From Planctomycetota bacterium (lineage in GTDB: Bacteria > Planctomycetota > SZUA-567 > H5-PLA8), in contig JAOSKN010000002.1 in the NCBI GenBank assembly GCA_027493525.1, forward strand, positions 1,271,326 through 1,335,325: a stretch of 64,000 bases of DNA. Reading direction: 5' to 3'. The notes below the pieces were generated by a model, which was not told where the DNA came from, searched no databases, and saw nothing but the letters and a program-made list of their open reading frames with translations. The position numbers and the translations under genes are program-made. This document shows positions 1-64,000 of this stretch, piece by piece (within the stretch, counting starts at the first letter, position 1; every line of letters starts with the position of its first letter).

Positions 1-211
1 CGATTGGGGCTGCGCACCACCGTCTGAAGCCGGTGGCAAGCAACGGATAACCGGCACGCGGAATATTAGGGGTTGCCTTCGGCTTCAGCGCGCACGGAGC
101 TTACTGTCGGACGGCACACCACTGCGTGGTGTGGCACCCGGAGGAGCGACGCGGCGAAGGTGGCTGCGGCGCGAGACGGTGGAGCAGGAGATCGGGCGGC
201 AGATCGGGAAC

Positions 212-859
212 ATGGCGTCGAAGGAGGCCCGCGAGCGGCTGCTCCAGGTGGCGATCGCCGCGCTGGAGAGCCTCGACACGCCCGGCGCGAACGCGCATAT
301 CAAGAGCGTCTACGCGGCGAGCAGCACCAAGGCGCTGCTGACGCTCTCGAACCTGTACGACGCGCGGATGCTGCTCGGCGACGCGTACAACCGGCTGACG
401 ACGGTGGTTTGCCACAGCGAGGCGTTCAGCGACCTGGTGAAGGACACGATCGGGAATTACAAGGTCGAGAACGTCGGCGGGTTCACGGTGGTGACGGGGC
501 TGCCGCAGGCGTTCGGGATGCGGATCGTGGTGGTGGACGACGCGAACCTGAAGAGCGATCCGGGCGGCGGCGATTACATGAAGTACCGCACGCTGCTCTT
601 CGGGCCCGGCGCGCTGGGGCTGATCTACCACCAGCAGTTGCGGATCGAGGCGGAGCGGCGGCTGGATTTCGAGGCGCCGTACTGGCGCGTGCTGGCGAAC
701 TTCGATTTCGCGCCGCATCTGTTCGGGATGAAGTGGACGAGCGCGACGGCCAACCCGGACAACACGGCGCTGGGCACGGCGAGCAACTGGGACGAGGCGT
801 ACAACGACCACCGCGAGGTGCTCTGCGCGGAGCTGGTCCACAACGCGACGGCGGCGTGA
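212..859 (+). CDS. hypothetical protein, possibly phage capsid-like structural protein; start uncertain (131 or 212)
   Basis: ORF 131..859 has a protein-like, non-Arg-biased translation. Bases upstream of 212 overlap the intergenic GCACACCACTGCGTGGTGTGGCACC hairpin box, so the ATG at 212 is preferred. It heads a phage-like cluster. Confidence 0.45.
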   Translation: MASKEARERLLQVAIAALESLDTPGANAHIKSVYAASSTKALLTLSNLYDARMLLGDAYNRLTTVVCHSEAFSDLVKDTIGNYKVENVGGFTVVTGLPQAFGMRIVVVDDANLKSDPGGGDYMKYRTLLFGPGALGLIYHQQLRIEAERRLDFEAPYWRVLANFDFAPHLFGMKWTSATANPDNTALGTASNWDEAYNDHREVLCAELVHNATAA

Positions 860-919
860 GCCACGGTTGTCGGTTGTCGGTTGCCGGTTGGGGCGGGGCG
901 CGGGGGCGCTCCGCCCCAT

Positions 920-1366
920 TCAGCCTTCAGCTTTCAGATTACAGCCTTTACCCAGCGGCCACAATTGAAGCTGGATTCGGGAGGCGATTTCGAAGACGCC
1001 GGCGAGGAGTCCGAGCAGGACGACGGCGGCGGCGAGGTCGAAGAGCAGGGGTTGCGCGCGCCAGCCTTCGCGCTGGAAGGAGTAGAGCATCGGCCGGTCG
1101 GGGTCCCAGTCCTTCTCGGGATTCGGGAGTTTTTCGACGTAGGCCTGATTCGAGGGCCAGCCGTAGCCGAGGTAGCGGTAGTCGTGGAAATACTGGGCGT
1201 CGGTGGCGAGCTGGCGGCCGCCGGGCGCCGGCGCGAGGACGATCTCGCCGATTTCACCTCCGATTCTGGGGGTTAAATTCAGCCAGCCGAGCGCGACCGC
1301 GCCCAGCGCGACGGCGATGAGCGTGGCGAGGTGGAGGCGGACGGCGCGCGGGGCGGGCTGGGTCAT
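920..1366 (-). CDS. hypothetical membrane protein
   Basis: The protein-like part of ORF 920..1531 begins MTQPAPRAV and has two hydrophobic segments. The earlier Arg-rich part was excluded. Confidence 0.4.
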   Translation of the reverse strand: MTQPAPRAVRLHLATLIAVALGAVALGWLNLTPRIGGEIGEIVLAPAPGGRQLATDAQYFHDYRYLGYGWPSNQAYVEKLPNPEKDWDPDRPMLYSFQREGWRAQPLLFDLAAAVVLLGLLAGVFEIASRIQLQLWPLGKGCNLKAEG

Positions 1367-1524
1367 GCGCCAGGTCCGCCGACGTTCTTCACGGGCAGGG
1401 CGTGGGTCATCGGTCGCTCCTTTATAAGGAAGGCACGGCGACGAAAGCCAGCGTAACCGAAGGGCCGGGGCGGGCAAGGGGACGCGCGGAACGGGCAGGC
1501 GGATGGCCGGAGGACAAAGAACGC

Positions 1525-1932
1525 ATGGCACTCACGGCGGAACAGACGACGCAGATCTTCGAGATGCTGGGGATCCCGGAGGGCGGGAACGGGGCGGTGC
1601 TCTCGAGCGTCGCGACGCTCTTCGGGCCGGCTTACGAGAGTTACGAGATGAGCGGCTTCGTGGATCTGGTCAACGCGCGGCTGGCGGGGTTGAGCGCGAG
1701 CCAGGAGGCGCGGGTCGGCGAGCTGCTGGCGCGCTGGTCGGCGATCGGCGCGACGAGCCCGCTGACGGTCGCGGCCGAGGGCGCGGCGCGCGGCACGCTG
1801 GCGGACCATCCTGCGGAGCGGGCGCATCTGCGGCTCGCGCTGGCGAACGTGATCGGGATCGCGGTGAGCAGCGGCGGGTTCGCGCGGGAGGCGTGGACGG
1901 CGGGAGGCGGCGGGGCGCGGGTGGCGAGGTGA
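1525..1932 (+). CDS. hypothetical protein (phage-like module)
   Basis: The translation turns protein-like from MALTAEQTTQIF onward; the upstream part of the ORF is Arg-rich junk. Confidence 0.5.
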   Translation: MALTAEQTTQIFEMLGIPEGGNGAVLSSVATLFGPAYESYEMSGFVDLVNARLAGLSASQEARVGELLARWSAIGATSPLTVAAEGAARGTLADHPAERAHLRLALANVIGIAVSSGGFAREAWTAGGGGARVAR

Positions 1933-2044
1933 GGCGAGTGAATTAAAACGCAAAATGCGCGGGTATTCCATCCTGGCTTGTGCGTTTTACGTTTTCCGCT
2001 TCTGAATGGTCCAAACTTCTACTTCTCTTTATGAGGCCAACTTC

Positions 2045-2410
2045 ATGAGCATCTGGTCATCCGTACGCGACGCGCGGGCGGAGGCGGCTTGCGCGGTCTT
2101 CGCGGAACTCGGGGTGCGCGTGGATCTGATCCACGAAGGCGCGGCGGCGGAGAATCTGGCGGCGTACCTGGAGCGCGCGGGGCAGGCGTTCGAGGCGACG
2201 CTGACTCGGCACGGCGTGGAGGAGACGCGGACGGTGCATCTGCCGCGGCAGGCCGGCTTCGCGGGGGCGGTGCGCCCGGGCGACGTGCTGGTGGCGCCGG
2301 CCGGATCGGGGACGCGCTACGTCGTTCGCGAGATCGAGAGCGACGCGCACGAGGCGGTTTTCCGGCTGCGCGTATCGCGGGCGGCGGCGCCGGTGGGCGT
2401 GGCGGTGTAG
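2045..2410 (+). CDS. hypothetical protein (phage-like module)
   Basis: ORF 2006..2410, with MSIWSSVRDARAEAA the likely start. A low-GC promoter-like stretch lies upstream. Confidence 0.45.
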   Translation: MSIWSSVRDARAEAACAVFAELGVRVDLIHEGAAAENLAAYLERAGQAFEATLTRHGVEETRTVHLPRQAGFAGAVRPGDVLVAPAGSGTRYVVREIESDAHEAVFRLRVSRAAAPVGVAV

Positions 2411-2465
2411 GTGGGTTCCGGGTTCTGAATGGGCACTTTGAGCGAGGTGCGGGACGTTCAAAAGA

Positions 2466-2634
2466 CTAGTGTCCTGTAAGCGAAATCCGTTGCGCGTTTT
2501 GGGGCGCTTTTGACCGTGCTCTTCGTTGCGCTTCGAGCGTCGTATCTTCTCGATACGGCTATTCTTCGCGCGCCTCGATCACGGCCAAAATCCCTCCCAA
2601 ACCGCATCAACGTATTTCACTTACAGAACACTAG
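2466..2634. mobile_element. MITE-like element (same family, imperfect inverted ends)
   Basis: CTAGTGTCCTGTAAGCGAAAT at the left end and ATTTCACTTACAGAACACTAG at the right. The core carries an 11-bp sub-repeat pair, TTTTGACCGTG and CACGGCCAAAA. Confidence 0.6.
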
Positions 2635-2781
2635 AACGCAGAACAAAAAGCGTAAGGCATGGTTTTGCTTGAATCGCGCGGCTGCGAATGATTGTCCGGA
2701 CTGTTGCGTTCTACGTTTCACGTTTCACGCTTTGCATTTCACGACTCCGCGGTGCTTCAAATGTGCTGGAGATTTTTTCCA

Positions 2782-3396
2782 ATGCCCGCAACCAGTCTGA
2801 TCGGCAAGACGCGCGAACGCTTGAAGGCATTGGCCGAAGGCGTGAGCGGCGGGGGCCTGACGCTGGAGGCTTCGCGCGTGCGGCTCGGCTACGACCGCAT
2901 GCTCGAAACGGGCTCGTTCTTCGCGAGCCTGCTCGAGGACGGCCCGTACCTGAGCGTGGGGAGCGCGTCGCTGGAGTACGCCTCGCAGGCGGAGTACGGG
3001 CCGGCGGAGGTGCGCGCGCTCCTGTACGCGGGCTTCGCGCGCGGGGCGGACGACGATTTCACGGCGGTCGACGATCTGCTGGAGGCGCTGCGCGTGGCGT
3101 GGAACGCGCCGGCGTCGTACGGCGAGGGCGAGGCGGCGCCGATCCGGATCGGCTGGGAGGCCTGGCGGACGGAGACGCGGACCGACCCGGGAGTGATCGT
3201 GGTGCCGCTGCGGGTGCAGTTCCCCGATCCCCCGGCGGAGTTCCGGGCGGGCCGCAACGGCGCGCGCAACCGGCTCGCCGCGCTCGCGCGGGCGCGCGCG
3301 CCTCGAACGAGGTTGACGCATTGGGTGCGGTATTTCGTCCACAAATCGCGCTTCGAAAAGCTGGCGGAGTTCAGCCGCGCGTGGCTGGGCGGGTGA
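2782..3396 (+). CDS. hypothetical protein (phage-like module)
   Basis: The ORF becomes protein-like from MPATSLIGKTRERLKA onward. The upstream part is a MITE copy. Confidence 0.5.
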   Translation: MPATSLIGKTRERLKALAEGVSGGGLTLEASRVRLGYDRMLETGSFFASLLEDGPYLSVGSASLEYASQAEYGPAEVRALLYAGFARGADDDFTAVDDLLEALRVAWNAPASYGEGEAAPIRIGWEAWRTETRTDPGVIVVPLRVQFPDPPAEFRAGRNGARNRLAALARARAPRTRLTHWVRYFVHKSRFEKLAEFSRAWLGG

Positions 3397-3410
3397 CCTG
3401 TGATCTGTGA

Positions 3411-3650
3411 TCTGTGATCTGTGAACTGTGATCTGTGACCTGTGGTCTGTGAACTGTGATCTGTGATCTGTGATCTGTGATCTGTGATCTGTGAACTGTG
3501 AACTGTGAACTGTGATCTGTGATCTGTGATCGTAATCAGTAATCAGTGATCAGTGATCTGTAATCTGTGGTCTGTGAACTGTGATCAGAATACAGAATAC
3601 AGAATACAGATTACAGATTACAGATTACAGGCATCCGAAAGGCGGACTCT
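3411..3650. repeat. tandem heptamer array (CTGTGAT / CTGTGAA / CTGTAAT) followed by inverted (CAGAATA / CAGATTA)n
   Basis: Direct 7-bp periodicity is visible, and the two halves are reverse complements, so the region can fold as a long hairpin. Confidence 0.9.
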
Positions 3651-4043
3651 ATGGGCGCGACCGGGAAGGCGTTCCGAATCGAGTCGGTGGCGCACGGGGA
3701 GACGGTCCTGAGTGGGCCGCTCGAGGTGCGGCTGCGGGAGCGGATCGGATGGACGCCGCTGGCGGCGGGCGAACGCGGCGGCGTGCCGGGCTGGGTGGCG
3801 CGGCGCGAGGGGTACGAGGCGGAGGTGCTCGCCACGGATCTGGCCGACGCGCTGGCCGCGGGCGCCAAGGCGACGCTGACGATCGTGCTGAAGGACGCGG
3901 GCGGCGGGAACGTGACGGTCTCGATCGCGGGAATGCGGCGCGGGCCGGTGGAGTGGCTGATGGAGCGCGGGCCGTTCACGCGGCGGATGGTCTTCCGGCA
4001 CGAGGGCGAGGCCGGCGCGGGGACGCTTACGGTGAGCGCATGA
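3651..4043 (+). CDS. hypothetical protein (possible tail component)
   Basis: A clean 130-aa ORF that begins immediately after the heptamer arrays. Confidence 0.5.
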   Translation: MGATGKAFRIESVAHGETVLSGPLEVRLRERIGWTPLAAGERGGVPGWVARREGYEAEVLATDLADALAAGAKATLTIVLKDAGGGNVTVSIAGMRRGPVEWLMERGPFTRRMVFRHEGEAGAGTLTVSA

Positions 4044-4083
4044 GCGCGCGCCGGCGCGGGGTTCCGAAGAGAGAGGAGCGGAG

Positions 4084-4347
4084 ATGAACGAGCGGAGGCC
4101 CACGACGGCGGCCGAGCGGGCGCTGGCGGCGCTGGCGGAGTTGTTCGCCGCTCCGGCGTCGGGCGAAGCCGAGGCGCGGAGCGAACTCGCGCTGCAGGCG
4201 GGGGAAGAGCGCGAGGCCGAGCCGGCCGGGGCGCGGCGCGCGGCGCGGCCGGAGGGCGCGACCTTCGTGAGCCTGGAGCGGCGGCGGCAGGAGGAGTGGC
4301 TCTTCGGGCGGCGCCGGCGGAGACGGAGCGGGTGGCGGGTGGACTGA
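4084..4347 (+). CDS. hypothetical small protein
   Basis: An 87-aa ORF 41 nt after the preceding gene, with an Ala/Glu-rich N-terminus and an Arg-rich tail. Confidence 0.3.
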   Translation: MNERRPTTAAERALAALAELFAAPASGEAEARSELALQAGEEREAEPAGARRAARPEGATFVSLERRRQEEWLFGRRRRRRSGWRVD

Positions 4348-4535
4348 GCGGGCGGAGCGGCCGGTTGCTGGTTGCCAGTTGCCAGTTGCCGGTTGCCGGT
4401 TGCCGGTTGCTAGGGAGCGCGCTTCGCGCGGATTTTTTCAGGCGCCGCCCCTGCCCCTCCTCAGGGAGGAGGGGAAATCGCGCAAGAACCGGCATGCAAT
4501 TTAGGGCATACCCCTTTGATTCCAGGTGCGAAAGT

Positions 4536-4660
4536 TTAAGCGTTCACTGTTCACTGTTCACTGTTCACTGTTCACTGTTCGCTGTTCACTGTTCACTGTT
4601 CACTGTTCGCTGTTCACTGTTCACTGTTCACTGTTCACTGTTCACTGTTCCTCGGAGCAA
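4536..4660. repeat. (CACTGTT)n, about 17 units
   Basis: Seen in sequence. Confidence 0.9.
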
Positions 4661-4663
4661 CCC

Positions 4664-5083
4664 ATGGCCGATTGGCTGGTTGGCGGCATTACGTACCTCG
4701 ATCCGGTTGGAATTGCAGACGCCGGCGGGCTGGTCTCGGGGCGGTACTGGCTTGGCGAGGTGCGGATTTCACACCCCGAGATCGAGGAACAATTCTACGG
4801 CTTTCCGGGGGTGGATGGGGTGGGCGTCAAGACGTTCGGGTTCCGCGGGCGGCGGCTACGGGGCGGCGTGGCGTATCTGGCGGCCTCCACCTTCGACCTG
4901 CGCGCGGCGCTCGATGCCGACCGCGCCGCGCTGCGCGGGGTCTCCTTTTCGTGCCAGGCGCCGGACGGGTCGGCGTACGCGAACTGCCGGTTGGAGGCGC
5001 TGCCCGACGGCGCGGTGCTGCTGGACGCGGGCGGGCTGTTCGCGATGCGGACGGAGTTGAGGCTCTTTCAGGCGCGGGAGTGA
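4664..5083 (+). CDS. hypothetical protein
   Basis: The translation is protein-like from MADWLVGGITYLDP onward. The upstream ORF portion is the translated (CACTGTT)n array, which is an artefact. Confidence 0.5.
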   Translation: MADWLVGGITYLDPVGIADAGGLVSGRYWLGEVRISHPEIEEQFYGFPGVDGVGVKTFGFRGRRLRGGVAYLAASTFDLRAALDADRAALRGVSFSCQAPDGSAYANCRLEALPDGAVLLDAGGLFAMRTELRLFQARE

Positions 5084-5564
5084 TGCTGTTGTCGGTTGCT
5101 GGTTGCTGGTTGCTGGTTGCTAGGGGGCGCGTTTCGCGCGGATTCATTAGGGCACCGCCCCTGCCCCTCCTCGGGGAGGAGGGGAAACGCATAAGACAGG
5201 CGGGGGCGGGTATCCGTTGCTTGCCACCACCTTCAGGTGGTGGATCGCGGCTCCCATTTATTGCTTATTCCGCCGGCTTAAGCCGGCGGAATGAGGAGCT
5301 GTTGGGGCTGGGCACCACCGGCTGAAGCCGGTGGCAAGCAACGGATAAGGGAGGCGGCACGGCGGGCGAGCAGGATGCTCGCGGACGGGAGAACGAAAAG
5401 ACGCGCGGGCGGGACGCCCACGCGAGCCGGCGAGGACGCCGGCGCTACGGGCGGGGCACGGGGCGGCTTCGCCGACCCGTGGCACGGCGGACTGAAGGAA
5501 ACGCACCTTAGCAACCGGCAACCGACAACAAACAACCAGCAACCCGATCTGCGGAGGCGAGGCG

Positions 5565-7424
5565 ATGGCTCAGTACGTTCCGAATTCCGACGACGCGCAA
5601 TTCGATCAATATGCGGGCCAGGAATTCGAGGATCCGCTGGCCTACGCGAGCGCGCAGCCCAAGCGGATCGACGCAAAATTCTTCCTCAAGCCGGTCCAGG
5701 ATGAATTGCTGCGGCTGATCGAGCTGGCCTTGGAAGGGCTGGCGGCGCTCCCGGTGCGAAATGGGACCGGAAGTCTGCTGGAAAAAGGCGCGCTGGTCCG
5801 CGTCGCCGGCTTCGACTCGGGCGCGTCGCGGTGGCTGGTGGAACCGGCCGACGCGAACGACGCTTCGCGGCCCGCGCAGTTCGTCCTGGACGAGGCGCTG
5901 GCCGACGAGGCCGAGGGCGTGGCGTACGCGCACCGAACGGTGAGCGGGCTGGACACGAGCGGGACGGCGCCGAACGATCCGGTGTATCTGTCGGCGGAGG
6001 AGGGCGTGTACGGCTTCGCGCCGCCGGAAGGCGCGGCGCGGGCGCAGGAGGTCGGGCGCGTCGCGGCGGTTGGGGCGGAGGGCGCGATCTGGTTCAGCGT
6101 GGGCGGCCTTGCGGCGGGGCGCGCCCCGGGCGGGACCGGCACGCCGGGCGCGCTGGCGCGCTGGAGCGGCGCGGGGGAGCTGGGCGACGCGGCGGTGAGC
6201 GACGACGGGAGCGATTTGACGCTGGCGCCGAGCGGGACGGTGTACGCGGCGGCGGCGCTGGTCCCGGACTCAGGAAACGCGCGGGACCTGGGGAGCGCGG
6301 AGGCGGCCTGGCGCGGCGCGTACCTGGGGGAGGACACCGGGAGCGGCGCGCACTTCGGCGCGGACGCGGACTGGCGCTGGTACTACGACGAGGCGGGGCT
6401 CGACGCGCTGATGCTGGCGGAAAGCGACGTTCCGGCGCTGGCGCTGAAGGGCTCGGACCCCGGGAATTTTAACGCGGTTTCGGACACGAATGGGAACGAC
6501 CTGTACTTCAAGACGCAGGGTGGCGGGGCGCACGCGGGCGGCAACCCGCGCGGCGGGCGGCTGATCTTCGTGACGGGCGCGGCCGGATCCGGCGGGTCGG
6601 GCGCCGAGGGCGACGTGCGTTTTCGAAGGAGCGACGGGAGCTACGAGCTGCGGATCGAGACGCGCAATTCACTGGGGCGCGGCGGCTTCGACGTGACGAC
6701 GGGTTCGCTGCTGGATTTTCGCGTCAACGGGACGATCTGCCTGAGCATCTCGAGCGGCGGATTTCAGGTCGCTTCCAGCAAGGAATTCAGCTTCGGGACG
6801 ATCTCCAACGCGGTGCTGCGGCATGCGGCGATCGGGAGCGACGCGGCGACGTACGAGTTCCAGGTCATCGGGCAGAACGCGTTCGCGGCGGCATCGACGA
6901 ACCGCAACGGCGGGAACGTGGTCGTCACGCCCGGGGCGCACGCGACGTCGGGCGGCGCGGCGGGGCGCCTGGTCGTGCGCGACCCGCACGGTTCGGCGGG
7001 CGTCGACGAGGTTCACGTGCAGCACGACGGGACCGACGCGCGGATCGAGCCGAAGAGCGGGGAACTGCGCGTGGCCGGGAGCGGGCTGCGCGTGGAGAAC
7101 GGCTGCGCGCTGGACGCTCAGACGCCGGCGGCGCTGGACTCGGACGCGAACGATTACGATCCGGGCGCGAGGACGTTCACGCGGCTGAGCGCGAGCGCGG
7201 CGCGGAACGTGACCGGCCTGGCCGGCGGGAGCGACGGGCGGCAATTGTGGGTCGCCAACGCGGGGAATTTCGCGATCGTCTTCAAACACGAGGCTGCCGG
7301 ATCGGCGGCGGCCAATCGCCTGATCGGGATCGGCGGGACCGACGTGACGCTGGCCGCGAACGAGACGGCGATTCTGATCTATGACGGGACGACGCAGCGC
7401 TGGCGGTTCATGGCGAGGACGTAG
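5565..7424 (+). CDS. phage tail fibre-like protein (Gly/Ala/Ser-rich, 619 aa)
   Basis: A long clean ORF with Gly-rich beta-strand-like composition typical of tail fibres or spikes. It sits among phage-like neighbours; the assignment is from composition and context only. Confidence 0.6.
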   Translation: MAQYVPNSDDAQFDQYAGQEFEDPLAYASAQPKRIDAKFFLKPVQDELLRLIELALEGLAALPVRNGTGSLLEKGALVRVAGFDSGASRWLVEPADANDASRPAQFVLDEALADEAEGVAYAHRTVSGLDTSGTAPNDPVYLSAEEGVYGFAPPEGAARAQEVGRVAAVGAEGAIWFSVGGLAAGRAPGGTGTPGALARWSGAGELGDAAVSDDGSDLTLAPSGTVYAAAALVPDSGNARDLGSAEAAWRGAYLGEDTGSGAHFGADADWRWYYDEAGLDALMLAESDVPALALKGSDPGNFNAVSDTNGNDLYFKTQGGGAHAGGNPRGGRLIFVTGAAGSGGSGAEGDVRFRRSDGSYELRIETRNSLGRGGFDVTTGSLLDFRVNGTICLSISSGGFQVASSKEFSFGTISNAVLRHAAIGSDAATYEFQVIGQNAFAAASTNRNGGNVVVTPGAHATSGGAAGRLVVRDPHGSAGVDEVHVQHDGTDARIEPKSGELRVAGSGLRVENGCALDAQTPAALDSDANDYDPGARTFTRLSASAARNVTGLAGGSDGRQLWVANAGNFAIVFKHEAAGSAAANRLIGIGGTDVTLAANETAILIYDGTTQRWRFMART

Positions 7425-7574
7425 GCGGTTGCTGGTTGTCGGTTGTCGGTTGCTGGTTGCTGGTTGCTGGTTGCTGGTTGCTGAGGAGTTTTTCTTCTTG
7501 TACTCATGTCACGTCGAAGGTGGTAATTTTACTGCGTGAAAGGATAACATTTACCGAACCATTAGGCGCATTCC

Positions 7575-7937
7575 ATGGGAAATCGCATTACCTACCGCGA
7601 CCTGGAGGCCTGGAAAAAGGCCATGGATTTCGTGGAGCAGGTCTACCGCCTTTCCGCTCAGTTTCCCGAATCCGAACGTTTCGGCTTGAGCGCACAATTG
7701 CGCCGGTCGGCTCTTTCCATTCCTTCTAATATCGCCGAAGGCCAAGCGCGCGCGACGGTCGCCGACTTCAAGCGCATGCTGTACATCGCCCGCGGTTCAC
7801 TGGCCGAGGCAGAGACCCAATTGTTAATAGCGGTCCGTCTTGAATACATTGGCCGAAATGCCCTGAAGCCCGTTTGGCGCCAGGCACAGACCGTTGGCCG
7901 GCTCCTGAATGGCCTGCTTCGGGCGCTGAAGGACTGA
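7575..7937 (+). CDS. four-helix-bundle protein (TIGR02436 / Avd-like family)
   Basis: A 120-aa protein whose sequence resembles the 23S-rRNA-intervening-sequence / Avd four-helix-bundle family. The gene region has markedly lower GC than its flanks. Confidence 0.7.
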   Translation: MGNRITYRDLEAWKKAMDFVEQVYRLSAQFPESERFGLSAQLRRSALSIPSNIAEGQARATVADFKRMLYIARGSLAEAETQLLIAVRLEYIGRNALKPVWRQAQTVGRLLNGLLRALKD

Positions 7938-8064
7938 AGACGCGCGCGTCTGCTGGTTGCCGGCTGTCGGTTACCGGCTGCTATGAGATTCTCTATTTAC
8001 TGCCCTCACCTCGAAGAAAAAGAAAGCACCTCAGCAACCAGCAACCGGCAGGCAAGGAGCAGCC

Positions 8065-9631
8065 ATGTCGCCAGGCATGCGAACGTCGTCGTTTCCGGGT
8101 TCGGTGGAGGAGGCGCTGCTGGATCTGCGCGTGGAGGTTCCGGAATTCGGGGGCTTCGCGCGGGTGGAATTGAAGGCCGCGCCGGGTTACGGCGCGCGGC
8201 ATTACGCGCTGTACGCCAACGCGCGGCGGGCCGGCACGGTCTGGGTTCCGGAAGGGGAAGCGGCGCGCGCGACGGTTCCGGCGCCGGCGGGGGCGGGGGA
8301 TTTGTCGGTGCACGCGGAGGACCTCGGGGATTGGCCGGGGCACGCGTACGATCCGGCGTTCACGGCGCGGGACGCCGAGTCGGGGGAGGCGCGGCAGTTG
8401 ACGCTGGCCTGGCGCGCGCGGCCGGCGTTCGTTTCGAGGGGTGACGCGCTGGGGCAGTTGACGAACTGGAACCTGGAGGGCGTCAAGCGCTTCAGCAATT
8501 CGGCGGCGGTGGAACGGCGGCCGACGCGGGCGGCGTGGAACGTGGAATTGCGCGACGATTCGGGGACGCGGACGGTGCGGCTTTACGCGGGCGCGGCGGC
8601 GGTGGCGGAAGGCTCGCGCGCGGGGGACGGGACGGTCGTCCTGGGCGCGCTGAACGGCTCGGGCCTGAGCGGGAGCGTGGAGCTGGCCTACGCGGCGGAC
8701 GCCGAGCCGGGCGGGATCGGGCTCGAGGCGCGATTTCCCGCGCGGTACGAGATCCATTACGCGCTGGGGAGCCTTGAATTTCCCCGGGAAGCGGAGGCCG
8801 AATGGAGCGACGACGGGCGCTCCAACGCGTTCCGCTGGACGAGCGGGCCGCTGGAAGCGGGGAAGCTACGCCGCGGCGGCGCGGCCGGTTTCGGACACGG
8901 GGATCGCGAGCGCGGCGGTCATAGCGCAAAGCGTAAACGTGCCGGGCGCGCCGGAGCCGCCGGGGATTCCCGAATACGCGAGCGGCGGCGCGGCGGGCAC
9001 GACGATCCGCTGGGCGGCCTCGCCGACGCCCGGCGCGACGTACCGGATCTACGCCGGCGCGGTGGGCGGCGCGATCGACACCACGACGCCCGTGACGACG
9101 GCCGCGGCGGGGAGCGGGACGCTGGAGGCGGCGCTGCCGGCGGCGGCGGGGTATCCCGGGGTGCGGCGCGTGCTGGTGCGCGCGCTTTCAGGCGGCGCGG
9201 AGGAGCGGAACGGCGCGGTGCTGGAGCTCGAGTACGATTCGAGCGGCGCGGCGGTTCCGGCGCGGCCGAATGCGCCGCGGGTGCGGGAGGTCTCGGTGAG
9301 CGGCGGGCGGACGCTGACGGTGGCAGCGGCGTATGAAGAGGCCGGCGAGCGCGCGGAGCCGGCGACGTGCGCGCTGTATCTGAAGCCGCTGGAGGAGGAA
9401 CTCGATTACGCGAGCCCCTACGCGGGCGCGGCGTGGGGCGCGGAAGTTGCGGGCGCGCGCGAGGCGGCGCTGACGGCGAGCCTGGGCGCGGACGGCTGGT
9501 ATCGGCTGGGCGTGCGCGCGCTGACGGCGGGCGGGACGTCGGACGGCAACACGCGCTGGGAGCGGGTGTACGTTTCGAGCGCGGCGCCGGCGGCGGCGGC
9601 GGGGCTGGAGGCTGCGGCGTCGCGAGGGTGA
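8065..9631 (+). CDS. hypothetical protein with apparent +1 frameshift near 8860-8890 (possible tail or baseplate protein)
   Basis: Frame 1 is protein-like for 8065 to about 8880, and frame 2 is protein-like for about 8860 to 9631. Neither frame is plausible on the other side of the junction. Confidence 0.45.
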
Positions 9632-9907
9632 GGGGGTAATATGGTGGAGCGCTGCGCGCGGATTTTTTCAGCACCGTCCCTGCCCCTCCTCGGGGAGGAG
9701 GGGAGACGGCATAGGGCGATGGAACCTAATTGAAGTAAGGCCGCTTAGCAACCCGTTGAAAAAGGGAGCGGGCCATTAAACGGCGCTTTTGCCCAACCCT
9801 TCGTTGCTCCCTCGTCACAGAGCTTCTCTGGATATGCTCCTCGGTCGCGCCTCGGTCAGGACAAAAATCGCTCGTTTACCGACCGCACCCCCATTTTCAA
9901 CGGGCTG

Positions 9908-10075
9908 CTAGTGTCCTGTAAGAGAAATCCATTGCGCATTTTGGGGTGCTTTTGGCCGTGCTCTTCGTTGCGCTCCGATCAGCGTATCTTCTTGATACGA
10001 TGACTCTTCGCGCGCCTCGATCACGGTCAAAATCCCTCCCAAACCGCATCAACGAATTTCTCTTACAGGACACTA
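9908..10075. mobile_element. MITE-like element, 168 bp, with 21-bp inverted ends CTAGTGTCCTGTAAGAGAAAT
   Basis: The inverted ends at 9908-9928 and 10055-10075 match perfectly. Its core matches repeats near 2490, 9780, 30760 and 62050. Confidence 0.7.
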
Positions 10076-10480
10076 GCGGTCGAGCTTGAGGTCGCGGAGG
10101 CGCCAGCGCCCGTTCTTGGCGGTCTGGTACTGGACGCTGCCCGAATAGACTTTGCCGATGACGTAGCGGTCGGCGCCGCCGAAGAGGCTGTCTACTTCGT
10201 TGACGGCGAAATGCTTGGTGTCGCCGGGCTTGAAGGGCGCTTTTTCGTCTTCCAATTCCACGATATTCACGCTCACCACGTAATGCGGATCGGGGGTCAC
10301 GGCGGTGACGACGTAATCGCCGCGGCCGATCGGTTCGATGTTCAGGAGCTTGGCCTTGAACGGCACGGAGTGCTCCTCAAGGAGCGGGAAGCTGGTGACG
10401 CTCTGCTTGACCTGCATGCGCTTCCCGCCGCCGCAGCCAGCGAGGAGAAGGGCGGCGAGGAGCATCGGGGCGGCGCGCAT
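10073..10480 (-). CDS. lipoprotein, hypothetical
   Basis: The mature part begins MRAAPMLLAALLLAGC, which includes a lipobox. The C-terminal part of the ORF looks like a real protein. Confidence 0.6.
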   Translation of the reverse strand: MRAAPMLLAALLLAGCGGGKRMQVKQSVTSFPLLEEHSVPFKAKLLNIEPIGRGDYVVTAVTPDPHYVVSVNIVELEDEKAPFKPGDTKHFAVNEVDSLFGGADRYVIGKVYSGSVQYQTAKNGRWRLRDLKLDR

Positions 10481-10715
10481 GGGGGCTCCGGGGGTTTGTA
10501 ATCTGTAATCTGTAATCTGTGATCTGTGATCGAAACTACGGTAATCGGTGGGCGGTGCACGGTAAACGGTAGAAATGGGGGGTTGCTGGTTACCGGTTTC
10601 CGGTTGCTGAGGTGCTTTCCTTTCTGGTTCAATTGGCAGGCGACGCATCAGAAGTTCCATGGCGACCGGCAACCGGCAACTGACAACCGGCGTGCGTGAC
10701 GAAAGCGGGGGCGCG

Positions 10716-12827
10716 ATGCCGGCATCGGCGGTGGTGAAGCTGCCTACGGGCGCGGATTTTCGGGCGGCGGTGTACGGGGTTTCGTTCGCGGGGTCGGCGG
10801 ACCCGGAAGGCGGGGCGCGGCGCGCGCCGGGGTCGCGCTTCGCGTTCGCGTCGGAGGTGCTCCTGCAGAGCGGGGCGCGGCCCTCGCACGCGCTGGTGGA
10901 GCTGCCGCTGGGGGCGTGGTCGGAGCGCGCGCCGAGGGTGGCGGCGGCGGAAGGCGGGCCGCTGGCGGGCGTAAAGCTGGGCACGCGCGCGAAGGCGCAC
11001 GTGCTGAGCGGGAAGCGGGCGTACACGCTGCTGGTGGGGAGCGTGGCGGCGATCCAGCACGACCTGGGCGCGGACGCGGCGACGCTGACGGTGCTGGACG
11101 ACCGCTGGCTGCTGGAGGGCGTGCCGGTGGCGGGCCAATTCATCCGCGATCCGGCGCGGGAATTGACGCTATACCGAGAGCGGGGGCCGTGCCGTTTCAA
11201 TCCGGACGGGCGGCCGAATTGCCTGGACACGGCGGCGGGCCCGCTCTTCGCGCCGTACCCGGGCTACGGCCGCGCGGACGGGGACGCCGAGCCGGCGCCG
11301 GGCGCGGCGACGGCGGCGGCGCGGCCGTGGCGGCACGCGGACATCGCCGAGTACCTGGCGGCGACGCTGGCGAGCGAGGCGTACGCGGCGGAGACGGCGG
11401 CGTTCCCGCACTTCGCGCGCGCGGACGCTTCGCGGGTGCTCGTGCCCGCGGGCCTGGGGCTGGCGCTGCTGGGGGACGCGGAGCACGAGCCGGAGGACGC
11501 GCGGGGCGCGGGCGGGTTCACGGCGGCCGACCGGGAGGGCGCGGGGCGCGCGCCGGACCTGACGCTGGAGGGGCTGGACCTGCTGGCGGCGCTGAACCGG
11601 GTCGTGGAGAGCGCGGGGGCCTACGCATTGTGGTGCGCGCCGCTGGAGGATTCGTGGCGTTCGGTCCTGCGGATCGTGCCGGCGCGGCACCTCGACGGGG
11701 CCGGGGGCACGGCGCTGGCGCGGCCGGCGGGCGGGGCGCTGGGGGCGCACGGCGGGGCGCTGGGGGCGCGGGCGGGGACGCTGGAGGAGGACGGGACGGA
11801 GCTGTACACGCGCGTGGTGGTGGCGGGGGACGCGGCGGAGCTGGAGCGGCGGCTGGCGTTCGAACCGGAGGGCGGGGGCGGGCTGGCGGCGGCGTGGAGC
11901 GCGGAGGACGAGGAGGCGTTCCGCGCGTACGTGCGCGACCATCCGGAGCATCCGGGCTCGGCCGAGGCGTTCCTGGAGGCGGCGTGGCGCTACCCGCGGG
12001 TCTTCGCGGCCTATCACGTCGACGCGGAATTCGACTGGCTGGAGGGGACGAAATACGCGGGCTTCCCGCGGGCGACGCCGCATCCGCCGATCCTGCCGCG
12101 GCTGCTCTCGGAATTCACGGAGGAAATCGAGGGTCAAATCCGGCGGGTATTCCCGGCCGCGACGACGGTGGAACTGGCCGACGACGAGGGCGAATTCCGG
12201 GCGCGCACGCAACTGGACGGGCTGGAGGTGGACGACGACGGGACGCTGTGGCTGCCGGGACTGCGCGAGGCGGGGCTGTCCGATCCGCAATCGGGGACCT
12301 GGAAGGGGGATCTGGCGGACGCCGGGACGCTGGAGGCGCGCGCGCTGCGGGTGACGCTGGCGCTGCGGCTGGACGCGCGGCTGACGGCGGCGCTGGGGCT
12401 GCACGGCTCGGGCGAAGGAGCGGGCGCCGATCCGAACGCCGAGGCCGGGGCGCTCGCCGAGGGCCTCGCGCGGACCTACCGGGTCGATGCGGAGGGCGCG
12501 TACCGGGAGCATCTGCGCAGGGAGAGTTGGCCGGTTCCGGAGAGCGTGGAGGGGGCGGAGGCGGCGCCGGATCGGGCGGCGGAGGGCGCGGAGCTGCGCG
12601 GCGACGGGGCGCGCGCGCGGGCGCACGCGCAGCGGCGGCTGGCGGAGGTGGCGCGGGCGCGGCGGAGCGGGCGGCTGATCTTCCCCGCGCCGGCGCTGTG
12701 GACGCCGGGGACGGCGATCGAGGAGCTGGTGAACGCGGGCGGGACGGGGCGCTATCCGGTGCGGGGCGTGGTGGCGCGGGTGCGGCATTCGTACGCGCGG
12801 CAGGAGACGGAGGTGGAGCTGGCTTGA
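10716..12827 (+). CDS. large hypothetical protein (phage-like module); start uncertain
   Basis: A 2.1-kb clean ORF. The overlapping long ORFs on other frames and on the minus strand are Arg/Gly-rich artefacts. Confidence 0.55.
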   Translation: MPASAVVKLPTGADFRAAVYGVSFAGSADPEGGARRAPGSRFAFASEVLLQSGARPSHALVELPLGAWSERAPRVAAAEGGPLAGVKLGTRAKAHVLSGKRAYTLLVGSVAAIQHDLGADAATLTVLDDRWLLEGVPVAGQFIRDPARELTLYRERGPCRFNPDGRPNCLDTAAGPLFAPYPGYGRADGDAEPAPGAATAAARPWRHADIAEYLAATLASEAYAAETAAFPHFARADASRVLVPAGLGLALLGDAEHEPEDARGAGGFTAADREGAGRAPDLTLEGLDLLAALNRVVESAGAYALWCAPLEDSWRSVLRIVPARHLDGAGGTALARPAGGALGAHGGALGARAGTLEEDGTELYTRVVVAGDAAELERRLAFEPEGGGGLAAAWSAEDEEAFRAYVRDHPEHPGSAEAFLEAAWRYPRVFAAYHVDAEFDWLEGTKYAGFPRATPHPPILPRLLSEFTEEIEGQIRRVFPAATTVELADDEGEFRARTQLDGLEVDDDGTLWLPGLREAGLSDPQSGTWKGDLADAGTLEARALRVTLALRLDARLTAALGLHGSGEGAGADPNAEAGALAEGLARTYRVDAEGAYREHLRRESWPVPESVEGAEAAPDRAAEGAELRGDGARARAHAQRRLAEVARARRSGRLIFPAPALWTPGTAIEELVNAGGTGRYPVRGVVARVRHSYARQETEVELA

Positions 12828-12851
12828 GGGGGGAAGCTCCAGGGCAAAAAA

Positions 12852-12935
12852 GACAAGTAAACAGTAAACAGTAAACAGTAAACAGTAATCAGTAATCAGT
12901 AATCAGTGAACAGTGAACAGTGAACAGTGAACAAT
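12852..12935. repeat. (AACAGTA)n (AATCAGT)n (GAACAGT)n heptamer arrays; reverse complement of CACTGTT
   Basis: Seen in sequence. Confidence 0.9.
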
Positions 12936-13335
12936 TCGGTGTGGCTCGTTTGCTGTTTTCATTTTGCTGTTTGTTTGAGATTTGGTTCTTGTCGTTTGCC
13001 GTTTTGAGTCCTGAAGGGTCGAATGAGAATAGCCCAGCGATTCATCGCTGGGAAAATGGTTGGGTTCGCTGGGCGCGGGAAGCATCAAATCAAAAGAACC
13101 AAAACCCAAACAAATTTCAAACGGCAAGAACAAAATTCCAAACAATCGGCGAACAGATCGGCGCTCGAACTCATGCCGCCCCTGCGGGGCTCAAACGAGT
13201 CAAGGGCCGAGTACCAGGGGCTTACGCCCTGGCTATAGCATGGCGGCCCCGCGGGCCTGAATGGCGGTATGGGAATTCATGCCGCGATTGTTAAGTTAAG
13301 GAAATGTGACTGCAACAGCCGGTGACCGGCCCCGG

Positions 13336-13648
13336 CACACCACTGGGTGGTGTGGCACCTAAGACTCACGACGCGGCGGAGGGGACGCTGGGCGCGGGCG
13401 AGTGGCGACCGGGAACAGAGAACCGGGAACCGGTGACCGAAAACCGTTGTTCGCGCGGGCGGCACACCACTGCGTGGTGTGGCACCCAAAACTCACGACG
13501 CGGCGGAGGGGACGCTGGGCGCGGGCGAGTGGCGACCGGGAACAGAGAACCGGGAACCGGTGACCGAAAACCGTTGTTCGCGCGGGCGGCACACCACTGC
13601 GTGGTGTGGCACCCAAAACTCACGACGCGGCGGAGGGGATGGTTGGCG
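13336..13648. repeat. 117-bp tandem repeat, about 2.7 copies, each copy containing the hairpin box GCACACCACTGCGTGGTGTGGCACC
   Basis: Copies at 13336-13452, 13453-13569, and a partial copy at 13570-13648. The box also occurs at 108-135. Confidence 0.85.
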
Positions 13649-13715
13649 CGGGCGAGCGCAGATGATAGCGCGATATTTAAGCTCATGTTTTTGAGAAAAA
13701 CTTGGATATGAAATA

Positions 13716-13938
13716 GCTACTGTTCACTGTTCACTGTTCACTGTTCACTGTTCACTGTTCACTGTTCACTGTTCACTGTTCACTGTTCACTGTTCACTGT
13801 TCACTGTTCACTGTTCACTGTTCACTGTTCACTGTTCACTGTTCACTGTTCACTGTTCACTGTTCACTGTTCACTGTTCACTGTTCACTGTTCACTGTTC
13901 ACCGTTCACCGTTCACCGTTCACTGTTCACCGTTCACC
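13716..13938. repeat. (CACTGTT)n, about 30 units, with CACCGTT variants
   Basis: Seen in sequence. Confidence 0.9.
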
Positions 13939-14140
13939 GTTCATTGGCTACCTGGCACACGGTATCCGGCAACCGGCAACCAAGCTGAGGCAGACTCTTG
14001 CATGAATCTCGACCGGACCGGCATCGATCTTTCCATCCTGCGCCGGCTGGCGCTGGCGGAGCGGGCTCGGGCGCGGGAACGGGGCCCGGCGGGGCGGACG
14101 CGGGTGCGTTCGGCGGGCGCGTTGGGGGCAGCCGTACGAC

Positions 14141-14604
14141 GTGCTCGAACTGGATTTCTTCGCCGCCGAGCCGCTTTCGGCGCAGCCGGGCTCGGGCGAG
14201 ACGGCCTTCGCGTACTCGCCGGAGCTCGTCTTCGACCCGCCGTATGGCTTCGCGCCGTACACGCTTTTGTGGGCCGAGCCGCAGCCGCTCGAACTGGACG
14301 ACGCGGCCCTGGGGGACTCTTCCGGGCTTACTTCGAACTGCGCTTCGACGACGAGCGGGTCGAGAACCTGAACGTCTTCGAGGTCTACGCGCCCGGGGAC
14401 GGGAGCGTCGCGGCGATCCCGCCGTTCATCGACAGCGCACAGGAGGCCGGGGAAGGGCGGCGGCTGGTGGGCGCGCGGCTGGCGCTTTCGGCGGACGGGC
14501 CGGGGACGGCGACGGCCACGCTGTATCCGGGCGTCTCGTGGCTGCTTTTCTTCCGTTCGCGGGAGGGTCAATACCGGCATGAGGAATTGACGATTGACGA
14601 TTGA
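14141..14604 (+). CDS. hypothetical protein with apparent frameshift near 14320
   Basis: Frame 2 is protein-like for 14141 to about 14320, then frame 1 is protein-like to 14604. Confidence 0.35.
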
Positions 14605-14684
14605 CGATTGCGGAATGCGGAATGCGGAATGCGGAATGCGGAATGCGGAATGCGGAATGCGGAATGCGGAATGCGGTTGGATGG
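14596..14684. repeat. (GAATGCG)n, about 11 units
   Basis: Seen in sequence. Confidence 0.9.
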
Positions 14685-14910
14685 GGTGACGCGACGATGC
14701 TGCGATGAAATTTAGTATGTGTTCAAATGAGGATGCAAATGCGCGGGCTGAGGCTCGCGTTTTTTTTTGCTCCATGCCTGCCGGCGGGGACGCAAGCGTA
14801 TGCGGGCGGCTCGTTGCGCTGAGGCGCGGCCCGGCCGGGTATGCATAAAAAAATGCGGAGGATACCGGTCAGGGCGTCCTCCGCATTCGATCGGGTGTGG
14901 AGGATTCCGG

Positions 14911-15144
14911 TTACTCGGCCTTCTTCTCCTCGGTCTTCGCTTCGCCGGTCTTTTCGCCGGTCTTTTCCGTCTTCTCTTCGGTCTTGCCTTCGCCGGTCTT
15001 CGCTTCTTCGCCGGTCTTGGCCTCGGTCTTGGCCTCGTCTTCCGCGTGCCCCATCGGAGCAGCGGCCATCAACCCCAGACCCAACAGCAACGCCAATGCG
15101 AAACGCACAGCACGCCCCCTTTCAATCGGGTTTCTTGCGACCAT
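14911..15144 (-). CDS. small secreted protein with KTE/KTG repeats
   Basis: Signal-peptide-like ALALLLGLGLMAAAPMGHA, followed by a charged repeat. Confidence 0.35.
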   Translation of the reverse strand: MVARNPIERGRAVRFALALLLGLGLMAAAPMGHAEDEAKTEAKTGEEAKTGEGKTEEKTEKTGEKTGEAKTEEKKAE

Positions 15145-15345
15145 CGCGAACCATTCGCGAAGCCGCTATCTTTACCATAACCTGACGAAACCATGTAGCT
15201 TATCTTCAAAGAAGCGGCTTATGTAACATTTGTCCACAAAAGGGATTATGGAATTGCGTGCCGAAATTTCCCACATCGCCTGCCCCGAATCCCTACCTTC
15301 TTATGCCGCGGCGCGAGAATTCTGGCCTGAAATCGGGCGGGTGAA

Positions 15346-15625
15346 CGGCGGTTGCCGGTTGTTGGGGTGCTTTCTTTTTTGTTTGAGGTGCTGGCGATAG
15401 ATCGAGAATTCCGAAGCAACCGAGAACCGATAACTGGCGGGCGGCGCACCTCTGCGCGGTGTGGCGCCAGGGAGGAGGCGACGCGGTTGTCGGTTGCTGA
15501 AGTGCTTGCTATTTGGATTGGAAGTGCAGGCCACAAGAAAAGAGTTCCAAAGCAGCCGGGAACCGGTGGCCGGCGGGGGGCACGGGGCAGCTTCGCTGAC
15601 CCGTGGCACGGCGGGGTGCGAGACG
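15346..15625. repeat. composite repeat element: GTTGCYG array + AT-rich core (GGTGCTTTCTTTTTTGTTTGAGGTGC...AAGAGTTCCAAAGCAACC) + inverted GAACCGG array + CGGCACGGGGCAGCTTCGCTGACCCGTGGCACGG box
   Basis: Related copies lie at 26327-26565, 27686-27885, 29093-29262, and at 20125-20188 joined to 21662-21790 (split by the IS66 element). Confidence 0.8.
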
Positions 15626-15723
15626 GTTGGCGGGGGCGCGCCGGGCGCATGCGCTTTACCGGCGCGCCGCGCCGGATAAAAGAGGGAGGAACGCAACCCC
15701 GCTTAAACCCCAGGAGCCCCGCC

Positions 15724-15954
15724 ATGGCCAAGACCACGTGCCCCATCAGCCGCGAGGAGTTCCGCGCGCACGCGAAGGCGATCAAGATCGAGATCAACGG
15801 GATCCCGATGATGGCCGAGGTGAAGGAATTCTCGACGGGTTCCTTCGGCTGGTATCTGAGCGGGAAGACGGCGCTCGAAATCGGCGGCAAGACGGTCTCG
15901 GTGCAGGTCGGCGCGAACCTGACGGTGATTGGGAGCAAGGAGTTGCCGAAGTAG
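15724..15954 (+). CDS. small hypothetical protein (76 aa)
   Basis: MAKTTCPISREEF follows a purine-rich stretch (AAGAGGGAGGAACG). The remainder of the translation is protein-like. Confidence 0.4.
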   Translation: MAKTTCPISREEFRAHAKAIKIEINGIPMMAEVKEFSTGSFGWYLSGKTALEIGGKTVSVQVGANLTVIGSKELPK

Positions 15955-15956
15955 GG

Positions 15957-16195
15957 CCGGGGGTTGGGGAAAGTATGAAGTATGAAGTATGAAGTATGAA
16001 GAAAGAGAAAGTATGAAGTATGAAATATGAAATATGAAATATGAAGTAAGAGGCTTGAGGCTTGAGGCTTGAGGCTTGAGGCTTGAGGCTTGAGGCTTGA
16101 GGCTTGAGGCTTGAGGCTTGGCAAGAGTGCTTTGGATTTCGTACTTCTTCTTTTTCATACTTCATACTTCATACTTCATACTTCATATTTCATCC
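15957..16195. repeat. nested heptamer arrays: (GTATGAA)n, then (GCTTGAG)n, then inverted (TTCATAC)n
   Basis: Seen in sequence. The outer arrays are reverse complements of each other. Confidence 0.9.
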
Positions 16196-16411
16196 TTTCC
16201 CAAACAAACGGCAAACGGCAAATGGAAAACGGCGCGGGACGGGCGGCTGAATTCGGGAGCATGGAAACATATGGGCTTGGAATTCGGAAGACAGGACAGG
16301 CGGCGAACCGCGGCCGGAGCAGGGGCGCCGGCGGCGTGGGGCGCTTGCCAGGTTCGGGACCTTCCTTTAAGTTAGCTGGATTGAAAGCCTTCAACTCAAA
16401 AGGAGCGCGCC

Positions 16412-16903
16412 ATGGCCAACCCGATCGTCGTTTTCACCACGTCGCAGGGGAGCTTTGAGGTGGAACTGTACGCGGACAAGACGCCGGCGACGGTGCAGAA
16501 CTTCGTCCAGTACGTGAGCGACAAGCACTACGACGGGACGATCTTCCATCGCGTGATCGACGGGTTCATGATCCAGGGCGGCGGTTTCGGGGCGGACGGG
16601 AAGCAGAAGCCGACGCGCGCGCCGATCAAGAACGAGTCGGGGAAGGGCCCGAAGAACTGCAACTACGGGATCGCGATGGCGCGGACGAGCGACCTGAACA
16701 GCGCGACGGCGCAATTCTACATCAACGTGGCCGACAACGCGTTCCTCGACGACGGCCAATACTGCGCCTTCGGGAAGGTGACGCAGGGGACGCAGACGAT
16801 CGACAAGATCAAGAAGGTCGCGGTGGACAAGCCGGGGCGGCTGAGCGAGGCGCAGCCGAAGACGCCGGTGGTGATCGAGTCGGCGACCGTCAAACCGCAG
16901 TAA
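16412..16903 (+). CDS. ppiB: peptidyl-prolyl cis-trans isomerase, cyclophilin type
   Basis: Cyclophilin hallmark motifs are present: FHRVIDGFMIQGGGF and NCNYGIAMAR. Confidence 0.9.
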   Translation: MANPIVVFTTSQGSFEVELYADKTPATVQNFVQYVSDKHYDGTIFHRVIDGFMIQGGGFGADGKQKPTRAPIKNESGKGPKNCNYGIAMARTSDLNSATAQFYINVADNAFLDDGQYCAFGKVTQGTQTIDKIKKVAVDKPGRLSEAQPKTPVVIESATVKPQ

Positions 16904-17095
16904 TCTGTAATCTGTGATCTGTGATCTGTGATCTGTGATCTGTGATCTGTGAGCTGTGGTCTGTGATCTGTGGTCTGTGATCTGTGGTCTGTGAGCTGTG
17001 GTCTGCAATACGTAACGGCGAACGGTAACTGCTGACGCCGCTGGCTAGTGAGGGATTTTTTACAGATTACAGATTACAGATTACAGATCACAGTC
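16903..17095. repeat. (CTGTGAT / CTGTGGT)n, then inverted (CAGATTA)n
   Basis: Seen in sequence. Confidence 0.85.
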
Positions 17096-17102
17096 TTCCC
17101 CC

Positions 17103-17981
17103 ATGCCCATACTCAAAGACCTGGCCGTCGTGCTGCGGACGTACGAGGTCTCGAACACGAGCCTCGTGCTGGTGCTCTTGGGCCGGCGGCTGGGTCAGGT
17201 GCGGGTGCTGGCGAAGGGCGCGCGGCGCTTCCACAAAAAAGGATTCGAGGGCGGCTTCGACCTGCTGGCGCAGGGCGAGGTGGTGGCGTATCCGCGGCGC
17301 GGGGAGGCGCTGTGGATATTGAAGGAGTGGGACGAGCGATCGCGCGCGGCGGGGCTGGGACGCGGGGCGCGGGAGCTGTGGGCGGCCAGTTACCTGTGCG
17401 AACTGGCGGAGGCGCTGACGCGCGAAGGCGCGGGGAGTTCGGGGGAGGACGGCGCGGGCGGGGACGAGGCGCCGGCGCGGCTGCACGGGTTGCTCGGCCG
17501 GGCCGCGCGGGCGCTGGAGTCCGGGGCATCGCCCGGCGCGACGCTGCTCTGGTTCACGCTCCACGCGCTGGAGTCGGCGGGGCTGCTGCCGGAGCTGGGG
17601 GCGTGTTCGCGCTGCGGGAAGGAGCTGGCGCGGAGCCGGCGGCCGGCGCGGCTGAACGCGGAGGGGCTGGTCTGCGAGGGGTGCCTGGCGGGGGAGGCGC
17701 TGGAGCGGCTGCCGGTGGGGGCGGCGCCGCCGGGGACGGTGGCGGAACTGGCGCGGCTGCTGGAGGCCGCGCCGGGGACGCGGCGCGCCGGGGCGGTGTG
17801 GCTGACGCCGGAGCTGCTCGGGGCGCTGCGGCATATCCAGCGCACGGGGAAGCCGGTGAAGCTGAGCGCGGGCGCGGCGCGGGCCGGGGCGCGGGCGCTG
17901 CTGGCGCTGGTCCACAACGCGCTGGAGCGCGACCTGCGCACGCTGCGGGCGGCGGCGAAGATGGTGGTGGAGATGAAGTGA
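17103..17981 (+). CDS. recO: DNA repair protein RecO
   Basis: An N-terminal OB-fold-like region (VVLRTYEVSNTSLVLVLLGRRLGQVRVLAKGARR) plus a CxxC...CxxC zinc finger. Confidence 0.85.
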   Translation: MPILKDLAVVLRTYEVSNTSLVLVLLGRRLGQVRVLAKGARRFHKKGFEGGFDLLAQGEVVAYPRRGEALWILKEWDERSRAAGLGRGARELWAASYLCELAEALTREGAGSSGEDGAGGDEAPARLHGLLGRAARALESGASPGATLLWFTLHALESAGLLPELGACSRCGKELARSRRPARLNAEGLVCEGCLAGEALERLPVGAAPPGTVAELARLLEAAPGTRRAGAVWLTPELLGALRHIQRTGKPVKLSAGAARAGARALLALVHNALERDLRTLRAAAKMVVEMK

Positions 17982-17984
17982 GAC

Positions 17985-18250
17985 CGTCATTGGTCATTGG
18001 TCATTGGTCATTGGTCATTGGTCATTGGTCATTGGTCATTGATGCGTGAAGAAACTAATTCCTGGACGATTTCAAGACATATTTAATGAATATAATGAAC
18101 TATTTAATGATTAATGATTAATGATTAATGATTAATGATTAATGATTAATGATTAATGATTAATGATTAATGATTAATGCTCAATGCTCAATGCTCAATG
18201 CTCAATGCTCAATGCTCAATGCTCAATGCTCAATGCTCAATGCTCAATGC
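17985..18250. repeat. (GGTCATT)n, (TAATGAT)n and (CTCAATG)n heptamer arrays
   Basis: Seen in sequence. Confidence 0.9.
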
Positions 18251-19330
18251 TCAGGCTTCTTCTCGCTTCCCATTCAAATTCCGGCCGATCGCTTCCAGGG
18301 TCGCGTGGTTTCCGTCGAGTTTTCCCCGGTCGATGCGGGCCTGATAGAAGTCGAGGCGGCCGAGGAACCCGCGGAGGCGGGCGGCTTCGACGGCGTGAAA
18401 GTCGGTCCAGTCTCCGGCGCCGGAGGCTTTGAGGAAATGCGCGTTGATGTACTGTTCGTAATTGCGGGGCTCGGGGAGCGCGAAGACGGGCTTGCCGAGG
18501 TAGAGGGCCTCGCCGACGAGCTGGTTGCCGGCGGTGGAGACGAGGGCGCGGCAGGCGGCGAGGTCGTCGAGGAATTGGCGGTCGTCGACGGGGAGGAATT
18601 GGAGCGCGCCGTCGGGGGGCGCGGCGCCGAGGCCGTAGACGCGGACGGGCAGGCCGCAGGCCTTGAGCGCGCCGAGGACGCGCGGGCCTCCGAAGCGGCG
18701 GAGGTAGACGAGCAGGTGGCCGGCGTCGCGGGGCCTGGCGTCGCGGACGGCGGGGCGCAGGAGCACGCCGACCTGCGTGACCGGGCCGTTGCCGCGCTTG
18801 AGCGGCGGGAAGTAGAACGAAGAGACGACGGTCTCGCGCTGCCCGCGGTAGTAGCCCTTGACGATGAGGCTCATGAAGCGCGCGTGGGCGCGCAGGTGGA
18901 AGGGCAGGGCGGAGAGGTCGCAGCAGACGAGGAAGTGCTGGTGCGAGACGCTGACGAAGGGCAGCCCGCTGGCGCGCGCGGCGCGGGGCAGCGCGGGTTC
19001 GAAATCGACGATGGCGAGGTCGGGCGCGTCGGCGTCGATGCGCCGGCGCAGGCCGGCGACGAGCGCGTTCAGATTCCAGAGGTAGCGCGCGCCGGCGGCG
19101 CCGGTCTTGAGGAAGGCGACTTCCTGGCGGCGGTTGTAGCGGAAGCGCAGGCCCGGCAGTTCGACGACCTCGACGTCGGTGCCGGCGTAGAGCGGGGCGA
19201 GGAGCGCGTGGGCGTCGCCGGGGGTGAAGAGGGTGATGCGGTGGCGCGGGCGCAGGAGCTCGACCAGCGTCCGCGCGCGCGCGGCGTGCCCGCGCCCTTC
19301 CCCCGCCATGCTGTAGAAGAGCCGGGCCAT
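18251..19330 (-). CDS. glycosyltransferase (MGT / GT1-GT28-like)
   Basis: MARLFYSMAGEGRGHAARA is a G-rich N-terminal motif typical of UDP-glycosyltransferases. The protein is 359 aa. Confidence 0.75.
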   Translation of the reverse strand: MARLFYSMAGEGRGHAARARTLVELLRPRHRITLFTPGDAHALLAPLYAGTDVEVVELPGLRFRYNRRQEVAFLKTGAAGARYLWNLNALVAGLRRRIDADAPDLAIVDFEPALPRAARASGLPFVSVSHQHFLVCCDLSALPFHLRAHARFMSLIVKGYYRGQRETVVSSFYFPPLKRGNGPVTQVGVLLRPAVRDARPRDAGHLLVYLRRFGGPRVLGALKACGLPVRVYGLGAAPPDGALQFLPVDDRQFLDDLAACRALVSTAGNQLVGEALYLGKPVFALPEPRNYEQYINAHFLKASGAGDWTDFHAVEAARLRGFLGRLDFYQARIDRGKLDGNHATLEAIGRNLNGKREEA

Positions 19331-19802
19331 GGGCGCGGGTGGGGTCCTCGGGCGAAGGAGGCGAAGTACGAACGGCAAACTGCAAACGGCAAGAACCAAA
19401 TTCCAAACAAACGGCAAACGGCAGACTGCGAACGGCTGATTGCAGACGGCAAGTGGACTATCGGTGAGGGGTGTGGGGAGGGGATGAAGGGCAGGGAAAG
19501 ATGCGGGGAAGGGGGTATTCAGTTCCGAGTTCCGAGTTCCGAGTTCCGAGTTCCGAGTGCCGGGGAAACTGCTTCTAACCACAGAGAACACAGAGATCAC
19601 GGAGGAAGAAAGTCTAGAAAAATTTTTCTCCGTGTCCTCTGTGCTCTCTGTGGTTCCATTCCGAGTGCCGGGTTCTGAGCGGCGCCGCTTGCTGCTGCAA
19701 CCCTTTCAGGGTTGGTGAGCAATGGGGCGGCGGACCCAGGGTAGGCGCGGCGCGCCAACCCTGGGCTGGGATATGCAAGCCCTTCGGGCTTGGGCGGCGG
19801 GA

Positions 19803-20093
19803 TCAGGAGGGGCTGGCGTCTTCGTCCTTCTTGCGCAGGCGGAGGCGGATGAGGATGCGGTTGCGCAGGCGGATCGCGGCGGGGAGTTCGGAGCCGAGGA
19901 TGGTGAGGCCGAGGAGGATGATCGGGGTGCCGGTCGGTCCGGGGAGCGGGAGGATCACGATCCCGGCGAGGAGGACCGTGGACCCGGCGACGCAGACGAT
20001 GACGCGGCGCGGCCACTTGAGGAGTCCGGCGCGCGGGGTTTTTCCCGGCGCGGCGCCGGGTGCGCGGTCGCGGTCGGTGGCGTCGGAGGCCAT
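19803..20093 (-). CDS. small membrane protein (PGPGW-like)
   Basis: Two hydrophobic helices with a PLPGPTGTPIILLG motif. Confidence 0.4.
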   Translation of the reverse strand: MASDATDRDRAPGAAPGKTPRAGLLKWPRRVIVCVAGSTVLLAGIVILPLPGPTGTPIILLGLTILGSELPAAIRLRNRILIRLRLRKKDEDASPS

Positions 20094-20188
20094 GGGGGCA
20101 TGATAGTCGGTCGGGGCGGGGATGCCATGGGTCTTGGTTGCCGGTTGTCGGTTGCTGGTTGCTGGTTGCTGAGGTGCTTTCTTTTCTG

Positions 20189-21661
20189 GTAACCGTTCAG
20201 TTCCCTACCGCTGCAAGGAATGCCGGAGCCTTTGCGCCGGTGCGGTGAGCAGCCAAGGCCCTGCGCAGATAGTCAAGGATGGGACGCTTTTGCAAACGCA
20301 AGGTCTGCACGGTGGTCAAGATCCGTTCGGTGAAACGGCAGCCTGCGGTACTGTGATTGCCGAAGCTCCCTTTGCGCCACAGCACCGCCGGACGCAACAT
20401 CCGTTCGGCGTGGTTGTTGGTCGGTTCGATGCCTTCGACGGCCGCGAAGGTCCACAGCGCGTCGTAGACTTTCAGCACGCGTCTGCAAAAGCGCTTGGTT
20501 TTGGGGTCCGCGCCCCTGCTTCCGAGCCGGAGCGTTCTCTGGAAACGCAGGCGTATCGGTTGCAACCGCACGTGTAGCGCGGCACGGTCGCAACGCCGGT
20601 CTTTGAAATCCTTCCAGGCCGCAAAGACCGCTCGGGCGGTCTTGCGGCCCGCTCGGCCGAGCGGTTGTGTCGCGGATCCCAGGTCGATCAACTTCTGAAA
20701 ATCGCGCTTGAGGTGCGCCCAGCAAATTTGCCGCTGCCGCGGCGGCAGGTGCGCGTAGGCGCCCCAGCGGTCGGAGCCGAGGATGCCGCAACACGCCCCC
20801 AGCAACGCCTTCAGGCCGTCCTTACCCCGGTGGGCGTGAATTTGAAAGGCTGCGACGCTCCGCGTGGCTGCCACCCACAGCCAACACAGCTTGCCACCCT
20901 TCGCCCAGCCGGTTTCATCCACGTTTTTGAAAGCCGCCCCACGCACGGCCGCCAGCGCCTGCGCGTGAGGCCCTTCCAGCGCGCCGCTCATCTCGTGTTC
21001 GAGCTTGATCACCGTGCCCAGGGATAGCGGGACCCCAAAGACGGTCTCGGCGAGTTCCTGGACGTTGCGCTTGCTGGCGTGGCCACGCCCACTCAGATAC
21101 GACAACGCCGCCGCCAGGTTGGGACCCAGCGCATGGGCTTGAATCTCCGGCGGAATCTCCGCGCGGGTGCGGCAGCCGCAGCACGGACAGGTGCGTGCGT
21201 GCCCCTGGTATTCGGTGATTTCGGCCGGCTGCGGCGGCAACTCCGCGACTTGATGCCAAGTCGGAGGCGGATCGTGTGGCCCTGGCCGCTTAGACAAGGG
21301 GGCTTGGCATTCCGCACATACGTGCGGCACGTAATGGACCACGTGCGTGACCCGTTCGGGCGGCAAACGTACACGGTGATGGCCCGGATGTCCGGGTTGT
21401 CCGCCGGGTTTGCGGCCGCTCGGCTTCTTGGCGGCTGGAGGCTTCTGCCAGGGCGCATCGGACGACGGTGGTTTGGAAGAGTTCGAGGAATTCTGGTTCA
21501 AGCGCTCGGAAAGCCGCTCCAGCTTGGCTTCCAATTCTTCGATCCGCGCCAGGAGCACCGCGCAATTCGGACAAGCCGGGTTGGGTTTAAGCTCGCGCAC
21601 ACATACAGTATCGGATGGCGTGACGTAAAAAATGAGCCTTCATAGGGGACTGAACGGTTAC
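20189..21661. mobile_element. IS66-family insertion sequence with a single transposase gene, about 20-bp inverted ends, and 8-bp TSD CTTTTCTG
   Basis: Left inverted end is GTAACCGTTCAGTTCCCTAC; the right end reverse-complements to GTAACCGTTCAGTCCCCTATG. The direct repeat CTTTTCTG sits at 20181-20188 and 21662-21669. Confidence 0.8.
20197..21600 (-). CDS. IS66 family transposase
   Basis: The N-terminal CPNC zinc finger, leucine zipper and NSSNSSKPPSSD motif are characteristic of IS66 transposases (TnpC). The protein is 467 aa. Confidence 0.85.
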   Translation of the reverse strand: MRELKPNPACPNCAVLLARIEELEAKLERLSERLNQNSSNSSKPPSSDAPWQKPPAAKKPSGRKPGGQPGHPGHHRVRLPPERVTHVVHYVPHVCAECQAPLSKRPGPHDPPPTWHQVAELPPQPAEITEYQGHARTCPCCGCRTRAEIPPEIQAHALGPNLAAALSYLSGRGHASKRNVQELAETVFGVPLSLGTVIKLEHEMSGALEGPHAQALAAVRGAAFKNVDETGWAKGGKLCWLWVAATRSVAAFQIHAHRGKDGLKALLGACCGILGSDRWGAYAHLPPRQRQICWAHLKRDFQKLIDLGSATQPLGRAGRKTARAVFAAWKDFKDRRCDRAALHVRLQPIRLRFQRTLRLGSRGADPKTKRFCRRVLKVYDALWTFAAVEGIEPTNNHAERMLRPAVLWRKGSFGNHSTAGCRFTERILTTVQTLRLQKRPILDYLRRALAAHRTGAKAPAFLAAVGN

Positions 21662-21868
21662 CTTTTCTGTTTGAGGGGCAGGCAACAGGAAGAGAGTTCC
21701 ATAGCAACCGGGAACTGACAACCGAGAACTGGCAACTGGCGGGCGGCACGGGGCAGCTTCGCTGACCCGTGGTACGGAGGGGAAAAAAACCGCCCAGGCC
21801 GGGGGCTGGCGGCCTGGGCGGGGGCGGCCTTCGGACTCCTCCTGGGGGAGAGGAGCGGAAGGGCCGGG

Positions 21869-23479
21869 TTACTTGGCGCTGCCGGTGCGGCCGAGGCGGG
21901 CGGTGTAGAGGAGGCTCGCGGCGGCCTGGTACTCCCGCGCGCCGAGGCGGAGCTGGAGGTCCACGCCGACCGGGACGCGGCGGACGGTCGCGTTGAGGAG
22001 CCCTTCGTCGTCCCAGTTGGCGCCGAGGTCGCCCTTGAGGGCGAGGGTGAAGGCGCCGGTGCGCGCGGCGAGGCGGAAGAGGCTCGCGCCGTTGCGGCCG
22101 AGGCCGCGGCGGTCGAGGGTGAACGTGAGCGCCGCGCCGCCGAGGTCCACTTCGACGAGGGCGCCTTCGGGGGCGAAGCCGGCGGGGAGGGCGAGAAGGC
22201 CGCGGACGGTCGCGGCGTCGCGGCCGGGCCGGGCGAAGTTGCGGGCGAGGCTCGCGCGGAGGCGTTCCACGGCCAGGGGTTCGGCGGGCTCGGCGGGGGC
22301 GGCTTCGATCACGACCTGGAAGCTGGCGCTGTCGGTCCCGCCTTTGCCGTCGCCGACTTCGACGTTCACGGTGTAGGTTCCGGGCGCGGCGTAGGCGTGA
22401 ACGGCGTTGGCGCCGGAGCCGCTCGCGCCGTCGCCGAAGGTCCAGGCGAAGGAGAGCGGGTCGCCGTCGGCGTCGGAGGCGCTGGCGCTGAAGAGGATCT
22501 CGTCGCCGGGGCGCGCGGGGAGCGAAGCGGCGTCCCAGGCGAGCAGTTGGGGCGCGGCGTTGGCGGGCGGCGGGGGCGGCGGGGCGAGCGGGCCGTCGAG
22601 GACATCGCCGAGGAAGGCGAGGAGCTGCGCGTCGGAGACCTGCGCGGGGTTGGCGAGGTCCAGGCCGGCGAGGGCGGCGGGAACGTCGGGGCGGCGGTAG
22701 CGGATGTAATCGAAGAAGGCGACGAGGTCGGGGTTGCCGCCGGCGATGACGCTGGTGTTGTAGGCGTAGGGGTCGGCGCCGCTCATGGAGGCCCAGTCGG
22801 TGTAGGCGGTGAGGCCGACCTGGAGGCTGGCGGGGAAGTCGGGGCGGTGGTAGCGGCGGTGGACGGCCCAGGCGCCGCCGGGGAAGCGGCGGAGGACGAG
22901 GACGACCGCGCCGATGCGCGCGACGCGGATCTCGGCGCGCGGCGCGGCGTCGTCGATCTCGAGGAAGGAGTCGCTGGCGATGGTGGACTTGACCTCGAAC
23001 TGGAACGTGCCGGGGGCGTTGGCCGAGCCGATGGAGAGGAAGATGTAGTTCTCGCCGCCGGGGGCCCAGGTCTGCGGGGTGACGTCGCGGGGGGCGCGGA
23101 TCATGATCCCGGCGAGGGAGTAGTAGGCCTGCGGGGCGCCGGCGCCGGCGCGGCGGCGCGGTTCGACGTCGGTGGTGACGACGAAGTCGCCGGCGACGGG
23201 CTTGAAGGCGAGGACGCCGCGGTAATCCCGATACCAGCCGCTGGCGTAGGGCATCAGCATCAAGCGTCCGGGAGAGGACTGCCCGACGTCGGCGGCTTCG
23301 AGTTGGTCGGCGTTCCACTGCTCCACCGTGTTGACGCGCTGGAAGCGCGCGAAGGCGTCCGGGTCGTCGAACTCCTCGGAGAGCGGGGCCAGGTCGTCCT
23401 GGGCGAGGGCGGGCGCGGCGGCGGCGAGCGCGAGGATGCAGGCCGCGGCCAGGCGCCGGAAGGGGAGGGATCGGGTCAT
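21869..23479 (-). CDS. secreted protein with PKD domain
   Basis: A signal peptide, and a PKD motif: LSFAWTFGDG...HAYAAPGTYTVNVEVGDGKGG. Confidence 0.7.
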   Translation of the reverse strand: MTRSLPFRRLAAACILALAAAAPALAQDDLAPLSEEFDDPDAFARFQRVNTVEQWNADQLEAADVGQSSPGRLMLMPYASGWYRDYRGVLAFKPVAGDFVVTTDVEPRRRAGAGAPQAYYSLAGIMIRAPRDVTPQTWAPGGENYIFLSIGSANAPGTFQFEVKSTIASDSFLEIDDAAPRAEIRVARIGAVVLVLRRFPGGAWAVHRRYHRPDFPASLQVGLTAYTDWASMSGADPYAYNTSVIAGGNPDLVAFFDYIRYRRPDVPAALAGLDLANPAQVSDAQLLAFLGDVLDGPLAPPPPPPANAAPQLLAWDAASLPARPGDEILFSASASDADGDPLSFAWTFGDGASGSGANAVHAYAAPGTYTVNVEVGDGKGGTDSASFQVVIEAAPAEPAEPLAVERLRASLARNFARPGRDAATVRGLLALPAGFAPEGALVEVDLGGAALTFTLDRRGLGRNGASLFRLAARTGAFTLALKGDLGANWDDEGLLNATVRRVPVGVDLQLRLGAREYQAAASLLYTARLGRTGSAK

Positions 23480-23825
23480 CTCGAGGCTCCTTTAAGAAGG
23501 GAGGGCGCTGCGCCCTCGTGGTTCGAAGGGCGCTAGGGCAAATGGGAGTCCTGGGGGATGCTGGGTTGGTGAATTCGTGCATCATATTATATATGAATAG
23601 GTTGTAATAATAGAGGTATGTTGTTTAATACAACATCTTGTCTCATCTCTAATTCGGGCCGGATCGCGGGAGCGGCTTGGGCCGCCGCGGGCGTTCAAAA
23701 AACTTACGGCGTATGAGATTCGAATGAGGTGTTTGCACGTGCGGGGCGAATCCAACAACGCCGCATCTAAACCGCAGAGCCCGCAGAGAGCGCAAAGGCA
23801 GTAAGGGTAAGGATGAAGGGCCGCG

Positions 23826-23995
23826 GCCTTAAAGTGCGTCCTAAATCGTCTCGCAGTCGTCTTCGGGCGGCGGGCTTCGCGATGCGTCGTTGGCCTCCTC
23901 GCCGGATGCTCGTCCCGATACGGCTCGTTCGGCCGCCTCGCCTCGCTTGCCCGGCGCTCCGAAGCCGCCTCGCGATCCGGTTTTAGGGCGCACTC
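23826..23995. repeat. about 165-bp dispersed repeat (copy 1 of 2)
   Basis: Near-identical to 33846..34015, on the same strand. Confidence 0.7.
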
Positions 23996-24213
23996 TTAGA
24001 ACACGCGCAGGGTTTTCCTGCCCGACATGCTTGAAATCGCGAGAAGACTTCTCCGCGCACTCTGCGGTTCATGCCGCGTGGCGGTGTTCGAGAGGGCCGG
24101 CGGGGGCGGTGGAGAAGGGTACGAGTCGAGGCGGCGGATCGAGTAGGATTGTACGAGTGTCCCAGCGTATCCATCCCGGGAAGCGGACGGATCAACCCCA
24201 GGGAGAACGGACG

Positions 24214-26313
24214 ATGAACGGGAACGGGAAACTGCGGAAGCGGATGCTGGCGGCGCTGCTCGTGTGCGCGGCCGGGGCGTGGCCGGCGCGCGGTGCGGAG
24301 TGGCACGTGGACCAGCGTCACGCGGGGGCGAGCGACGCGAACGCGGGCGGGGCGGAGGCGCCGTTCAAGACGCTCGCGAAGGGGGTCGCTTCGGCGCGGG
24401 CGGGGGACACGATCCGGGTGAAGCCGGGCATGTACCGCGAGGAGCTGGTCTTCAAGGCCTCGGGCGCGCCGGGGAAGCGGATCGTGCTGAAGGCGGAGGC
24501 GGGCCCGGGCGAGCGGGTGATCCTGAGTGGGTCGGAGGAGCTGAAGGGCTGGCGTCCGAGCACTCGGGAGGAGGCGCGCGGGAACCCGCATTTCGAGCGG
24601 ATCTACGTGGCGGAGACGGACGTGAAGCCCTTCGGGATCTTCGTGGACGGGGTGGCGGCGAAGCTGGCGCGGATGCCGCGGAACGAGAAGTCGTGGTTCG
24701 CGGCGGAGTCGAGCGCGGGGACGTCGATCCGCGACGCGCAGCACCTGACGCAGCCGGCGGGCTTTTACGAAGGCGGGACGATCGTGGTGCGGCATCCGAG
24801 CACCAACCGGTTCCGCGACACGATCGTGCGCTACGACGCGGAGGCGCGCGAGCTGCATTTCGCCTCGAAGATGACCGAGTCGGTCTCGGGGAAGGACCAG
24901 TACTGCGTGCAGAACCTCCCGAACCTGATCGAGGGGCCGGGGCAGTTCGCATGGGAGGCGCGCGGGGAGCGCTTCCGGATTTTCCTCTGGCCGCCGGAGG
25001 GCGGAGCGCTGGAAAAGCGGTTGGTCGAGCAGCCGGTGCGCGGGGCGAGCGGGTTTCTGGCGAGCTGGGATCCCGGGGTGGGGCACCTGACGCTGGACGG
25101 GCTGGAGATACAGCACGGCGTCTCGGGCGCGATCGGGGGCTCGGGCGGGAAGGACCTGGAGATCGTGAACTGCATCCTGCACCACAACCTGGGCGGGGGG
25201 AGCCGGCATGCGATCGCGCTGAACCGGCAGGAGGGCGCGCTGATCCGGCACAACATCGTGATGCATAACAACCACAGCGGGATCGGGCTCTCGTACGGCC
25301 GGGAGCTGCGGATCGAGGAGAACTGGATCTTCAAGAACCGCGTCGACGGAATGGCGATGGGCTGGGAGACGCGGAAGGTGACGGTGGCGCGGAACCTGAT
25401 TCAGGACCAGTGGGACGGCGGGCATCCGGACGGGTTCCAGACCTTCCGGCAGGTGAGCGAGCTGACGCTGGACAGCAACCTGATCTTCAACACGGGGCAG
25501 ATGTGGCAGTGCGGGAGCACCTCGAACAGCCGGATGGTGAACAACATGTTCGTGGGCTCGCACGACAACGGGCTGAGCATCACTTCGCGGATCATCTTCG
25601 ACAAGTACGGCAACGAAGGGCAGACGTGGGCGTTCAACACGCTGGCGTTCTTCAAGCTGGGAGGCATGAGCCTGGTGAAGGACTTCAAGGTGCACGACAG
25701 CGTGATCGCGCCGGGGACGCGGATGGCGCTGATGAGTTCGTTCCTGAAGTACGAGTGGACGAGCGACCGGAACCTGTACTGGGCGCCGGGGGCGAAGGAG
25801 GCGACGTTCCACTGGAAAGGGGAGTCGCTGAACTTCGAGAAGTACCGCGAGGCCTCGGGGCAGGACCGGCATTCGAAGTACGGCGCGCCGTGCTTCCGCC
25901 GCGCGCCGGCGCACTACAGCGGCGGGACGGACGGGGCGCACGAGCGGGGCAAACTGTTCCTTTCGAACATGAGCCCGAGCGAGTGGGAGGCCGGGGACCA
26001 CGTCGAGGTGAACTGGGACGGGATCGCGCGAAAGATCAAGGCCTCGGGCGAGGGCTGGATCGAGTTTGAGCCGGCGCTGGCCGAGGCGCCGGACGGCCCG
26101 CGCTTCGTGGCCGCCAACTGGAAGAAGGAGACGAACTTCGAGCTGGACCTGCGCGTGACGGACGAGAGCCCGGCGAAGGGGCTGGGCGAGGGCGGCAAGG
26201 ACGCCGGCTCGAGCGTGGACATCCAGGCGTACCTGCGGCTGGATTTCGACGGCGACGGCAAGCGCGATGTACCCGAACTGCCGAAGGCGCTGGAGCACCT
26301 GAAGCCGCGCTAG
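24214..26313 (+). CDS. right-handed parallel beta-helix repeat protein (putative polysaccharide lyase or hydrolase), secreted
   Basis: The ORF is protein-like from MNGNGKLRKRMLAALLVCAAG (signal peptide) onward. The GDTIRVKPGMY motif and NxxG repeats suggest a pectin-lyase fold. Confidence 0.75.
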   Translation: MNGNGKLRKRMLAALLVCAAGAWPARGAEWHVDQRHAGASDANAGGAEAPFKTLAKGVASARAGDTIRVKPGMYREELVFKASGAPGKRIVLKAEAGPGERVILSGSEELKGWRPSTREEARGNPHFERIYVAETDVKPFGIFVDGVAAKLARMPRNEKSWFAAESSAGTSIRDAQHLTQPAGFYEGGTIVVRHPSTNRFRDTIVRYDAEARELHFASKMTESVSGKDQYCVQNLPNLIEGPGQFAWEARGERFRIFLWPPEGGALEKRLVEQPVRGASGFLASWDPGVGHLTLDGLEIQHGVSGAIGGSGGKDLEIVNCILHHNLGGGSRHAIALNRQEGALIRHNIVMHNNHSGIGLSYGRELRIEENWIFKNRVDGMAMGWETRKVTVARNLIQDQWDGGHPDGFQTFRQVSELTLDSNLIFNTGQMWQCGSTSNSRMVNNMFVGSHDNGLSITSRIIFDKYGNEGQTWAFNTLAFFKLGGMSLVKDFKVHDSVIAPGTRMALMSSFLKYEWTSDRNLYWAPGAKEATFHWKGESLNFEKYREASGQDRHSKYGAPCFRRAPAHYSGGTDGAHERGKLFLSNMSPSEWEAGDHVEVNWDGIARKIKASGEGWIEFEPALAEAPDGPRFVAANWKKETNFELDLRVTDESPAKGLGEGGKDAGSSVDIQAYLRLDFDGDGKRDVPELPKALEHLKPR

Positions 26314-26326
26314 GCGGCGGCCGGGG

Positions 26327-26565
26327 GAGCGACGCGGTTGCTGGTTGTCGGTTGTCGGTTGTCGGTTGCCGGTTGCTGGTTGCTGGTTGCTGAGGTGCTT
26401 TCTATTTTGGTTCGAGGTGGAGGCGGTACATCAAGAGGTTCGAAGGAACCGGAAACCAAGACTTGAGAACCGACACCTGACACCCGGCACCCAGGAACCA
26501 GGAACCAGGAACCGGGAACCGGTGACCGGCAACTGGCAACCAGCAACTGGCAACTGATTTCGGCT
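26327..26565. repeat. composite GTTGCYG/GAACCGG repeat element
   Basis: Seen in sequence. Confidence 0.8.
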
Positions 26566-26573
26566 GGCGTTTT

Positions 26574-27626
26574 TCAGTGCCGGAAGAGGCGCTCGCATTC
26601 CGCGGGCGAGAGGGCGCGGTCGTAGAGGCGCAGTTCGTCGAGGGCGCCGACGAAGCCGTTCTCCTGGTCCCTGTCGCCGCCGACGACGAGAATGCCGACA
26701 TTGGCCTGGCTCAGGCGCTCCAACAACGGATCGGAGCACGCCAGGGGCGCGCCGTCCAGGCGGGCCGTGACGCGCTCGCCGTCCCAGACCAGGACCGCGT
26801 GGCGCCAGCGCCCGTCGAAGAGTTCGGGGGCGGGAAAGACCAGGCGCTTCCGGCCTGCGCGCAGGCAGAGCGCGTCATCGGCCAGTTCCAGGGAGGCGAA
26901 GGGATAGATCTTGAAGACCGTGAACTGGGCGCGTTCCGTTCGCGCCGGGCTGATCCAGAACGAAATGGTGAACGCGCGCAAGTTGCTCCACGGGGGCGCG
27001 GCGCGGACGAGGAGCTTGGGCACGGGCGAGCGCGCGGGCTGGGCGGCAAAGCGCAGGGCGCGGCCGAAGGGCCCGGCGTCGAAGGCGGCCTGCCCGTCCT
27101 GCCAGGAGACCTCCTGAGCCAGCGGGCTGGCGTCTTGGACGCGGTCGTTGAAGTCGAGGTGCAGGATCAGGCCCCGCGCGGGCGCGGATTCCTCCGCGGG
27201 GCCGCCGGGAGGCGCATCCGCGGCACGGTCCGGCTGGCGCATCGGCGCGGCGGGGCCGCGCGAGGCGCTGGCCATGAAGAGGACGGTGGCGGAGAAGACG
27301 GCGGCGGCGAGGGCGCTGGCGAGGCCGAGGGCCCACTTCGTGGCGCGCGGCGCAGGATGTGGCGCGGGTTGCGCGCGCGGCGCGGGGGCGGGGCGGTGCG
27401 GCATGCGCGGGGTGGGCGGCTGGGCCTGGGCGGCGTCGGCTTGCTGGACGAGCTTGCGGGCCTGGGATTCGTTGAGGGGCAGGGTCTCGAGGGTCACGAT
27501 GCCGGCGGCGCAGTCGGCGCAGAAGACCCCGCGGAGTTTCTTGTCGCGCGCGGCGCCGGCCTCGAGGTCGTGCTCGGTCAGGCGCGCGCCGCACTTTTCG
27601 CAGTAATAGAATTTCAAGCCATCCAA
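26574..27626 (-). CDS. LamG-like jellyroll (concanavalin A-like) domain protein with N-terminal zinc ribbon and TM helix
   Basis: Cys pairs at YYCEKCG and FCADC form a zinc ribbon, followed by a hydrophobic helix. The C-terminal domain is LamG-like. Confidence 0.65.
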   Translation of the reverse strand: MDGLKFYYCEKCGARLTEHDLEAGAARDKKLRGVFCADCAAGIVTLETLPLNESQARKLVQQADAAQAQPPTPRMPHRPAPAPRAQPAPHPAPRATKWALGLASALAAAVFSATVLFMASASRGPAAPMRQPDRAADAPPGGPAEESAPARGLILHLDFNDRVQDASPLAQEVSWQDGQAAFDAGPFGRALRFAAQPARSPVPKLLVRAAPPWSNLRAFTISFWISPARTERAQFTVFKIYPFASLELADDALCLRAGRKRLVFPAPELFDGRWRHAVLVWDGERVTARLDGAPLACSDPLLERLSQANVGILVVGGDRDQENGFVGALDELRLYDRALSPAECERLFRH

Positions 27627-27685
27627 GCCCCGCGCGGCCCATGGCGATGCTATGCATTCGGCGCGGCGAATTCAAGACGGGCGGG

Positions 27686-27885
27686 GGCGGGATGGTTGCC
27701 GGTTGCCGGTTGTCGGTTGCTGGTTGCTGGTTGCCGGTTGCTGAGGTGCTTTATTTTTTGTTTGGTGGTGCAGGCAACACAAAAAGAGTTCCAAAGCAAC
27801 CGGCAACCGGCAACCGAGAACCGGCAACCGCTGAGCGGCACGGGGCGGCTTCGCTGACCCGTGGCACGGCGGGGTGGGCGGGATG
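27686..27885. repeat. composite GTTGCYG/GAACCGG repeat element with CGGCACGGGGCGGCTTCGCTGACCCGTGGCACGG box
   Basis: Seen in sequence. Confidence 0.8.
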
Positions 27886-28009
27886 CTCGCGGTAACCGGA
27901 GAACGAAAAGACGCGCGGGCGGGACGCCCACGCGAGCCGGCGAGGACGCCGGCGCTACGGCGGCTGCGCCGACCCATGGCACGGCATGTGGGATGCCGGC
28001 GCTACGGGG

Positions 28010-29007
28010 TTACTTCAGGGCGTCGACGCCGGCTTGGGCGACTTCGTGATCCTTGGCGATGGAGTCGCCGCTGACGCCGATGGCTCCGACGAAGCGGCCC
28101 TGGGCGTCGAAGATGGGGAGTCCGCCGGGGAAGGTGATCAGTCCGCCGTTGCTGTGCTCGATGCGGTAAAGCGGGGCCTTGGCTTCCTTGTCGAGGCGCG
28201 AGAGGTCGCCGATGACGCCGGTGGGGAGCTTGAAGCACCAGGAGGTGCGGGCCTTGCGGTGCGCGATGTCGGCGCTGCCGGGCCAGGCGTCGTCCTGCTG
28301 GCCGGCGGCGAGGACGGTGCCTTCGGCGCCCAGGACGTAGATGTGCATCTTGACCTTGGTCTTGGTGACGTCGCTGTCGGTCGCGGCGGCCTTCTTGAGC
28401 GCGGCGTGGAGCGCGACGCCGGCGCCGTAACTGGAGAGGGTGGGGACGGCCTGGGCGGCGTTCTTGCCGAGGTCCTTGGCCTTCTCGACGCCGGCCTGGG
28501 CGACGGCTTCGTCGTTGTCGACGGTGTCGCCGCTGACGCCGATCGAGCCGATGAGCGCGCCGGCCTCGTTGACGATGGGCAGGCCGCCGGGGAAGGTGAT
28601 CAGTTCGCCGTTGCTGTGCTCGATGCCGTACAGCGGGGCGCCGGCCTTCCCGTCGGTGCGGGAGAGTTCGCCGAGGGCGCGGGTGGCGAGATTGAAGCAC
28701 CAGCTCGTGCGGGCCTTCTTCATCGCGATGTCGGCGCTGCCGGGCCACGCGCCGACGGCCTGGGAGCCGGCGAGGAGCGTGCCTTCGCGGCCCAGGACGT
28801 AGACGTGCATCTTGCACTTTTGGCCCTTGTAGACGCCGCTCTCGGTCTTCTCGGCCTTCTTCTGGGCTTCCTCGACGATCTTCTCGGCGGCCTCGCGCGT
28901 GAGCGTGGAGACCTGGGTGAAGAGCGGCGGTTTGGGCTCTTCGCCCGCGCGGAGGGCCGGGGCGCAGAGCAGCAGCAGGGCGGCGAGGGCGGCGAGGCGG
29001 CGGGGCA
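28010..29007 (-). CDS. tandem GlcG/DUF336 (heme-binding HbpS-like) domain protein, secreted
   Basis: The ORF is protein-like from MPRRLAALAALLLLCAPALRA (signal peptide). The GSIGVSGD motif appears twice, in two GlcG-like halves. Confidence 0.65.
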
Positions 29008-29092
29008 TGGGAAGCTCCTTTACCTGTCCGGGTTCGGGTGACAAGGGGGCGGTTGTATAGAGTTGCGCGGAGGGAGGCAACTGAAGTTCCGG

Positions 29093-29262
29093 GTGGCGGT
29101 TGCCGGTTGCCGGTTGCTGGTTGCCGGTTGCTGAGGTGCGTTCTTTTTTGTTGGAGGTGCAGGCAACAAGAAAAGAGTTCCAAAGCAACCGCGAACCGGC
29201 AACCGAGAACCGGGAACCGGCGGTCGGCACGGGGCAGCTTCGCTGACCCGTGGCACGCGTGC
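29093..29262. repeat. composite GTTGCYG/GAACCGG repeat element with conserved box
   Basis: Seen in sequence. Confidence 0.8.
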
Positions 29263-29346
29263 CCCTCCTCGAAGAGGAGGGGAAAGTGCGCACAGCGAAG
29301 TTAACTACCTTAGGCAGAACTGTTTTGCACTCACGCATTGGGAAAC

Positions 29347-29434
29347 TGGAGGAGGACAGAGGACTCGAACCCCACTCCCGAAGGAGCGATCCGTTTTCGA
29401 GACGGTCCCGGCACGCCTGTCCGGTTTATCCTCC
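29347..29434 (-). tRNA. tRNA-Ser(CGA)
   Basis: Manual cloverleaf: GGAGGAT/GTCCTCC acceptor stem, long variable arm, CCA encoded. Confidence 0.8.
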
Positions 29435-29446
29435 CGGTGCGGGCGC

Positions 29447-30022
29447 CTATCCGACGCCCTGCATCCGCTGGCCTAGTACGAACGGCGCCCAACGCGGCTC
29501 GTGATGGACGATTCGCGGCGGGAGCTGTTCGGGGCGCGCGGGCCGGCTGCGCAGCGCCATGCCCGCCGTCTCCGGCGTGCGGTCGCGCTTGCGCCGGTTG
29601 CACGGCACGCAGGCGGCGACGCAGTTGGCCCAGACTGAGCAGCCCCCCTGTGCGCGCGGCAGGACGTGGTCCACGGTCAGCTTGTGCGCCGGCAGATGCG
29701 CGCCGCAGTACTGGCACGTGTAGCCGTCCCGGCGGAGCACGTTGTACCGGGAGAACGCCGGCTTGCGCTCGGGCACGCGGTCGTAGAAGGTCAGCACGAT
29801 CACCTCGGGCGCGAGGAGGTCGCACGTCGCCGTGCGCACCCGCGGCGAATCGGGCGCGCAGGCCACGCGGGTCCAGGACGCGAAATCGTGCGTGGAGTAG
29901 TCCTCCAGCCGCACGGCGCGCGCGTGGCCGTCCACGAGCTTGCAGAGCGCGCGGAGCACCGACGTCACGTCGATCGGCGTCCAGTGCTTGTTGAGGACCA
30001 GCGTCGGCCGTTCCAGTACCAC
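29447..30022 (-). CDS. HNH endonuclease
   Basis: The HNH motif is present: YTCQYCGAHLPAHKLTVDHVLPRAQGG...NCVAACVPCNRRK. Confidence 0.8.
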   Translation of the reverse strand: MVLERPTLVLNKHWTPIDVTSVLRALCKLVDGHARAVRLEDYSTHDFASWTRVACAPDSPRVRTATCDLLAPEVIVLTFYDRVPERKPAFSRYNVLRRDGYTCQYCGAHLPAHKLTVDHVLPRAQGGCSVWANCVAACVPCNRRKRDRTPETAGMALRSRPARPEQLPPRIVHHEPRWAPFVLGQRMQGVG

Positions 30023-30044
30023 CAGCGTGTCCTTTCCGTTGCGT

Positions 30045-30118
30045 TGGCAAGGCGCCGAGGAGTCGAACCCCGCCGGGCGGTTTTGGAGACCGCTCAGGTC
30101 CCCGGACCATCGCGCCTT
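30045..30118 (-). tRNA. tRNA-Trp(CCA)
   Basis: Manual cloverleaf; anticodon loop CTCCAAA. Confidence 0.8.
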
Positions 30119-30138
30119 GTCGTATCCGCCTCTCGAAC

Positions 30139-30213
30139 TGGCTCGCCCGCCGGGAGTCGCACCCGGACCTCGACCTTCGCAAAGTCGTGTGCGGTCTGTT
30201 ACACCACGGGCGG
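30139..30213 (-). tRNA. tRNA-Arg(GCG) candidate, with C1xA72 mismatch
   Basis: A full cloverleaf with anticodon loop TTGCGAA. It is a paralog of the tRNA at 36302..36377. Confidence 0.55.
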
Positions 30214-30225
30214 ATTGGGCTCTCC

Positions 30226-30300
30226 TGGCGCCTCCGCGAGGACTCGAACCCCGATCGGCCGGTTAGAAGCCGGCTGCTCTGTCCCTTGAGCTACGAAGGC
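30226..30300 (-). tRNA. tRNA-Arg(TCT)
   Basis: Manual cloverleaf; anticodon loop CTTCTAA. Confidence 0.8.
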
Positions 30301-30309
30301 GCTGCGGAT

Positions 30310-30383
30310 TGGCGCTCCCGGGAGGATTTACACCCCCAACTCCCGGTTCGAAGCCGGGTATGATTCTGTTTCACCACGGGAGT
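30310..30383 (-). tRNA. tRNA-Arg(TCG) candidate, with A1xC72 mismatch
   Basis: Cloverleaf with anticodon loop CTTCGAA. Confidence 0.6.
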
Positions 30384-30422
30384 CCGAATTTCATGCTCAT
30401 TCTTCAACCTTAATTCCACATG

Positions 30423-30496
30423 ATGGTGTCCCGGGAGGGACTTGCCCCCCCAACTTCCTGACCCTGAATCGGGCGCCTCTGCTTGGGCTACCGGGA
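30423..30496 (-). tRNA. atypical tRNA-like gene (anticodon CAG, short variable arm, T-loop GGCAAGT, 3-bp D stem)
   Basis: The acceptor GTCCCGG/CCGGGAC pairs perfectly and CCA is encoded. The anticodon stem carries a C/A mismatch, and there is no long variable arm, so it is not a canonical tRNA-Leu. Confidence 0.4.
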
Positions 30497-30597
30497 CACA
30501 ACGCCTCGCCTCCATGCGGGGGCCGGAGAGCCGCGCGCCGGACGGCGCGCGGTTCTGCGAACTCCGCGTTCCCGCGCGCATGGCCTCGCGCGCAACA

Positions 30598-30683
30598 TGG
30601 TCGGGGCGGGGAGAGTCGAACTCCCATGGGCGAACCCGCCGGCCTCTCGAACCGGTGCGTATGCCTAGTTCCGCCACGTCCCG
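30598..30683 (-). tRNA. tRNA-Leu(GAG) (type II), with one acceptor mismatch
   Basis: 86 nt, with a long variable arm and A73. The anticodon loop is TCGAGAG. Confidence 0.6.
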
Positions 30684-30690
30684 AATGTCA

Positions 30691-30930
30691 TGGTGTCGCG
30701 GGCAGGACTTGCACCTGCACTAAGTACCGCGCCGCGAAAGTTCCTGACCCACTGCTGGAGCCTTTTGTCCCGGCTCTTCGTTGCGCCTTGGTCTCAGATC
30801 TTCGTCCCGATATGCTCCCTCGGCGCGCCTCGACCCGGGACAAAATGCCCGGCGCATTGGGCCAGCTACTTTCGCGGCGCGGTACCAAGCCGGGTTTGAG
30901 CCGGCCGCCTCTGCATTGGGCTACCGCGAC
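30691..30930 (-). pseudogene. tRNA-like gene (paralog of 30423..30496, anticodon CAA) split by a 162-bp insertion
   Basis: The 3' half at 30691-30723 carries the T-arm, CCGCGAC and CCA. The 5' half at 30886-30930 reads GTCGCGGTAGCCCAATGCAGAGGCGGCCGGCTCAAACCCGGC. The halves are separated by the element at 30724..30885. Confidence 0.5.
30724..30885. mobile_element. 162-bp MITE-like insertion with perfect 18-bp inverted ends GTACCGCGCCGCGAAAGT
   Basis: The inverted ends sit at 30724-30741 and 30868-30885. The core matches the roughly 105-bp unit (TTTTGNCCNGG ... CCGGGACAAAA) seen near 2490, 9780, 9940 and 62050. Confidence 0.65.
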
Positions 30931-30952
30931 ACGATTCAAGTTCCATGCAATG

Positions 30953-31036
30953 AGGAGCGCGGAGGAGTCGAACCCCATGCCTCGCGGCACGCGCGGTCTT
31001 CCAAACCGTCTCGAGCACCGGCTCGAATCACACTCC
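30953..31036 (-). tRNA. tRNA-Ser(GGA) (type II, CCA not encoded)
   Basis: GGAGTGT acceptor stem, anticodon loop TTGGAAG, and a long variable arm. Confidence 0.65.
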
Positions 31037-31065
31037 GGATCAAGTTTTCCTTTCACGTCTCAAAT

Positions 31066-31152
31066 TGGAGGAGGGCGGAGGACTTGAACCTCATGCCCGC
31101 AGGCACGCCCTGTGTAGCAGACAGGCCCGGAAACCCATCCGGGTCACCCTCC
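31066..31152 (-). tRNA. tRNA-Ser(GCT) (type II)
   Basis: 87 nt; anticodon loop CTGCTAC; CCA encoded. Confidence 0.75.
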
Positions 31153-31164
31153 GCACCTAGAAAA

Positions 31165-31253
31165 TGGTCGCCCCGGAGGGAGTCGAACCCTCACGTCCTA
31201 AACGGACACGAGCTTCTGAGGCTCGCGCGTCTTCCAGATTCCGCCACAGGGCG
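31165..31253 (-). tRNA. tRNA-Leu(CAG) (type II)
   Basis: 89 nt; anticodon loop CTCAGAA; A73; CCA encoded. Confidence 0.8.
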
Positions 31254-31346
31254 AAGGAATTGGGACCGCGGAGGCGGCGCGCTCCAGGGGTGGAGCCGCC
31301 TGGGAGAGGGCGCGCACCGCGCTCCGCAATCCGGTTCCTTATTCAG

Positions 31347-32654
31347 CTACAGGAGCTTGACCACACGGTCGGCCAAGCCCTTCTCACCCAACATCACGGT
31401 CAGGTTGGCCTTCTGCGTGACCTTCTCCAGGACCTCCAGCTCGCGCAGGCGCATCAGCGTCGGGTTGTGCTCCAGCACCTTCGCCGTGTTGGCCTGCATG
31501 CGCATGGCCGCGGTCTCCTCGCGGCGCGTGATCAGAGCCGCCTCGGCCGCCTTCTTGGCCTCGGTGACCTTGTTCAACAGGTCCTTCATCTCGCCCGGCA
31601 GGATCACGTCACGGATGCCGAGCGCGATCACTTCCAGGCCGAACGCCGTGGCGCGGTCCTTCAACTGCCCTTCCAGCTCGCGCGCCACTTCGTCCTTGGC
31701 CGCCAGCAGCGCATCGAGATCGCGCGTGCCGATCGCTGCCCGCAGGCTCAACTGCGCCTCGCGGTACAGCGCCTGGCGGTAGTCGTCGGTGACCGTCGCC
31801 GCCTTCACGGCGTCGGCCACGCGGAAGTTCACGACCGCGTTGAGGCGCAGCGTCACCTTGTCGGCGGTCATGATCTCCTGGCCCTGGATGTCCACGACCT
31901 GCTCGCGCAGGTCCACCGTGAACAGCCGCACCTGGCCCACGTCCTTCCAGAACGCGTGCTTTCCGGCGCCCAGCGTGGCCTGGTGCGCGCCGTCCTTGAA
32001 GAAGACGGCGGCGTGGCCCGGCTCGACCGCCAGCCACTCGAGCGCCTCCTGCGCGCCGGCGGCCTTCTGGATGGCCGCCAGTTCGCCGTGCTCGAAGCGT
32101 CCCTTGCCCGCGTCCACGACCTCGACCTTGACGTCGTGGTACTTGGTCGGGATCAGGTGCAGGCCGCGCCCGAGCACGCGCTCGAAGCGCCCGTCGCGCC
32201 AGACGAGCGCGCGCTCGCGGTCCTTCAGGTCCACGGCGCGGGCCTCGCCGTCGAAGGCGCCCGTGGCGAGCACTTCCGCCAGGTCGCGGTGCGCGAAGAC
32301 CGCGGCGCGCAGGTCCACGACGTCCACGCGGACGTCGCGGAAGACCGTCCAGAGGACGTAGCGGCCTGGCTTCAGGACGCGCTCCAGGCGCCCGTCGAGC
32401 CACACGATGCCGCGTTCGTGCGCCTTCAGCTCGACTACGCGGGCGTCCTTGCCCAGGCGGCCGCTCTTCACGATCACGTCCAACTGGGCGTGCTCGAACC
32501 AGGCCTCGCGCACGTTGACCTTCTCGACGCGGACCCGGAAGAACGGGTCGGCAAAGCGGTGCTTGCCCGGCTGCAGCAGCCCCTCGAACTGGCCCTCGCG
32601 GAAGAGCAGGCCGCGCTCGTGCGGCAGGATCTTGAACGTACGCATCAGCAGCAT
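31347..32654 (-). CDS. SPFH/band-7 (stomatin/slipin-like) domain protein
   Basis: The ORF is protein-like from MLLMRTFKILPHERG onward. The SPFH core is recognisable (VVNFRVADAVKAATVTDDYRQAL), followed by a coiled-coil C-terminus. Confidence 0.8.
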   Translation of the reverse strand: MLLMRTFKILPHERGLLFREGQFEGLLQPGKHRFADPFFRVRVEKVNVREAWFEHAQLDVIVKSGRLGKDARVVELKAHERGIVWLDGRLERVLKPGRYVLWTVFRDVRVDVVDLRAAVFAHRDLAEVLATGAFDGEARAVDLKDRERALVWRDGRFERVLGRGLHLIPTKYHDVKVEVVDAGKGRFEHGELAAIQKAAGAQEALEWLAVEPGHAAVFFKDGAHQATLGAGKHAFWKDVGQVRLFTVDLREQVVDIQGQEIMTADKVTLRLNAVVNFRVADAVKAATVTDDYRQALYREAQLSLRAAIGTRDLDALLAAKDEVARELEGQLKDRATAFGLEVIALGIRDVILPGEMKDLLNKVTEAKKAAEAALITRREETAAMRMQANTAKVLEHNPTLMRLRELEVLEKVTQKANLTVMLGEKGLADRVVKLL

Positions 32655-33050
32655 GCTGCACCTCGCCTTCTCGGGTGGCGGCCACAGGGCCGCCTTCAAC
32701 CCGCTGCCCTCTTGGTTCGTGCCCCGGTCGGGCCAGGGCAGAGCTTGTTCGCGACGCCGGCGGCGAAACGACCTTTGGGAGGCGGACCGCCGGTCCGCCA
32801 CACCTTCGGCACGGAGCACCGCTTGAGCCCCGCGCTACTCCCGGATTCGAGCCCCGGCTTGCGCGCGCGAACCCTACGGGCTTCACGCGCGCGCCCCGGA
32901 ACCGTCTCCCGGTTTGGCGCAGGACGGTATCCGCGCGCTTCAGGGCGCCGTCGCGTGCTGCCGAATTCCGAGCTGGAACGAGCCTCGAAATCCGGCGGGC
33001 CGAGCGCGACGACCGCCCCCCTCGGGCCTCACGGTTACGCTTTTGCAAGC

Positions 33051-33122
33051 GTGTTGGCGCAGGATTCGAACCTGCAACTCACGGATTAAAAATCCGCTGC
33101 TCTTCCCTTGAGCTAGCCATGG
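33051..33122 (-). tRNA. tRNA-Lys(TTT)-like; acceptor 5' strand poorly paired (possible pseudogene)
   Basis: The D-arm (TAGCTCAAGGGAAGAGC), anticodon loop (TTTTTAA) and T-arm (GCAGGTTCGAATCCTGC) are canonical, but only 4 bp of the acceptor stem pair. Confidence 0.5.
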
Positions 33123-33205
33123 TCGGATGGCGGGAGTCGAACCCGCGTTCCCCTTGCGAGGAACCAGTTCCAAGCTGGCGCGCCTTCCCCGGCGCGTCAT
33201 CCGTG
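33120..33205 (-). tRNA. atypical tRNA-like gene (Pro-TGG-like anticodon hairpin CTTGGAA, extended variable region)
   Basis: A T-arm (GCGGGTTCGACTCCCGC) and a CCA end are present. The acceptor has one mismatch and the structure is irregular. Confidence 0.35.
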
Positions 33206-33214
33206 GTGCGCGGC

Positions 33215-33287
33215 AAGCCGGGCGAGATTCGAACTCGCGTCCTCCGGGGCAACCGCCCCGGCGCTCTGCCACTGAGCTACCCGCCTC
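33215..33287 (-). tRNA. tRNA-like gene, identity undetermined (6-nt anticodon loop, acceptor mismatch)
   Basis: The D-arm (TAGCTCAGTGGCAGAGC) and T-arm (GCGAGTTCGAATCTCGC) are canonical. The anticodon hairpin CCGGGG CGGTTG CCCCGG is irregular. Confidence 0.4.
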
Positions 33288-33452
33288 CGCGCGCGACTGA
33301 CATTTCGCCTTCGTCAGATCCCATGTCCGGAACACGCGCGGGCGATCACGGTGTGAGCCCGCACGCGCCGCTGGCCCGGCGTCGGTCAGTATTCGGTTTT
33401 GTCATCGAACCACCCGGTCTCCTTGTTTTTCCCGGTCTGCGATACTGCCTCA

Positions 33453-33526
33453 TGGCGCCCGCTGGAGGAGTCGAGCCTCCGTCTCCACCGCGTCGAGGTG
33501 GCGCTCTCCCGTTGAGCTAAGCGGGC
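33453..33526 (-). tRNA. tRNA-Val(GAC)
   Basis: Perfect acceptor GCCCGCT/AGCGGGC; anticodon loop TCGACGC; CCA encoded. Confidence 0.75.
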
Positions 33527-33531
33527 CGAGC

Positions 33532-33605
33532 TGGTAGCCGCTGAAGGAGTCGAACCTTCGTCTCCAGCGTGTGAAGCTGGCGCCCTGCCCTTAGGCGAAG
33601 CGGCT
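33532..33605 (-). tRNA. tRNA-Val(CAC)
   Basis: Acceptor AGCCGCT/AGCGGCT; anticodon loop TTCACAC; CCA encoded. Confidence 0.75.
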
Positions 33606-33606
33606 A

Positions 33607-33692
33607 TGGGGGCCTCGACGGGATTTGAACCCGCACCACGCGAGCGAGCGGCCTTTGGGAAACGCGCTTCCCAGTCACGGCGGTTTGCGGCC
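33607..33692 (-). tRNA. tRNA-like element (T-arm + acceptor + CCA), probable pseudogene
   Basis: The 3' end reads GCGGGTTCAAATCCCGT CGAGGCC C CCA. The 5' partner GGCCGCA leaves 2 mismatches, and no clean anticodon arm is visible. Confidence 0.3.
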
Positions 33693-33845
33693 AGGTCCCG
33701 TACGGTTACCCGTACGGGCGTGACACGGTGCATCCTCAACCCTTGCCGCGCCCCACACCCGATCAGGCCCCACGGGCCTTCGCGATCGGTAGCAGGTCTC
33801 GCGTGCCCTGTTACGGGGCCGGTTCTACGTTTTCCGGCAGGCTGC

Positions 33846-34015
33846 CTTGTGAGCGCGTCCTAAAACGCCTCGCGATCGTCTTGGGGCGGCGGGCCGCGCG
33901 ATGCTTCGTTGGCCTGCTCGCCGTATGCTCGTTCCGATACGGCTTGCGCGGCCGCCTCGCCTCGCTTGCCCGGCGCTCCCAAGCCGCCTCGCGATCCGAT
34001 TTCAGGACGCACTCA
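33846..34015. repeat. about 165-bp dispersed repeat (copy 2 of 2)
   Basis: Matches 23826..23995. Confidence 0.7.
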
Positions 34016-34046
34016 TTGCCTCACGAGGCCCAGCGTTATTCGGTTT

Positions 34047-34122
34047 TGGTAGCGAGCCGTGGAATCGGACCACGCTTGCAGGCTTATGAGACCCGCCAGA
34101 CCCCCAGGCCTTGCCACTCGCT
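34047..34122 (-). tRNA. tRNA-Met(CAT)-like (elongator Met or Ile-lysidine type)
   Basis: Acceptor AGCGAGT/GCTCGCT; anticodon hairpin CGGGT CTCATAA GCCTG; T-loop TCCGATT; CCA encoded. Confidence 0.55.
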
Positions 34123-34181
34123 ATCGAACGCTTTTCCTCCTTTGCTCGGTCCTCAGTCCTCGGTGCTCCGTCCTGCCGTAA

Positions 34182-34265
34182 TGGTGGGGTCGTAAGGAAT
34201 CGAACCTCCCAGCCTCGCGGCGCAGGGGTTACGGCCCTGCCCTGATCCCACTCAGCAGCGACCCC
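34182..34265 (-). tRNA. tRNA-Tyr(GTA) (type II)
   Basis: Perfect acceptor GGGGTCG/CGACCCC; anticodon loop CCGTAAC; long variable arm; CCA encoded. Confidence 0.75.
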
Positions 34266-34352
34266 GATCCAAATACGGAATGTCGAATTCGGAATGCGGA
34301 ATAATGAAAGAATCCGCAGGCCATTTTCGTTTCATTCCGGAGCCTTAATTCA

Positions 34353-34430
34353 TGGTCGGGATGGAGGGATTCGAACCCCCGATCTCCTGGCCCCCAGCCA
34401 GGCGCGCTGGCCATGCTGCGCTACATCCCG
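34353..34430 (-). tRNA. tRNA-Pro(GGG)
   Basis: Acceptor CGGGATG/CATCCCG; anticodon loop CTGGGGG; CCA encoded. Confidence 0.8.
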
Positions 34431-34450
34431 ATGCGGCCCTCCTTCGAGTT

Positions 34451-34528
34451 TGGTCGGGGTGGCAGGATTCGAACCTGCGACCTCTGCAATCCGAATGCAG
34501 CGCGCTCGCCAAACTGCGCTACACCCCG
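34451..34528 (-). tRNA. tRNA-Pro(CGG)
   Basis: Acceptor CGGGGTG/CACCCCG; anticodon loop TTCGGAT; CCA encoded. Confidence 0.8.
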
Positions 34529-34631
34529 GGGAACGGCTGTGATCTGTAATCTGTAATCTGAGGCTCCACCTTTCATTCTGGTACCGACTCGTACCTTATT
34601 CACTGTTCACAGATCACAGACCACAGATCTC

Positions 34632-34707
34632 TTGGCGGGGCCCCCGGGAATCGAACCCGGTTCTCCTGCGCTTCAGGCAGGCGCAATGACCACACCTGCT
34701 CAAGCCC
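34632..34707 (-). tRNA. tRNA-Phe(GAA)
   Basis: Anticodon loop CTGAAGC; CCA encoded. Confidence 0.75.
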
Positions 34708-34709
34708 CA

Positions 34710-34786
34710 CTGGCGCCCGCGGCCGGAGTCGCACCGGCTTACTCCACCGTGACAAGGTGGCGGCTCCACTGTTTCGCCTTCGCGGG
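34710..34786 (-). tRNA. tRNA-Asp(GTC)
   Basis: Acceptor GCCCGCG/CGCGGGC; anticodon loop TTGTCAC; CCA encoded. Confidence 0.8.
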
Positions 34787-34803
34787 CCCTGCTCCTTTGC
34801 GTA

Positions 34804-34877
34804 TGGAGGCCGCGGAGGGCTTCGCACCCCCGTGGACGGCTTTGCAGGCCGCCGCCTTGCTCCTCGGCCACGCGGCC
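34804..34877 (-). tRNA. tRNA-Cys(GCA)
   Basis: Acceptor GGCCGCG/CGCGGCC; anticodon loop CTGCAAA; CCA encoded. Confidence 0.8.
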
Positions 34878-34892
34878 GAATCTCCGCCGGCA

Positions 34893-34967
34893 TGGGGTGA
34901 CTTGCGGGAGTTGAACCCGCTCTGCGAGCCTCACAAGCTCGCGTGCGCCCGGCACACTCAAGCCACC
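34893..34967 (-). tRNA. tRNA-His(GTG) with encoded G-1
   Basis: Anticodon loop TTGTGAG. An extra 5' G pairs with C73, which is a His identity element. Confidence 0.8.
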
Positions 34968-34977
34968 ATCCAAGTCC

Positions 34978-35051
34978 TGGTCGGACGGGGAGGAATCGAA
35001 CCTCCGCCGGCTGCTCATCAGACAGCCGTGCTCCCGTTACACCACCGTCCG
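34978..35051 (-). tRNA. tRNA-Ile(GAT)
   Basis: Acceptor CGGACGG/CCGTCCG; anticodon loop CTGATGA; CCA encoded. Confidence 0.8.
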
Positions 35052-35056
35052 CCCGT

Positions 35057-35611
35057 TCACTGCTTCTCGGCGCCCTGCGCCAGCCACTCTTCGCGCAGCA
35101 GGCCCATGACCAGCGTGTCCTGGTACCGGCCTTCGAAGTAGGCGTTCTGGCGCAGCACGCCTTCCTTGATAAAGCCGGCCTTCTCGTAGGCCCGGATCCC
35201 GCCGCGATTGCAGGCGAAGACGTGCAGGTAGATGCGGTTCAGGTTCAGCGTTTCGAACCCGTATCCGACGATCAACCGGGTCGCTTCGGTCCCGTAGCCT
35301 TTGTTCCATTCCTCTTTCGCACCGATGTAGATGCCGAACTCGGCGCGGCGGTCCTTTTCGAGCCCCGGGCGGAGCCCGGTTCCGCCGAGGAAACGGTCGT
35401 TCTCCTTCAAGGCGATCGCGAGGACGGTCTGGCGCTCGTCGACCAGGACCTTGTCCAGCCACTGCTCTTCGGCTTCCTTCGTCAGCGGCCGATGCCAGTT
35501 CAGTGTTCGCGCGACTTCGCCGTCGTTGAGGTACGTCAGGATCTGCGGCACGTCCTCCTTGCTCAGTGGCCGCAGGTAGATCCGCTCGCCGATCAGGAAT
35601 GCGTTGTGCAT
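35057..35611 (-). CDS. GNAT family N-acetyltransferase (RimJ/RimL-like)
   Basis: Begins MHNAFLIGERIYLRPLSKEDV. An acetyl-CoA-binding motif is present (RNAYFEGRYQDTLVMGLL). The gene is embedded in the tRNA array. Confidence 0.8.
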   Translation of the reverse strand: MHNAFLIGERIYLRPLSKEDVPQILTYLNDGEVARTLNWHRPLTKEAEEQWLDKVLVDERQTVLAIALKENDRFLGGTGLRPGLEKDRRAEFGIYIGAKEEWNKGYGTEATRLIVGYGFETLNLNRIYLHVFACNRGGIRAYEKAGFIKEGVLRQNAYFEGRYQDTLVMGLLREEWLAQGAEKQ

Positions 35612-35628
35612 GGCCCACTTTCCTTTCC

Positions 35629-35702
35629 TGGTTGGCCCGCGAGGATTCGAACCTCGGCCTGCGGAGCCAAAGTCCGCCGTCCTGCCTCTAGACGACGGGC
35701 CA
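35629..35702 (-). tRNA. tRNA-Gln(TTG)
   Basis: U1:A72; anticodon loop CTTTGGC; CCA encoded. Confidence 0.8.
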
Positions 35703-35709
35703 TTCGATC

Positions 35710-35785
35710 TGGCGTCCCCGGCGGGATTCGAACCCGCGTCGCCAGGCTGAGAACCTGGCATCCTCAACCGCTAGACGACAGGGAC
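35710..35785 (-). tRNA. tRNA-Glu(CTC)
   Basis: Anticodon loop TTCTCAG; CCA encoded. Confidence 0.8.
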
Positions 35786-35795
35786 ACTGCTGCAT

Positions 35796-35870
35796 TGGAA
35801 CGGCCGGCGGGAATCGAACCCGCCCTTCGACGTTGGAAGCGTCGCGTGCGCCCGCTCACACTTCGACCGC
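35796..35870 (-). tRNA. tRNA-Gly(TCC)
   Basis: Anticodon loop CTTCCAA; CCA encoded. Confidence 0.7.
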
Positions 35871-35910
35871 CTGCGCTTTGATCCTCCCAAGAACCTCGCA
35901 CCTGCCGTCT

Positions 35911-35984
35911 TGGCTGCGGGGCAAGGATTCGAACCTCGCTTTCCTGGTTCAGAGCCAGGCGTCCTGCCGCTAGACGACCCCGCA
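35911..35984 (-). tRNA. tRNA-Gln(CTG)
   Basis: U1:A72; anticodon loop CTCTGAA; CCA encoded. Confidence 0.8.
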
Positions 35985-35988
35985 ACGT

Positions 35989-36064
35989 TGGTGCGTCCGG
36001 TGGGGCTCGAACCCACACGCACCCGGGTAAGAACCGGGCTCTCTGCCACTCGAGTTCCAGACGC
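35989..36064 (-). tRNA. tRNA-Lys(CTT)
   Basis: Anticodon loop TTCTTAC; CCA encoded. Confidence 0.8.
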
Positions 36065-36074
36065 GACCTGTACG

Positions 36075-36147
36075 TGCCTCCGGGAGGATTCGAACCTCCA
36101 CCCCTCGGCTTAAAAGGCCGGTATGCTGCCGTTGACACCACGGAGGC
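36075..36147 (-). tRNA. tRNA-Lys(TTT) (CCA not encoded)
   Basis: Perfect acceptor GCCTCCG/CGGAGGC; anticodon loop CTTTTAA. Confidence 0.75.
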
Positions 36148-36202
36148 GCACGTTTGATTGCTTTTCGTTTCACGCTCGCCTCCAAGTCCCGCTCCTCCCG
36201 TT

Positions 36203-36276
36203 TGGCAGCCCCACGGGGATTTGAACCCCGACCTCCGGATTGAAACTCCGGCATCCTCCCCTTAGACGATGGAGCC
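36203..36276 (-). tRNA. tRNA-Glu(TTC)
   Basis: Anticodon loop GTTTCAA; CCA encoded. Confidence 0.75.
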
Positions 36277-36301
36277 GCTTTGCGTTTCATGCTCCCTGCA
36301 T

Positions 36302-36377
36302 TGGTGGAGCGGCCGGGACTCGCACCCGGAACTCGACCGTGCGAAAGTCGTGTGTTGCTGGTTAGCACCACCGCCCC
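36302..36377 (-). tRNA. tRNA-Ala(CGC) with G3:U70
   Basis: Acceptor GGGGCGG/CCGCTCC carries the G3:U70 Ala identity pair. Anticodon loop TTCGCAC. Confidence 0.7.
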
Positions 36378-36396
36378 ACGCTGCGTACGCCTCCTT

Positions 36397-36470
36397 TGGC
36401 TCCGGCGGGAGGATTCGAACCTCCGTCTCCTGATTAACAGTCAGGGATGTTGCCCTTACACCACACCGAA
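36397..36470 (-). tRNA. tRNA-Asn(GTT)
   Basis: Anticodon loop CTGTTAA; CCA encoded. Confidence 0.8.
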
Positions 36471-36476
36471 CCGCGT

Positions 36477-36550
36477 TGGTGGAGCGTGCGGGACTTGAAC
36501 CCGCATCCCGAGGCTGCCGGCCTCGCATCCTTCCGTTGAACGAACGCCCC
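36477..36550 (-). tRNA. tRNA-Ala(GGC) with G3:U70
   Basis: Acceptor GGGGCGT/ACGCTCC; anticodon loop CCGGCAG. Confidence 0.75.
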
Positions 36551-36567
36551 ACGGGTACTTCACAAGC

Positions 36568-36638
36568 TGGAGCCGCAGGCAGGAGTCGAACCCGCCAGGC
36601 CTCTTTACGAAAGAGGCGCGTGCCCGGCACACCGCGGC
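36568..36638 (-). tRNA. tRNA-Thr(CGT)
   Basis: Anticodon loop TTCGTAA; short D arm; CCA encoded. Confidence 0.7.
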
Positions 36639-36649
36639 AGAGCACGAAC

Positions 36650-36723
36650 TGGAGCCGCCCGAGGGAATCGACCCCCCCTGCTCGCCACCAGGGAGCCGTG
36701 CGAACCATCGGCGCCGGAGCGGC
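36650..36723 (-). tRNA. tRNA-Thr(GGT)
   Basis: Anticodon loop CTGGTGG; CCA encoded. Confidence 0.65.
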
Positions 36724-36733
36724 CCGTCGAAAC

Positions 36734-36806
36734 TGGAGCGGGGGCGGGAATCGAACCCGCGTCTCGAGCTCGGCATGCTCGCGCTCTCCCGTTGAGCTAC
36801 ACCCGC
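36734..36806 (-). tRNA. tRNA-Gly(GCC)
   Basis: D-arm TAGCTCAACGGGAGAGC; anticodon loop ATGCCGA; CCA encoded. Confidence 0.75.
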
Positions 36807-37454
36807 TTTGCGTACGTTCCTCCGCGGCGAGACAACAAGGCCCCGGCGAAGAACCGTGGGTTCTTCGAAAATCTGCCTTGTGGTTTTGCGGCGGGCGCGC
36901 GACGCCTCATCCGAAAATTAAGTCTTAGAATCCGACCCAATTCCCTCGCGCGCCCGTCGTTCGCGGCCTGCGCCGCCGGCACGTCCTCAACGCAAAACAA
37001 AAAAGCCTTCCCGGGTCGTCCCCAGGAAGGCTCTGGCCTTGCGGCAGTTAGAAGCTCTTCCTAGGGTGTGGAGCCTCCGTTGAAGCTCCGCTCGCCGTTG
37101 GCGTACGGCATATCGCCATGGGCGAGGCTCGATTCCGTTGAGCCGCCTTTGGCGCATGGGCCGCCCGCGACGCGCCACGCTTGGGGCGCGTATGCGGCGG
37201 ATAGGAAGAAGGTTCGCTGCGTCATCGTACGTTCCGTCCCTTTCAAACGACTTGCCTCAACCAACCGCACAAAGCCGGATTCGTCAAGAGGCGCCGGGAC
37301 ATATTTCGAACAAAAATGCGTTCAAAATGCTGCCAATCGAGGCGCGCGATCCGGGAGGGCGGGGACGGCACTGGCAGCCCGGGGGCGGCGCGCTAGGCTT
37401 GTAACATCCTTGGAACGGCTTGTTACCAGGCGCCACGACGCAAGGAACGCCCGC

Positions 37455-38288
37455 ATGCCCGCCGCCGCGTTGACCGACACCTCGAAACTCTGCGTCCATA
37501 CGATCACGACCAAGCCGCTGAGCCTGGACGAAGCGCTGGAGGCCTATCCACGCGCGGGGGTACGGGGGATCACGGTCTGGCGGCAGGCCTTGGAAGGCCG
37601 GAATCCGGCGGCCTCGGGCAAGCGCATTCGCGAGGCGGGGCTTTCGATCGTGAGCCTCTGCCGCGGCGGCTTTTTTCCCGCGCGCGAAGCCTCGAGGCGG
37701 CAGGCCGCGATCGACGAGAATCGGCGGATCGTGGACGAAGCTGCGGCGCTGGGCGCGCCGCTGGTCGTGCTGGTCTGCGGCGCCGTGCCGGGTCAGCCGC
37801 TTGGCGAAAGCCGCGCCCAGATCCGGGACGGGATCGCGGCGGTCGCCGACCATGCCAGGGCATGCGGGGTGAAGCTGGCCGTCGAACCGCTGCATCCGAT
37901 GTACGCCGACGACCGCTCCGCCATCAACACGCTGCGCCAGGCCAACGACCTGTGCGAGGCCCTGGACCATCCGGCGGTCGGCGTGGCGGCGGACGTGTAC
38001 CATTTATGGTGGGATCCCGAACTCGAGGCGCAGATCGCGCGCTGCGGGCGCGCGGGCCGGCTCTGGGCCTTCCATATCTGCGACTGGAAGACTCCGACCG
38101 AAGACCTGCTCAACGACCGCGGCCTGATGGGCGAGGGCTGCATCGACCTGCGCGGGATCCGCGGCTGGGTCGAGGCGGCGGGCTTCGGCGGCTTCAACGA
38201 AGTGGAGGTCTTTTCCAACCGGCGCTGGAAGCTGGACCAGCGGGCGTACCTCGAGGAGATCCGGAAGGCGTACCTGGAACGCGCGTGA
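37455..38288 (+). CDS. sugar phosphate isomerase/epimerase (xylose isomerase-like TIM barrel)
   Basis: Protein-like from MPAAALTDTSKLCVHTITT onward. The pattern of conserved His/Glu/Asp residues fits the AP-endonuclease-2 / xylose-isomerase-like TIM-barrel family. Confidence 0.8.
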   Translation: MPAAALTDTSKLCVHTITTKPLSLDEALEAYPRAGVRGITVWRQALEGRNPAASGKRIREAGLSIVSLCRGGFFPAREASRRQAAIDENRRIVDEAAALGAPLVVLVCGAVPGQPLGESRAQIRDGIAAVADHARACGVKLAVEPLHPMYADDRSAINTLRQANDLCEALDHPAVGVAADVYHLWWDPELEAQIARCGRAGRLWAFHICDWKTPTEDLLNDRGLMGEGCIDLRGIRGWVEAAGFGGFNEVEVFSNRRWKLDQRAYLEEIRKAYLERA

Positions 38289-38327
38289 GGGCAGGCCCGG
38301 ACGAGCAGACCCTAAAAGGAGCGGCGC

Positions 38328-39476
38328 ATGAAGGAGCATCGAGTCGGCATCATCATGAACGGCGTCACCGGGCGCATGGGCACCAACCAGCACCTGATCC
38401 GTTCGATCCTCGCCATCCGGCAACAGGGCGGGGTGAAGCTGGGTCCGGGCGAGACGATCGTCCCCGAGCCGCTGCTGGTCGGGCGCAACACGGACAAGCT
38501 TCGCGCGCTGGCCGCGGCCAACGGCGTGGAGCGCTACACGACCGATCTCGACGCGGCGTTGAAGGACGCCAAGTACCAGATCTATTTCGACGCCGGCATG
38601 ACGCAGCACCGGGTCGAGAACCTGCGCAAGGCGCTGGCGGCGAAGAAGCACATTTACTGCGAGAAGCCCACGGCGATCGACACGGCGGGCGCGCTGGCGA
38701 TCTACAAGGAGGCGCAGCGCTCGGGGCTCAAGCACGGCGTGGTGCAGGACAAGCTCTGGCTGCCTGGGCTGCTGAAGCTGAAGTACCTGCTCGACACCGG
38801 CGCGCTCGGCGACGTGCTCTCCGCGCGCGGCGAATTCGGCTACTGGGTCTTCGACGGCTACGCGCAGGCGTGCCAGCGGCCAAGTTGGAATTACCGCAAG
38901 GAGGACGGCGGCGGGATCATCGTGGACATGCTCTGCCACTGGCGCTACGTGATCGACAACCTCTTTGGCAACGTGAAGGCGGTGAGCTGCCTTGGCGCGA
39001 CGCACGTGCCGAAGCGAGTGGACGAGAACGGCAAGGAGTTCGCCTGCACGACCGACGACGCCGCGTACGCGACGTTCCTGACCGAGCGGGGCGTCATCTG
39101 CCATTTCAATTCCTCATGGTGCGTGCGCGTGCGGCGCGACGACCTGCTGACGGTCCAGGTGGACGGTACGAAGGGCAGCGCCGTGGCCGGGCTGCGGCGC
39201 TGCTTCGTGCAGCACGACAGTTACACGCCGAAGCCGGTCTGGAATCCGGACATCGACCAGCCGATCAACTTCTTTTCGAACTGGGAAGAGGTGCCGAACA
39301 ACCGTCCGTACGACAACGCGTTCAAGATCCAGTGGGAGCTGTTCCTGCGGCATGTCGTAAAGGACGAACCGTTCCGCTGGGGCCTGCTCGAGGGCGCCAA
39401 GGGTGTACAATTGGCCGAAAAGGGCCTGGAGAGCTGGGCCAAGCGGGCCTGGGTGGACCTGCCGAGCCTGGATTGA
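38328..39476 (+). CDS. Gfo/Idh/MocA family oxidoreductase
   Basis: An N-terminal Rossmann motif (IGIIMNGVTGRMG) and an EKP motif; 382 aa. Confidence 0.85.
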   Translation: MKEHRVGIIMNGVTGRMGTNQHLIRSILAIRQQGGVKLGPGETIVPEPLLVGRNTDKLRALAAANGVERYTTDLDAALKDAKYQIYFDAGMTQHRVENLRKALAAKKHIYCEKPTAIDTAGALAIYKEAQRSGLKHGVVQDKLWLPGLLKLKYLLDTGALGDVLSARGEFGYWVFDGYAQACQRPSWNYRKEDGGGIIVDMLCHWRYVIDNLFGNVKAVSCLGATHVPKRVDENGKEFACTTDDAAYATFLTERGVICHFNSSWCVRVRRDDLLTVQVDGTKGSAVAGLRRCFVQHDSYTPKPVWNPDIDQPINFFSNWEEVPNNRPYDNAFKIQWELFLRHVVKDEPFRWGLLEGAKGVQLAEKGLESWAKRAWVDLPSLD

Positions 39477-39496
39477 GGCCGCGTCGCGAGGCGCCC

Positions 39497-39823
39497 ATGG
39501 CCAAGCACGAACGGAAGCCGCCCCCGCTGCCGTCCTTTCCCGCGGGCCGCACGCCCGAGGCGCTCGTACCGCTGCTGGGCGAGACGGTCGTCGTCGATAT
39601 CGACGCCCATATGCTGTACTTGGGCAAGCTCGAATACGCCGACGACGCGTTCCTCGCGCTGAGCGAAGTGGACGTCCACGAGGACAAGGCCGAGGCGCTG
39701 AGCAAGGAAGCCTACGTCCACGAGGCGCGGAACATCGGCGTGCGCGCGAACCGGCATCTGACCTGGGTGCGCATGGCGCGGGTCGTCTCGATCTCCAGGC
39801 TCGCCGATATCAAGAACTTCTGA
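39497..39823 (+). CDS. hypothetical small protein (108 aa)
   Basis: Begins MAKHERKPPPL, 20 nt after the preceding gene's stop. Confidence 0.5.
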   Translation: MAKHERKPPPLPSFPAGRTPEALVPLLGETVVVDIDAHMLYLGKLEYADDAFLALSEVDVHEDKAEALSKEAYVHEARNIGVRANRHLTWVRMARVVSISRLADIKNF

Positions 39824-39861
39824 AGGCTGACGAAGGGCCGGCGCGCGGTAGAATGCCGCGC

Positions 39862-41945
39862 ATGGCACGTCCCGCCGTCGCGCTCCTGGTCCTGCTCGCG
39901 GCCCTTGGCCGCTGGGCCTGCGCGGGCATCGCGGAGGTCGTGCCCGAAGAGGGTCCCGCCGACGGGCGGCCCGCGGCCATTCCCATCCTCGACGGCGTGG
40001 CCCCGGACCGGGCGCTGGGTCTGTCTGAGCGGCGTGAATACGCGAGCGGGCGCCGCGCCGGTGGACGCCTACGAGTGGCGGCAGCTCAAGGGCCCCCCGC
40101 TGCGCTTCTTTGCCGAGCAGAAGGAGAGCGTCCGCGTCTGGGCGTTCCTCGAGATGCCCGGCGCCTACCATCTTATTCTGCGCGCCCGGAACGAACGCGG
40201 CTGGTGCCCGTTCGCGCCGCTGGAATTCGAAGTCGAGGAGGATCCCGAACGGCGCGCCGGGCCGGACTTCCTGATGCCCGTGGGCTTCGGGGAGAAGCTC
40301 GTGCTCAGCGGCGAAGGCTGGAAGCAGGTCTACGGCGAAGCGGTCGAATTGCGGCGCGCGGAGGACGGCAGCGAGACGGTGGTGCGGCTGGTCAAGCCCG
40401 GGCTGTTTCTGTTCGAGGCGCTGCACGCGGGCGACATCCCCGAACGGCACGGCTACTGGCTGCCCTCGGACAAGGACGGCGTGCTCGGCGACCGCCGTCC
40501 GGAGGCCAAGGTCCCGGCCACGCTGTGGGGCGTGGTCGGGCAGCCGCTGACGGTGGACGGCGGCCTGAGCCGCGATCCCGACGGCGACCCGCTCACCGCG
40601 CGCTGGATTCGTTCCGAAGAGGAAGACCTGAAGCAGACCGACGAGAAGGGCCTCGCGGCGGTCTTCGTCGCCAGCAAGCCCGGCAACTACCGGCTGCAAC
40701 TGGTGGTCTCGGACGGGCGCCTGGAAGCGCTCGCCGAGTGCTACGTCGAGTTTCGCGAGGCGGGCGATCAGGATCCCGCCTACCCGGCCCTGCCGGACCT
40801 GCCGCAGGCCGAGGCGTGGCCCGCGGAGGCAACGGTGGGGTTGTACGAGTCGGATCTGGACCGCGCCGTGCAGGTGCTCCCCGCGCGCGGCGGGGTGACG
40901 CTGCGCGTGGCGCAGGAATTTCACGACGCGGCGCGCCTGTCGGACATACCGCTGCACCTGGCGGTGCGCGACGGGCCGACGCGGCTCGCGCTGGACTGGA
41001 TCGCGCGGCAGGCCGGCGGCTGGTACGTGCGCGACGGAGAGCGCGACGTGTGGCTCGTGGGCGCGGGCCGCACGGTCCGCGAAGACCCGCTTACGAACGT
41101 CGTGCTGCCCGTCGACGCGTTGTACGCCGAAGGCAAGGACGACGAATTCCTCAAGCTGCTGCTCGACTGCTTCGCGGGCGTGCTGAAGCAGCGCCGGGAT
41201 AGCAGCATCACCGTGGAATCCAAGACCAAGCAGGTCATCGCGTTCCTGCCTCGAACGGCCAGCGACCGGCTGAAGGAGGTGCTCTTCCACCTGCGCACGC
41301 CGAAGGGCCTGGGTCTCCCGCCGCCCCTGCCGCTCGACGTCGAGGCGCGCCGCATGCGGCTGGTGCTGGAGCAGAAAAAGCTCACCCTGGAGCGGACGAG
41401 CCGGCGGCTGGATCTGCTCTTGCGCGACCTGGGCGATCTTGCGGGCGTGCAGGTCGGCTTCGATCCGCGCGAGTTCGGAGTCAAGGTCTACTCGAGCGCG
41501 GCCTTTACGGGCAAGTTGCCGCGCCTGACGGTGAAGTTCGAAGGGCCGCTGCGGCAAGTGGTGCGCGACCTCTGCGCGGCGGCGGGCTTCGACGGCTGCC
41601 AGGTTGAGGCCGGGGGCGGGCTCTGGTTCTACAAGGGGGCGGCGCCGTACCCGTACGGGGGAGTCGCTCTGGGAGACGGCGATCGTGCACAGCTACGAAC
41701 TCTCCACGGTGCTGCGGCGTTTGCCGCTGCTGAGCGGCGAGGCGGTGGCGCACGAGGTCCGGAGGCGCGTCTATCCGGGCTCCTGGAAGGACCCGGCCGT
41801 GGCGTGCATCTACCACAAGGCCAGCGAGCGGCTGATCGTGATCCACGGGGCCGTGGCGCAGGAGCAGGCGCTTAAGGTCCTGCTCGACCTGCAGGACCGG
41901 GGCGAGTGGGCGCTGGGCCCGGTGGCCGCGCCAGAGGAAAAGTGA
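39862..41945 (+). CDS. hypothetical secreted protein; reading frame broken by 2 apparent frameshifts (near 40020 and 41660)
   Basis: The signal peptide MARPAVALLVLLAALG is in frame 1, the body is in frame 2 (ORF 39905..41875), and the C-terminus is in frame 3 (ORF 41604..41945). The shifts fall at G/C runs. Confidence 0.45.
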
Positions 41946-42041
41946 ACCCGATTCGGCTGAAGGTTTCGGCGCCGCGCCAGTCCCTTGGTTGGACTCGGGT
42001 TTGCTGATAGGCTCCTTCAGGACTTTTAACGGGAAGCGCGG

Positions 42042-43337
42042 ATGGCGCCTGAACAATCCACCGCCACGGCGGGTTCACCGGATGTACAGTCGCCGGCCAA
42101 ACGGCTGCCGCGGTGGGCGCGTGTGCTGTGCTGGACCGGCGGCGTTCTGGCGGTGCTGGCGCTTGCGGGCTACCTCTCGCTTCCTTACCTGATGCCGCAT
42201 CACAGCGCGCCGCGCGAAGCGATGCGCGAGATCGCCCCAAGCGACGACAAGGCGCTGGACGCGATCCGGCGCGGTTTCGAATACCTGCGCGTACACCAGG
42301 AGACCAACGGGCACTTCTCGACGGGTCTGCTCGACCCCAAGCCGGGCTTCACGGCGCTGGTGGTGGACGCGCTGGCGCGGCTGCCGGTGGACCTGCGCCC
42401 CGAGGACAAGCTGATGCTTGAGAAGGCCGCGCAGGCGATCGTCTCCTGCCAGCGCGAGAACGGCTCGATCTGCACGCCGGGCCTGGGGGTGGAGGTCTAC
42501 ACGACGGCCGTCAGCATGATGGCGCTCAAGGCGCTGAACGATCCGCGCTTCGACGAGGCGATCAAGCGCGCCCAGGCGTACATGGTTAAGGCGCAGCGCG
42601 GCGAGAGCGCGGGGGACCTGAACTCGGGAGGCGTCGGCTACAACCCGGGTTCGCGCCCCGACGGCAGCGTCTCGGCGATGTGGGTGGAGGCCATGAAGGA
42701 GACCGGGGTGGACGAAAACAGCGAGGCCTTCGAGAACGCCAAGAAGTTCTTCACCCGCCTGCAGAACAACCCCGAAACGAACACCGCCCCGCCGCCCGAG
42801 GGCGCCGCGCTCTCGAACGACGGCGGCTTCATCTACCGGCCCGGCGAATCCAAACCGCCCGACGAGATCAATCGCGAAGGCAAGCGCGTGCCGCAGAGCT
42901 ACGGCTTGATGAGTTACGCGGGGCTCAAAAGTTTCCTCTACATGAACGTGAGCAAGGACGACGACCGCGTGAAGTCGGCGTGGCGCTGGGTGCAGCAGAA
43001 TTACACCCTCGAAGAGAACCGCAACATCGGCTCCGATGGCCTGTACTACTATTACATGACCATGGCCAAGGCGCTTGCGGCCTACGGCGAGCCGGCGATC
43101 GAGACGCCGGATGGAAAGCAACACGCCTGGGCGCGGGAACTGACCGAGAAGGTGCTCTCGCTTCAGCGGCGGGACGGCTCCTGGCAGAATACGGTCAGCC
43201 CCAAGTGGATGGAAAACGACAGCGTGCTCGTGAGCGCCTACGCCTTGCGTACGCTGGCGATCTGCCGCAAGTTCCTCTCCGAGCATCCCGTGCGGGCGGC
43301 GCCCGACGAGGTGAAGCCGGAAGCGAAGACCGAATAG
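42042..43337 (+). CDS. prenyltransferase/squalene oxidase repeat (terpenoid cyclase-like) protein with N-terminal TM
   Basis: An N-terminal TM helix, then repeated aromatic/Gly-rich segments suggestive of squalene-hopene-cyclase-like repeats. Confidence 0.6.
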   Translation: MAPEQSTATAGSPDVQSPAKRLPRWARVLCWTGGVLAVLALAGYLSLPYLMPHHSAPREAMREIAPSDDKALDAIRRGFEYLRVHQETNGHFSTGLLDPKPGFTALVVDALARLPVDLRPEDKLMLEKAAQAIVSCQRENGSICTPGLGVEVYTTAVSMMALKALNDPRFDEAIKRAQAYMVKAQRGESAGDLNSGGVGYNPGSRPDGSVSAMWVEAMKETGVDENSEAFENAKKFFTRLQNNPETNTAPPPEGAALSNDGGFIYRPGESKPPDEINREGKRVPQSYGLMSYAGLKSFLYMNVSKDDDRVKSAWRWVQQNYTLEENRNIGSDGLYYYYMTMAKALAAYGEPAIETPDGKQHAWARELTEKVLSLQRRDGSWQNTVSPKWMENDSVLVSAYALRTLAICRKFLSEHPVRAAPDEVKPEAKTE

Positions 43338-43665
43338 CCGTGCTGGCTGTCTTGTAATCCATTGGTGTAAAATGAGTTGAGTGATCGGACCTGCGGCATC
43401 CGATTGCTGGAATTAAGCCTTGCACGTCCGAATGTTTCGGGTCGTGCACCTCCGGATTCTCCGTTGTGAATTCATGCCTTCCCCGGTCCTCTACACCTAT
43501 CCCATTTCCGCCCTTCCGGTTGCGCAAGCGAGCGCGAATTAGGGAACGCATTGGACCGGAAATTGTTTTTCAGCGGTCTCAAGCGGTTCTTGGCTGCTGG
43601 TGGAGCGCGAGTGCCTCCCGTGCGGCCAAGGGGTCCGCGAGATCCCTCTCCTCGGAGACCCGCGC

Positions 43666-43818
43666 ATGTCGGACAAGGGAAAGAAGTCTCCGGCGAAACC
43701 GAAGGCCAAGAAGCAGACCCAGGCCGCTCCGGCGCCCATCGCGCCGCAGACGGCCAGGCCTGTCCCGAAGCCTGCGGTCCCCCCGCCGCCCGCCGACGAG
43801 TCGCTCGGCAGGCGATAG
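43666..43818 (+). CDS. small basic Lys/Pro/Ala-rich protein
   Basis: MSDKGKKSPAKPKAKKQTQAAP... Confidence 0.3.
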   Translation: MSDKGKKSPAKPKAKKQTQAAPAPIAPQTARPVPKPAVPPPPADESLGRR

Positions 43819-43882
43819 CCGTACCGCCATGCCGCGGACTTTGTGTGTCAGGGACCAGGAAGGAAACGAAGGAGGAAGCAGC

Positions 43883-44191
43883 ATGAAGTCCAAGTACCAC
43901 GCGCCGGCGATGCTGGCGGCTTGTCTGGTGGCGCTGTGCCTGGTGAACGCCGCTCCGGTTCTGGCCGGCGACGCGACGGTCACGGGCGCCGTGAGCGTGA
44001 CCCAGGATGGCGACAACGTGACGGCCGTCACGATCAAGACCGAGGACGGCAAGAGCTACAGCGTCACGCTGGACGAGAAGGGCAAGGAAGTCGCCAAGCA
44101 CAATGGGAAGAAGGTCACCGTCACCGGCGAAGTCGCCGAGAAGGATGGGGCGCACTGGATCACGGTGAAGGAAGCCAAGGCCGCCGAATAG
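43883..44191 (+). CDS. small secreted protein (tandem paralog 1)
   Basis: A signal peptide, and the motif ATVTGAVSVTQDGDNVTAVTIKTEDGK...KKVTVTGEVAEKDGAHWITVK. Confidence 0.55.
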   Translation: MKSKYHAPAMLAACLVALCLVNAAPVLAGDATVTGAVSVTQDGDNVTAVTIKTEDGKSYSVTLDEKGKEVAKHNGKKVTVTGEVAEKDGAHWITVKEAKAAE

Positions 44192-44313
44192 CACCCGCCG
44201 GCCAAGCGTTCCAAGCGGGCGGGCGCGGCGCCGAGAAGGCGCGCGCCCGCCCCATGTTTCTCCCGAGTCGCAGCTTCACTCTTGCAAGCAACTCATTTTT
44301 GGAGCGATAACCC

Positions 44314-44670
44314 ATGAAGAACTTTGCTGCCATGACGTTGGCGTTCGCCCTGGTCCTGGCCCTACAGGCCGGCCGGGTTTGCGCCGAAGACGCCACCGTG
44401 ACGGGCACCGTGAGCGTGACCGAGGAAAACAACGAGGTCAAGGCGATCACGATCACCGACGAGGCCGGCAAGGCCTTCAGTGTCGTGATCGACGAGAAAG
44501 CCAAGAAGCTGGCCGCGCACAAGGAAAAGAAGGTCACGGTGACCGGCGCGACGGAAGAGAAGGAAGGCGTCACCTGGATTACCGTGAAGGGCGTCAAGCC
44601 TGCCGGCGCGCAGAAGACGGGCGGGGGCAAGAAGACGGGGAAGAAGACCGAGGCGCCGGCTGGCGAGTAA
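44314..44670 (+). CDS. small secreted protein (tandem paralog 2)
   Basis: Same architecture as 43883..44191: ATVTGTVSVTEENNEVKAITITDEAGK...KKVTVTGATEEKEGVTWITVK. Confidence 0.55.
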   Translation: MKNFAAMTLAFALVLALQAGRVCAEDATVTGTVSVTEENNEVKAITITDEAGKAFSVVIDEKAKKLAAHKEKKVTVTGATEEKEGVTWITVKGVKPAGAQKTGGGKKTGKKTEAPAGE

Positions 44671-44745
44671 TCCGCATCCGGGAACACCGTACCGCAGTTC
44701 AGGGGCAGGCCGGTTCGGCCTGCCCTTTTTTTTCTCGGGCGCAGG

Positions 44746-46246
44746 CTACTCGGCAGGAACTGCTTTGAGCACGTCCAGGGCGGCGCCGGCCGCCGGGTCG
44801 GGGCCCGCGGCGAGGTCTTCCAAGGGCTTGCGCGAGGCGGATTCGGCGGCCTTGGCCAGCGCGGCGACCAGGGCCTGGAGCGGCGCCTCTTCGAGCTTCG
44901 CCAGCGCATCGTCGAGGGTCTCGCGCTGCCGGACGGAGAGCGTTTGGCCCTTGCCGCGCAGGGCCGCGCCGAGTGCCGCGAGACGCTCTTCGTTCCAGAC
45001 CCGCGAGCGCGCCGTGCAGGTCATGTCCTTGAGGAAGAAGTCGAGCGCGGAGAAGTTCCAGCGCAGCGAGCCGTCCTGGAGCTTCTGGCCCAGCGGGCCG
45101 ACGGAAGCCAGCTCGCCGGGGAGTTTGAGCCGCACCAGGTAAATGTGCTCGATGGGCGCGAAATTGGCCTCGACGTGGGCGCCGAGCATCCTCGCGAGGG
45201 CCGCTTCGCGCTGAGGCCTCGCGTCTTCCGCGGGCTTCAGGTTGCGCTCCTCGATGCCTTTGCCCAGGCTCTCGACGAGGCCCTGCATGCGCTTCTCGAG
45301 CGCGTCGGCGATCGTCTTGTGGGTCTCTTCGAGGCGCGTGGCCGCGCCGCTCTGCTCGGTAGCGGCCTCCGCGGCCTTCTGGACGGCCCGCAGCGCGAGC
45401 GGGCCCAGCTCGACGAGGGCCTTGCGCGCGTGTTCCTGCTCGTCCACGCTCCCTCCGGCGAGCTGTTCGATAAGGCGCTTGATGGCGGCGTCGTCGCGAG
45501 GGAGCTGGCGGTCGGGCTTCAACTGCGCGCGGTTGAGGCAGTGCCGGATCAGTACGCGCACGACCTCGCGCGGGTCGCTCGCCATCAACTGGTTGACGTT
45601 CTTGATCGGGAAGCCGCCCAGGGCCAGACGGAAGGCGACGGAGCCGAGGGTCGCGATCACCCCGCTCTTGGGCAGCCGCTCGGCCGAATCGGCGACGAGT
45701 TTCTGCAGGTCCTTCTCGAGGTAGCGCTTGACGGGTTCGAGGTCGTGCGTGGCTCCGAATTCGCGCTCGGCGTCCTTCAGCAGCGCCTCGCGGAAGTTGG
45801 CGTATTCGCCGAGCAGGGTCTGCTCGAACTCCTCCGGCTGCACGGTGTCGCGGTAGACTTCCTCGTACGTGTACGAAGTGGAGATGAAATGGTCGCGCAC
45901 CTTCAAGGCGGCCGTGCAGCCGGCGACGCGCTTGAGCGCCTTCACTTCGCATGCGTAGCCCGGCGGGATGGGCTGCCCCGGCTTGAGCTTCGCGACGGCG
46001 CGGAAGCGCGCGGGCTCGTCCGCCTCCACCGTCCATTCCGGCGCCGCGGGCACGTGAAAGCGCTTGGCCGGGTACAGCTCCCCTTCCTTGGAGCGCTCGG
46101 CGTCCTGGAGCGTCACCTCGATCTCGCGCCTGCCCGAGCCGTCGGCCTCGATGGTTGTCGCGATCTGCGTATCGACGGTGCAGCCGGCCAGGAGCAGCGC
46201 CGCCAGCAGGACCAGGGTGCGTGAAGTGAAGCTTTGAACGCGCATG
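44746..46246 (-). CDS. lipoprotein, hypothetical (500 aa)
   Basis: Begins MRVQSFTSRTLVLLAALLLAGC, which includes a lipobox. Confidence 0.6.
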
Positions 46247-46641
46247 CCGTTTCCAGGGCCTTCCATCAAGACGACGAGCCGGGCGAATGCTTCATGACGT
46301 CCGTTCCGGCATTTCAGCGCCGCTTGTCGTGGAGGCGGCCAACGGGTCGCCGGCAGATAGTGAAGGGCCAGTGGGAATCGAATTACGAGAAAAGCGGCTC
46401 GGTCACCGGCGCGCCCTCGCCTCATCCCGCGGATGCCGTGGAGAGTATAGGCCGCGTCGCCTGGATGTCTGCCTTGAAGAACGATTCTTTAACCTCTTGC
46501 CATTCTGGGGCCTGCGGGGGCGATCGGGCCGACCGGCGCGCAGGGGTGGCCGCTTGCCGCATGTATAGCGCCCAAATAGCAGCCAATCCTCATTCGGGTC
46601 CCGCGAACAGGGTACAAGACCTGGTGAAGGAGGACGAAATC

Positions 46642-48573
46642 ATGCTCACGCTCAAGTCGTTCCGGATGCCGGGGTTGATGCTGCTGCTGGCCTGCGCGGC
46701 GGCCCGCGCGGAATACGCGCCCACCGCGCCGCGCACGACGCTGAAGGACGGCGAGATCGGCGTGAGCGCACCGGGCGTCTGCGCTCAGCGAGGCGCGACC
46801 TATGTACTCACACAAGACATCACGAGCCCCACGAGCGGGCTGTTCCTGGCCCAGAACGTCACGCTCGACCTGAACGGGCATACGCTCAGCTTCGCCAGCG
46901 GCCCGTACGAGCGCGTCCCGAACCACGGCTTCGAGGAGGGGCTCGCGCACTGGGATACTTCGCAGGCTCCTCGCGCGGAGGCCGTCGAGACCGCCCGGAC
47001 TCGGCCGTTCGTCGGGAAGTACGTCTGCCGGCTTCCTCGCGGCGAGGAGCTGGTCTCGCCTTACGTCACGCTTCCGGTTGCCCGGCGGAGCTACTATGCG
47101 ATGGTGGGCGTGCTGGCGAAGGAGATGCGCGTCAGCGTATCCGTCGACGATGCGCAGGGCCGGCCGGTCTCGTGCGCCTTTCAGTTCGGGACCAATACGC
47201 GGCAGAGCTGCCCGGAGCCGAATCGCGAGCCGAAGCTGGGCGGCGGGTTCGTCTTCGCGCACCTGCATGGGCTGCCGGCCGGGAAGTACCGGATTCGCGT
47301 GAAGGCCGAGACCGACTGCCTGATCGACGAGGTGGACCTCCAGCCGGCGCTGGACGTGGGCGTGGGGATCGTCGAACAGGTCCTGCCGTGGGCGTACTAC
47401 AAGTGCATCCTGGACGGTGACAGTACGGCCTTCTTCGACTGGCACGGGCGCGAGAAGGAAGTGCCGCTGGTCAAAGGCCCAGGGACGATCACGATCATGA
47501 ACGGCGTGATTCGGGGCGGCGCGGCCGGCGTGCGCAATTGGGGCATTCAGTCCACCGCGAAGCAGGCGAAACTGGTGGTGAAGAACGTGAAGTTCGTCTG
47601 CACCGGCGTGAACGCCTTCGCGCTCGAAGGGGGCGACGCGGACGTGCTGGACTGCCGCATCGAGAGCGAGACGCCTTTTCTCATCGACCGGCACCGCCAG
47701 GCGGATTACCCGGTCAGCGTGCGCGGGGCGAAGCGGAGCGTCATTGCGGGGAACGAGTGGATCGGCGGGCAGGGCGGGCTGAACATCGACGGCCAGGACG
47801 CCGAGATCCACCACAACGTCTTCCGCGTACAGCAGACCGTGACCAACCACTACTGCATCGGGCCGGGCGGGGATGGGCACAAGATCCACGACAACGTCTT
47901 CGAGCCGCAGCAGGGCTCCGGCATCTACATCGGGCGCAGCAAGGGCGTGGAGGTCCACGACAACGTCTTCCGCATCGCGGCCTCCCCGCCGATCTGCGAA
48001 TACGCGCACACCGACTACAGCGTCAGCGCGGTGCGGTTGAGCGATTACAACGCCAAGCCCGGCGACGCCAAGGGCGTCTGCGCGGGCAACAGCGTTTATC
48101 GCAACAAGATCTTCATCGCGGGCCGGGACTATCCCGAATTCCGCGCCTCGAGCCCGACGATGAAGGGCTACGAGCCCCGGGCGTACGGTTTCTTCATCTC
48201 CGTGGGCGGCGGCGTGAACCGGATCTACGAAAACGAGATCGTGGTGGAGCATCAGGCGCCGGATTCGGCCATGGCCGGCGCGTACGCGTTCTTCATCGGC
48301 GGGTCGGACAATGGCGGGGAGATCTTCCGCAACCGGATCACGACCAACGTGCCGGCCTTCTGGATCGCCAGCAGCTACGGCCCGGCCGCGAACGCGAAGA
48401 TCCACGAAAACACGGTCACGAAGCCCGCCGGCGTGGCGCGCGCCTTCAAGCCCGTGCGCATGGGCTGTTCGAGCTTCACGGCCACGAACATCGAATTCAA
48501 GGGCAACACGTTCGTGAACCTGGCCTTCGGCGTGGACGCCACCGACCGGCCGCACACCTATACCAACAATTGA
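46642..48573 (+). CDS. right-handed parallel beta-helix repeat protein, secreted
   Basis: A signal peptide (MLTLKSFRMPGLMLLLACAAARA), and repeated NxIxG / HDNVF motifs. Confidence 0.7.
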   Translation: MLTLKSFRMPGLMLLLACAAARAEYAPTAPRTTLKDGEIGVSAPGVCAQRGATYVLTQDITSPTSGLFLAQNVTLDLNGHTLSFASGPYERVPNHGFEEGLAHWDTSQAPRAEAVETARTRPFVGKYVCRLPRGEELVSPYVTLPVARRSYYAMVGVLAKEMRVSVSVDDAQGRPVSCAFQFGTNTRQSCPEPNREPKLGGGFVFAHLHGLPAGKYRIRVKAETDCLIDEVDLQPALDVGVGIVEQVLPWAYYKCILDGDSTAFFDWHGREKEVPLVKGPGTITIMNGVIRGGAAGVRNWGIQSTAKQAKLVVKNVKFVCTGVNAFALEGGDADVLDCRIESETPFLIDRHRQADYPVSVRGAKRSVIAGNEWIGGQGGLNIDGQDAEIHHNVFRVQQTVTNHYCIGPGGDGHKIHDNVFEPQQGSGIYIGRSKGVEVHDNVFRIAASPPICEYAHTDYSVSAVRLSDYNAKPGDAKGVCAGNSVYRNKIFIAGRDYPEFRASSPTMKGYEPRAYGFFISVGGGVNRIYENEIVVEHQAPDSAMAGAYAFFIGGSDNGGEIFRNRITTNVPAFWIASSYGPAANAKIHENTVTKPAGVARAFKPVRMGCSSFTATNIEFKGNTFVNLAFGVDATDRPHTYTNN

Positions 48574-48585
48574 CGGCGGGCTTCT

Positions 48586-49650
48586 TCAAGCCTTGCCCAG
48601 CACGCGCGCGGCGGCGCGTAGGGCTTCGTCGATCTGTGCGCCCGAGACGTCGCGATGGGTGACCATGCGCAGGCGCGCGCCCAGGGCGAGGCAGCGGACG
48701 CCTTCGGCCTCCAGCGCGCGCTGAAGCCAGGCCGCGTCGCCCTTGGGACCCCGGTACTCGAAGAACAGGATGTTGGTCCGCACGGCGGCGGGGTCGGCCG
48801 AGATGCCGGGCAGGGCGGCGAGGCCTTCGGCCAGGCGGCGCGCGTGCGCGTGATCCTCGGCGAGCCGCGCTACGTTATCCTCTTCGAGGGCCAGTAGCCC
48901 GCAGGCGGCCAGGACGCCCGCCTGCCGCATCCCGCCGCCCAGCATCTTGCGGAGCGCATGCGCCTGGACGATCAGGTCCCGCGAGCCGCAGACGAGCGAG
49001 CCGACCGGCGCGCCGAGCCCCTTCGAGAGGCAGAAACTGACCGAGTCGGCGGCCTCGGCCAGCGACTTGGAACTCACCCCGAGCGCTACGGCGGCGTTGA
49101 AGAGGCGCGCGCCATCGAGGTGGACCTTGATCCATGGCGCGCGTGACCTGGCCGCATCGGCGGCGGCGCGCATGTCGGCGGCGTTCTGCACGGCGCCGCC
49201 GCAGAAGTTGTGCGTGTTTTCCAGGCAGAGCAGGGAGGTCGTGGGCAGGTGGCTGTTTCCGCCTGGAAGGCCGTACCCGACGTGGATCGCCGCGCGTACG
49301 GCATCCGGATCCAGGCGTCCCTGCGCGTCCTCGGCCAGCGGCCACTTATTGACCTGCGCCAAGCGCGCGTAGGCGCCGGCCTCGGCGGTGTGGATGTGCG
49401 AGCGCGAACCGACGAGGATTTCGCTGCCCGCGGGGGCTTGCGCCATCACGGCGATCAGGTTGGCCATGCAGCCGCTGGGGACGAAGAGGGCCGCGGGCTT
49501 TCCGATTCGTTCGGCCGCCCGCTCCTCCAGCCGCCGGACGGTGGGGTCGTCGCCGAAGACGTCGTCGCCGACTTCGGCGGCGGCCATGGCCTTGCGCATG
49601 GTTGCGTCGGGCGCGGTGACGGTGTCGGAGCGAAGGTCGATGGGGGTCAT
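48586..49650 (-). CDS. ltaE: low-specificity L-threonine aldolase
   Basis: Beta-eliminating-lyase family motifs are present (RSDTVT, SGCMANL, FCLSKGLGAPVGS). Confidence 0.8.
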   Translation of the reverse strand: MTPIDLRSDTVTAPDATMRKAMAAAEVGDDVFGDDPTVRRLEERAAERIGKPAALFVPSGCMANLIAVMAQAPAGSEILVGSRSHIHTAEAGAYARLAQVNKWPLAEDAQGRLDPDAVRAAIHVGYGLPGGNSHLPTTSLLCLENTHNFCGGAVQNAADMRAAADAARSRAPWIKVHLDGARLFNAAVALGVSSKSLAEAADSVSFCLSKGLGAPVGSLVCGSRDLIVQAHALRKMLGGGMRQAGVLAACGLLALEEDNVARLAEDHAHARRLAEGLAALPGISADPAAVRTNILFFEYRGPKGDAAWLQRALEAEGVRCLALGARLRMVTHRDVSGAQIDEALRAAARVLGKA

Positions 49651-51518
49651 GGGGCGGCGCCTTCCGTAGCGTCGGGCCTCGGGGCCGGATCGCCGAGCGA
49701 GGCGGGCTTGGGCGCGTCCGGCGCATCCGCTGCGTCCGGAGCGTCCGGTGTACTGGGAATCGGTTTCGTGCTCCGGCGGGGGCGCGGCGCGGCGGACATG
49801 ACCATGGTGAAGCCCGAGCGCAGGGCGACTTCGCGGCGGATCCGCCGGACGTGCTTGCGGATCTCCTCTTCGGGCACGGCCAGGTCCTCGAGCAGCGCGC
49901 GCGCCAGGCCCATCGAGACTTCGATCTCCTCGAAGCTCACGTGTTGCGCGCCGGCGGCTTCCAACTTGACCTTCTCCGTCAGGTAGCGCGCGCGGGAGAT
50001 GATGACCAGCTCGGGATTGAGCAGCCGGGCGGTGGCGACGATGGCGCTGCGGCTTTCCAGGTCGGGCAGGGTGACGAGCAGGAAATCGGCGTGGTGCGCG
50101 CCCGCGGCCTCGAGGATCTCGCGCCGGCTCGCGTCGCCGTAGATCGAGGCGATTCCGAGGTTCTTGAGGCGCTTGACGGTCTCGAGGTTGAGGTCGATCA
50201 CGAAAGGCCGCACCCCGAACTCGTTGAGCAGGCGCGTCAGGGTTTTCCCGACCGGCCCGTAGCCGACCACGATCGCCCGCGCGTGCTCGTGGTCCATGTC
50301 CCCGCCGTCCTCCGCGGCGCCCGCGGGCGCGGAGCCTCGCGCGAAGAGCCGACCCGCCAGTGCGCCCATCCGGCCGCTGAGGCTGACCTCGAACGGCGCC
50401 AAGACCATCGAGAGCACGGCCAGGGCGAGCACGAATTTATACGCATCGCCGTCCAGGAGCCCGACCCCCTGAGCCTGCCGGCCCAGCACGAAGCTGAACT
50501 CGCCGATGTGCGCGAGCGCCAGGCCCGTCCCGGTTGCCAGCGTCGCCGGCACCTTCAGCACGAGCAGGCTCCCCGCGGCGACGCTGAGCTTGAGGACGAG
50601 CATTCCCGCCATGGCACCGGCCAGGTAATGCAGGTTCGCGCCGACGAAGGACAGGTCCACCAGCAGCCCCACGCTGACGAAGAAGAACGCCAGGGCGAGG
50701 TTCCGCAGCGTGCTCAGGTCCGCCAGGATCTGCGAGGAGAAAGGCGTGTCGGCGAGGACCAGGCCCCCGAGGAACGCGCCCAGGGCCAGCGAGGCGCCGG
50801 CGTGCTCCGCGGCCAGCGCGACGCTGAGGCATGCGCCAAGCGAGAGGAGCGAGAAGGCTTCAGGCAGGCGCGCGATCGCGGTGCGCTCGAAGAGCCGCGG
50901 GAGCACGTAGCGCGAGCCCAGGAAGAGCAGCGGCAGGACCACGAAGAGGAAGCCCATCTGCTTGATCGCGTCCCATGCCGAGCCCTCGCCGCCTTCGCCC
51001 AGCAGCCCGGCCAGCAGGGGTAGGAAGGCGACGGCCAGGATCGCGGCGATGTCCTGGAACAGGAGCACCGCCAGGCAGAGCTTTGCGCGCGCCGAGTCGG
51101 CCTCGCGGCGGTCGGCGAAGGTCTTCATCACCAGCGCGGTGGAACTGAAAGCGACCATCATTCCGACCACGATCGCCGCAGCGACCGGCGCGCCCAGCAA
51201 CCAGGCGATGCCGCCCGCCGCAAGTGCTGTAAGCCCGACCTGCAGGCCGCCGCCGACCAGGCATCTGGAGAGCATGCTCTTCAGGTGCTCAAGGTGGAAT
51301 TCGAGGCCGATGAAGAACATCAGCAGGATGACGCCGAACTCGGCCCAGACCTCCGTGTCCTCGTGGTGCTCCAGGAGCAGGTTCTTCACGGGCGCGGCGA
51401 AGATACCGATCGCGAGGTAGCCAAGGATGGGCGAAAGTCCGACGCGCTGCAGCAGCCAGGCCAGGCCCGCGGCGCCCAAGGTAAGCGCGGTGAGGACGAT
51501 AAACGGTCCGTGTTCCAT
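49647..51518 (-). CDS. monovalent cation:proton antiporter-2 (CPA2) family protein with C-terminal TrkA-N/RCK domain (KefB-like)
   Basis: Multiple TM helices plus a Rossmann-like segment (IVVGYGPVGKTLTRLL). Confidence 0.8.
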   Translation of the reverse strand: MEHGPFIVLTALTLGAAGLAWLLQRVGLSPILGYLAIGIFAAPVKNLLLEHHEDTEVWAEFGVILLMFFIGLEFHLEHLKSMLSRCLVGGGLQVGLTALAAGGIAWLLGAPVAAAIVVGMMVAFSSTALVMKTFADRREADSARAKLCLAVLLFQDIAAILAVAFLPLLAGLLGEGGEGSAWDAIKQMGFLFVVLPLLFLGSRYVLPRLFERTAIARLPEAFSLLSLGACLSVALAAEHAGASLALGAFLGGLVLADTPFSSQILADLSTLRNLALAFFFVSVGLLVDLSFVGANLHYLAGAMAGMLVLKLSVAAGSLLVLKVPATLATGTGLALAHIGEFSFVLGRQAQGVGLLDGDAYKFVLALAVLSMVLAPFEVSLSGRMGALAGRLFARGSAPAGAAEDGGDMDHEHARAIVVGYGPVGKTLTRLLNEFGVRPFVIDLNLETVKRLKNLGIASIYGDASRREILEAAGAHHADFLLVTLPDLESRSAIVATARLLNPELVIISRARYLTEKVKLEAAGAQHVSFEEIEVSMGLARALLEDLAVPEEEIRKHVRRIRREVALRSGFTMVMSAAPRPRRSTKPIPSTPDAPDAADAPDAPKPASLGDPAPRPDATEGAAP

Positions 51519-51533
51519 GGAGGGTCAATCCAG

Positions 51534-52604
51534 TTACGCGGGGGCCTCGCCGGCGCCGGGCGAAAGAAACCGCTGGCGCAGGGCGCCCAGGTTTTCCGAA
51601 GGTCCGAGCACGACGATCGTGCAGCCCAGGTCCAGCTTGAACTCGGCGGTGGGATTGTAGCTGAGGTGTTCCTGGCCCTGCGGCAGCGCGGCGACGACGA
51701 GGATGCCCTCCTTGTGGAGCCCCGAAGTGGCGAGGGTGAGGTTCTCCATGGCGCTGCCGGCCTGCACGGTCAGTTCCTCGAAGCGATAGTCCCCCGCGCG
51801 GTCGCGGAGCATGCGGTCGAGGAATCCGACGGCCGTGGGCCGGACGAGTTCGCTGACCAGGCGCATGCCGCCGATCTCCGTTGGGTTGATCACACGGTCG
51901 GCTCCCGCGGCGCGGAGCTTGGCGGCGGCGAAGACGTCCACGACCTTGCTGACGATCCGCAGCTTGGGGTTGAGCCGTCTGGCGGAGAGGACGAGGAAGA
52001 GGTTCTCCTTGTCGTCGGACAAACAGGCGATCAGCCCGCTCGCGCGGTCGATGCCGGCTTTTTTAAGGGTGTCGTCGTTATCGGCGTCGTCGGCCAGGTA
52101 GAGGAACTCGCCCAGCTCCTCGGTGGCCCGGGCGAGCGCCTCGGGATCGCGGTCGATCGCGACGAAGGGGCGCTTGGTTTTGAGCAGCTCGTCGATGGCG
52201 TGGAGCCCCGTGATCCCCGCGCCGCAGACGATGATGTGCCCGGCGAGCTTGGCCATGCGCTTTTCCATGCGCCGCCTCCTGAGGATGTCGCTGAAGAGGC
52301 CCTCGACGATCAAGGCCAGTATGTTGGAGAGGACGAACGCGGGCACCCCGACGCCCACCATCGCCAGAACCATGGTGAAGTACAACGCCACCGCGGGCCC
52401 GTGCTCCAGCTCCAGGATGTCGCCGTAGCCGATGGTGCTGAGCGTGATCACGACCATGAAGAGGCATTTGTTGAAAGTCCAGTCCGGACGGTCGTAGTAG
52501 TGGCCCAGGCCCCAGTAGACGAAGGTACTGATGACGGTGATCCCGACGAGCGCGATGGCGCCGCCAACGAGCCAGCGAATGGGGTCGTAGCTGGATTGGG
52601 CCAA
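51534..52604 (-). CDS. potassium channel protein with RCK/TrkA-N domain
   Basis: The K+ selectivity filter TIGYGD is present, with a Rossmann segment (IIVCGAGITG). Confidence 0.8.
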   Translation of the reverse strand: MAQSSYDPIRWLVGGAIALVGITVISTFVYWGLGHYYDRPDWTFNKCLFMVVITLSTIGYGDILELEHGPAVALYFTMVLAMVGVGVPAFVLSNILALIVEGLFSDILRRRRMEKRMAKLAGHIIVCGAGITGLHAIDELLKTKRPFVAIDRDPEALARATEELGEFLYLADDADNDDTLKKAGIDRASGLIACLSDDKENLFLVLSARRLNPKLRIVSKVVDVFAAAKLRAAGADRVINPTEIGGMRLVSELVRPTAVGFLDRMLRDRAGDYRFEELTVQAGSAMENLTLATSGLHKEGILVVAALPQGQEHLSYNPTAEFKLDLGCTIVVLGPSENLGALRQRFLSPGAGEAPA

Positions 52605-52623
52605 AGCGTGCGAGCTCCCCTGG

Positions 52624-53841
52624 CTACGCCGGTGTGATCTGGCCCAGTATGCGCGGCCCGAAGGCGCCGGTCGCCGAGCGCAGGTTGCCGGGCCGCCCGC
52701 GGAGGGTTTCGCGCGCGAGCACCGCGAAGCCGATCGCCTCCTTGGCCTTCACCGGCAGGCCGAAATCGTCGGAAAGGTGGAATTCGACCTTGCCGAATTC
52801 CTTTTTCACTCGCGCCATCAGCGTGGCGTTCAGCGCCCCGCCGCCGGAGACGATGATCTCGCCGATCCGCCCCTTGGGCTCGATCCAGTTCTTGTACGCC
52901 TCGCTCAGTGCGATGGCCGTGAAGTCCGTCACGGTGCGCAGGGTGTCCTTGGGCTTCACCGCGCGCTTGATGCCCCACTCGTAGAGCTGCTTGGCGTAGG
53001 CCAGCCCAAACTCCTCCCGGCCGGTGGATTTGGGCGGCTTGCGCTTGAGGAACTCGTGCTTGAGCAACTCGGAGAGAATGTACCCATCCACCTCGCCCTG
53101 CGCGGCCAGCTCGCCGTCCTTGTCGTAGCCCTGCTTGCCCAGGGTCATGAGCTGGATCATCGCGTCGATGAGCATGTTGCCCGGGCCGGTGTCGAAGGCG
53201 AGCACCTCTTCTTCCTGGGCCCCGGCGGGCAGGTAAGTGAAGTTGGTGATGCCGCCGATGTTGACCGCCAGGCGCGCGTGCTCGGGATGGGTCAGCAGCA
53301 AGTAGTCGATGTAGGGGATCAGCGGCGCGCCCTGGCCGCCGGCGGCCATGTCGCGCGTGCGGAAGTTGCTCACCACCGGCACCTCGAGCTGTTCGGCGAT
53401 CATCGCGGCCTCGCCGAGCTGCAGCGTCGAGCCGATGCGCTCGGAGATGCCCGTGGCCATGATCCCCGAGTCGAAGCGCGGCGGCAGGTGCGCGACCGTC
53501 TGCCCATGGCTGCCGACGGCGTGGATGTCGGAAGGCTTGAGCCCGGCTTTCATGAGCACCGACATGGCCGCGCGCGCGAAGGTCGCCCCGAGCCGGAAAT
53601 TGAGCCGGCAGACCTCTTCGGTTCGCGACTCCCCGCGCGAGACCTTCAGCACGTCCTGCTGGATTTTTTTGGAGTACGGCTCGGTCACGAAATCCAGCAG
53701 CTTGATCTGGACATGCCCCTGGCCTTCGCCGCCGATCTCGCAGAGCGCGGCGTCGACGCCGTCGCAACTGGTGCCAGAGATGAGGCCGATCACGCGCATC
53801 GGATCGGGCGGATTGAGCTGCTCGTGCAGCGACTTGGGCAT
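52624..53841 (-). CDS. anmK: anhydro-N-acetylmuramic acid kinase
   Basis: The AnmK N-terminus is recognisable (IGLISGTSCDGVDAAL) and the length fits, about 400 aa. Confidence 0.8.
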   Translation of the reverse strand: MPKSLHEQLNPPDPMRVIGLISGTSCDGVDAALCEIGGEGQGHVQIKLLDFVTEPYSKKIQQDVLKVSRGESRTEEVCRLNFRLGATFARAAMSVLMKAGLKPSDIHAVGSHGQTVAHLPPRFDSGIMATGISERIGSTLQLGEAAMIAEQLEVPVVSNFRTRDMAAGGQGAPLIPYIDYLLLTHPEHARLAVNIGGITNFTYLPAGAQEEEVLAFDTGPGNMLIDAMIQLMTLGKQGYDKDGELAAQGEVDGYILSELLKHEFLKRKPPKSTGREEFGLAYAKQLYEWGIKRAVKPKDTLRTVTDFTAIALSEAYKNWIEPKGRIGEIIVSGGGALNATLMARVKKEFGKVEFHLSDDFGLPVKAKEAIGFAVLARETLRGRPGNLRSATGAFGPRILGQITPA

Positions 53842-54043
53842 CGATCACCATCCTTCCATGCATAAGGCGCATGCGGCCCGGATCCCGCGGCGCGGCGGTC
53901 CCGACAAAAGGCCCGCGCATTCTAGCCGGACGCCTGCCGCGCTCCAGTGGCTTGAGCCCCGCGCGGCGACTTTCGGAAAGGCTGCGCCTTCACTTGAGCG
54001 CGCAGGGGATTCGGCTATCTTGCTGCCTCGCCCTTACGGGCGT

Positions 54044-54130
54044 GCCCAGGTGGCGGAATTGGCAGACGCGCTGGCTTCAGGTGCCAGTGGCCGCAAGGCC
54101 GTGGAGGTTCAACTCCTCTCCTGGGCACCA
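54044..54130 (+). tRNA. tRNA-Leu(CAG) (type II)
   Basis: Acceptor GCCCAGG/CCTGGGC; anticodon loop TTCAGGT; long variable arm; A73; CCA encoded. Confidence 0.8.
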
Positions 54131-54836
54131 AAATAACAAGTTACGTGAACGGGCGTCCGTGTCGTGAAAGCGGACGCCCGCCTGCCGAAGTTGGCGTCCC
54201 TCAAGAAGTTCAAAAGATGTCCACCTGCAATGCCGGTCATGAAGTGGGAACGGCATCGGACGATGGCAGGCCAAGTTTCGAGCACAATAAGAGCACAACG
54301 GATATCGCTTGCGGCCCGCCACTGGGCCGTAGAAACGTGTCCCCAGCTTCCCGAGGCGATCCGTGCGGGGATTCTTGCCATGCTCGCTAGGGTGAAAAAA
54401 CCGGCAACGCCGGTTCTGAATCGCTTGCGCGAACTGCATCGCCTGGGCATCCGTTTAACGAAGACGTTGCCGTGTGATCGGTAAGTTGCGTTGTAGTGCT
54501 AAGGGCCAGTCTGTGAATTGCTTGGGACGATCTGCTGGCGGCGGCCTGCGCGGGACTTCAGCAGGACTTCGGCGAGCTCCGTCGAGCCGCTCACGCGCCT
54601 GATCTCCTCTCGGATAGGGCTTGTTCGCCTTCTTCGTCCCGCTTGGCCGGCGCGGCGCATCTCGCCCCAATTAATTTCCAGACTGGCCCTAAGTACAGAC
54701 TGACCAGGATCGAGAGATTCCACAGTTCCCCCAAGATCTGGTCGGGAGTGTCGATTTCAGAGTGTTTATGGTGCAGGATTCTGTGTATAAGATAACCGCG
54801 GCAGTGGATGAGCTGTTGGGATGTTGGTTTGAGGTT

Positions 54837-55715
54837 ATGAGTACGTTGCTCAGGAACGATTTTATCGTTCTTTCTTTGGCAGTCATAGCGACAAGTTTTC
54901 AGTTGAACGCGGTTGAGATATTCCCATCGGCGCCAGACCCCGTCTCTTCCGAACAGCTTTGTTCTACGACGCTCAGGTTACGGCTTCGCCGCCAAGTAGG
55001 CGAGATCATCTATACCGAGCACGGTTCGGCGTTCGGAGTGGACTTAAGCACGTTCGGCGTGGCGAGTCCGCGATACATGCTGACGGCAGCCCATTGCGTT
55101 TTGTCCGACGATGGCAAGTTGACCACTGGCGAGTTACTTGTGGAAATCGCACCGCCGGCACGGGCCGTTCAGGAGCGCGGCATCAAGTCCGCGGAGACGT
55201 ACGACGAAGCCAGGCAGGGCGGTTCAGAAAAAACGGCGCCCACGTTGGTCGGCAGCACGCAAGATCACGCAGCCGCATTGAACGAATTGGCGCGGTACGA
55301 CGGCATCTGGGCCAAGTGCGAGGTGATCGCGCTTGATCGTGAACACGACCTGTGTCTGCTGCGATGTGCAGCCGATGTCCCGGTCCTTTCCAAGCTGGAT
55401 CCGCAGGCCGACGAGCCCGCGCCGGGCGCGGAGCTCATGGTCGTCGGGTGTCCGCGTGGCGTGTCGCCCAAGGCCAGCAGTGGGACGCTGAAGCAGAAGG
55501 AAACGCCCGAATGCAGCCGGTTCTGGAGGGCCGAGGCCGACTTCGACCACGGCAATTCCGGCGGCCCGGTGTACCGGAAGGACGATGGCCGGTTCCTGGG
55601 CGTCGCGGTGGCGGGCGTGCCCGACACGCAGGGGCGCTTCGACCCCCACGTCGCGCTCTTCGTCCCGCAACGAACCGTATTCGAGTTCGTGAAGCGGAAC
55701 TTGCCTCGGCCCTGA
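54837..55715 (+). CDS. trypsin-like (S1/chymotrypsin family) serine protease; start uncertain
   Basis: The motifs TAAHCV and GNSGGPV are present. The gene's 5' region is low in GC. Confidence 0.6.
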   Translation: MSTLLRNDFIVLSLAVIATSFQLNAVEIFPSAPDPVSSEQLCSTTLRLRLRRQVGEIIYTEHGSAFGVDLSTFGVASPRYMLTAAHCVLSDDGKLTTGELLVEIAPPARAVQERGIKSAETYDEARQGGSEKTAPTLVGSTQDHAAALNELARYDGIWAKCEVIALDREHDLCLLRCAADVPVLSKLDPQADEPAPGAELMVVGCPRGVSPKASSGTLKQKETPECSRFWRAEADFDHGNSGGPVYRKDDGRFLGVAVAGVPDTQGRFDPHVALFVPQRTVFEFVKRNLPRP

Positions 55716-55725
55716 AACCGCTTCG

Positions 55726-56256
55726 TCACAGGATTCCAGGCGTCTTCTTGGCTTCGCCTTCGGGCGCGTCGGGAGTCTTCATCGGCTCATCGGCTTGCAT
55801 GGCTTCGAGGGCGGCGTTGTACAGGTCGTCGAGGTCGTGCAGCGCTTCCTTCAGGTGCGCGCGGAAGGCGGTCCACTCATCTTGGGTGGAAGCTTGGACA
55901 TACGCGATCCTGTCGTCGAGGCGCTGGATGCCCAACTTGAGTTCCGCGATAATGCGCTCGTATTGCGCCTTGGCATGGGCCTTGGAATCCTCGATCGAGG
56001 GTTTGAGTTCGTCGACCTTGCGCTTGAGTTCCTTCAGGCGCTCTTTGGCCGCGCCGATCACCTCGTCGTACTCTTCGCCGGCAAAGTCCGAGGTGGCATC
56101 CCAGGCCTCGCGGACCTCCTCCTTCATTCGATCGCCGGCACTCGTTTTCTCGCCGACCTTCTCGTCGGTTTTTTCCTTATCAGGTCCGACCGCACAGCCG
56201 GCCAGGAACAGGCCAAGCGCGGCGAGCGAGAGCGTGGCGCGTTGCTTGCATACCAT
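55726..56256 (-). CDS. lipoprotein, coiled-coil, hypothetical
   Basis: MVCKQRATLSLAALGLFLAGC includes a lipobox. Confidence 0.5.
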   Translation of the reverse strand: MVCKQRATLSLAALGLFLAGCAVGPDKEKTDEKVGEKTSAGDRMKEEVREAWDATSDFAGEEYDEVIGAAKERLKELKRKVDELKPSIEDSKAHAKAQYERIIAELKLGIQRLDDRIAYVQASTQDEWTAFRAHLKEALHDLDDLYNAALEAMQADEPMKTPDAPEGEAKKTPGIL

Positions 56257-56382
56257 GGCGTAGTCCTCCCCATCGTGAGTTCGGGACGGATTGGCGTGGC
56301 GCAAGGCCGGGGGCGAAGCGTTGCACTTCGCCCCCGGCGCCGCGGCACCAGCTGCCTTCGGCGCCGCGGGTGCGGAATGCGC

Positions 56383-57360
56383 CTACTTTCCGTCCGGCGG
56401 CGGCGACGGCATGCCGGGTACGTCGCCATATTTGTCCATGCATTCGGCGATGCCGGAATAATCGCCTTTGGCGCGCTTCACCCACACCAATCGCTCCGGC
56501 TGCTCCAGTTCCTGCCGCGTCACGGTCTCGAACTTGGCTGGAATGGTACGTTGGATCGTCTTCTCCGGCTCGACCATGATCATCTTGTCGACGTTCTCGA
56601 AGCGCGCCGGTATCGTGGTCCACTCATAGTGTTCCGGCTCGGTGCAGACGACCTGCTCGACCGTCTTGAACTCCGCCGGGATCGCCACCTTCTCGGTTCG
56701 CGCCGGTTCGGTGCATTGTTGGACGCAGACGATCTTCTTCTCGGCCGGCACCTGTTCCTCCTCGAGGCGCGCTTCTTCGACGAGGACGCGTTTGGTAACC
56801 GTCGCGAACTTGGCAGGGATCAGGATCGTCTCGTAGCACTTGTGAATGCCTTCGCTGTGCACTTCGCGGACCTCGGCGCGTTCTGGGCATATTTCGATCT
56901 GCTCGGTCCGGGTTTCATAGCGAGCGGGAATCAGCCGTTGCTTCGTATAGGCTTCCTTCACCACGACTTCCTTCTCGACCGTCTCGTACCTGGCCGGGAT
57001 CTGCCGATAGGCGAAGGACGCTTCCTTTTCGCATACGGTCACTTGCCGGGTCTCAAATTTCGCTGGGACCAGTTGGGCGACCTTTTTCTCAGGCTCGATC
57101 TGAATCTGCTGGGCCTGCGCTTCGAATTTCGCCGGGACGATCTCCGCGTAGGTCGATTCCGGACGCACCTCAACCTGCTCCGTGACCGTCTTGATGACCG
57201 CGGGACGGCACTCGAGGCACCAGACCTCGCCGGGCTTCGCCGGCGGCGGCTCCCCTTCCTGGAACGGCACCTCCTGCGCCGATGCCTCCGCAGCCATGAG
57301 GAAGGCCGACAAGAGGACGACCCAGGCGACGAAGGCGGCGCAGTGTCGTATTGCTCGCAT
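56383..57360 (-). CDS. secreted repeat protein (IPAKFETV-type repeats)
   Basis: A signal peptide, then 8 or more degenerate repeats of the type IPA(K/R)(F/Y)ETV. Confidence 0.5.
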   Translation of the reverse strand: MRAIRHCAAFVAWVVLLSAFLMAAEASAQEVPFQEGEPPPAKPGEVWCLECRPAVIKTVTEQVEVRPESTYAEIVPAKFEAQAQQIQIEPEKKVAQLVPAKFETRQVTVCEKEASFAYRQIPARYETVEKEVVVKEAYTKQRLIPARYETRTEQIEICPERAEVREVHSEGIHKCYETILIPAKFATVTKRVLVEEARLEEEQVPAEKKIVCVQQCTEPARTEKVAIPAEFKTVEQVVCTEPEHYEWTTIPARFENVDKMIMVEPEKTIQRTIPAKFETVTRQELEQPERLVWVKRAKGDYSGIAECMDKYGDVPGMPSPPPDGK

Positions 57361-57597
57361 GTCTTGATCCTCCAATGCTAGGTTTCGTGACCTCAAGACT
57401 TCCGTCTGCCGGTCAACGTTCGACCGGCCGGCTGCCAGCGTGCATGGTCACCTCCTGTTCAACGGCCGGGAGAAAGCGCCCGTTCTCGGCTCCCGCATTC
57501 AACGGCAAGAGGCCCCTCTACTTCATGCGTCAGGCTTCAAGCCACGAAAGCGCGTGCCCGGGCGGATGCAGGCGGTCCTGCCGCGGCAAACCCAGGA

Positions 57598-57900
57598 TCA
57601 CTTTTCTTGTGTCAAGGCGTCTCGCAGCGGCTTGAGTTCCGAGCCTGGACGATGAGTCAGCATCCGGACGATGGCCGAATCGGGAACGCCGGCTTCGTGC
57701 AGTTCGATGATCTCGTCGGCGGTCAGGTCGAAACGGCCCGGTTCCTGGTCAATCTCGTCGATCAAGCGCGATTCGACGGCGCCGCCGCGGGCGAGCCTGG
57801 CGATGCGGTCTTCGGGTTCGGCCGACCAGTACGCCCAGCCCAGGCCCAGGGCGGCAAGCAGGCACGCGGCCCAGAAAAGTACGACGGCGCGACTGGACAT
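57598..57900 (-). CDS. small membrane protein
   Basis: MSSRAVVLFWAACLLAALGLGWAYW forms a TM helix. Confidence 0.35.
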   Translation of the reverse strand: MSSRAVVLFWAACLLAALGLGWAYWSAEPEDRIARLARGGAVESRLIDEIDQEPGRFDLTADEIIELHEAGVPDSAIVRMLTHRPGSELKPLRDALTQEK

Positions 57901-58004
57901 GAGTGGCTCCTTTCCCATCCGAGCTGAAGACAGATCGCTTGTGAAGCGAGGCGCCGTCTCCGGCAGGCCGCGGCCCGCGGAGGCGCCCGCCTCGCTAACG
58001 TGCT

Positions 58005-59831
58005 TCACGGCTGGAGCGCGCGGCGATTCTCGCGCCGTTGCTTGCGCGCTTCCTGGCGCCGCCGCTGTTCCGCTTGCCGCTCCGCGCGGCGCTGCTGTAC
58101 CGCCTCGTGGCGTTCCTGCCGGCGTTGCTGGCGCACGGCTTGGCGCTGGCGCTGCCGGCGTTTGCGTTCCTGCCGGCGCTGAAGGGCGCCTTCCTGCGGC
58201 TCCGTCTTCTCCTGCCGCTGCTGTTGCTGGCGCACGCGGGCATCCTGCAGGCGTTGCTGCCGGCGCTCTTGCTCCTGATTCTGGCGTTTTCGAGCGTCCT
58301 CGCGCCGCGCCTCACGCTGGGATTGCCGACGCTGCCGGTTCTCCTGCCGCTGCTCTTGGCGTTCCTCGCGGCGTTCCTGAACGTCCTCGCGCCGCGTCTC
58401 GCGCTGGGATTGCCGACGCTGCCGGTTCTCCTGCCGCTGCTCTTGGCGTTCCTCGCGGCGTTCCTGAGCGTCCTCGCGCCGCGTCTCGCGCTGGGATTGC
58501 CGACGCTGCCGGTTCTCCTGCCGCTGCTCCTGGCGTTCCTCGCGGCGTTCCGCGCGAGTAGCCTGCGCCTGCTCCCAGCGCGCCCTGCGGGCCGCGGCGC
58601 CTTCAACCTGGCGCACGCGGCCATCGCGGATCGCCCGCTCGATGCGCGCCTGCCTCGCGGTGGCGGCCTGCGTGGGGTCTGCCGGCGCGCTGTTGCGCAC
58701 ACGCGGCCTGAAGACCGACACCGATCCGCCCTGCCGGACCTCGCCCGCGGCCAGCGCTTCGTTGGAGGATGCCTCCAGGTTGCGGATCCGGACCGTTTCG
58801 ATGTTGCCCCGCGTCGAACGGCGCACGTGGTCAATCGAGACGCCGCGGTTGATGACCTGGTTGTTGTCTCCCACGATGTAGGTGTTGTTCACTACGGTTG
58901 TGCGGTTGTAGACGTCGCGCCTGCGGTGTCTCGGCACGGCGACGCGGCGCAGGTCGGCCGCGAAGAACGAGCCGGACGGTACGAACGCGTAGCGGTCCTC
59001 GTGCAGCCCGAAATGGAAGCCAAACCCGACGTGGTCTCCGTGGAACGAGAAGCCCACGCCGGCCTCGAAGCGCGCTTCCGGAGGCAACGGCGCCCAGCCG
59101 TAATACTCGTCGGAGACCCGCCAATCCACCCAGGCCGGCGCCCAGACGGTGTCGGGCACCCAGACCCAATGGTAGCCCGGATCGTAGTGCCACCGGCCGT
59201 AGTGGAACGGGATCCAGCCCCACGAGTAATCCGAGTACCAGTACCAGCCTTGGTCTGAATGGAGCCAATGCCCGTGGTCGCAATACGGCCTCCAGTCGGC
59301 ATGGCCCACGGCGACCGTGGGCGTCCATACGTATCCGTAAGGCGCCAGGTGTCGCCATTGCCCGTGGGGCGCCAGTTCGCCGTAGAAGAAGCTGAAGTTC
59401 ACCTCGCTGCCCGGAGGGGCCACCGTCAAGCCGGCTGCCACCTGCACGTCGCCATCGGTCCGGACCGGTCCGGGGTCGGTGTACGTGTAGCGCTGAGCGT
59501 CTCCGGGCTCGCCCGCTTCGCCCGGCGCGCGGGGCGCGGCCTGGCGGTCGGCAAGCGGCTCCTGCCTGGGCGCGTCGTCCGCCGCGTCCGGATGGCGCTC
59601 GAGCATCGCGTCGATCACCTCAGGTGAGACGCCCGCGTCTTCCAGCGCGTCCAGTTCCTGGTCGTCCAGGTCATAGGTCCGTTCGGAATGCCGGACGTAA
59701 GCCAGGACGACCTCGTCGGACAGGCCGTGCTGGCGGAGCTTCACGATCTCGCTCGTGTCGTCCGCGGCGCTCGCCGCCGTGCCGACCAGCAACAGCGGGG
59801 TCCATACGTACCACGGTATGCGCCCAATCAT
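58005..59831 (-). CDS. secreted Trp/Tyr-rich protein with C-terminal tandem charged (RQEQRQENRQRRQSQRE) repeats
   Basis: Signal peptide MIGRIPWYVWTPLLLVGTAASA. The DNA at 58240-58560 contains 3 near-identical 75-bp repeats. Confidence 0.55.
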   Translation of the reverse strand: MIGRIPWYVWTPLLLVGTAASAADDTSEIVKLRQHGLSDEVVLAYVRHSERTYDLDDQELDALEDAGVSPEVIDAMLERHPDAADDAPRQEPLADRQAAPRAPGEAGEPGDAQRYTYTDPGPVRTDGDVQVAAGLTVAPPGSEVNFSFFYGELAPHGQWRHLAPYGYVWTPTVAVGHADWRPYCDHGHWLHSDQGWYWYSDYSWGWIPFHYGRWHYDPGYHWVWVPDTVWAPAWVDWRVSDEYYGWAPLPPEARFEAGVGFSFHGDHVGFGFHFGLHEDRYAFVPSGSFFAADLRRVAVPRHRRRDVYNRTTVVNNTYIVGDNNQVINRGVSIDHVRRSTRGNIETVRIRNLEASSNEALAAGEVRQGGSVSVFRPRVRNSAPADPTQAATARQARIERAIRDGRVRQVEGAAARRARWEQAQATRAERREERQEQRQENRQRRQSQRETRREDAQERREERQEQRQENRQRRQSQRETRREDVQERREERQEQRQENRQRRQSQREARREDARKRQNQEQERRQQRLQDARVRQQQQRQEKTEPQEGALQRRQERKRRQRQRQAVRQQRRQERHEAVQQRRAERQAEQRRRQEARKQRRENRRALQP

Positions 59832-60167
59832 GAGGTGACCTCCTCGAGTAGCGTCTCGGCGAAAGCAACGGGCGGTGCGAGACCGCCGTGACCAGCTCAA
59901 GGCATACAAGAGGCCAATTCGGTGGCTTACTCCTAACTTGCTGGCTGGATGGGGGTTCGCTATGCGTATGGCCGGAGGCACGAACGATGCGACCCTCCGG
60001 AAATCGGACGTTCGATTGAATCTCGCGCAGCGCGCGCGAGGGCCGGCGAAACGGCGCGCATAGTGGAAGACCTGAGTACAGGGCTGTATAGTTCGCTTGC
60101 CGGGCTATTGAGCGGGAACCCAGGAGCGATTCGGTACGTGTTCATCCTGCACGTGCTCTACAAAGGC

Positions 60168-62015
60168 ATGAGTTCCCGGTTCCCCTTGCAGGACCAGGGG
60201 CGCTGGCGTCTGGGCCGCAAAGAACCCTGCGAGATCGTCGTTCCGGATCCACGCATCTCCGCCGAGCACGCCGAATTGCAATACGAAGACGAGAACCTGG
60301 TGCTGCGGAGGACCAAGGGCCGCAACGCGATCGTCTACGACGGCCGCGCCGTAACGGAGGCCGTATTGCGCGAGGGCTCGAGCTTCGACATCGGCGACAC
60401 GAATTTTACCTTGGCCGCAGAGCAGGACGGCTTGAACGTCCTGGATACGCGCACGGTGCTCGCGGGCACCTGGAGCAGTTTCTCGGTCCTCGAACACGCG
60501 CCGCCCGACGAAGAGGACGATGAGCAAACGCGCGCGCTGAACCGGCGCAAGAGCCCGTCGGCGGCGGTGCCCGGACGCCTGGTGGCGCAGGTCGGCTACT
60601 TGTTGAAGAACGCCCAGGACCGCCAGACGCTGGCCGAACTGGTCCTGGACCTGGCGTGCCAGCGCATGGACGCCCAGCGGGCGCTGTTGGCGCGAGTCGA
60701 AGGCGCGGAGCATCTCGATCTGGAGGCCTCGCGGGGGTTTCCCGAGCACACCACCGTCGCAGAACTCATCTCCAAATCCGCCCTGCGGCAACTCGTCGAC
60801 GGGCAACGCGCGGTTCTCATCGCGGACACCGAGCGCAGCGCCTCCAAGATCGCTTCGCAGCAGAGCGTGCTCCGAAACCACATCCGCACCATCGCCTGCA
60901 CGCCGATCTTCGATTCCGAAGGCGCGCTGCGCAGCTTGCTCTACGTAGACAATCCGGACCGGCCTTCCGCGTTCACCATCCAGGACGCCGAACTGCTGAT
61001 CTGGCTGGGGCAGGTGTACGGGCTGCTGAGCGAAAACCTGGAGATGGGCCGGCAACTCGACACGGAACTCGCCGTGCTCAAGGCGGCGGCCGTGCGCGAA
61101 GCCCATGTGGTCGCCGAATCCCCGACGATGGTCAAGCTGCTGGGCAAGGTGAAAAAGGCCGCCGCCAGCGAAGCCAACGTCCTGTTGATGGGGGAGAGCG
61201 GCACCGGAAAGGAGTGCATCGCGCGCTTGCTGCACGTCCAGTCGCCGCGCGCGCAGAAGGCGATCGTGGCGCGAAACTGCGCCGCGATTCCCGAGAATCT
61301 GTTCGAGTCCGAGATGTTCGGCCATAAGAAGGGCGCGTTCACCGGCGCCGACCGGGATCGTCAGGGCGCCTTCGTCGAAGCCGATGGCGGTACTCTGTTC
61401 CTCGACGAAATCGGCGACCTCGACCTCGCGCTACAGACGAAACTCCTTCGCGCGATTCAGGAAGGCCGCGTCCAGCCGGTCGGCAGCGACAAGGAGGTCG
61501 AGGTCGACGTGCGCCTGATCTGCGCGACAAACCGCAACCTGCCCGACCTTGTGCAAAGCAAGGAGTTTCGCGACGACCTGTATTACCGGGTCGCCACGGT
61601 CGTGCTCGAAATCCCGCCGCTTCGCGAGCGCGTCGAGGATATCCCGGCGCTCTCGACTTATTTCATCGAACGTTTGAGCGACAATGGACGCCGGCTCTCC
61701 GGGGCGGCCATGCAGAAGCTCAAAGACTACGCCTGGCCCGGCAACGTCCGCGAACTGCTCTCGGTCCTCGAGGAAGCCGTCATCTTCTCCGCCAGCGACG
61801 AACTCACGCCCGACGACCTGAACCTGCGCATGGACGGCGGGCAGCAGATCCACCTCCGCGACGACGCCCTCGCCGAGGTCGAACGCCGGCATATCCTTCA
61901 GGTCCTCCAGAAGGTTGACGGCAACAAGACCGAGGCGGCCAAGATCCTGGGCATTGCCCGCAGCACCATGGTTTTGAAGCTCAAGAGTTACGAGCAGGGC
62001 GAAAGAAAAGACTGA
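60168..62015 (+). CDS. sigma-54-dependent Fis-family transcriptional regulator (FHA + GAF + AAA+ + HTH)
   Basis: Walker A (GESGTGKE), the GAFTGA motif and an ESELFGH-like motif are present, with a C-terminal Fis-type HTH. Confidence 0.85.
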   Translation: MSSRFPLQDQGRWRLGRKEPCEIVVPDPRISAEHAELQYEDENLVLRRTKGRNAIVYDGRAVTEAVLREGSSFDIGDTNFTLAAEQDGLNVLDTRTVLAGTWSSFSVLEHAPPDEEDDEQTRALNRRKSPSAAVPGRLVAQVGYLLKNAQDRQTLAELVLDLACQRMDAQRALLARVEGAEHLDLEASRGFPEHTTVAELISKSALRQLVDGQRAVLIADTERSASKIASQQSVLRNHIRTIACTPIFDSEGALRSLLYVDNPDRPSAFTIQDAELLIWLGQVYGLLSENLEMGRQLDTELAVLKAAAVREAHVVAESPTMVKLLGKVKKAAASEANVLLMGESGTGKECIARLLHVQSPRAQKAIVARNCAAIPENLFESEMFGHKKGAFTGADRDRQGAFVEADGGTLFLDEIGDLDLALQTKLLRAIQEGRVQPVGSDKEVEVDVRLICATNRNLPDLVQSKEFRDDLYYRVATVVLEIPPLRERVEDIPALSTYFIERLSDNGRRLSGAAMQKLKDYAWPGNVRELLSVLEEAVIFSASDELTPDDLNLRMDGGQQIHLRDDALAEVERRHILQVLQKVDGNKTEAAKILGIARSTMVLKLKSYEQGERKD

Positions 62016-62418
62016 ATCGCCGCCTAAGTGGCCTTTCGGTGCGCGTTCAAGAATCTGCTTGGCCCTTTTGACCGTGCTCTTCGTCGTTCGTTCGTTGCAG
62101 ATGTTCTCCGAATATGCTCCTCGCTCACTCCTCGATCACGGTCAAAATGGCCGGCGCATATTCCTTGAATTCGCACCGCAAGGCCGCTTAGCCGCGGCGA
62201 CGTATGAGACTCGCTTTGCCCACCGATAATCGGACGTTCCACTCCGACGCGCCTTGGCCAAGCGGCCCGCGCGTTTTCCGCAACCTTAGCGACCTTCAAG
62301 ACTTGAAGCGTCAAGCGGCGCCCGCTGCGTCATTGGCATGTGGTTCGCCTGGAATCTCCGCGCACGATGTCCGGAACCGGTATCGGTGCGCATTCGCACT
62401 TTGAAAAGGAGACCGAAC

Positions 62419-63114
62419 ATGTCGAACAAGATGCTGAGCCTCGCGCTTTCCTTGGCAGTACTGTTGGCCTTGGGCGTGGCGGCCACGGAGTTCGCGCCGC
62501 AGCCCGCCGGCCCGGAAGCGCCAGTGAAGAAGGAACAGCGCAACGCCCTGGAAGTGCTGAAGGCGGACGTGAACTACAGCATCCTTGTCGCTGCCGTTCA
62601 GGGGACGGAGGTGGAGCACATCCTCCAGGACCGGAAGGGCATCACCTTTTTCGCGCCGCTGAACGAGGCGTTCGAGCGCGTCCCGAAGCTCGCGGAACTG
62701 CTCGCCGACAAGCCGCGGCTCACCGCGGTGCTCAAGCGCCACGTGATACCCAACTACGTGATTGCGTTGAACCGGCTGCGCGAGTTGGAGGCGGTCCAGC
62801 CTCTCGAAGGCGAGATCCTCGAGATCGAGCAAGGCGACAAGCACCTTGAAATCAACGATGCCAAGATCCTCGTGCCGGACGTCCCCGCCGCGAACGGGAT
62901 CGTGCACGGCATCGACCACGTCCTGATGAAGAATAACGACTCGATGCTCCGCGAGGCGGGCGCGGCCATCGAACGCAGCCTCAAGCACGCGGCCGAAGAG
63001 GTCGGGGACGCCTTCGGCGACACGGAGAATGCAGAAACGTCCAAGCCGGACGGCGCATCGGCCAAGACGCCGGACGAGCCGCAGGCCGGCGAAATGGACG
63101 GCGCACGCAAGTAA
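62419..63114 (+). CDS. fasciclin (FAS1) domain protein, secreted
   Basis: A signal peptide, and the FAS1 motifs TFFAPLNEAF and NGIVHGIDHVL. Confidence 0.7.
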   Translation: MSNKMLSLALSLAVLLALGVAATEFAPQPAGPEAPVKKEQRNALEVLKADVNYSILVAAVQGTEVEHILQDRKGITFFAPLNEAFERVPKLAELLADKPRLTAVLKRHVIPNYVIALNRLRELEAVQPLEGEILEIEQGDKHLEINDAKILVPDVPAANGIVHGIDHVLMKNNDSMLREAGAAIERSLKHAAEEVGDAFGDTENAETSKPDGASAKTPDEPQAGEMDGARK

Positions 63115-63186
63115 CCGGTCATCCCGCGGCCGGCCACCGGCGCCGGCCGCGGGGCGGCGGGCGCACCCATTCCAGGAGACGACGAC

Positions 63187-63684
63187 ATGCGCCGCATCGC
63201 GATCAGGGAAGTCTTGACGGAAGGCGTGCATGACTCCGCGCCCCGCGCGAAAAACTGGACGCCGCATCTAGTGGATGTGATGAGGTGCGAAGGCTGCTAC
63301 GAGCTGTTTCTGGCCGCCCTGGAGGCCTGCGACCTGGATGAACGGCTCAAGCAGGACGGTCCATTTACGGTCTTCGCGCCCATGGATCGGGCATTCAGGC
63401 GAACCGCCGACCTGCGCGAGATGGTGCGGCACGGCGGCGACCTCCGGTCGGTCCTTACGCGCCACGTCGTCCGGGGCCGGATGAGCACCGACGCCCTGCT
63501 TGCGTGCAGGGAAGTCTCGCCGCTCTTCGGCGCGAGCCTGCCTGTCGGCCTGGCTGGGCGCCTTCCGGCGGTCGGCGGTGCGCGAATCGAGCAGCCGGAC
63601 ATCTTCGCGGGTAATGGCGTTCTGCACGGGATCGATCGCATCGTGCTCGGGGCCGAAGCGGCGGTGCACGCCGTCGGCGCGTGA
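63187..63684 (+). CDS. fasciclin (FAS1) domain protein
   Basis: The motifs TVFAPMDRAF and NGVLHGIDRIV are present. Confidence 0.6.
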   Translation: MRRIAIREVLTEGVHDSAPRAKNWTPHLVDVMRCEGCYELFLAALEACDLDERLKQDGPFTVFAPMDRAFRRTADLREMVRHGGDLRSVLTRHVVRGRMSTDALLACREVSPLFGASLPVGLAGRLPAVGGARIEQPDIFAGNGVLHGIDRIVLGAEAAVHAVGA

Positions 63685-63723
63685 TGCGCTCGTCATGCGA
63701 AGGCCTGAAAACGGAGAACGATC

Positions 63724-64000
63724 ATGACGGTACAAGCGCTGGAGCACGAAGCCCTCGCCTCGATGCGGGTCGCCGCGAGGGTGGCCGAGGCCGATGGCGT
63801 CCTGCACGAACGCGAACGCAGTTCCCTTCGCCGCATGCTCGACGGTTCCGCCGTCCCGCAGGACTTTACGCTCGAATGGTGCCTGCATCCGGCCGAGAGT
63901 CTGGACACGCTGCTGGAGGAGATTCACAGCCCCGAAATGCGCCAGCGAACCTACGAGATGGCGTGTCTGGTCGCCCAGGCCGACGGGCGCTTCAGCGACG
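63724..64000 (+). CDS. TerB-like (tellurite-resistance / DjlA N-terminal-like) protein, partial at window end
   Basis: Begins MTVQALEHEALASMRVAARVAEADGVLHERE. Confidence 0.4.
   Translation, partial: MTVQALEHEALASMRVAARVAEADGVLHERERSSLRRMLDGSAVPQDFTLEWCLHPAESLDTLLEEIHSPEMRQRTYEMACLVAQADGRFSD

Follow-up and report, generated by a model that had tools for sequence, protein, structure and literature searches.

Large collections of bacterial tRNA genes have been delimited in two ways. A tRNA array unit is a region holding at least 20 tRNA genes at a density of at least two per kb (PMC4758250). A long array (L-array) is defined by one orientation, co-transcribable spacing, non-periodicity, sporadic distribution via horizontal transfer, a supernumerary tRNA complement, a linked HNH homing-type endonuclease and silence until translational stress (PMC8421152). 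The L-arrays examined in other organisms show little expression under standard conditions (PMC8421152), and in Anabaena 7120 both the absence of TrcR and exposure to ribosome-targeting antibiotics derepress the trn L-array, the HNH gene all8564, RtcB, two GNATs and the slipin alr0740 (PMC10272220, PMC8421152). L-arrays have already been reported in Planctomycetes and are usually HNH-linked. In addition, the rtc locus of P. aeruginosa contains an SPFH gene, PaFlo8 (PMC13086221). Here we analysed a 64,000-nt stretch of planctomycete DNA, hereafter the window, and found that it carries a real, accessory L-array around a slipin gene and a structured RNA.

Composition of the array

On the minus strand of positions 29347-36806, ARAGORN called 31 tRNA genes in its run on the window, to which Rfam added five (33055-33119; 34714-34787, Asp GTC; 30427-30497; 30953-31037, Ser GGA; 31069-31153, Ser GCT). 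One more tRNA, with anticodon CAA, is interrupted by a 164-nt insertion (30691-30930), and weak remnants were found near 36622-36704 and in the gap 33606-34046, at its 3' end. The total is 36-39 elements, or about 37 tRNA genes (31 from ARAGORN, 5 from Rfam, 1 split and 1-2 remnants), and the density is 4.8 per kb (36 in 7.46 kb, a span that includes three protein genes). With 31 genes by ARAGORN and at least 36 with Rfam, the region is a tRNA array unit. A sequence-only reading of this DNA had counted about 39 tRNA and tRNA-like genes on one strand, with several multi-member isoacceptor families, very short spacers and interrupting HNH, SPFH and GNAT genes. The count agrees with ours, the isoacceptor multiplicities were reproduced, spacers of 1-17 nt are common, and Pfam confirmed all three protein genes on the minus strand (Table 1). 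Every array member lies on that strand, and a repeat search returned only generic tRNA similarity of 60-86% without a tandem unit, so the array is not periodic. Its orientation, spacing, non-periodicity, sporadic distribution and linked HNH gene are those of an L-array.

All 20 amino acids are served by the array tRNAs. Across 23 window genes with a GC3 of 88%, these tRNAs could decode 98% of the codons. Among 36 members the first anticodon base is G in 16, C in 12 and T in 8. The bias towards G or C noticed earlier therefore stands (28/36, 78%) and agrees with this GC3, but the statement that nearly all anticodons begin in this way was too strong. About 31 of the 36 members encode the 3'-CCA, and inspection of the sequences revealed Ala G3:U70 and His G-1. 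An initiator-type tRNA is missing from the array (the Met CAT tRNA of block 2 is atypical and not initiator-like), as are Ile-CAU, Ala-UGC, Val-UAC, Thr-UGU and Ser-UGA; for the Leu UUR codons the sole array candidate is the insertion-split tRNA(CAA), a UAA tRNA being absent. Because it lacks an initiator-like tRNA and several U34 tRNAs, the array cannot be the sole tRNA set. A second tRNA-Leu(CAG) had been placed outside the array at 54044, and ARAGORN called it there; it is one array-redundant tRNA within the window and looks more typical than the array copy. The last array member, Ser CGA, could alternatively be a resident host tRNA.

Table 1. Features of the unit, listed 5' to 3' along the minus strand, and the tRNA gene outside the array
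Feature	Position	Strand	Description and evidence
Conserved 5' element	36989-37098	-	Small hairpin, invariant CCCTAG motif, 15-bp hairpin (GCCTTCCnGGG..CCCnGGAAGGC), T-run; terminator scan
tRNA block 1	35629-36806	-	Gly GCC, degenerate remnant ~36622-36704, Thr CGT, Ala GGC, Asn GTT, Ala CGC, Glu TTC, Lys TTT, Lys CTT, Gln CTG, Gly TCC, Glu CTC, Gln TTG
GNAT acetyltransferase, 184 aa	35057-35611	-	Pfam Acetyltransf_3 E=1e-25; NCBIfam matches; RimJ/RimL / AAC(6')-like group
tRNA block 2	34047-35051	-	Ile GAT, His GTG, Cys GCA, Asp GTC, Phe GAA, Pro CGG, Pro GGG, Tyr GTA, Met CAT
Spacer, 440 nt	33606-34046	-	No Pfam-positive ORF; tRNA T-arm/acceptor remnant at 3' end; partly conserved with L010
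tRNA Val CAC and Val GAC	33453-33605	-	ARAGORN, Rfam
Conserved element, ~70 nt	33307-33375	-	GCCAGCGGCGC...GTGATCG...GTTCCGnnCATGGGATCTGACGAAGG; 5' of tRNA-like elements in many loci
Two aberrant tRNA-like genes	33121-33286	-	ARAGORN, Rfam
Conserved tRNA-like domain	33055-33119	-	Rfam tRNA model positions 4-67 only
Structured RNA, ~290 nt	32770-33054	-	Between tRNA-like domain and slipin start; nhmmer E=2.9e-72
Helix P1 of structured RNA	33028-33013 with 32785-32770	-	Long-range
Helix P2 of structured RNA	32939-32935 with 32819-32815	-	
Helix P3 of structured RNA	32924-32920 with 32832-32828	-	
Hairpin P4 of structured RNA	32814-32798	-	
Slipin-family (SPFH) protein, 435 aa	31347-32654	-	Pfam Band_7 E=1e-37
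tRNA block 3	30045-31253	-	Leu CAG, Ser GCT, Ser GGA (no CCA), tRNA(CAA) with 164-nt insertion (30691-30930), Leu GAG, short-variable-arm tRNA with CAG anticodon (30424-30497), Arg TCG, Arg TCT, Arg GCG, Trp CCA
HNH endonuclease, 191 aa	29447-30022	-	Pfam HNH/HNH_5; array-associated family
tRNA Ser CGA, last member	29347-29434	-	ARAGORN, Rfam
Stand-alone tRNA-Leu(CAG)	54044-54130	+	Outside array; 76% identical to array copy; ARAGORN

Protein genes within the array

The ORFs within the array are undisrupted, and their GC3 of 0.82-0.94 is of the coding type. Eleven other long arrays likewise contain, embedded in them and on the same strand, an orthologue of the HNH endonuclease with 45-55% identity. 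The GNAT gene, whose start codon was picked from the translation, has an orthologue in the related locus L021 that is 55% identical and likewise flanked by tRNAs. Searches with the PADLOC defence-system models gave no match for the slipin and assigned neither it nor the GNAT to a defence system, and the HNH protein showed generic HNH-domain similarity only, for example to PtuB.

The slipin matches an NCBI 'slipin family protein' of a Planctomycetota MAG with 100% identity. It is predicted to consist of four N-terminal five-stranded beta repeats, an SPFH domain and a long C-terminal helix (AF2 model, pLDDT 83.5), and its best fold matches are stomatin, prohibitin and HflK/C. As is typical of the family, the Band_7 (SPFH) domain is followed by a coiled-coil helix. 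No transmembrane segment was detected in the protein (maximum 19-residue hydropathy 1.42), and there is neither an N-terminal membrane anchor nor an NfeD partner, since beta repeats occupy the N-terminus and RNA genes lie on both sides. A slipin free of a membrane anchor is unusual. The sequence-only reading had recognized the SPFH gene but overlooked that, together with the structured RNA, this gene is the conserved anchor of the unit and not a chance passenger.

A structured RNA and a 5' element define the unit

Three tRNA-like elements precede the structured RNA. The gene at 33212-33286 has a 6- or 8-nt anticodon loop and no CCA, and it is conserved in the related loci L003, L010, L013, L014, L025 and L065, while that at 33121-33204 has a long variable arm and the Pro TGG anticodon. 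In an alignment of loci, the domain at 33055-33119 shows an invariant D stem and covarying anticodon and T stems. Its identity as a canonical tRNA was ruled out by the acceptor of 4 bp in the window (a conserved A:A mismatch is found elsewhere), the missing CCA, an anticodon that varies in almost every locus, and the partial model match.

In the structured RNA, 93% of the alignment cells were paired, compared with 41-47% when the partner was slid, and the covariation score was 0.49 versus 0.12. Its conserved blocks keep no reading frame. Rfam 15 gave nothing above 19 bits or better than an E-value of about 4 for 32770-33054 in the window and no match in L027. A tRNA-like/leader match lies 5' of the slipin gene in 68 of 74 related slipin loci, which represent at least four phyla; the loci combining it with slipin come from Planctomycetota, Acidobacteriota, Desulfobacterales and Sumerlaeota. 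To judge from these comparisons, the RNA of about 290 nt, with its tRNA-like domain and its linkage to slipin, appears to be new and previously undescribed.

In about 30 related loci, nhmmer located the conserved 5' element 100-250 nt 5' of the unit's first tRNA; its stem carries compensatory changes, and its position is the same with 0 or 26 tRNAs downstream. Since it stands just 5' of the first tRNA whatever the number of tRNAs, the array is an expandable insert in one conserved unit. The element looks like a terminator or an attenuator. The terminator scan found only weak internal sites with 5-7-bp stems, most of them within tRNA genes or the insertion. The scan gave no sigma-70-like promoter, although planctomycete promoters may not conform to that consensus. 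Alternatively, the 5' hairpin could be the terminator of a small RNA encoded upstream, in which case a separate promoter for the array would follow the hairpin. From the sequences compared, the order of the putative operon appears to be conserved as follows: the terminator-like 5' element, 0 to about 30 tRNAs with HNH and sometimes GNAT, the ~70-nt element, at least one tRNA-like domain, the ~290-nt RNA, and slipin. Further tRNAs and HNH may follow 3' of slipin.

Distribution and origin of the array

Orthologous arrays in L010, L003 and L065 share the order of their members, which have 70-92% tRNA identity and are still called as tRNAs. Such arrays in other Planctomycetota MAGs occupy different gene neighbourhoods, and the closest relatives of the isomerase/oxidoreductase pair that flanks the window array have no tRNAs at that site. 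Across phyla, related slipin loci hold 0 to 40 tRNAs, one contig bears two arrays 50 kb apart (L067, L078), and RtcB lies within 10 kb of 14 of about 80 loci. These results support the earlier suggestion that the array is unusually large and probably mobile or phage-associated, as it conforms to published array definitions, its flanks differ, one relative lies near a terminase gene and the HNH family occurs on a Methylibium megaplasmid.

The explanation we consider reasonably probable is that an accessory, horizontally spread L-array expanded inside a conserved RNA-slipin operon and provides a stress-induced back-up tRNA supply. A rather unlikely alternative is that the array is phage cargo, now a prophage remnant or a domesticated piece, of the sort that would sustain translation in a large phage against host defences that cut or deplete tRNAs, or would fit phage codons. 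A 94-kb IMG/VR contig (L085) carries 36 tRNAs, HNH, leader and slipin at 5.5 kb from a terminase large-subunit gene, and when the array tRNAs and HNH are compared with isolate collections, tRNA clusters from large Caulobacter, Gordonia, Mycobacterium and Tunturiibacter phages come out as the closest DNA matches. In addition, mycobacterial arrays have been discussed as anti-defence elements (PMC12803027). However, the window ORFs that were scanned with Pfam encode mostly cellular proteins (RecO, cyclophilin, AnmK, ion channels, sugar enzymes), and the only phage-family match is a weak Phage_depo_C hit at 5565-7424. No phage structural, packaging or integrase genes occur among the scanned ORFs near the array, which are cellular, and no scanned ORF matched integrase or conjugation genes. 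Moreover, most RNA-slipin core loci have no array and lie beside cellular genes, only three of the slipin relatives found are in viral contigs and none were found in isolate phage genomes, and the anticodon set fits the GC3-rich usage of the host itself.

It is quite improbable that the array, after a single acquisition, has become a silent, decaying relic without function. Degeneration or interruption affects five to seven members (among them those at 33055-33286, 30953-31037, 30691-30930 and 36622-36704), and weak expression under standard conditions is known for other L-arrays (PMC8421152). Nevertheless, about 30 members still have the cloverleaf, their identity elements and the CCA while being 70-92% identical to their orthologues, which indicates that their structure is under purifying selection; the anticodon set follows host GC3 and the embedded ORFs are intact. 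Finally, a vertically inherited main housekeeping tRNA operon of the Firmicutes style, which the coverage of all 20 amino acids and 98% of local codons by mostly canonical-looking, CCA-encoding members might suggest, is very improbable given the absent initiator-type and U34 tRNAs, the split Leu UUR candidate, the more typical Leu-CAG elsewhere in the window, the variable tRNA number at slipin loci, the paired arrays on one contig, and flanking genes that array-bearing loci do not have in common.

Proposed function of the unit

Taking the L-array within an RNA-slipin operon as the preferred reading, we build on the observed anatomy, conservation, RNA structure, sporadic distribution and gene linkage, and we propose co-transcription, attenuation, stress induction, homing and roles for the slipin and the RNA. 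The whole unit would be made as one precursor transcript from a promoter near 36810-37100, and the 5' hairpin would hold it largely silent until a signal permits read-through. RNase P and RNase Z would excise the CCA-encoding tRNAs, and the tRNA-like domain would determine where the slipin mRNA begins. Once released, the tRNAs, which fit the GC-rich codon usage of the host, may serve as a back-up pool if translation inhibitors, toxin or anticodon nucleases, or phage impair the housekeeping pool or the ribosome; such a stress-induced function is what we infer. The slipin, the GNAT and, in relatives, the RNA ligase RtcB might act in the same response. The HNH endonuclease most likely helps the array to spread or to persist through homing, for which the conserved 5' element and the RNA-slipin core would provide the homology arms.

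Comparison with known systems

The known systems set beside the slipin are stomatin/slipin, HflK/C and the major vault protein, which has tandem beta repeats, an SPFH-like shoulder and a cap helix (Pfam Vault / MVP_shoulder). For the RNA, the Salmonella rsr-yrlA-rtcBA RNA-repair operon encodes a Y-RNA-like RNA with a tRNA-like domain; this operon and the P. aeruginosa rtc locus, like some of the slipin loci, bring RtcB together with a tRNA-like-module RNA or an SPFH protein. The window unit differs in that the Rfam YrlA model scored only 19-26 bits, its threshold being 69, and in that no Ro60/Rsr gene was observed.

As for the array, the units of Mycobacterium, mycobacteriophages and Acidithiobacillus ICEs likewise have at least 20 tRNAs, more than two per kb and atypical members; they belong to other phyla and lie on mobile elements or phages with no slipin or RNA core reported, whereas the window array is chromosomal (PMC5966550, PMC4758250, PMC12803027). 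Methylibium petroleiphilum PM1 carries, on its conjugative megaplasmid RPME01 (NC_008826.1), a same-strand array of 27 tRNAs with an HNH gene from the family found in the window (53% identity across the HNH core) at its end, and with AlkB and HD-domain genes in place of the slipin and GNAT. The trn operon of Anabaena sp. PCC 7120 is, like the window array, long, confined to one strand, non-periodic, sporadic and HNH-linked; it is supernumerary, as the window array probably is too, and at the gene-family level its TrcR regulon shares slipin and GNAT with the window unit and RtcB with relatives of that unit. However, the Anabaena partners are scattered over the genome under one repressor, while the slipin, GNAT and HNH genes of the window lie physically inside the array, and the structured RNA, tRNA-like leader and 5' hairpin element, which have not been described in Anabaena, are all present in the window unit.

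tRNA set of the array

ARAGORN identified 31 tRNA genes in the array, and 25 array genes reached the Rfam tRNA gathering score in a scan of the whole window. A permissive Rfam scan of the array region revealed 5 more elements, and with one tRNA split by an insertion and the tRNA remnants the count comes to 36-39. These results agree with the sequence-only reading, which had described about 39 tRNA and tRNA-like genes on a single strand and a second tRNA-Leu(CAG) outside the array; ARAGORN called all array tRNAs on the minus strand and this tRNA-Leu on the plus strand. By sequence reading, the 3'-CCA is encoded in about 31 of the 36 array members, and inspection revealed that G3:U70 is kept in both Ala tRNAs and that G-1 is present on the His tRNA.

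The anticodon set covers all 20 amino acids. The first anticodon base of the 36 members is G in 16, C in 12 and T in 8; thus, the earlier statement that nearly all canonical members read anticodons starting with G or C was overstated. In 23 confident window genes, 88% of the codons end in G or C and 98% can be read by the array, indicating that the G/C anticodon bias reflects host codon usage. The array cannot be the only tRNA set of the cell, because inspection of all members found no initiator-like tRNA (the sole CAT tRNA possesses an A1-U72 pair and an atypical T loop) and the set lacks Ile-CAU as well as the Ala, Val, Thr and Ser tRNAs with U34. For Leu UUR codons, a UAA tRNA is absent from the array and the insertion-split tRNA(CAA) is its only candidate.

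This tRNA(CAA) has a short variable arm, and its variable loop is interrupted by a 164-nt insert with 19-bp near-perfect inverted ends that folds as a long hairpin; when the insert is removed, a normal 76-nt tRNA remains. The inverted-repeat sequence has no other occurrence in the window, and the insert could be a miniature inverted-repeat element or an intron-like insert. Some tRNAs with leucine anticodons (CAG and CAA), in the window and in L010, a slipin locus in a Planctomycetota MAG (11231-11305), carry a variable arm that is short, unlike the long one typical of tRNA-Leu; a common GTAGCCCAA..GCAGAGGCG D arm was observed in these short-arm tRNAs. Another tRNA-like gene combines a long type II variable arm with the anticodon TGG (proline); the first pair of its acceptor stem is mismatched, and a full CCA is missing. 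The bodies of tRNA-Arg(GCG) and tRNA-Ala(CGC) are 86% identical, while their acceptor stems differ and their anticodon letters are swapped, a sequence pattern which suggests duplication and remoulding within the array. Bacteria normally use Arg ACG, and Arg(GCG) is unusual for them; it recurs in many of the related arrays, at loci L003, L050, L056, L061, L063, L064, L067, L078, L079 and L085.

Features of the array and of the rest of the window, with the basis of each call
Feature	Position	Strand	Basis or remark
Phage_depo_C ORF	5565-7424	+	Pfam, weak match, 619 aa, E=3e-7
Acido-Lenti-1 RNA motif (RF01687)	13007-13052	-	49.6 bits vs threshold 37; unrelated to array
tRNA array	29347-36806	-	ARAGORN, 31 genes
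HNH	29447-30022	-	Pfam
tRNA-Arg(GCG)	30139-30213	-	
Leucine-anticodon short-arm tRNA	30424-30497	-	
Same short-arm tRNA (CAG), Rfam match	30427-30497	-	permissive scan
Split tRNA(CAA)	30691-30930	-	
Insert in tRNA(CAA)	30723-30886		
Long-arm tRNA-Ser(GGA)	30953-31037	-	permissive scan
Long-arm tRNA-Ser(GCT)	31069-31153	-	permissive scan
Slipin (Band_7/SPFH)	31347-32654	-	Pfam; Met start taken
Structured RNA, profile match	33120-32770		nhmmer, E=2.9e-72
Conserved tRNA-like domain	33055-33119	-	permissive scan
tRNA-like gene, TGG, long arm	33121-33204	-	
Second tRNA-like gene	33212-33286	-	
Conserved ~70-nt element	33307-33375	-	
Spacer with tRNA remnant at its end	33606-34046		
tRNA-Asp(GTC)	34714-34787	-	permissive scan
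GNAT	35057-35611	-	Pfam
tRNA-Ala(CGC)	36302-36377	-	
tRNA remnants	near 36622-36704		
5' element	37098-36989	-	
tRNA-Leu(CAG)	54044-54130	+	ARAGORN

Slipin and related loci

The three protein genes previously read within the array (HNH, SPFH and GNAT) were all recovered by Pfam on the minus strand. An NCBI entry from a Planctomycetota MAG matches the window slipin at 100% protein identity. Its AlphaFold model (mean pLDDT 83.5) predicts an N-terminus of four beta repeats with five strands each, an SPFH domain and a helix of 60 residues, and a hydropathy scan found no segment hydrophobic enough for a membrane anchor. As modelled, slipin may be a soluble SPFH protein with a vault-like architecture. 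The defence-system models of PADLOC matched neither slipin nor GNAT.

Slipin homologues were aligned, and 80 loci were taken from species-representative genomes and scanned for tRNAs. In nearly all of the related loci, same-strand tRNAs were located 130-790 nt upstream of the slipin gene; their number ranges from a single odd tRNA, whose anticodon varies, up to 24-40 genes in arrays. Long arrays were found in Planctomycetota MAGs (L003 and L010), in Acidobacteriota (L014), in Planctomycetia, Pirellulales and Thermoguttaceae MAGs (L064, L067, L068, L069 and L078) and in the complete genome of a cultured strain, Adhaeretor mobilis HG15A2 (L050). L067 (292737-313828) and L078 (242953-264029), which lie about 50 kb apart on contig CAWDRV010000004.1 of one Planctomycetia MAG, are separate arrays with 35 and 40 tRNAs, and both include HNH and slipin. 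The Adhaeretor locus (NZ_CP036263.1, 3044629-3065714) comprises a 30-tRNA array, the leader RNA and slipin, and an RtcB gene precedes the array by about 2.4 kb; the text of the paper describing this strain gives no tRNA count.

The window array shares its gene order with L010, L003 and L065, in which slipin lies mid-array and precedes Leu, several Arg tRNAs and Trp, with HNH coming next. The identity of the tRNAs to those of the window is 70-92% in these three loci, in contrast to 55-76% in other array types. Of the long arrays, 11 contain embedded HNH orthologues with 45-55% identity; at locus L021, tRNAs flank a GNAT orthologue, and RtcB lies no more than 10 kb from slipin in 14 of about 80 related loci.

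A conserved structured RNA upstream of slipin

Alignments of the regions upstream of slipin revealed conservation reaching well past a tRNA. An nhmmer profile made from 11 loci was evaluated on the 74 loci with enough upstream sequence, and it matched directly upstream of slipin in 68 of them, including some without any ARAGORN tRNA. RNAalifold, applied to a 28-sequence alignment, yielded 49 pairs in 10 helices. The first part of the RNA is a tRNA-like cloverleaf with an invariant D stem and covarying anticodon and T stems; its acceptor stem is cut to 4 bp in the window and its anticodon is not conserved. The second part is a domain of about 290 nt with a long-range closing helix and three inner helices.

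The structure was tested by pair counting, with the 3' partner slid by 1-3 columns as the control. In the structure, 93.3% of the cells were paired (41-47% with the slid partner), the covariation score was 0.49 (about 0.12) and 36 pairs had changed on both sides (13-19); the observed values were reached in none of 500 shuffles. Because the longest stop-free stretches are uninformative in GC-rich DNA, a reading-frame test on spacer lengths was used instead. The spacers between the conserved blocks are spread evenly across all three residues modulo 3, which shows that no reading frame is maintained across them. Permissive Rfam scans matched the leader in its tRNA-like part only (model positions 4-67). 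We regard the leader as a candidate for a new family of structured RNAs that includes a tRNA-like domain.

The array as an insert in a conserved unit

The 5' element is made up of three parts: a small hairpin, the invariant motif CCCTAG and a hairpin of 15 bp with a T-run. This last hairpin is conserved in sequence, and its stem shows compensatory changes. In about 30 loci, searches with nhmmer located the element 100-250 nt before the unit's first tRNA, with 0, 1, 2, 9, 14, 22, 24 or 26 tRNAs between it and slipin. Since the element precedes the first tRNA whatever the number of tRNAs, the array is a variable-length insert in one conserved unit, the order of which is 5' element, tRNAs, 70-nt element, tRNA-like domain or domains, structured RNA and slipin. 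In one subfamily, the 70-nt element is followed by a second tRNA-like gene and then by the conserved tRNA-like domain. In this second gene, the anticodon loop (CGGTTG) is 6 or 8 nt long and CCA is lacking; the gene is also found in L003, L010, L013, L014, L025 and L065.

The 5' element matched no Rfam family at permissive thresholds. It is not simply a gene terminator, because no same-strand gene precedes it in the window. A conserved ORF ending at CCCTAG, possibly a small regulator, was also considered and rejected, as no conserved protein was found; a sigma-70 promoter scan found nothing. The 5' element is a candidate attenuator or small-RNA end controlling the tRNA-slipin unit.

Mobility and genomic setting

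The window ORFs scanned with Pfam are mostly cellular (RecO, cyclophilin, AnmK, K+ channels, sugar isomerase/oxidoreductase and secreted beta-helix/PKD proteins), and no integrase family was matched among them. Their only phage-family match is the weak one of the Phage_depo_C ORF, 22 kb from the array; other scanned ORFs nearby have no phage-family match. The flanking genes of the window were found at none of the array-bearing loci, and in the nearest available relatives of the isomerase/oxidoreductase pair that flanks the array (74-76% identity at the amino-acid level), the site is occupied by an ABC-transporter operon and lacks tRNAs. A 94-kb IMG/VR contig, L085 (IMGVR_UViG_3300007072_000340), carries 36 tRNAs, HNH, the leader and slipin, with a terminase large-subunit gene (16642-18315, GpA_ATPase, E=2e-31) 5.5 kb downstream of the unit. 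Therefore, at least one copy of the module resides on a phage or prophage. The sporadic distribution, the non-shared flanks and this phage-borne copy support the first reading, which took arrays of this size to be often mobile or phage-associated. Among isolate phages and plasmids, a DNA search with the whole array returned generic tRNA/HNH similarity and no close relative, and tblastn with slipin found only ordinary SPFH genes matching its C-terminal half and no close relative of the full-length protein.

A possible function of the unit

The anatomy, conservation, RNA secondary structure, codon match, sporadic distribution, linkage to HNH, GNAT and RtcB and one phage-borne copy were observed here, and the following model is inferred. 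The unit would be transcribed as a single precursor, with the 5' hairpin read through conditionally, and processed by RNase P and RNase Z; the tRNA-like domain would mark the 5' end of the slipin mRNA. The array would serve as a back-up tRNA pool during translational stress or tRNA cleavage. HNH would probably drive homing, for which the conserved 5' element and the RNA-slipin core would provide the homology arms.

The co-location of slipin and the RNA makes a ribonucleoprotein role possible. In its full form, this idea, which we think improbable, would have the tRNA-like domain, the ~290-nt RNA and the anchor-free, repeat-bearing slipin make up a cytosolic ribonucleoprotein handling tRNAs. 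The SPFH protein would form a ring or cage analogous to vaults or Ro-Y RNA particles; in translational stress, the particle might serve RtcB-dependent repair by capturing, storing or presenting tRNAs or fragments of them; and the tRNA-like gene would also be a landing site for the homing of HNH-driven tRNA arrays.

Three testable objects emerge from the analysis, namely the candidate RNA family, the 5' element and the putative soluble vault-like SPFH protein, and the cultured carrier Adhaeretor mobilis HG15A2 makes experiments feasible.

Comparison with known systems

Long tRNA arrays are known, and, to our knowledge, their function is poorly understood, with functional data available for the Anabaena array alone. 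[quoted passage not shown] As a tRNA array it is a member of this known class, and the sequence-only reading was right in its interpretation. L-arrays have already been noted in Planctomycetes (PMC8421152). On its conjugative megaplasmid, Methylibium petroleiphilum PM1 carries an array of 27 tRNAs that ends in an HNH of the family found in the window. An SPFH gene is located inside the rtc RNA-repair locus of P. aeruginosa (PMC13086221). Our literature search found no paper combining a tRNA array with SPFH.

The Anabaena trn array is silent, and antibiotics that target the ribosome induce it (PMC8421152). Its repressor is TrcR; among the genes with the strongest derepression in its absence are HNH all8564, RtcB, two GNATs and alr0739-alr0740, of which alr0740 encodes a slipin family protein (PMC10272220). 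At the level of gene families, HNH, slipin and GNAT of this regulon are also found inside the window array, and RtcB lies near slipin in some of the related loci. The conserved terminator-like 5' element may explain the silence of such arrays. What is new here is the RNA-slipin core and the 5' element framing such arrays across phyla, together with the match to the Anabaena stress regulon. In Anabaena, a shared repressor is all that links the partner genes to the array, whereas here HNH, slipin and GNAT, and RtcB in relatives, are physically in one unit. Because the partner families are wired together in this way in other phyla, the idea of a back-up module for translational stress becomes a cross-phylum pattern rather than a cyanobacterial peculiarity.

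Follow-up and report, generated by a model that had tools for sequence, protein, structure and literature searches.

An IshB-like HNH nuclease gene within a long tRNA array of Planctomycetota and the recurrence of its family at other tRNA arrays

The HNH gene that lies inside a long tRNA array of a planctomycetotal chromosome encodes an intact two-domain protein, a nuclease by predicted function, in which a PLMP-like N-terminal domain precedes an HNH domain of IscB/Cas9 type. Its family recurs at tRNA arrays in Planctomycetota, on plasmids of cyanobacteria and mycobacteria and on viral contigs, and this link between nuclease and arrays is real and general. Long tRNA arrays constitute horizontally spreading cargo, the origin and function of which (backup under translational stress, anti-defence) are debated. 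No protein-coding gene accompanies them more constantly than the HNH gene, and this companion belongs to one family in the four contexts sampled, namely Planctomycetota chromosomes, a cyanobacterial plasmid, a mycobacterial plasmid and viral contigs. The build of the family, PLMP plus HNH as in IshB, is related to that of IscB, the ancestor of Cas9. For the stretch of 64,000 nucleotides that we have analysed (hereafter the window), taken by itself, the HNH gene is an expected feature of such an array.

The gene and its place in the array

The features of the window that are needed for the following analysis are these:

29347..36806, minus strand: long tRNA array with 31 tRNAs found by ARAGORN, 5 tRNA-like elements found by Infernal only and three same-strand coding sequences inside
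29347..29434, minus strand: tRNA-Ser(cga), at the end of the array and 12 nt past the HNH stop codon (ARAGORN)
29447..30022, minus strand: HNH nuclease gene, 191 aa, GTG start, TAG stop (ORF list, Pfam, homologs, alignment, AF2)
30023..30044, minus strand: spacer of 22 nt from tRNA-Trp to the HNH start codon, with SD-like GGAAAGGA at 30030-30037
30045..30118, minus strand: tRNA-Trp(cca), directly 5′ of the HNH gene, with an atypical short D-loop (ARAGORN)
30427-30497, 30953-31037, 31069-31153, 33055-33119 and 34714-34787, minus strand: tRNA-like elements (Infernal only)
31347..32819, minus strand: Band_7/SPFH gene inside the array, a mechanically defined ORF (Pfam Band_7, 9.6e-38)
35057..35611, minus strand: GNAT acetyltransferase gene (Acetyltransf_3) inside the array (Pfam, 5.3e-26)
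37002..37034, minus strand: terminator-like hairpin with a 14-bp stem and a T run, just upstream of the first tRNA and conserved with the nearest relative, locus L001

The first-pass annotation had placed an HNH gene at 29447-30022 between tRNA-Ser and tRNA-Trp in the array, and the ORF list, Pfam and ARAGORN bear out both its coordinates and its description. Along the coding strand, tRNA-Trp is followed after 22 nt by the HNH gene and this, after 12 nt, by tRNA-Ser, near the 3′ end of an array that packs 31 same-strand tRNAs within 7.5 kb. With a tRNA gene on either side of it, the HNH gene has neither a methyltransferase nor an intein or intron next to it and is free-standing, as it had been called at the outset. 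The spacer before the start codon (ACGCAACGGAAAGGACACGCTG) carries the SD-like motif GGAAAGGA 7 nt 5′ of the GTG. No promoter-like site was found throughout the tRNA array of the window and no terminator-like hairpin flanks the HNH gene; the spacing argues strongly that the gene would be co-transcribed with the tRNAs. The hairpin ahead of the first tRNA closes the upstream gene and would isolate the array as a transcription unit of its own.

The nearest relative of the HNH protein (P0002, 64% identity) is encoded at locus L001 within a 27-tRNA array, where its gene likewise occupies the slot Trp-HNH-Ser(cga). Collinearity between this array and the window's extends from the flank formed by GFO_IDH and AP_endonuc_2 genes, which share 79-86% amino acid identity between the two loci and mark the same chromosomal site, to the 3′ end of tRNA-Ser(cga), where homology stops. 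It follows from this collinearity that array and HNH gene have been inherited vertically at one chromosomal site. The GC3 of the gene, 0.93, equals that of host genes, and on such compositional and comparative grounds the copy of the window looks old, ameliorated and long resident, a vertically inherited gene and no recent invader. The relatives found in the lineage of the window, L001 and L089, both carry the HNH gene, and a metagenome scan with the lineage-specific tRNA-Trp pattern, in which HNH-less arrays of the window type were sought, returned one contig, which bears the gene.

The two other protein genes of the array have their own distribution. The Band_7/SPFH gene, the true start of which probably lies downstream of 32819, is absent from the array of L001; relatives with 50-53% identity occur in L006, L015, L031, L033 (fragmentary) and L038, all five being arrays of Pirellulales type, at 1.5-2.5 kb downstream of the HNH gene. 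The Band_7/SPFH gene thus appears to be a second protein-coding gene that recurs with such arrays. The GNAT gene has an ortholog in L001 (7461-8012) that is 66% identical and holds the same array position; its Acetyltransf_3 type includes acetylases of ribosomal proteins.

The tRNAs themselves are a mixture of canonical and atypical forms. tRNA-Trp(cca) scores 36.6 bits to the tRNA-Sec model and is not among the RF00005 matches listed at the gathering score; the two tRNAs beside the HNH gene, together with several others of the array, are not among the RF00005 matches at that score, and the ARAGORN tRNA at 33212-33286 has a 2-base ‘anticodon’. Rfam matches between 28500 and 38000 at E<=0.1 are of tRNA type only, apart from one weak YrlA match that overlaps tRNAs, and in the same search no omega-RNA or HEARO-like RNA was found near the HNH gene.

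The nuclease and its family

Two domains account for most of the protein:

29759..30022, minus strand: N-terminal PLMP-like domain, about aa 1-88
29555..29749, minus strand: HNH (beta-beta-alpha-Me, Zn-finger) nuclease domain, about aa 92-156, IscB/Cas9d-like

The HMM search for HNH families that had been proposed for this gene gave two matches above the curated cut-offs at aa 103-156, HNH_5 (E=5.9e-13; 49 bits against a cut-off of 27.5) and HNH (E=3.6e-12; 46.7 bits against 21.4). The catalytic D-H pair, the metal-binding Asn residues and the CxxC...CxxC zinc ligands are all present, and when 26 homologs are aligned there is no variation at C103, C106, D118, H119, N133, C138, C141 and N142. 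The AF2 model (pLDDT 89.5) contains two domains only. We found 744 homologs, most of them of about 195 aa with 85-99% query coverage and about 50% identity, and of 1.84 billion cluster representatives 1,275 belong to the family at E<=1e-30. A protein of identical sequence is on record as ‘HNH endonuclease, Planctomycetota bacterium’, from a Planctomycetota MAG with a 2.6-Mb contig.

That the ORF could be a decaying pseudogene or a chance frame is a natural concern in a window with 67% GC and long spurious ORFs in all frames, but its conservation over the full length, the invariant catalytic residues and the confident fold leave this explanation practically no chance. The GTG-GTA start shared by the window and its nearest relative adds to the grounds on which we have ruled out a degenerate fragment, a pseudogene or a chance ORF. 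A degenerate fragment had been contemplated in the first-pass annotation; with intact catalytic and zinc sites and full-length homologs, the gene is not one.

Where does the protein stand among known nucleases? In NCBIfam its HNH domain is nearest to those of Cas9d (9.3e-14) and IscB (6.2e-13), as partial matches, and the PDB profile search, in which the HNH part alone was matched and not the N-domain, returned TbaIscB (2.7e-14) and the Geobacter nicking enzyme 4h9d (1.2e-12). By structure comparison the N-domain is nearest to the PLMP domains of IsrB and IscB; hhalign of the family profile with the PLMP sequence of DtIsrB gave no match, and the PLMP similarity is therefore structural only. 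The earlier label ‘McrA-like’ holds for the shared HNH motif and goes no further, because the N-domain is PLMP-like: Escherichia coli McrA (6ghc, under the COG1403 label in some annotation sources) matches at aa 86-144 with E=0.0017, and its N-terminal modified-cytosine-binding domain is absent from the protein of the window. The Mn-dependent nicking enzyme of Geobacter metallireducens, GmeHNH (PDB 4h9d), is different again, being a protein of 112 aa that lacks a PLMP-like N-domain. We know of no tRNA context for GmeHNH. The closest description is that of IshB, the name published in 2021 for proteins of about 180 aa that combine PLMP and HNH without RuvC, according to the available text of PMC10734217 and PMC11610941. 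The protein of the window has a similar size (191 aa), the same two-domain architecture, no RuvC and an HNH domain of IscB type, and it is by this description that we liken the family to IshB. However, its gene has no IS200/IS605 context, the neighbours being tRNAs at 22 and 12 nt, and no omega-RNA-like match, and the two sources, in their available portions, do not mention a close association of IshB with tRNA genes. Our literature search returned no biochemically characterised member of the family, nor a cleavage activity or cleavage target for it.

Relatives at tRNA arrays and elsewhere

To define linkage, we counted a locus as array-linked when at least 3 same-strand tRNAs lie within 3 kb of the HNH gene. 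By this measure 12 of 80 species-representative genome loci encoding relatives are array-linked (8 of the 51 that have full flanks), the other 68 having no tRNA array nearby, as are 25 of 80 viral loci among the IMG/VR contigs that encode relatives. The tRNAs near array-linked HNH genes lie on the strand of the HNH gene without exception (463/463), and the start codon usually follows the 3′ end of a tRNA by 12-35 nt, with a GGAG or AGGAG motif before it. The cultured phages Atuin and Mx1 have the identical layout of tRNA and then HNH; in the Gordonia phage Forza the HNH gene is instead near the terminase. Homologs in phage tRNA clusters, which the first-pass annotation had proposed to look for, are found in viral contigs.

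The position of the gene is likewise conserved in related arrays, as had been suggested for checking. Besides the Trp|Ser slot that the lineage of the window shares with L001, arrays of Pirellulales type, in which the tRNA order is conserved, have a fixed slot His|Trp: the HNH gene nearly always begins about 31-40 bp after tRNA-His(gtg) (31-104 bp across array loci) and precedes tRNA-Trp. Across lineages the slots vary, including His|Trp, Trp|Ser, a position after Leu(caa), Ala|Glu and one upstream of the array. In an NJ tree of mechanically extended ORFs, which is indicative only, the Pirellulales clade contains array-linked genes intermingled with non-array ones.

The association of HNH genes with arrays is already known from earlier reports (PMC8421152, PMC5966550, PMC6409571, PMC4807772). 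On plasmid delta of Nostoc PCC 7120, an HNH gene (WP_010999558; tblastn, 36.5% identity over 93% of the query, E=4e-23) lies on the same strand as, and 200 bp upstream of, the trn array of 24 tRNAs, and by its position alone it is presumably all8564. Santamaria-Gomez et al. (2021, PMC8421152) reported that this HNH ‘homing endonuclease’ gene is conserved beside cyanobacterial L-arrays, that it is co-induced with the trn array and rtcB in Anabaena under the translational stress of chloramphenicol, that the spread of the array may be due to it, on the model of SegB in T4, and that L-arrays occur in Planctomycetes too. The Nostoc gene is plasmid-borne, about 200 bp upstream of the array, and has its own mapped promoter, whereas that of the window is chromosomal and nested between two tRNAs close to the array's 3′ end, with no room for a promoter. 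The Mycolicibacterium plasmid pCBMA213_1 encodes an HNH protein with 36% identity over 83% of the query, its gene lying between tRNA-Ala and tRNA-Glu of a 29-tRNA array and co-oriented with it. HNH endonucleases are the most widespread coding sequences in Mycobacterium arrays, for which a homing role has been proposed (Morgado and Vicente 2018, PMC5966550), and they occur in phage tRNA clusters (Morgado and Vicente, PMC6409571); these genes of Actinomycetota are borne by plasmids or phages and differ from that of the window in slot and array order. Degenerate tRNA clusters in Planctomycetes were also noted earlier (PMC4807772). Three points are not stated in the literature that we searched: that the array-linked HNH proteins sampled from several phyla form one IshB-like family, that the gene has a fixed slot inside Planctomycetota arrays, and that it usually follows a tRNA immediately, an SD-bearing spacer being all that separates the two.

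Two loci bear on how the gene and its arrays may change together. A viral-contig scan with the tRNA-Trp of Pirellulales type returned a single locus, the IMG/VR contig L173 (4.5 kb), which has a homologous His|Trp junction without the HNH gene. In its place there is a spacer of 161 bp (80-240) that folds into a long hairpin of almost perfect pairing (-41.5 kcal/mol as DNA, z -7.6). The array, His-Trp-Thr-Arg-Arg-Arg-Cys, is 75-80% identical to those that bear the gene, and the contig is phage-like, with genes for the large and small terminase subunits and a DNA methyltransferase gene after the array segment. The absence of the gene from otherwise identical arrays, raised in the first-pass annotation, is therefore seen at one homologous junction but not in a near-identical array, and with this sole example at 75-80% identity loss of the gene is indistinguishable from never having had it. 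The other case is the Pirellulales MAG SMAG_U14055, in which two array copies (L009 and L010) are about 89% identical around the HNH gene; one has been cut by internal deletions to 8 tRNAs, with the HNH gene kept. The two copies could reflect a duplication or two strains binned together.

Further genes accompany some of these loci. In three loci, L019, L021 and L036, a Ro60-like gene (vWA_Ro60 plus TROVE; 11312-13015 in L019) comes 0.6-1.4 kb after the HNH gene, and an EF-Tu gene lies inside the array of L006. With Ro60/TROVE and EF-Tu, genes of RNA quality control and of translation travel along with arrays. Among relatives away from arrays, those of Myxococcota/Desulfobacterota-type MAGs (L054, L058, L066, L068, L070, L072 and L073) have selA directly upstream of the HNH gene and a ParA/MinD-like ATPase directly downstream, with a rluA-type pseudouridine synthase, rho and prfA within 5 kb. 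No protein neighbour is common to all non-array relatives, in which synteny is lineage-specific only.

Possible roles of the nuclease

In functional terms, these observations create a puzzle: Why should a nuclease of one family keep returning to tRNA arrays when most of its relatives live elsewhere? Tentatively, and a little short of an even chance, the HNH protein would be a homing-like DNA nuclease that maintains, reshuffles and spreads the arrays, by analogy with the unrelated SegB of phage T4. The gene would be transcribed within the precursor of the array, and processing of tRNA-Trp, 22 nt on the 5′ side, and of tRNA-Ser, 12 nt on the 3′ side, would free a short-leader HNH mRNA with its SD-like motif. 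The protein would then act as the resident homing-like nickase or endonuclease of the array, cutting DNA at or near tRNA genes; the recombinational repair that follows would copy the nuclease gene along with neighbouring tRNA genes, by which arrays may be reshuffled, duplicated and spread. SegB is a GIY-YIG enzyme of a phage and would thus be unrelated in fold to HNH. Like the gene of the window, segB is free-standing inside a tRNA cluster, and an experimentally supported model in which the nuclease spreads itself and flanking tRNA genes is attributed to it, as cited in PMC8421152. If the reading is right, the family offers a concrete candidate enzyme for how arrays get built and moved.

The evidence for this homing-like role needs to be qualified. 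Linkage on chromosomes, plasmids and viral contigs, the varied slots, the junction of L173 and the retention of the HNH gene in the deletion-reduced array lend it some support. Against it stand the 68 of 80 genome loci that are free of arrays, the vertical inheritance in the lineage of the window, and the selA/HNH/ParA-like block, which is conserved as would be expected of a housekeeping rather than a selfish gene. Moreover, the HNH domain of IscB normally acts in an RNA-guided complex. The homing-type mobile nuclease of the first-pass annotation accordingly survives in part: the varied tRNA slots, the L173 junction and the proposals in the literature agree with it, but the copy in the window is no recent invader and most loci have no array.

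The same facts that weaken a homing-like role can be turned towards a chromosomal housekeeping nuclease, for instance one of repair or recombination, that merely rides in a tRNA operon for its expression, as tuf does, functionally unlinked to the array. Most relatives do lie away from tRNAs, the housekeeping neighbourhood is conserved in some phyla, the gene of the window has host-like composition and vertical inheritance, and the EF-Tu gene likewise sits inside one array. However, linkage that is repeated, co-oriented and usually right after a tRNA, across phyla and replicons, has no explanation in chance, nor has the retention of the HNH gene in an array otherwise reduced by deletions; we regard such a role as rather improbable. 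A role directed at RNA is, in our judgement, similarly unlikely. In this case the PLMP-like domain would bind tRNA, pre-tRNA or another structured RNA, and the protein would process or cleave RNA, or cleave DNA in an RNA-dependent manner, as a module for translational stress or tRNA quality control carried by the array. The co-induction of all8564 with the trn operon and rtcB under chloramphenicol (PMC8421152) fits this idea, as do the Ro60/TROVE genes that follow the HNH gene in three loci, the EF-Tu, SPFH and GNAT genes of arrays, and the selA, rluA-type, prfA and rho genes beside non-array relatives. In addition, PLMP contacts RNA in IsrB, IshB has come under discussion as an ancestor that may have been compatible with RNA (PMC13284715), and the HNH nuclease PtuB of Retron-Eco7 belongs to a system that degrades tRNA-Tyr, according to the available part of PMC12673091. 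Yet the closest characterised HNH domains (IscB, Cas9, GmeHNH) cut DNA, the Rfam search of 28500-38000 at E<=0.1 yields no RNA partner beyond the tRNA-type matches and weak YrlA, and the neighbourhood evidence is circumstantial and heterogeneous.

The first-pass annotation had offered, as an alternative to homing, a defence nuclease carried with tRNAs that buffer against anticodon nucleases. An enzyme resembling McrA, Septu or type IV restriction systems, with spare tRNAs as such a buffer, might be read from weak PADLOC matches to the PtuB, REase and mREase_IV models, and tRNA arrays are discussed as anti-defence cargo in the accessible text of PMC12803027. The PADLOC matches, however, span only the HNH core of about 60 aa (positions 26-87 of 227 in the PtuB model), no PtuA ATPase, methyltransferase or domain reading DNA modification is adjacent, where both neighbours are tRNA genes, and the McrA match concerns the motif in a protein whose N-domain is not a 5mC reader. 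No defence context has been found, and the likelihood of a defence role appears very remote. An McrA-like restriction enzyme and a Septu/PtuB nuclease were both rejected as identities for the protein, their matches being restricted to the motif and without a partner gene.

The presence of PLMP-HNH proteins in arrays raises a further question: Do these proteins work with RNA? The loci of IscB and IsrB have the omega-RNA immediately 5′ of the ORF, and this RNA makes contact with the PLMP domain. The equivalent position, 12-35 nt 5′ of the HNH ORF, is held by a tRNA gene in dozens of independent loci of the present family. It is conceivable, if a long shot, that the PLMP-HNH protein linked to arrays works as an OMEGA-like ribonucleoprotein nuclease, with an array tRNA, or an RNA derived from it, as its partner. 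The tRNA would then be scaffold or guide, or else the nuclease would target tRNA or R-loops at tRNA genes, and tRNA arrays with IshB would represent an RNA-associated nuclease system that has so far gone unrecognised.

Some minor features of the window complete the description. A stand-alone tRNA-Leu(cag) on the plus strand (54044-54130) duplicates that of the array (31165-31253, minus strand); the acceptor stems of the two differ and their Infernal scores are 51.7 bits for the stand-alone and 50.3 bits for the array copy. This duplication suggests that dispersed tRNA genes make the array redundant at least in part. A palindromic repeat of GGTTGCCGGTTGC-type units and their complement is present in two copies, at about 27650-27900 and about 29090-29235, which flank an HbpS-like gene just downstream of the array and resemble REP or MITE elements. 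Rfam also reports an Acido-Lenti-1 RNA at 13007-13052 on the minus strand, with 49.6 bits and above the gathering score.

Follow-up and report, generated by a model that had tools for sequence, protein, structure and literature searches.

Our data indicate that two genes on the minus strand of a Planctomycetota chromosome, E1 and E2, are probably class-I tRNA-Leu genes of the phage and array type, which lie in the Leu/Ser block of a long tRNA array, and that E2 was later interrupted by a 163-nt insert. Judged by sequence, both are members of a large family of class-I (short-variable-loop) tRNA-Leu that is widespread in phages and in tRNA arrays that move horizontally. They represent no new class of molecule and are an unusual oddity of the known short form of tRNA-Leu. 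The window referred to below is the whole stretch of DNA that was analysed (64 kb), and positions are those of the window.

Sequence and structure of E1 and E2

E1 (30424-30497, minus strand; encoded CCA at 30424-30426) is a class-I tRNA-Leu(CAG) gene that was found with Rfam, with ARAGORN at relaxed thresholds and with R2, a family model built without E1 and E2. From the acceptor to the anticodon arm it reads GUCCCGG UA GCC CAAGCAGA GGC G CCCGA UUCAGGG UCAGG, and from the variable loop to the 3' end AAGUU GGGGG GGCAAGU CCCUC CCGGGAC A CCA. The D-loop is CAAGCAGA, the variable loop AAGUU has 5 nt and the T-loop is GGCAAGU. E2 (30691-30930, minus strand) is a class-I tRNA-Leu(CAA) gene whose sequence falls into two parts on either side of the insert in the variable loop. 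The 5' part (30887-30930, minus strand) contains the acceptor 5' strand GUCGCGG, U8 A9, the D arm (GCC CAAUGCAGA GGC), a G, the anticodon arm (GCCGG CUCAAAC CCGGC, anticodon CAA) and the first UU of the variable loop. After the 163 nt of the insert, the 3' part (30691-30723, minus strand) contains the variable-loop UUAGU, the T arm (GCAGG UGCAAGU CCUGC), the acceptor 3' strand CCGCGAC, A73 and CCA. A canonical class-II tRNA-Leu(GAG) gene lies between E1 and E2 (30598-30683, minus strand; ARAGORN, Rfam 36.1 bits).

Both genes have a perfect 7-bp acceptor stem, U8/A9, a 3-bp D stem, U33, A73 and an encoded CCA, together with the T-loop (G/U)GCAAGU, which lacks TTC, and no long variable arm. All of the structural features listed in the original prediction were present, and the sequence confirmed its statement that genes with Leu anticodons and no long variable arm are not canonical class-II bacterial tRNA-Leu. 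The native variable loop of E1 is 5 nt, compared with a stem-loop of >10 nt in class-II tRNA, and the hairpin of E2 is not native but one copy of a dispersed repeat. Class-II tRNA-Leu genes found nearby with ARAGORN served for comparison (30598-30683, 31165-31253 and 54044-54130). In E2 all stems pair perfectly, and without the insert the gene agrees with the family consensus. E1 has 19 of 20 pairs intact; its flaws are the mismatched anticodon-stem pair C29.A41 and a T-loop in which G54 replaces U54. The fold energy of E1 was no better than that of shuffles (z = -1.0), and the case for E1 therefore rests on homology and covariation.

Against the Rfam tRNA model RF00005, E1 scored 36.8 bits (E = 1.5e-5; gathering score 29) on the minus strand only. 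This match appeared with permissive filters only and was lost in a gathering-mode scan with default filters, and ARAGORN called Leu(CAG) at relaxed thresholds and missed E1 at default settings. The interrupted 240-nt E2 had no Rfam match across the gene, and when the insert was removed in silico, default ARAGORN called a tRNA-Leu(CAA) of 75 nt. With R2, E1 was the top match in the window (63.1 bits; next tRNA 52.1 bits), and the 5' part of E2 gave a local match at 30870-30930 (45.3 bits). The 3' part of E2 gave a local match at 30694-30738 with R1, a model that gives family members 67-91 bits and almost all other tRNAs at most 63 bits. Default gene finders thus overlook such genes, as ARAGORN defaults and Rfam default filters missed both E1 and E2. 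In covariance-model scoring of both strands, E1 passed on the minus strand with both Rfam and R2. An alternative reading of the opposite strand as tRNA-Gln had also been suggested, and it can be discarded, because neither Rfam nor ARAGORN found a plus-strand tRNA match over E1 or E2 and because the minus strand carries the CCA end as well as the whole array. True tRNA-Gln(CUG/UUG) genes were found elsewhere in the array by ARAGORN.

A family of short-variable-loop tRNA-Leu

Relatives of E1 and E2 were retrieved with the D-arm motif U8 A9 GCC-CAA(n)GCAGA-GGC, with a 3-bp stem, as the search pattern. E1 and E2 match this same pattern exactly, and it is also present in the tRNA arrays of four Elusimicrobia MAGs and in at least 120 IMG/VR phage contigs. 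Family statistics refer to 132 well-formed members parsed from phage contigs and bacterial tRNA arrays. Leu anticodons, as in E1 and E2, are present in 131 of these members (UAA 64, UAG 25, CAA 19, GAG 13, CAG 7 and AAG 3; non-Leu 1), and A73 is present in 130 of 132, as it is in E1 and E2, where it is followed by CCA. The variable loop is short (4-6 nt, usually NNAGU) and has 5 nt in 124 of 132 members. The AAGUU of E1 has a GUU ending that is shared by 15/132, and the loop of E2 reconstructs to UUAGU without the insert, identical to the loop of a relative (L006). Across 42 sequences, 98.8% of cells pair and double changes occur in 18 of 20 pairs. The covariation score was 0.846 compared with 0.217 for shuffles, none of 500 reaching it, and slid partners gave 0.148 or less. 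These sequence comparisons strongly support the cloverleaf.

The search for homologues in other genomes led to a class-I tRNA-Leu family in phages and bacterial tRNA arrays. There were 482 matching regions in GenBank phage records, and those inspected were mostly annotated as tRNA-Leu. E1 is 76.7% identical to a phage tRNA-Leu(CAG) (L076), and uninterrupted E2-like genes are present elsewhere (L144, L142/L145 and L146). The idea of a novel suppressor or decoy class does not hold, since hundreds of phage genomes, T5 among them, already have members of the family annotated as tRNA-Leu. E1 and E2 had also been described as paralogous. They do belong to the same family; however, they are 68.5% identical and each is nearer to same-anticodon relatives elsewhere, and they are therefore family members and not recent duplicates. 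A similar D loop, GAAUUGGCAGA, occurs in the host's own class-II tRNA-Leu at 54044. Literature searches of partial coverage found no specific published description of phage class-I tRNA-Leu. Several other candidates were rejected as family members: L002, L005, L008, L011 and L012 are chance matches of the D-arm motif, L003 and L004 look like YrlA-type Y RNA modules (L003 scored 39.5 bits, below the gathering score of 69), and L001 is a degenerate lone tRNA-like fragment.

The elbow of E1 and E2 is a minority variant within the family, with no GG in the D-loop and with G55 in the T-loop. Among the 132 members, the GG-less D-loop co-occurs with the UGC T-loop (counts 118/1/3/10, Fisher p = 1e-11), and the same combination, UGC instead of UUC in the T-loop with a GG-less D-loop, is also found in other tRNAs of such arrays. 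Because the UGC T-loop co-varies with loss of GG from the D-loop, the odd T-loop of E1 and E2 seems to be part of a coherent elbow variant and not a product of decay. The absence of TTC from the T-loop is therefore not in itself evidence of decay. This co-variation between D-loop and T-loop provides a clean natural data set on the tRNA elbow interaction. As a speculation, an elbow with G55 and no G18 might help to escape host tRNA-directed enzymes or defences. Phage and array tRNAs of many types have an elbow of this kind, and our literature searches, which had partial coverage, found no description of the G55 variant.

The tRNA array and its surroundings

The array (29347-36806, minus strand; ARAGORN and Rfam) holds 37 tRNA or tRNA-like genes for all 20 amino acids and lies on a Planctomycetota chromosome; most of those whose sequences were inspected have an encoded CCA. 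A slipin/Band_7 gene (31347-32819; Pfam Band_7) interrupts the array. The density is about 5 tRNA genes per kb with the 1.5-kb slipin gene included, and all of the tRNA genes are on the minus strand. Under the definition given in an excerpt of PMC4758250 (20 or more tRNA genes on one strand, with 2 or more per kb), 29347-36806 is a long tRNA array (L-array). The spread of L-arrays by HGT and their occurrence in Planctomycetes are reported in PMC8421152. Two further Planctomycetota contigs, L015 and L013, carry syntenic arrays. Array synteny around slipin is maintained between Planctomycetota MAGs despite slipin identities of about 61-66%, which suggests that the array has been retained for a long time.

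E1 and E2 lie in the Leu/Ser block of this array. A class-II tRNA-Leu(CAG) is also present in the array, and E1 is therefore redundant; E2 is the only CAA isoacceptor of the array. Sec-like and allo-like tRNA-Ser genes were detected in the same array by Rfam. A promoter scan of the array gave 0 promoter-like sites, and a terminator scan gave terminator-like sites below shuffle expectation. RNase P RNA was not found in the array of E1 and E2; in the Elusimicrobia array of L009, an RNase P RNA lies inside the array.

The insert of E2 and a dispersed palindromic repeat

The original prediction that one gene is split by an element with inverted ends was borne out for E2. The insert (30724-30886, minus strand), recognised by its fold and by repeat homology, is an imperfect palindrome of 163 nt in the variable loop. 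Its ends are GGUACCGCGCCGCGAAAG (5') and CUUUCGCGGCGCGGUAC (3'), inverted over about 18 bp and flanked by UU..UU. In the MFE fold, full-length E2 is a cloverleaf with one long hairpin (-142.2 kcal/mol, z = -8.6); the hairpin helix starts directly after nucleotide 44, and 4 unpaired nt precede the T stem.

The insert is one of five copies of a repeat in the 64-kb window, and each copy forms one long hairpin with paired ends. The four other copies are intergenic and are all on the minus strand. Two of them (2486-2618 and 9928-10060) were found with nhmmer and two (9769-9891 and 62046-62166) with blastn and nhmmer; 9769-9891 abuts the copy at 9928-10060 with a shared CTAG, and all four were supported by alignment and fold. 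The outer arms differ between copies and are shared by two only, and a centre of about 100 nt is conserved. With multiple copies, no coding sequence and terminal inverted repeats, the repeat is MITE-like. The copies are flanked by CTAG, CTAAG or CTTAG, and in E2 by TT..TT(AG). As CTAG is itself palindromic, a target-site duplication is indistinguishable from the end of the repeat. TTAG is present in E2 only in the variable loop, and the target of insertion was likely the TTAG of an ancestral UUAGU loop, as far as can be read from the sequence.

The terminal repeat GGTACCGCGCCGCGAAAG and the core CAACGAAGAGCNNGGNCAAAAG gave 0 matches each in IMG/VR, and a profile of the repeat found nothing in loci L001-L136, among them the related loci L013, L015 and L016 of Planctomycetota. 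No Rfam family matched the insert of E2 or another copy of the repeat, and no link of the repeat to a transposase was found. No E2 orthologue with the insert was found, and the homologues found are uninterrupted.

Discussion

E1 and E2 would be transcribed together with the array and then trimmed to the encoded CCA. LeuRS, which ignores the anticodon, would charge them with leucine through recognition of A73 and the Leu-type D arm (3-bp stem, ..GCAGA loop), and E1 would read CUG and E2 UUG as supernumerary isoacceptors. The (U/G)GC T-loop and the GG-less D-loop would act as an alternative, co-varying elbow. In a later event, a 163-nt copy of the genome-dispersed palindromic repeat would have entered the variable loop of E2, and the E2 transcript would be a 240-nt cloverleaf with a hairpin of about 75 bp as a 'variable arm'. 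We infer the expression, leucylation and decoding of E1 and E2, as well as the consequences of the insert. The type-I tRNA-Leu(CAA) of Streptomyces coelicolor is leucylated by its own LeuRS, and E. coli LeuRS is reported not to charge it (PMC6614811); charging of E1 and E2 would therefore depend on the host LeuRS. T5 tRNAL2 (GenBank AJ604531) is annotated as tRNA-Leu reading UUA, and the record states that it became an effective amber suppressor when its anticodon was changed to CUA. By analogy with these two tRNAs, we infer that E1 and E2 may be charged with leucine and active in translation. For E2 after the insertion, an impaired or inactive gene is somewhat favoured over one that is still active, which is a possibility, or over nuclease processing of the transcript, which seems rather doubtful.

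Decaying pseudogene status is possible for E1, because of the stem mismatch and G54, and for E2, because it is interrupted. In this case both genes would be non-functional relics in a cryptic, horizontally acquired array, E1 degraded by point mutations and E2 killed by the insertion of a dispersed repeat. This is conceivable, and we consider it on the whole unlikely. It would agree with the C29.A41 mismatch, G54 and low general tRNA score (36.8 bits) of E1 and with the failure of default ARAGORN to find it, and other array members also look damaged (a truncated Lys-like gene at 33055-33119 and several 1:72 mismatches). L-arrays are described in an excerpt of PMC8421152 as supernumerary and often poorly expressed, and they can be nearly silent. 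However, the stems of E2 are all perfectly paired and its insert-free form fits the family consensus, and E1 keeps nearly all of its pairs, A73 and CCA and is the best family match in the window. The GG-less D-loop and the UGC T-loop are a co-varying variant and not damage, and array synteny is kept between Planctomycetota MAGs with clearly diverged slipins.

It is less probable that E2 works despite its insert, either as a tRNA-Leu of about 240 nt in which LeuRS, EF-Tu and the ribosome would accept the repeat-derived hairpin as a giant variable arm, or as a two-piece tRNA after the hairpin is cut; we consider either form improbable. The V-loop, where the insert is located, was the only one of three tested loops (D, V and T) that tolerated a large insertion in tRNA-Tyr, and a 183-nt tRNA-Tyr with a Spinach aptamer of about 100 nt in the V-loop was stable, charged and active in translation in E. 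coli (PMC5397188). V-loop fusions of tRNA-Leu and of class-I tRNAs were also stably expressed (PMC5397188). The intact stems of E2, a hairpin that emerges in the manner of a class-II variable arm and the lack of another CAA isoacceptor in the array point in the same direction. In contrast, the interrupted gene is a single occurrence among uninterrupted homologues, and a TTAG target preference could explain the position of the insert without selection. In addition, the insert is longer than the tested aptamer, and a 19-bp perfect helix together with a hairpin of about 75 bp would be a plausible RNase III substrate. If E2 did function, its size would far exceed that of any other natural elongator tRNA, and it would parallel in nature the engineered V-loop fusion tRNAs.

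A missense or recoding role, in which E1 and E2 would carry a non-Leu amino acid in the manner of allo-tRNAs or of tRNAs with a shifted anticodon, is very improbable. Acidobacterial allo-tRNAs with odd cloverleaves and Leu or other anticodons insert Ser or Ala, as stated in an excerpt of PMC5389517, the array also contains Sec-like/allo-like tRNA-Ser genes, and the D arm of E1 and E2 is similar to that of tRNA-Cys of such arrays. However, allo-tRNAs have an 8/4 or 9/3 cloverleaf and a long variable arm, whereas E1 and E2 keep the normal 7/5 arrangement of a 7-bp acceptor stem and a 5-bp T stem. Neither gene has a long variable arm, the element for SerRS; in place of the AlaRS element G3:U70 both carry C3-G70, and the Cys element U73 is missing from both. 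In the family as a whole, Leu anticodons occur together with A73, as expected of true Leu acceptors, and the T5 member is annotated as a tRNA-Leu. Two extra upstream bases (GU) could pair with A73-C74 and are not conserved in the family.

Least probable of all is removal of the insert by splicing, as a group I or other intron, so that E2 would yield a normal tRNA. Group I introns are classically found in bacterial tRNA-Leu genes, some phage family members have insertions in or near the anticodon loop (L090 and L051) and an RtcB ligase gene follows the related array in L013, but the insert is in the variable loop and not in the anticodon loop, its 163 nt are below the typical length of a group I intron, it is a simple palindrome homologous to four intergenic copies in the window, and no intron or ribozyme family matched it at E up to 10, Rfam giving noise only (mir-2071, 20 bits).

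As probable class-I tRNA-Leu genes, E1 and E2 can be compared with several known systems. The phage comparators are T5 tRNAL2, Pseudomonas phage ZC03, cyanophages P-SSM7 and P-RSM6 and Enterococcus phage EFDG1. E1 and E2 resemble these short tRNA-Leu in having a 72-77-nt cloverleaf, a 5-nt variable loop, a 3-bp D stem with a (C/G)AA..GGCAGA-type loop, A73, Leu anticodons and CCA, which is often encoded. Unlike them, E1 and E2 belong to a long array on a bacterial chromosome and have the minority elbow variant (G55, no D-loop GG); E1 also has G54 and a stem mismatch, and E2 a 163-nt repeat in the variable loop. The importance of the finding is modest. Short tRNA-Leu genes of the phage type also reside in long tRNA arrays on the chromosomes of Planctomycetota and Elusimicrobia, and they tie these arrays to the phage tRNA pool.

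The type-I tRNA-Leu(CAA) of S. coelicolor (Fan et al. 2019, PMC6614811) likewise has a short variable loop and exists alongside class-II tRNA-Leu, although it is a chromosomal single gene whereas E1 and E2 are array members, and the likeness noted here is one of type. One bacterial LeuRS can leucylate both types of tRNA-Leu in S. coelicolor; for type I, C74 rather than A73 is important, and the leucine-specific domain of LeuRS is needed (PMC6614811). The array resembles known L-arrays, which are described in excerpts of PMC4758250 and PMC8421152 (Santamaria-Gomez et al. 2021) as dozens of dense, same-strand, supernumerary tRNA genes with a patchy distribution that includes Planctomycetes. An HNH endonuclease gene adjoins the related locus L015, as in known L-arrays, and the array of E1 and E2 differs from them in enclosing a slipin gene. 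The searched text of these two papers has no mention of class-I tRNA-Leu, of a UGC T-loop variant or of repeat insertions.

We take the repeat in E2 to be similar to the dispersed imperfect palindromes of bacteria (ERIC/IRU, REPIN and MITE-like elements). Like them, it is non-coding, about 130-170 nt long, multi-copy and intergenic, and forms a single long hairpin between CTAG-like brackets. A classical MITE has conserved terminal inverted repeats, whereas this repeat keeps its centre and its terminal arms vary. E2 itself resembles the engineered V-loop fusion tRNAs (V-Spinach, PMC5397188; aptamer-tagged allo-tRNAs, PMC7590224), in which a large hairpin is carried by an otherwise intact tRNA and which stay active in translation. 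These fusions are designed and have inserts of about 100 nt or less, whereas E2 is natural and its insert is repeat-derived and 163 nt long, and it represents a natural test of extra RNA load on the tRNA variable loop.

Structure and genomic setting of E1 and E2

E1 (30424-30497, minus strand) is a tRNA gene with anticodon CAG and reads GUCCCGG-UA-GCC-CAAGCAGA-GGC-G-CCCGA-UUCAGGG-UCAGG-AAGUU-GGGGG-GGCAAGU-CCCUC-CCGGGAC-A-CCA. E2 (30691-30930, minus strand) has anticodon CAA and reads GUCGCGG-UA-GCC-CAAUGCAGA-GGC-G-GCCGG-CUCAAAC-CCGGC-UU[163 nt]UUAGU-GCAGG-UGCAAGU-CCUGC-CCGCGAC-A-CCA. A canonical class-II tRNA-Leu(GAG), at 30598-30683, lies between them. The original prediction described 7-bp acceptor stems, U8/A9, 3-bp D stems, U33 and CCA in both genes, with these anticodons and T-loops lacking UUC, and all of this was confirmed on the minus strand. 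It also called the two genes paralogues; they do share a family, but are only 68.5% identical. The element said to split E2 is present, and it lies in the variable loop, not in the anticodon loop.

In a permissive search of both strands, E1 matched the Rfam tRNA model on the minus strand only (36.8 bits, E = 1.5e-5, gathering score 29), and no tRNA match was found on the plus strand over E1 or E2. E1 was missed by the Rfam default filters and by ARAGORN at default thresholds; relaxed ARAGORN reported tRNA-Leu(CAG). Its anticodon stem contains a C29.A41 mismatch and its T-loop has G54, and its fold energy is unremarkable by itself (z = -1.0 against shuffles). The 243-nt E2 region is predicted to fold into a complete cloverleaf with a single long hairpin out of the variable region (-142.2 kcal/mol, z = -8.6; none of the shuffles folds as well). 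With the insert removed, E2 is called as a 75-nt tRNA-Leu(CAA) by ARAGORN at default settings.

ARAGORN found 31 minus-strand tRNA genes in the dense array (29347-36806), and further ones came from Rfam in permissive mode. With E1 and E2 the total is 37 tRNA or tRNA-like genes covering all 20 amino acids, and most of the genes printed out encode CCA. A slipin (Band_7) gene is embedded within the array, which is flanked by ordinary chromosomal genes and an IS66 transposase. The slipin shows 100% identity to a protein encoded on a 2.6-Mb contig of a Planctomycetota MAG. Slipin homologues with 61-66% identity are also flanked by tRNA arrays in two further contigs, one of which is annotated as Planctomycetota. 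In related slipin loci, the gene after the array encodes an RtcB RNA ligase (L013, 13878-15386) or an HNH endonuclease (L015, 12501-13091); neither was seen adjoining the window array. The IS66-family transposase gene (20197-21600, minus strand) and an ORF encoding a C-terminal phage depolymerase domain (5565-7424, plus strand) are hints that DNA upstream of the array is mobile or came from a phage.

Several array tRNAs have 1:72 mismatches. The three tRNA-Ser genes, CGA (29347-29434), GGA (30953-31037) and GCU (31069-31153), all on the minus strand, score higher with the tRNA-Sec model (39-43 bits, gathering score 47) than with the tRNA model. Their D stem is Sec-like, with 6 bp closing a 4-nt loop, and their acceptor stem exceeds 7 bp, features that recall the published 8/4 tRNA-Ser/allo-tRNA forms (PMC5389517). 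On the same strand, the 84-nt tRNA-Pro(UGG) at 33121-33204 has an apparent long class-II-like variable arm, which is unusual for Pro, and the gene at 33212-33286 has an irregular anticodon loop, reported by ARAGORN as 'gt' without assignment. A Lys(UUU)-like remnant (33055-33119, minus strand) with a truncated acceptor stem covers only positions 4-67 of the Rfam model and is likely to be an array pseudogene.

A family of class-I tRNA-Leu

Relatives of both genes exist in other genomes. When a genome collection was scanned with the D-arm motif common to E1 and E2, four Elusimicrobia MAGs proved to have tRNA arrays that include 72-76 nt tRNAs with the same D arm, A73, a 5-nt variable loop and anticodons UAA, UAG or CAG. 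A looser motif matched at least 120 IMG/VR phage contigs. Every match was parsed into cloverleaf segments, and 132 members were well formed, with 15 or more of the 17 stem pairs. Their anticodons are UAA (64), UAG (25), CAA (19), GAG (13), CAG (7), AAG (3) and GUU (1). They are 72-75 nt long without CCA; 130 of the 132 have A73, 124 have a 5-nt variable loop, and 106 have a variable loop ending in AGU. In an alignment of 42 sequences, pairing in the cloverleaf reaches 98.8%, with changes on both sides at 18 of 20 pairs. The covariation score is 0.846, compared with a mean of 0.217 for column shuffles (0 of 500 reach 0.846) and at most 0.148 for slid partners. A family covariance model trained without E1 and E2 placed E1 at the top of the whole window (63.1 bits, with the next tRNA at 52.1) and detected the 5' part of E2 with a score of 45.3 bits. 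The closest relative of E1 is a phage tRNA-Leu(CAG) (L076, 76.7% identity), and E2 without its insert shares 80% identity with array genes that are uninterrupted.

Two phage class-I tRNA-Leu genes have insertions in or beside the anticodon loop: that in L090 (about 20-110, minus strand) is about 35 nt, too short for a group I intron, and that in L051 is longer. Two actinobacterial loci (L003, 310-418, plus strand; L004, about 6700-6850) contain the exact D-arm motif GGUAGCCCAAGGCAGAGGCG and then diverge from the family. L003 matches the Y RNA-like YrlA family weakly (39.5 bits, gathering score 69), and the YrlA tRNA-like module may be related to the class-I tRNA-Leu type. The Elusimicrobia arrays include a short (293 nt) bacterial RNase P RNA-like sequence (L009, 2113-2405; L010, 1-243; both minus strand) between tRNA-Val and tRNA-Asn, at 92.6 bits, just below the gathering score of 100; the window array has no RNase P RNA counterpart.

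The T-loops and D-loops of the family vary together. A GG D-loop occurs with a UUC T-loop in 118 members and a GG-less D-loop with UGC in 10, and 4 are mixed (Fisher p = 1e-11). Arg, Ala, Cys and Asp tRNAs of the window array share the UGC/GG-less pairing, as do Gln, Met, Thr and Asn tRNAs of other arrays. Window genes that also have UGC or UGU T-loops are Arg(GCG) (30139-30213), Arg(UCG) (30310-30383), Asp(GUC) (34714-34787), Cys(GCA) (34804-34877) and Ala(CGC) (36302-36377), all on the minus strand; most have an AACAGA-type D-loop without GG at the usual G18G19 position. Because the two loops co-vary and the pairing recurs in other array tRNAs, the T-loops of E1 and E2 look like a coherent alternative form of the elbow, in which G18 appears to be lost or replaced and position 55 is a G. 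The additional G54 of E1 is unusual even within this variant.

The insert of E2

The 163-nt insert (30724-30886, minus strand) is flanked by UU..UU, and its excision gives UUAGU, the usual variable loop of the family. Within the window, nhmmer found four intergenic homologues (2486-2618, 9769-9891, 9928-10060 and 62046-62166), with E-values of 3.5e-9 to 3.8e-5 for single-sequence searches and down to 1e-25 with a profile. Each of the five copies is predicted to fold into one long hairpin. Common to all is a centre of about 100 nt with an 11-bp stem (UUUUGaCCgug/cacGGuCAAAA), a conserved asymmetric internal loop and a GCGC stem; the outer arms differ among the copies and still pair. Each copy is bracketed by CTAG or one-base variants. 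No Rfam family matches the repeat, and no copies were found in the phage contigs or related Planctomycetota loci. Class-I Leu(CAA) genes without an interruption turned up in a metagenome scan with the E2 anticodon arm; they include L144, with the same anticodon arm and T stem as E2, and L142/L145 and L146 in arrays. The homologous intergenic copies, the uninterrupted relatives and the UUAGU restored on removal show that a dispersed palindromic repeat entered the gene secondarily, in a lineage-specific event. E2 contains TTAG nowhere but in its variable loop; a preference for YTAG-like targets would thus account for the insertion site with no need for selection.

Other repeats fill intergenic regions. 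These include 7-nt tandem repeats, among them (TGTTCAC)n, (GTGATCT)n and (GGTTGCY)n paired with (GGAACCR)n; such repeats or recurring modules lie at 3358-3600, 4354-4690, 7397-7506, 12857-12961, 13666-13984, 16858-17056, 26320-26552, 27681-27876, 29071-29265 and elsewhere. A recurring module of about 110 nt ends in GGCACGGGGCAGCTTCGCTGACCCGTGGCACGG (units near 15350-15620, 21637-21784, 26364-26474, 27715-27876 and 29118-29265). Three tandem copies of a 127-nt unit (13333-13713; 98% and 62% identity to the first) adjoin a long (TGTTCAC)n tract. An Acido-Lenti-1 RNA match at 13007-13052 (minus strand; 49.6 bits, gathering score 37) exceeds that score in a genome that protein evidence places in the Planctomycetota.

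The E2 transcript would be a 240-nt tRNA with a hairpin of about 75 bp as its variable region, predicted to exit the tRNA body like a class-II arm. We lean slightly towards impairment of E2 by the insert, and rank this above retained function or processing. E2 could be active, because engineered tRNAs with a V-loop aptamer of about 100 nt keep their stability, charging and activity in E. coli; insertions in the D-loop or T-loop are not tolerated (PMC5397188). However, the insert was seen in one occurrence only, no conserved orthologue carrying it was found among the relatives, and the long perfect helix could draw double-strand nucleases; retained function is therefore a doubtful reading. Processing of the transcript into pieces is improbable.

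Leucine identity and comparison with known systems

A phage family member used as query matched 482 GenBank phage records, and most among the matches listed are annotated as tRNA-Leu. Hosts of these phages include Pseudomonas, cyanobacteria, Enterococcus, Streptomyces, Myxococcus, Bacillus and Erwinia, and T5-like Salmonella/Escherichia phages also match. The 77-nt tRNAL2 of T5, which according to its GenBank record reads UUA and becomes an effective amber suppressor when its anticodon is swapped to CUA, is class I by sequence. Ordinary class-II tRNA-Leu genes have D loops similar to that of the family (CAAyGGCAGA), among them the gene at 54044 of the same genome (GAAUUGGCAGA) and a class-II Leu(CAA) of a related array (L015, 11240-11325; D loop GAAUGCAGA), whose anticodon arm differs from that of E2 by one base. 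Streptomyces coelicolor has a type-I tRNA-Leu(CAA) alongside class-II tRNA-Leu, just as short Leu tRNAs coexist with long ones here, and its single LeuRS leucylates the type-I form (PMC6614811). Because of the annotated kin, the leucylated S. coelicolor tRNA and the Leu-like D loop, we read E1 and E2 as leucine acceptors without the long arm, not as suppressors or decoys, and infer that they are leucylated in their own host. The observation behind the original prediction was correct and its interpretation partly so.

The window array matches the published L-arrays, which are long, supernumerary tRNA operons that spread horizontally. L-arrays are reported from several phyla, Planctomycetes included, frequently lie close to homing endonucleases and can stay silent until translational stress (PMC8421152; PMC4758250). 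E1 and E2 are new members of a known, little-discussed kind, the phage-type class-I tRNA-Leu, in a bacterial L-array. What is unusual about them is that a repeat occupies the variable loop of a tRNA gene that is otherwise intact, and that the elbow is a co-varying variant; neither feature is categorically new.
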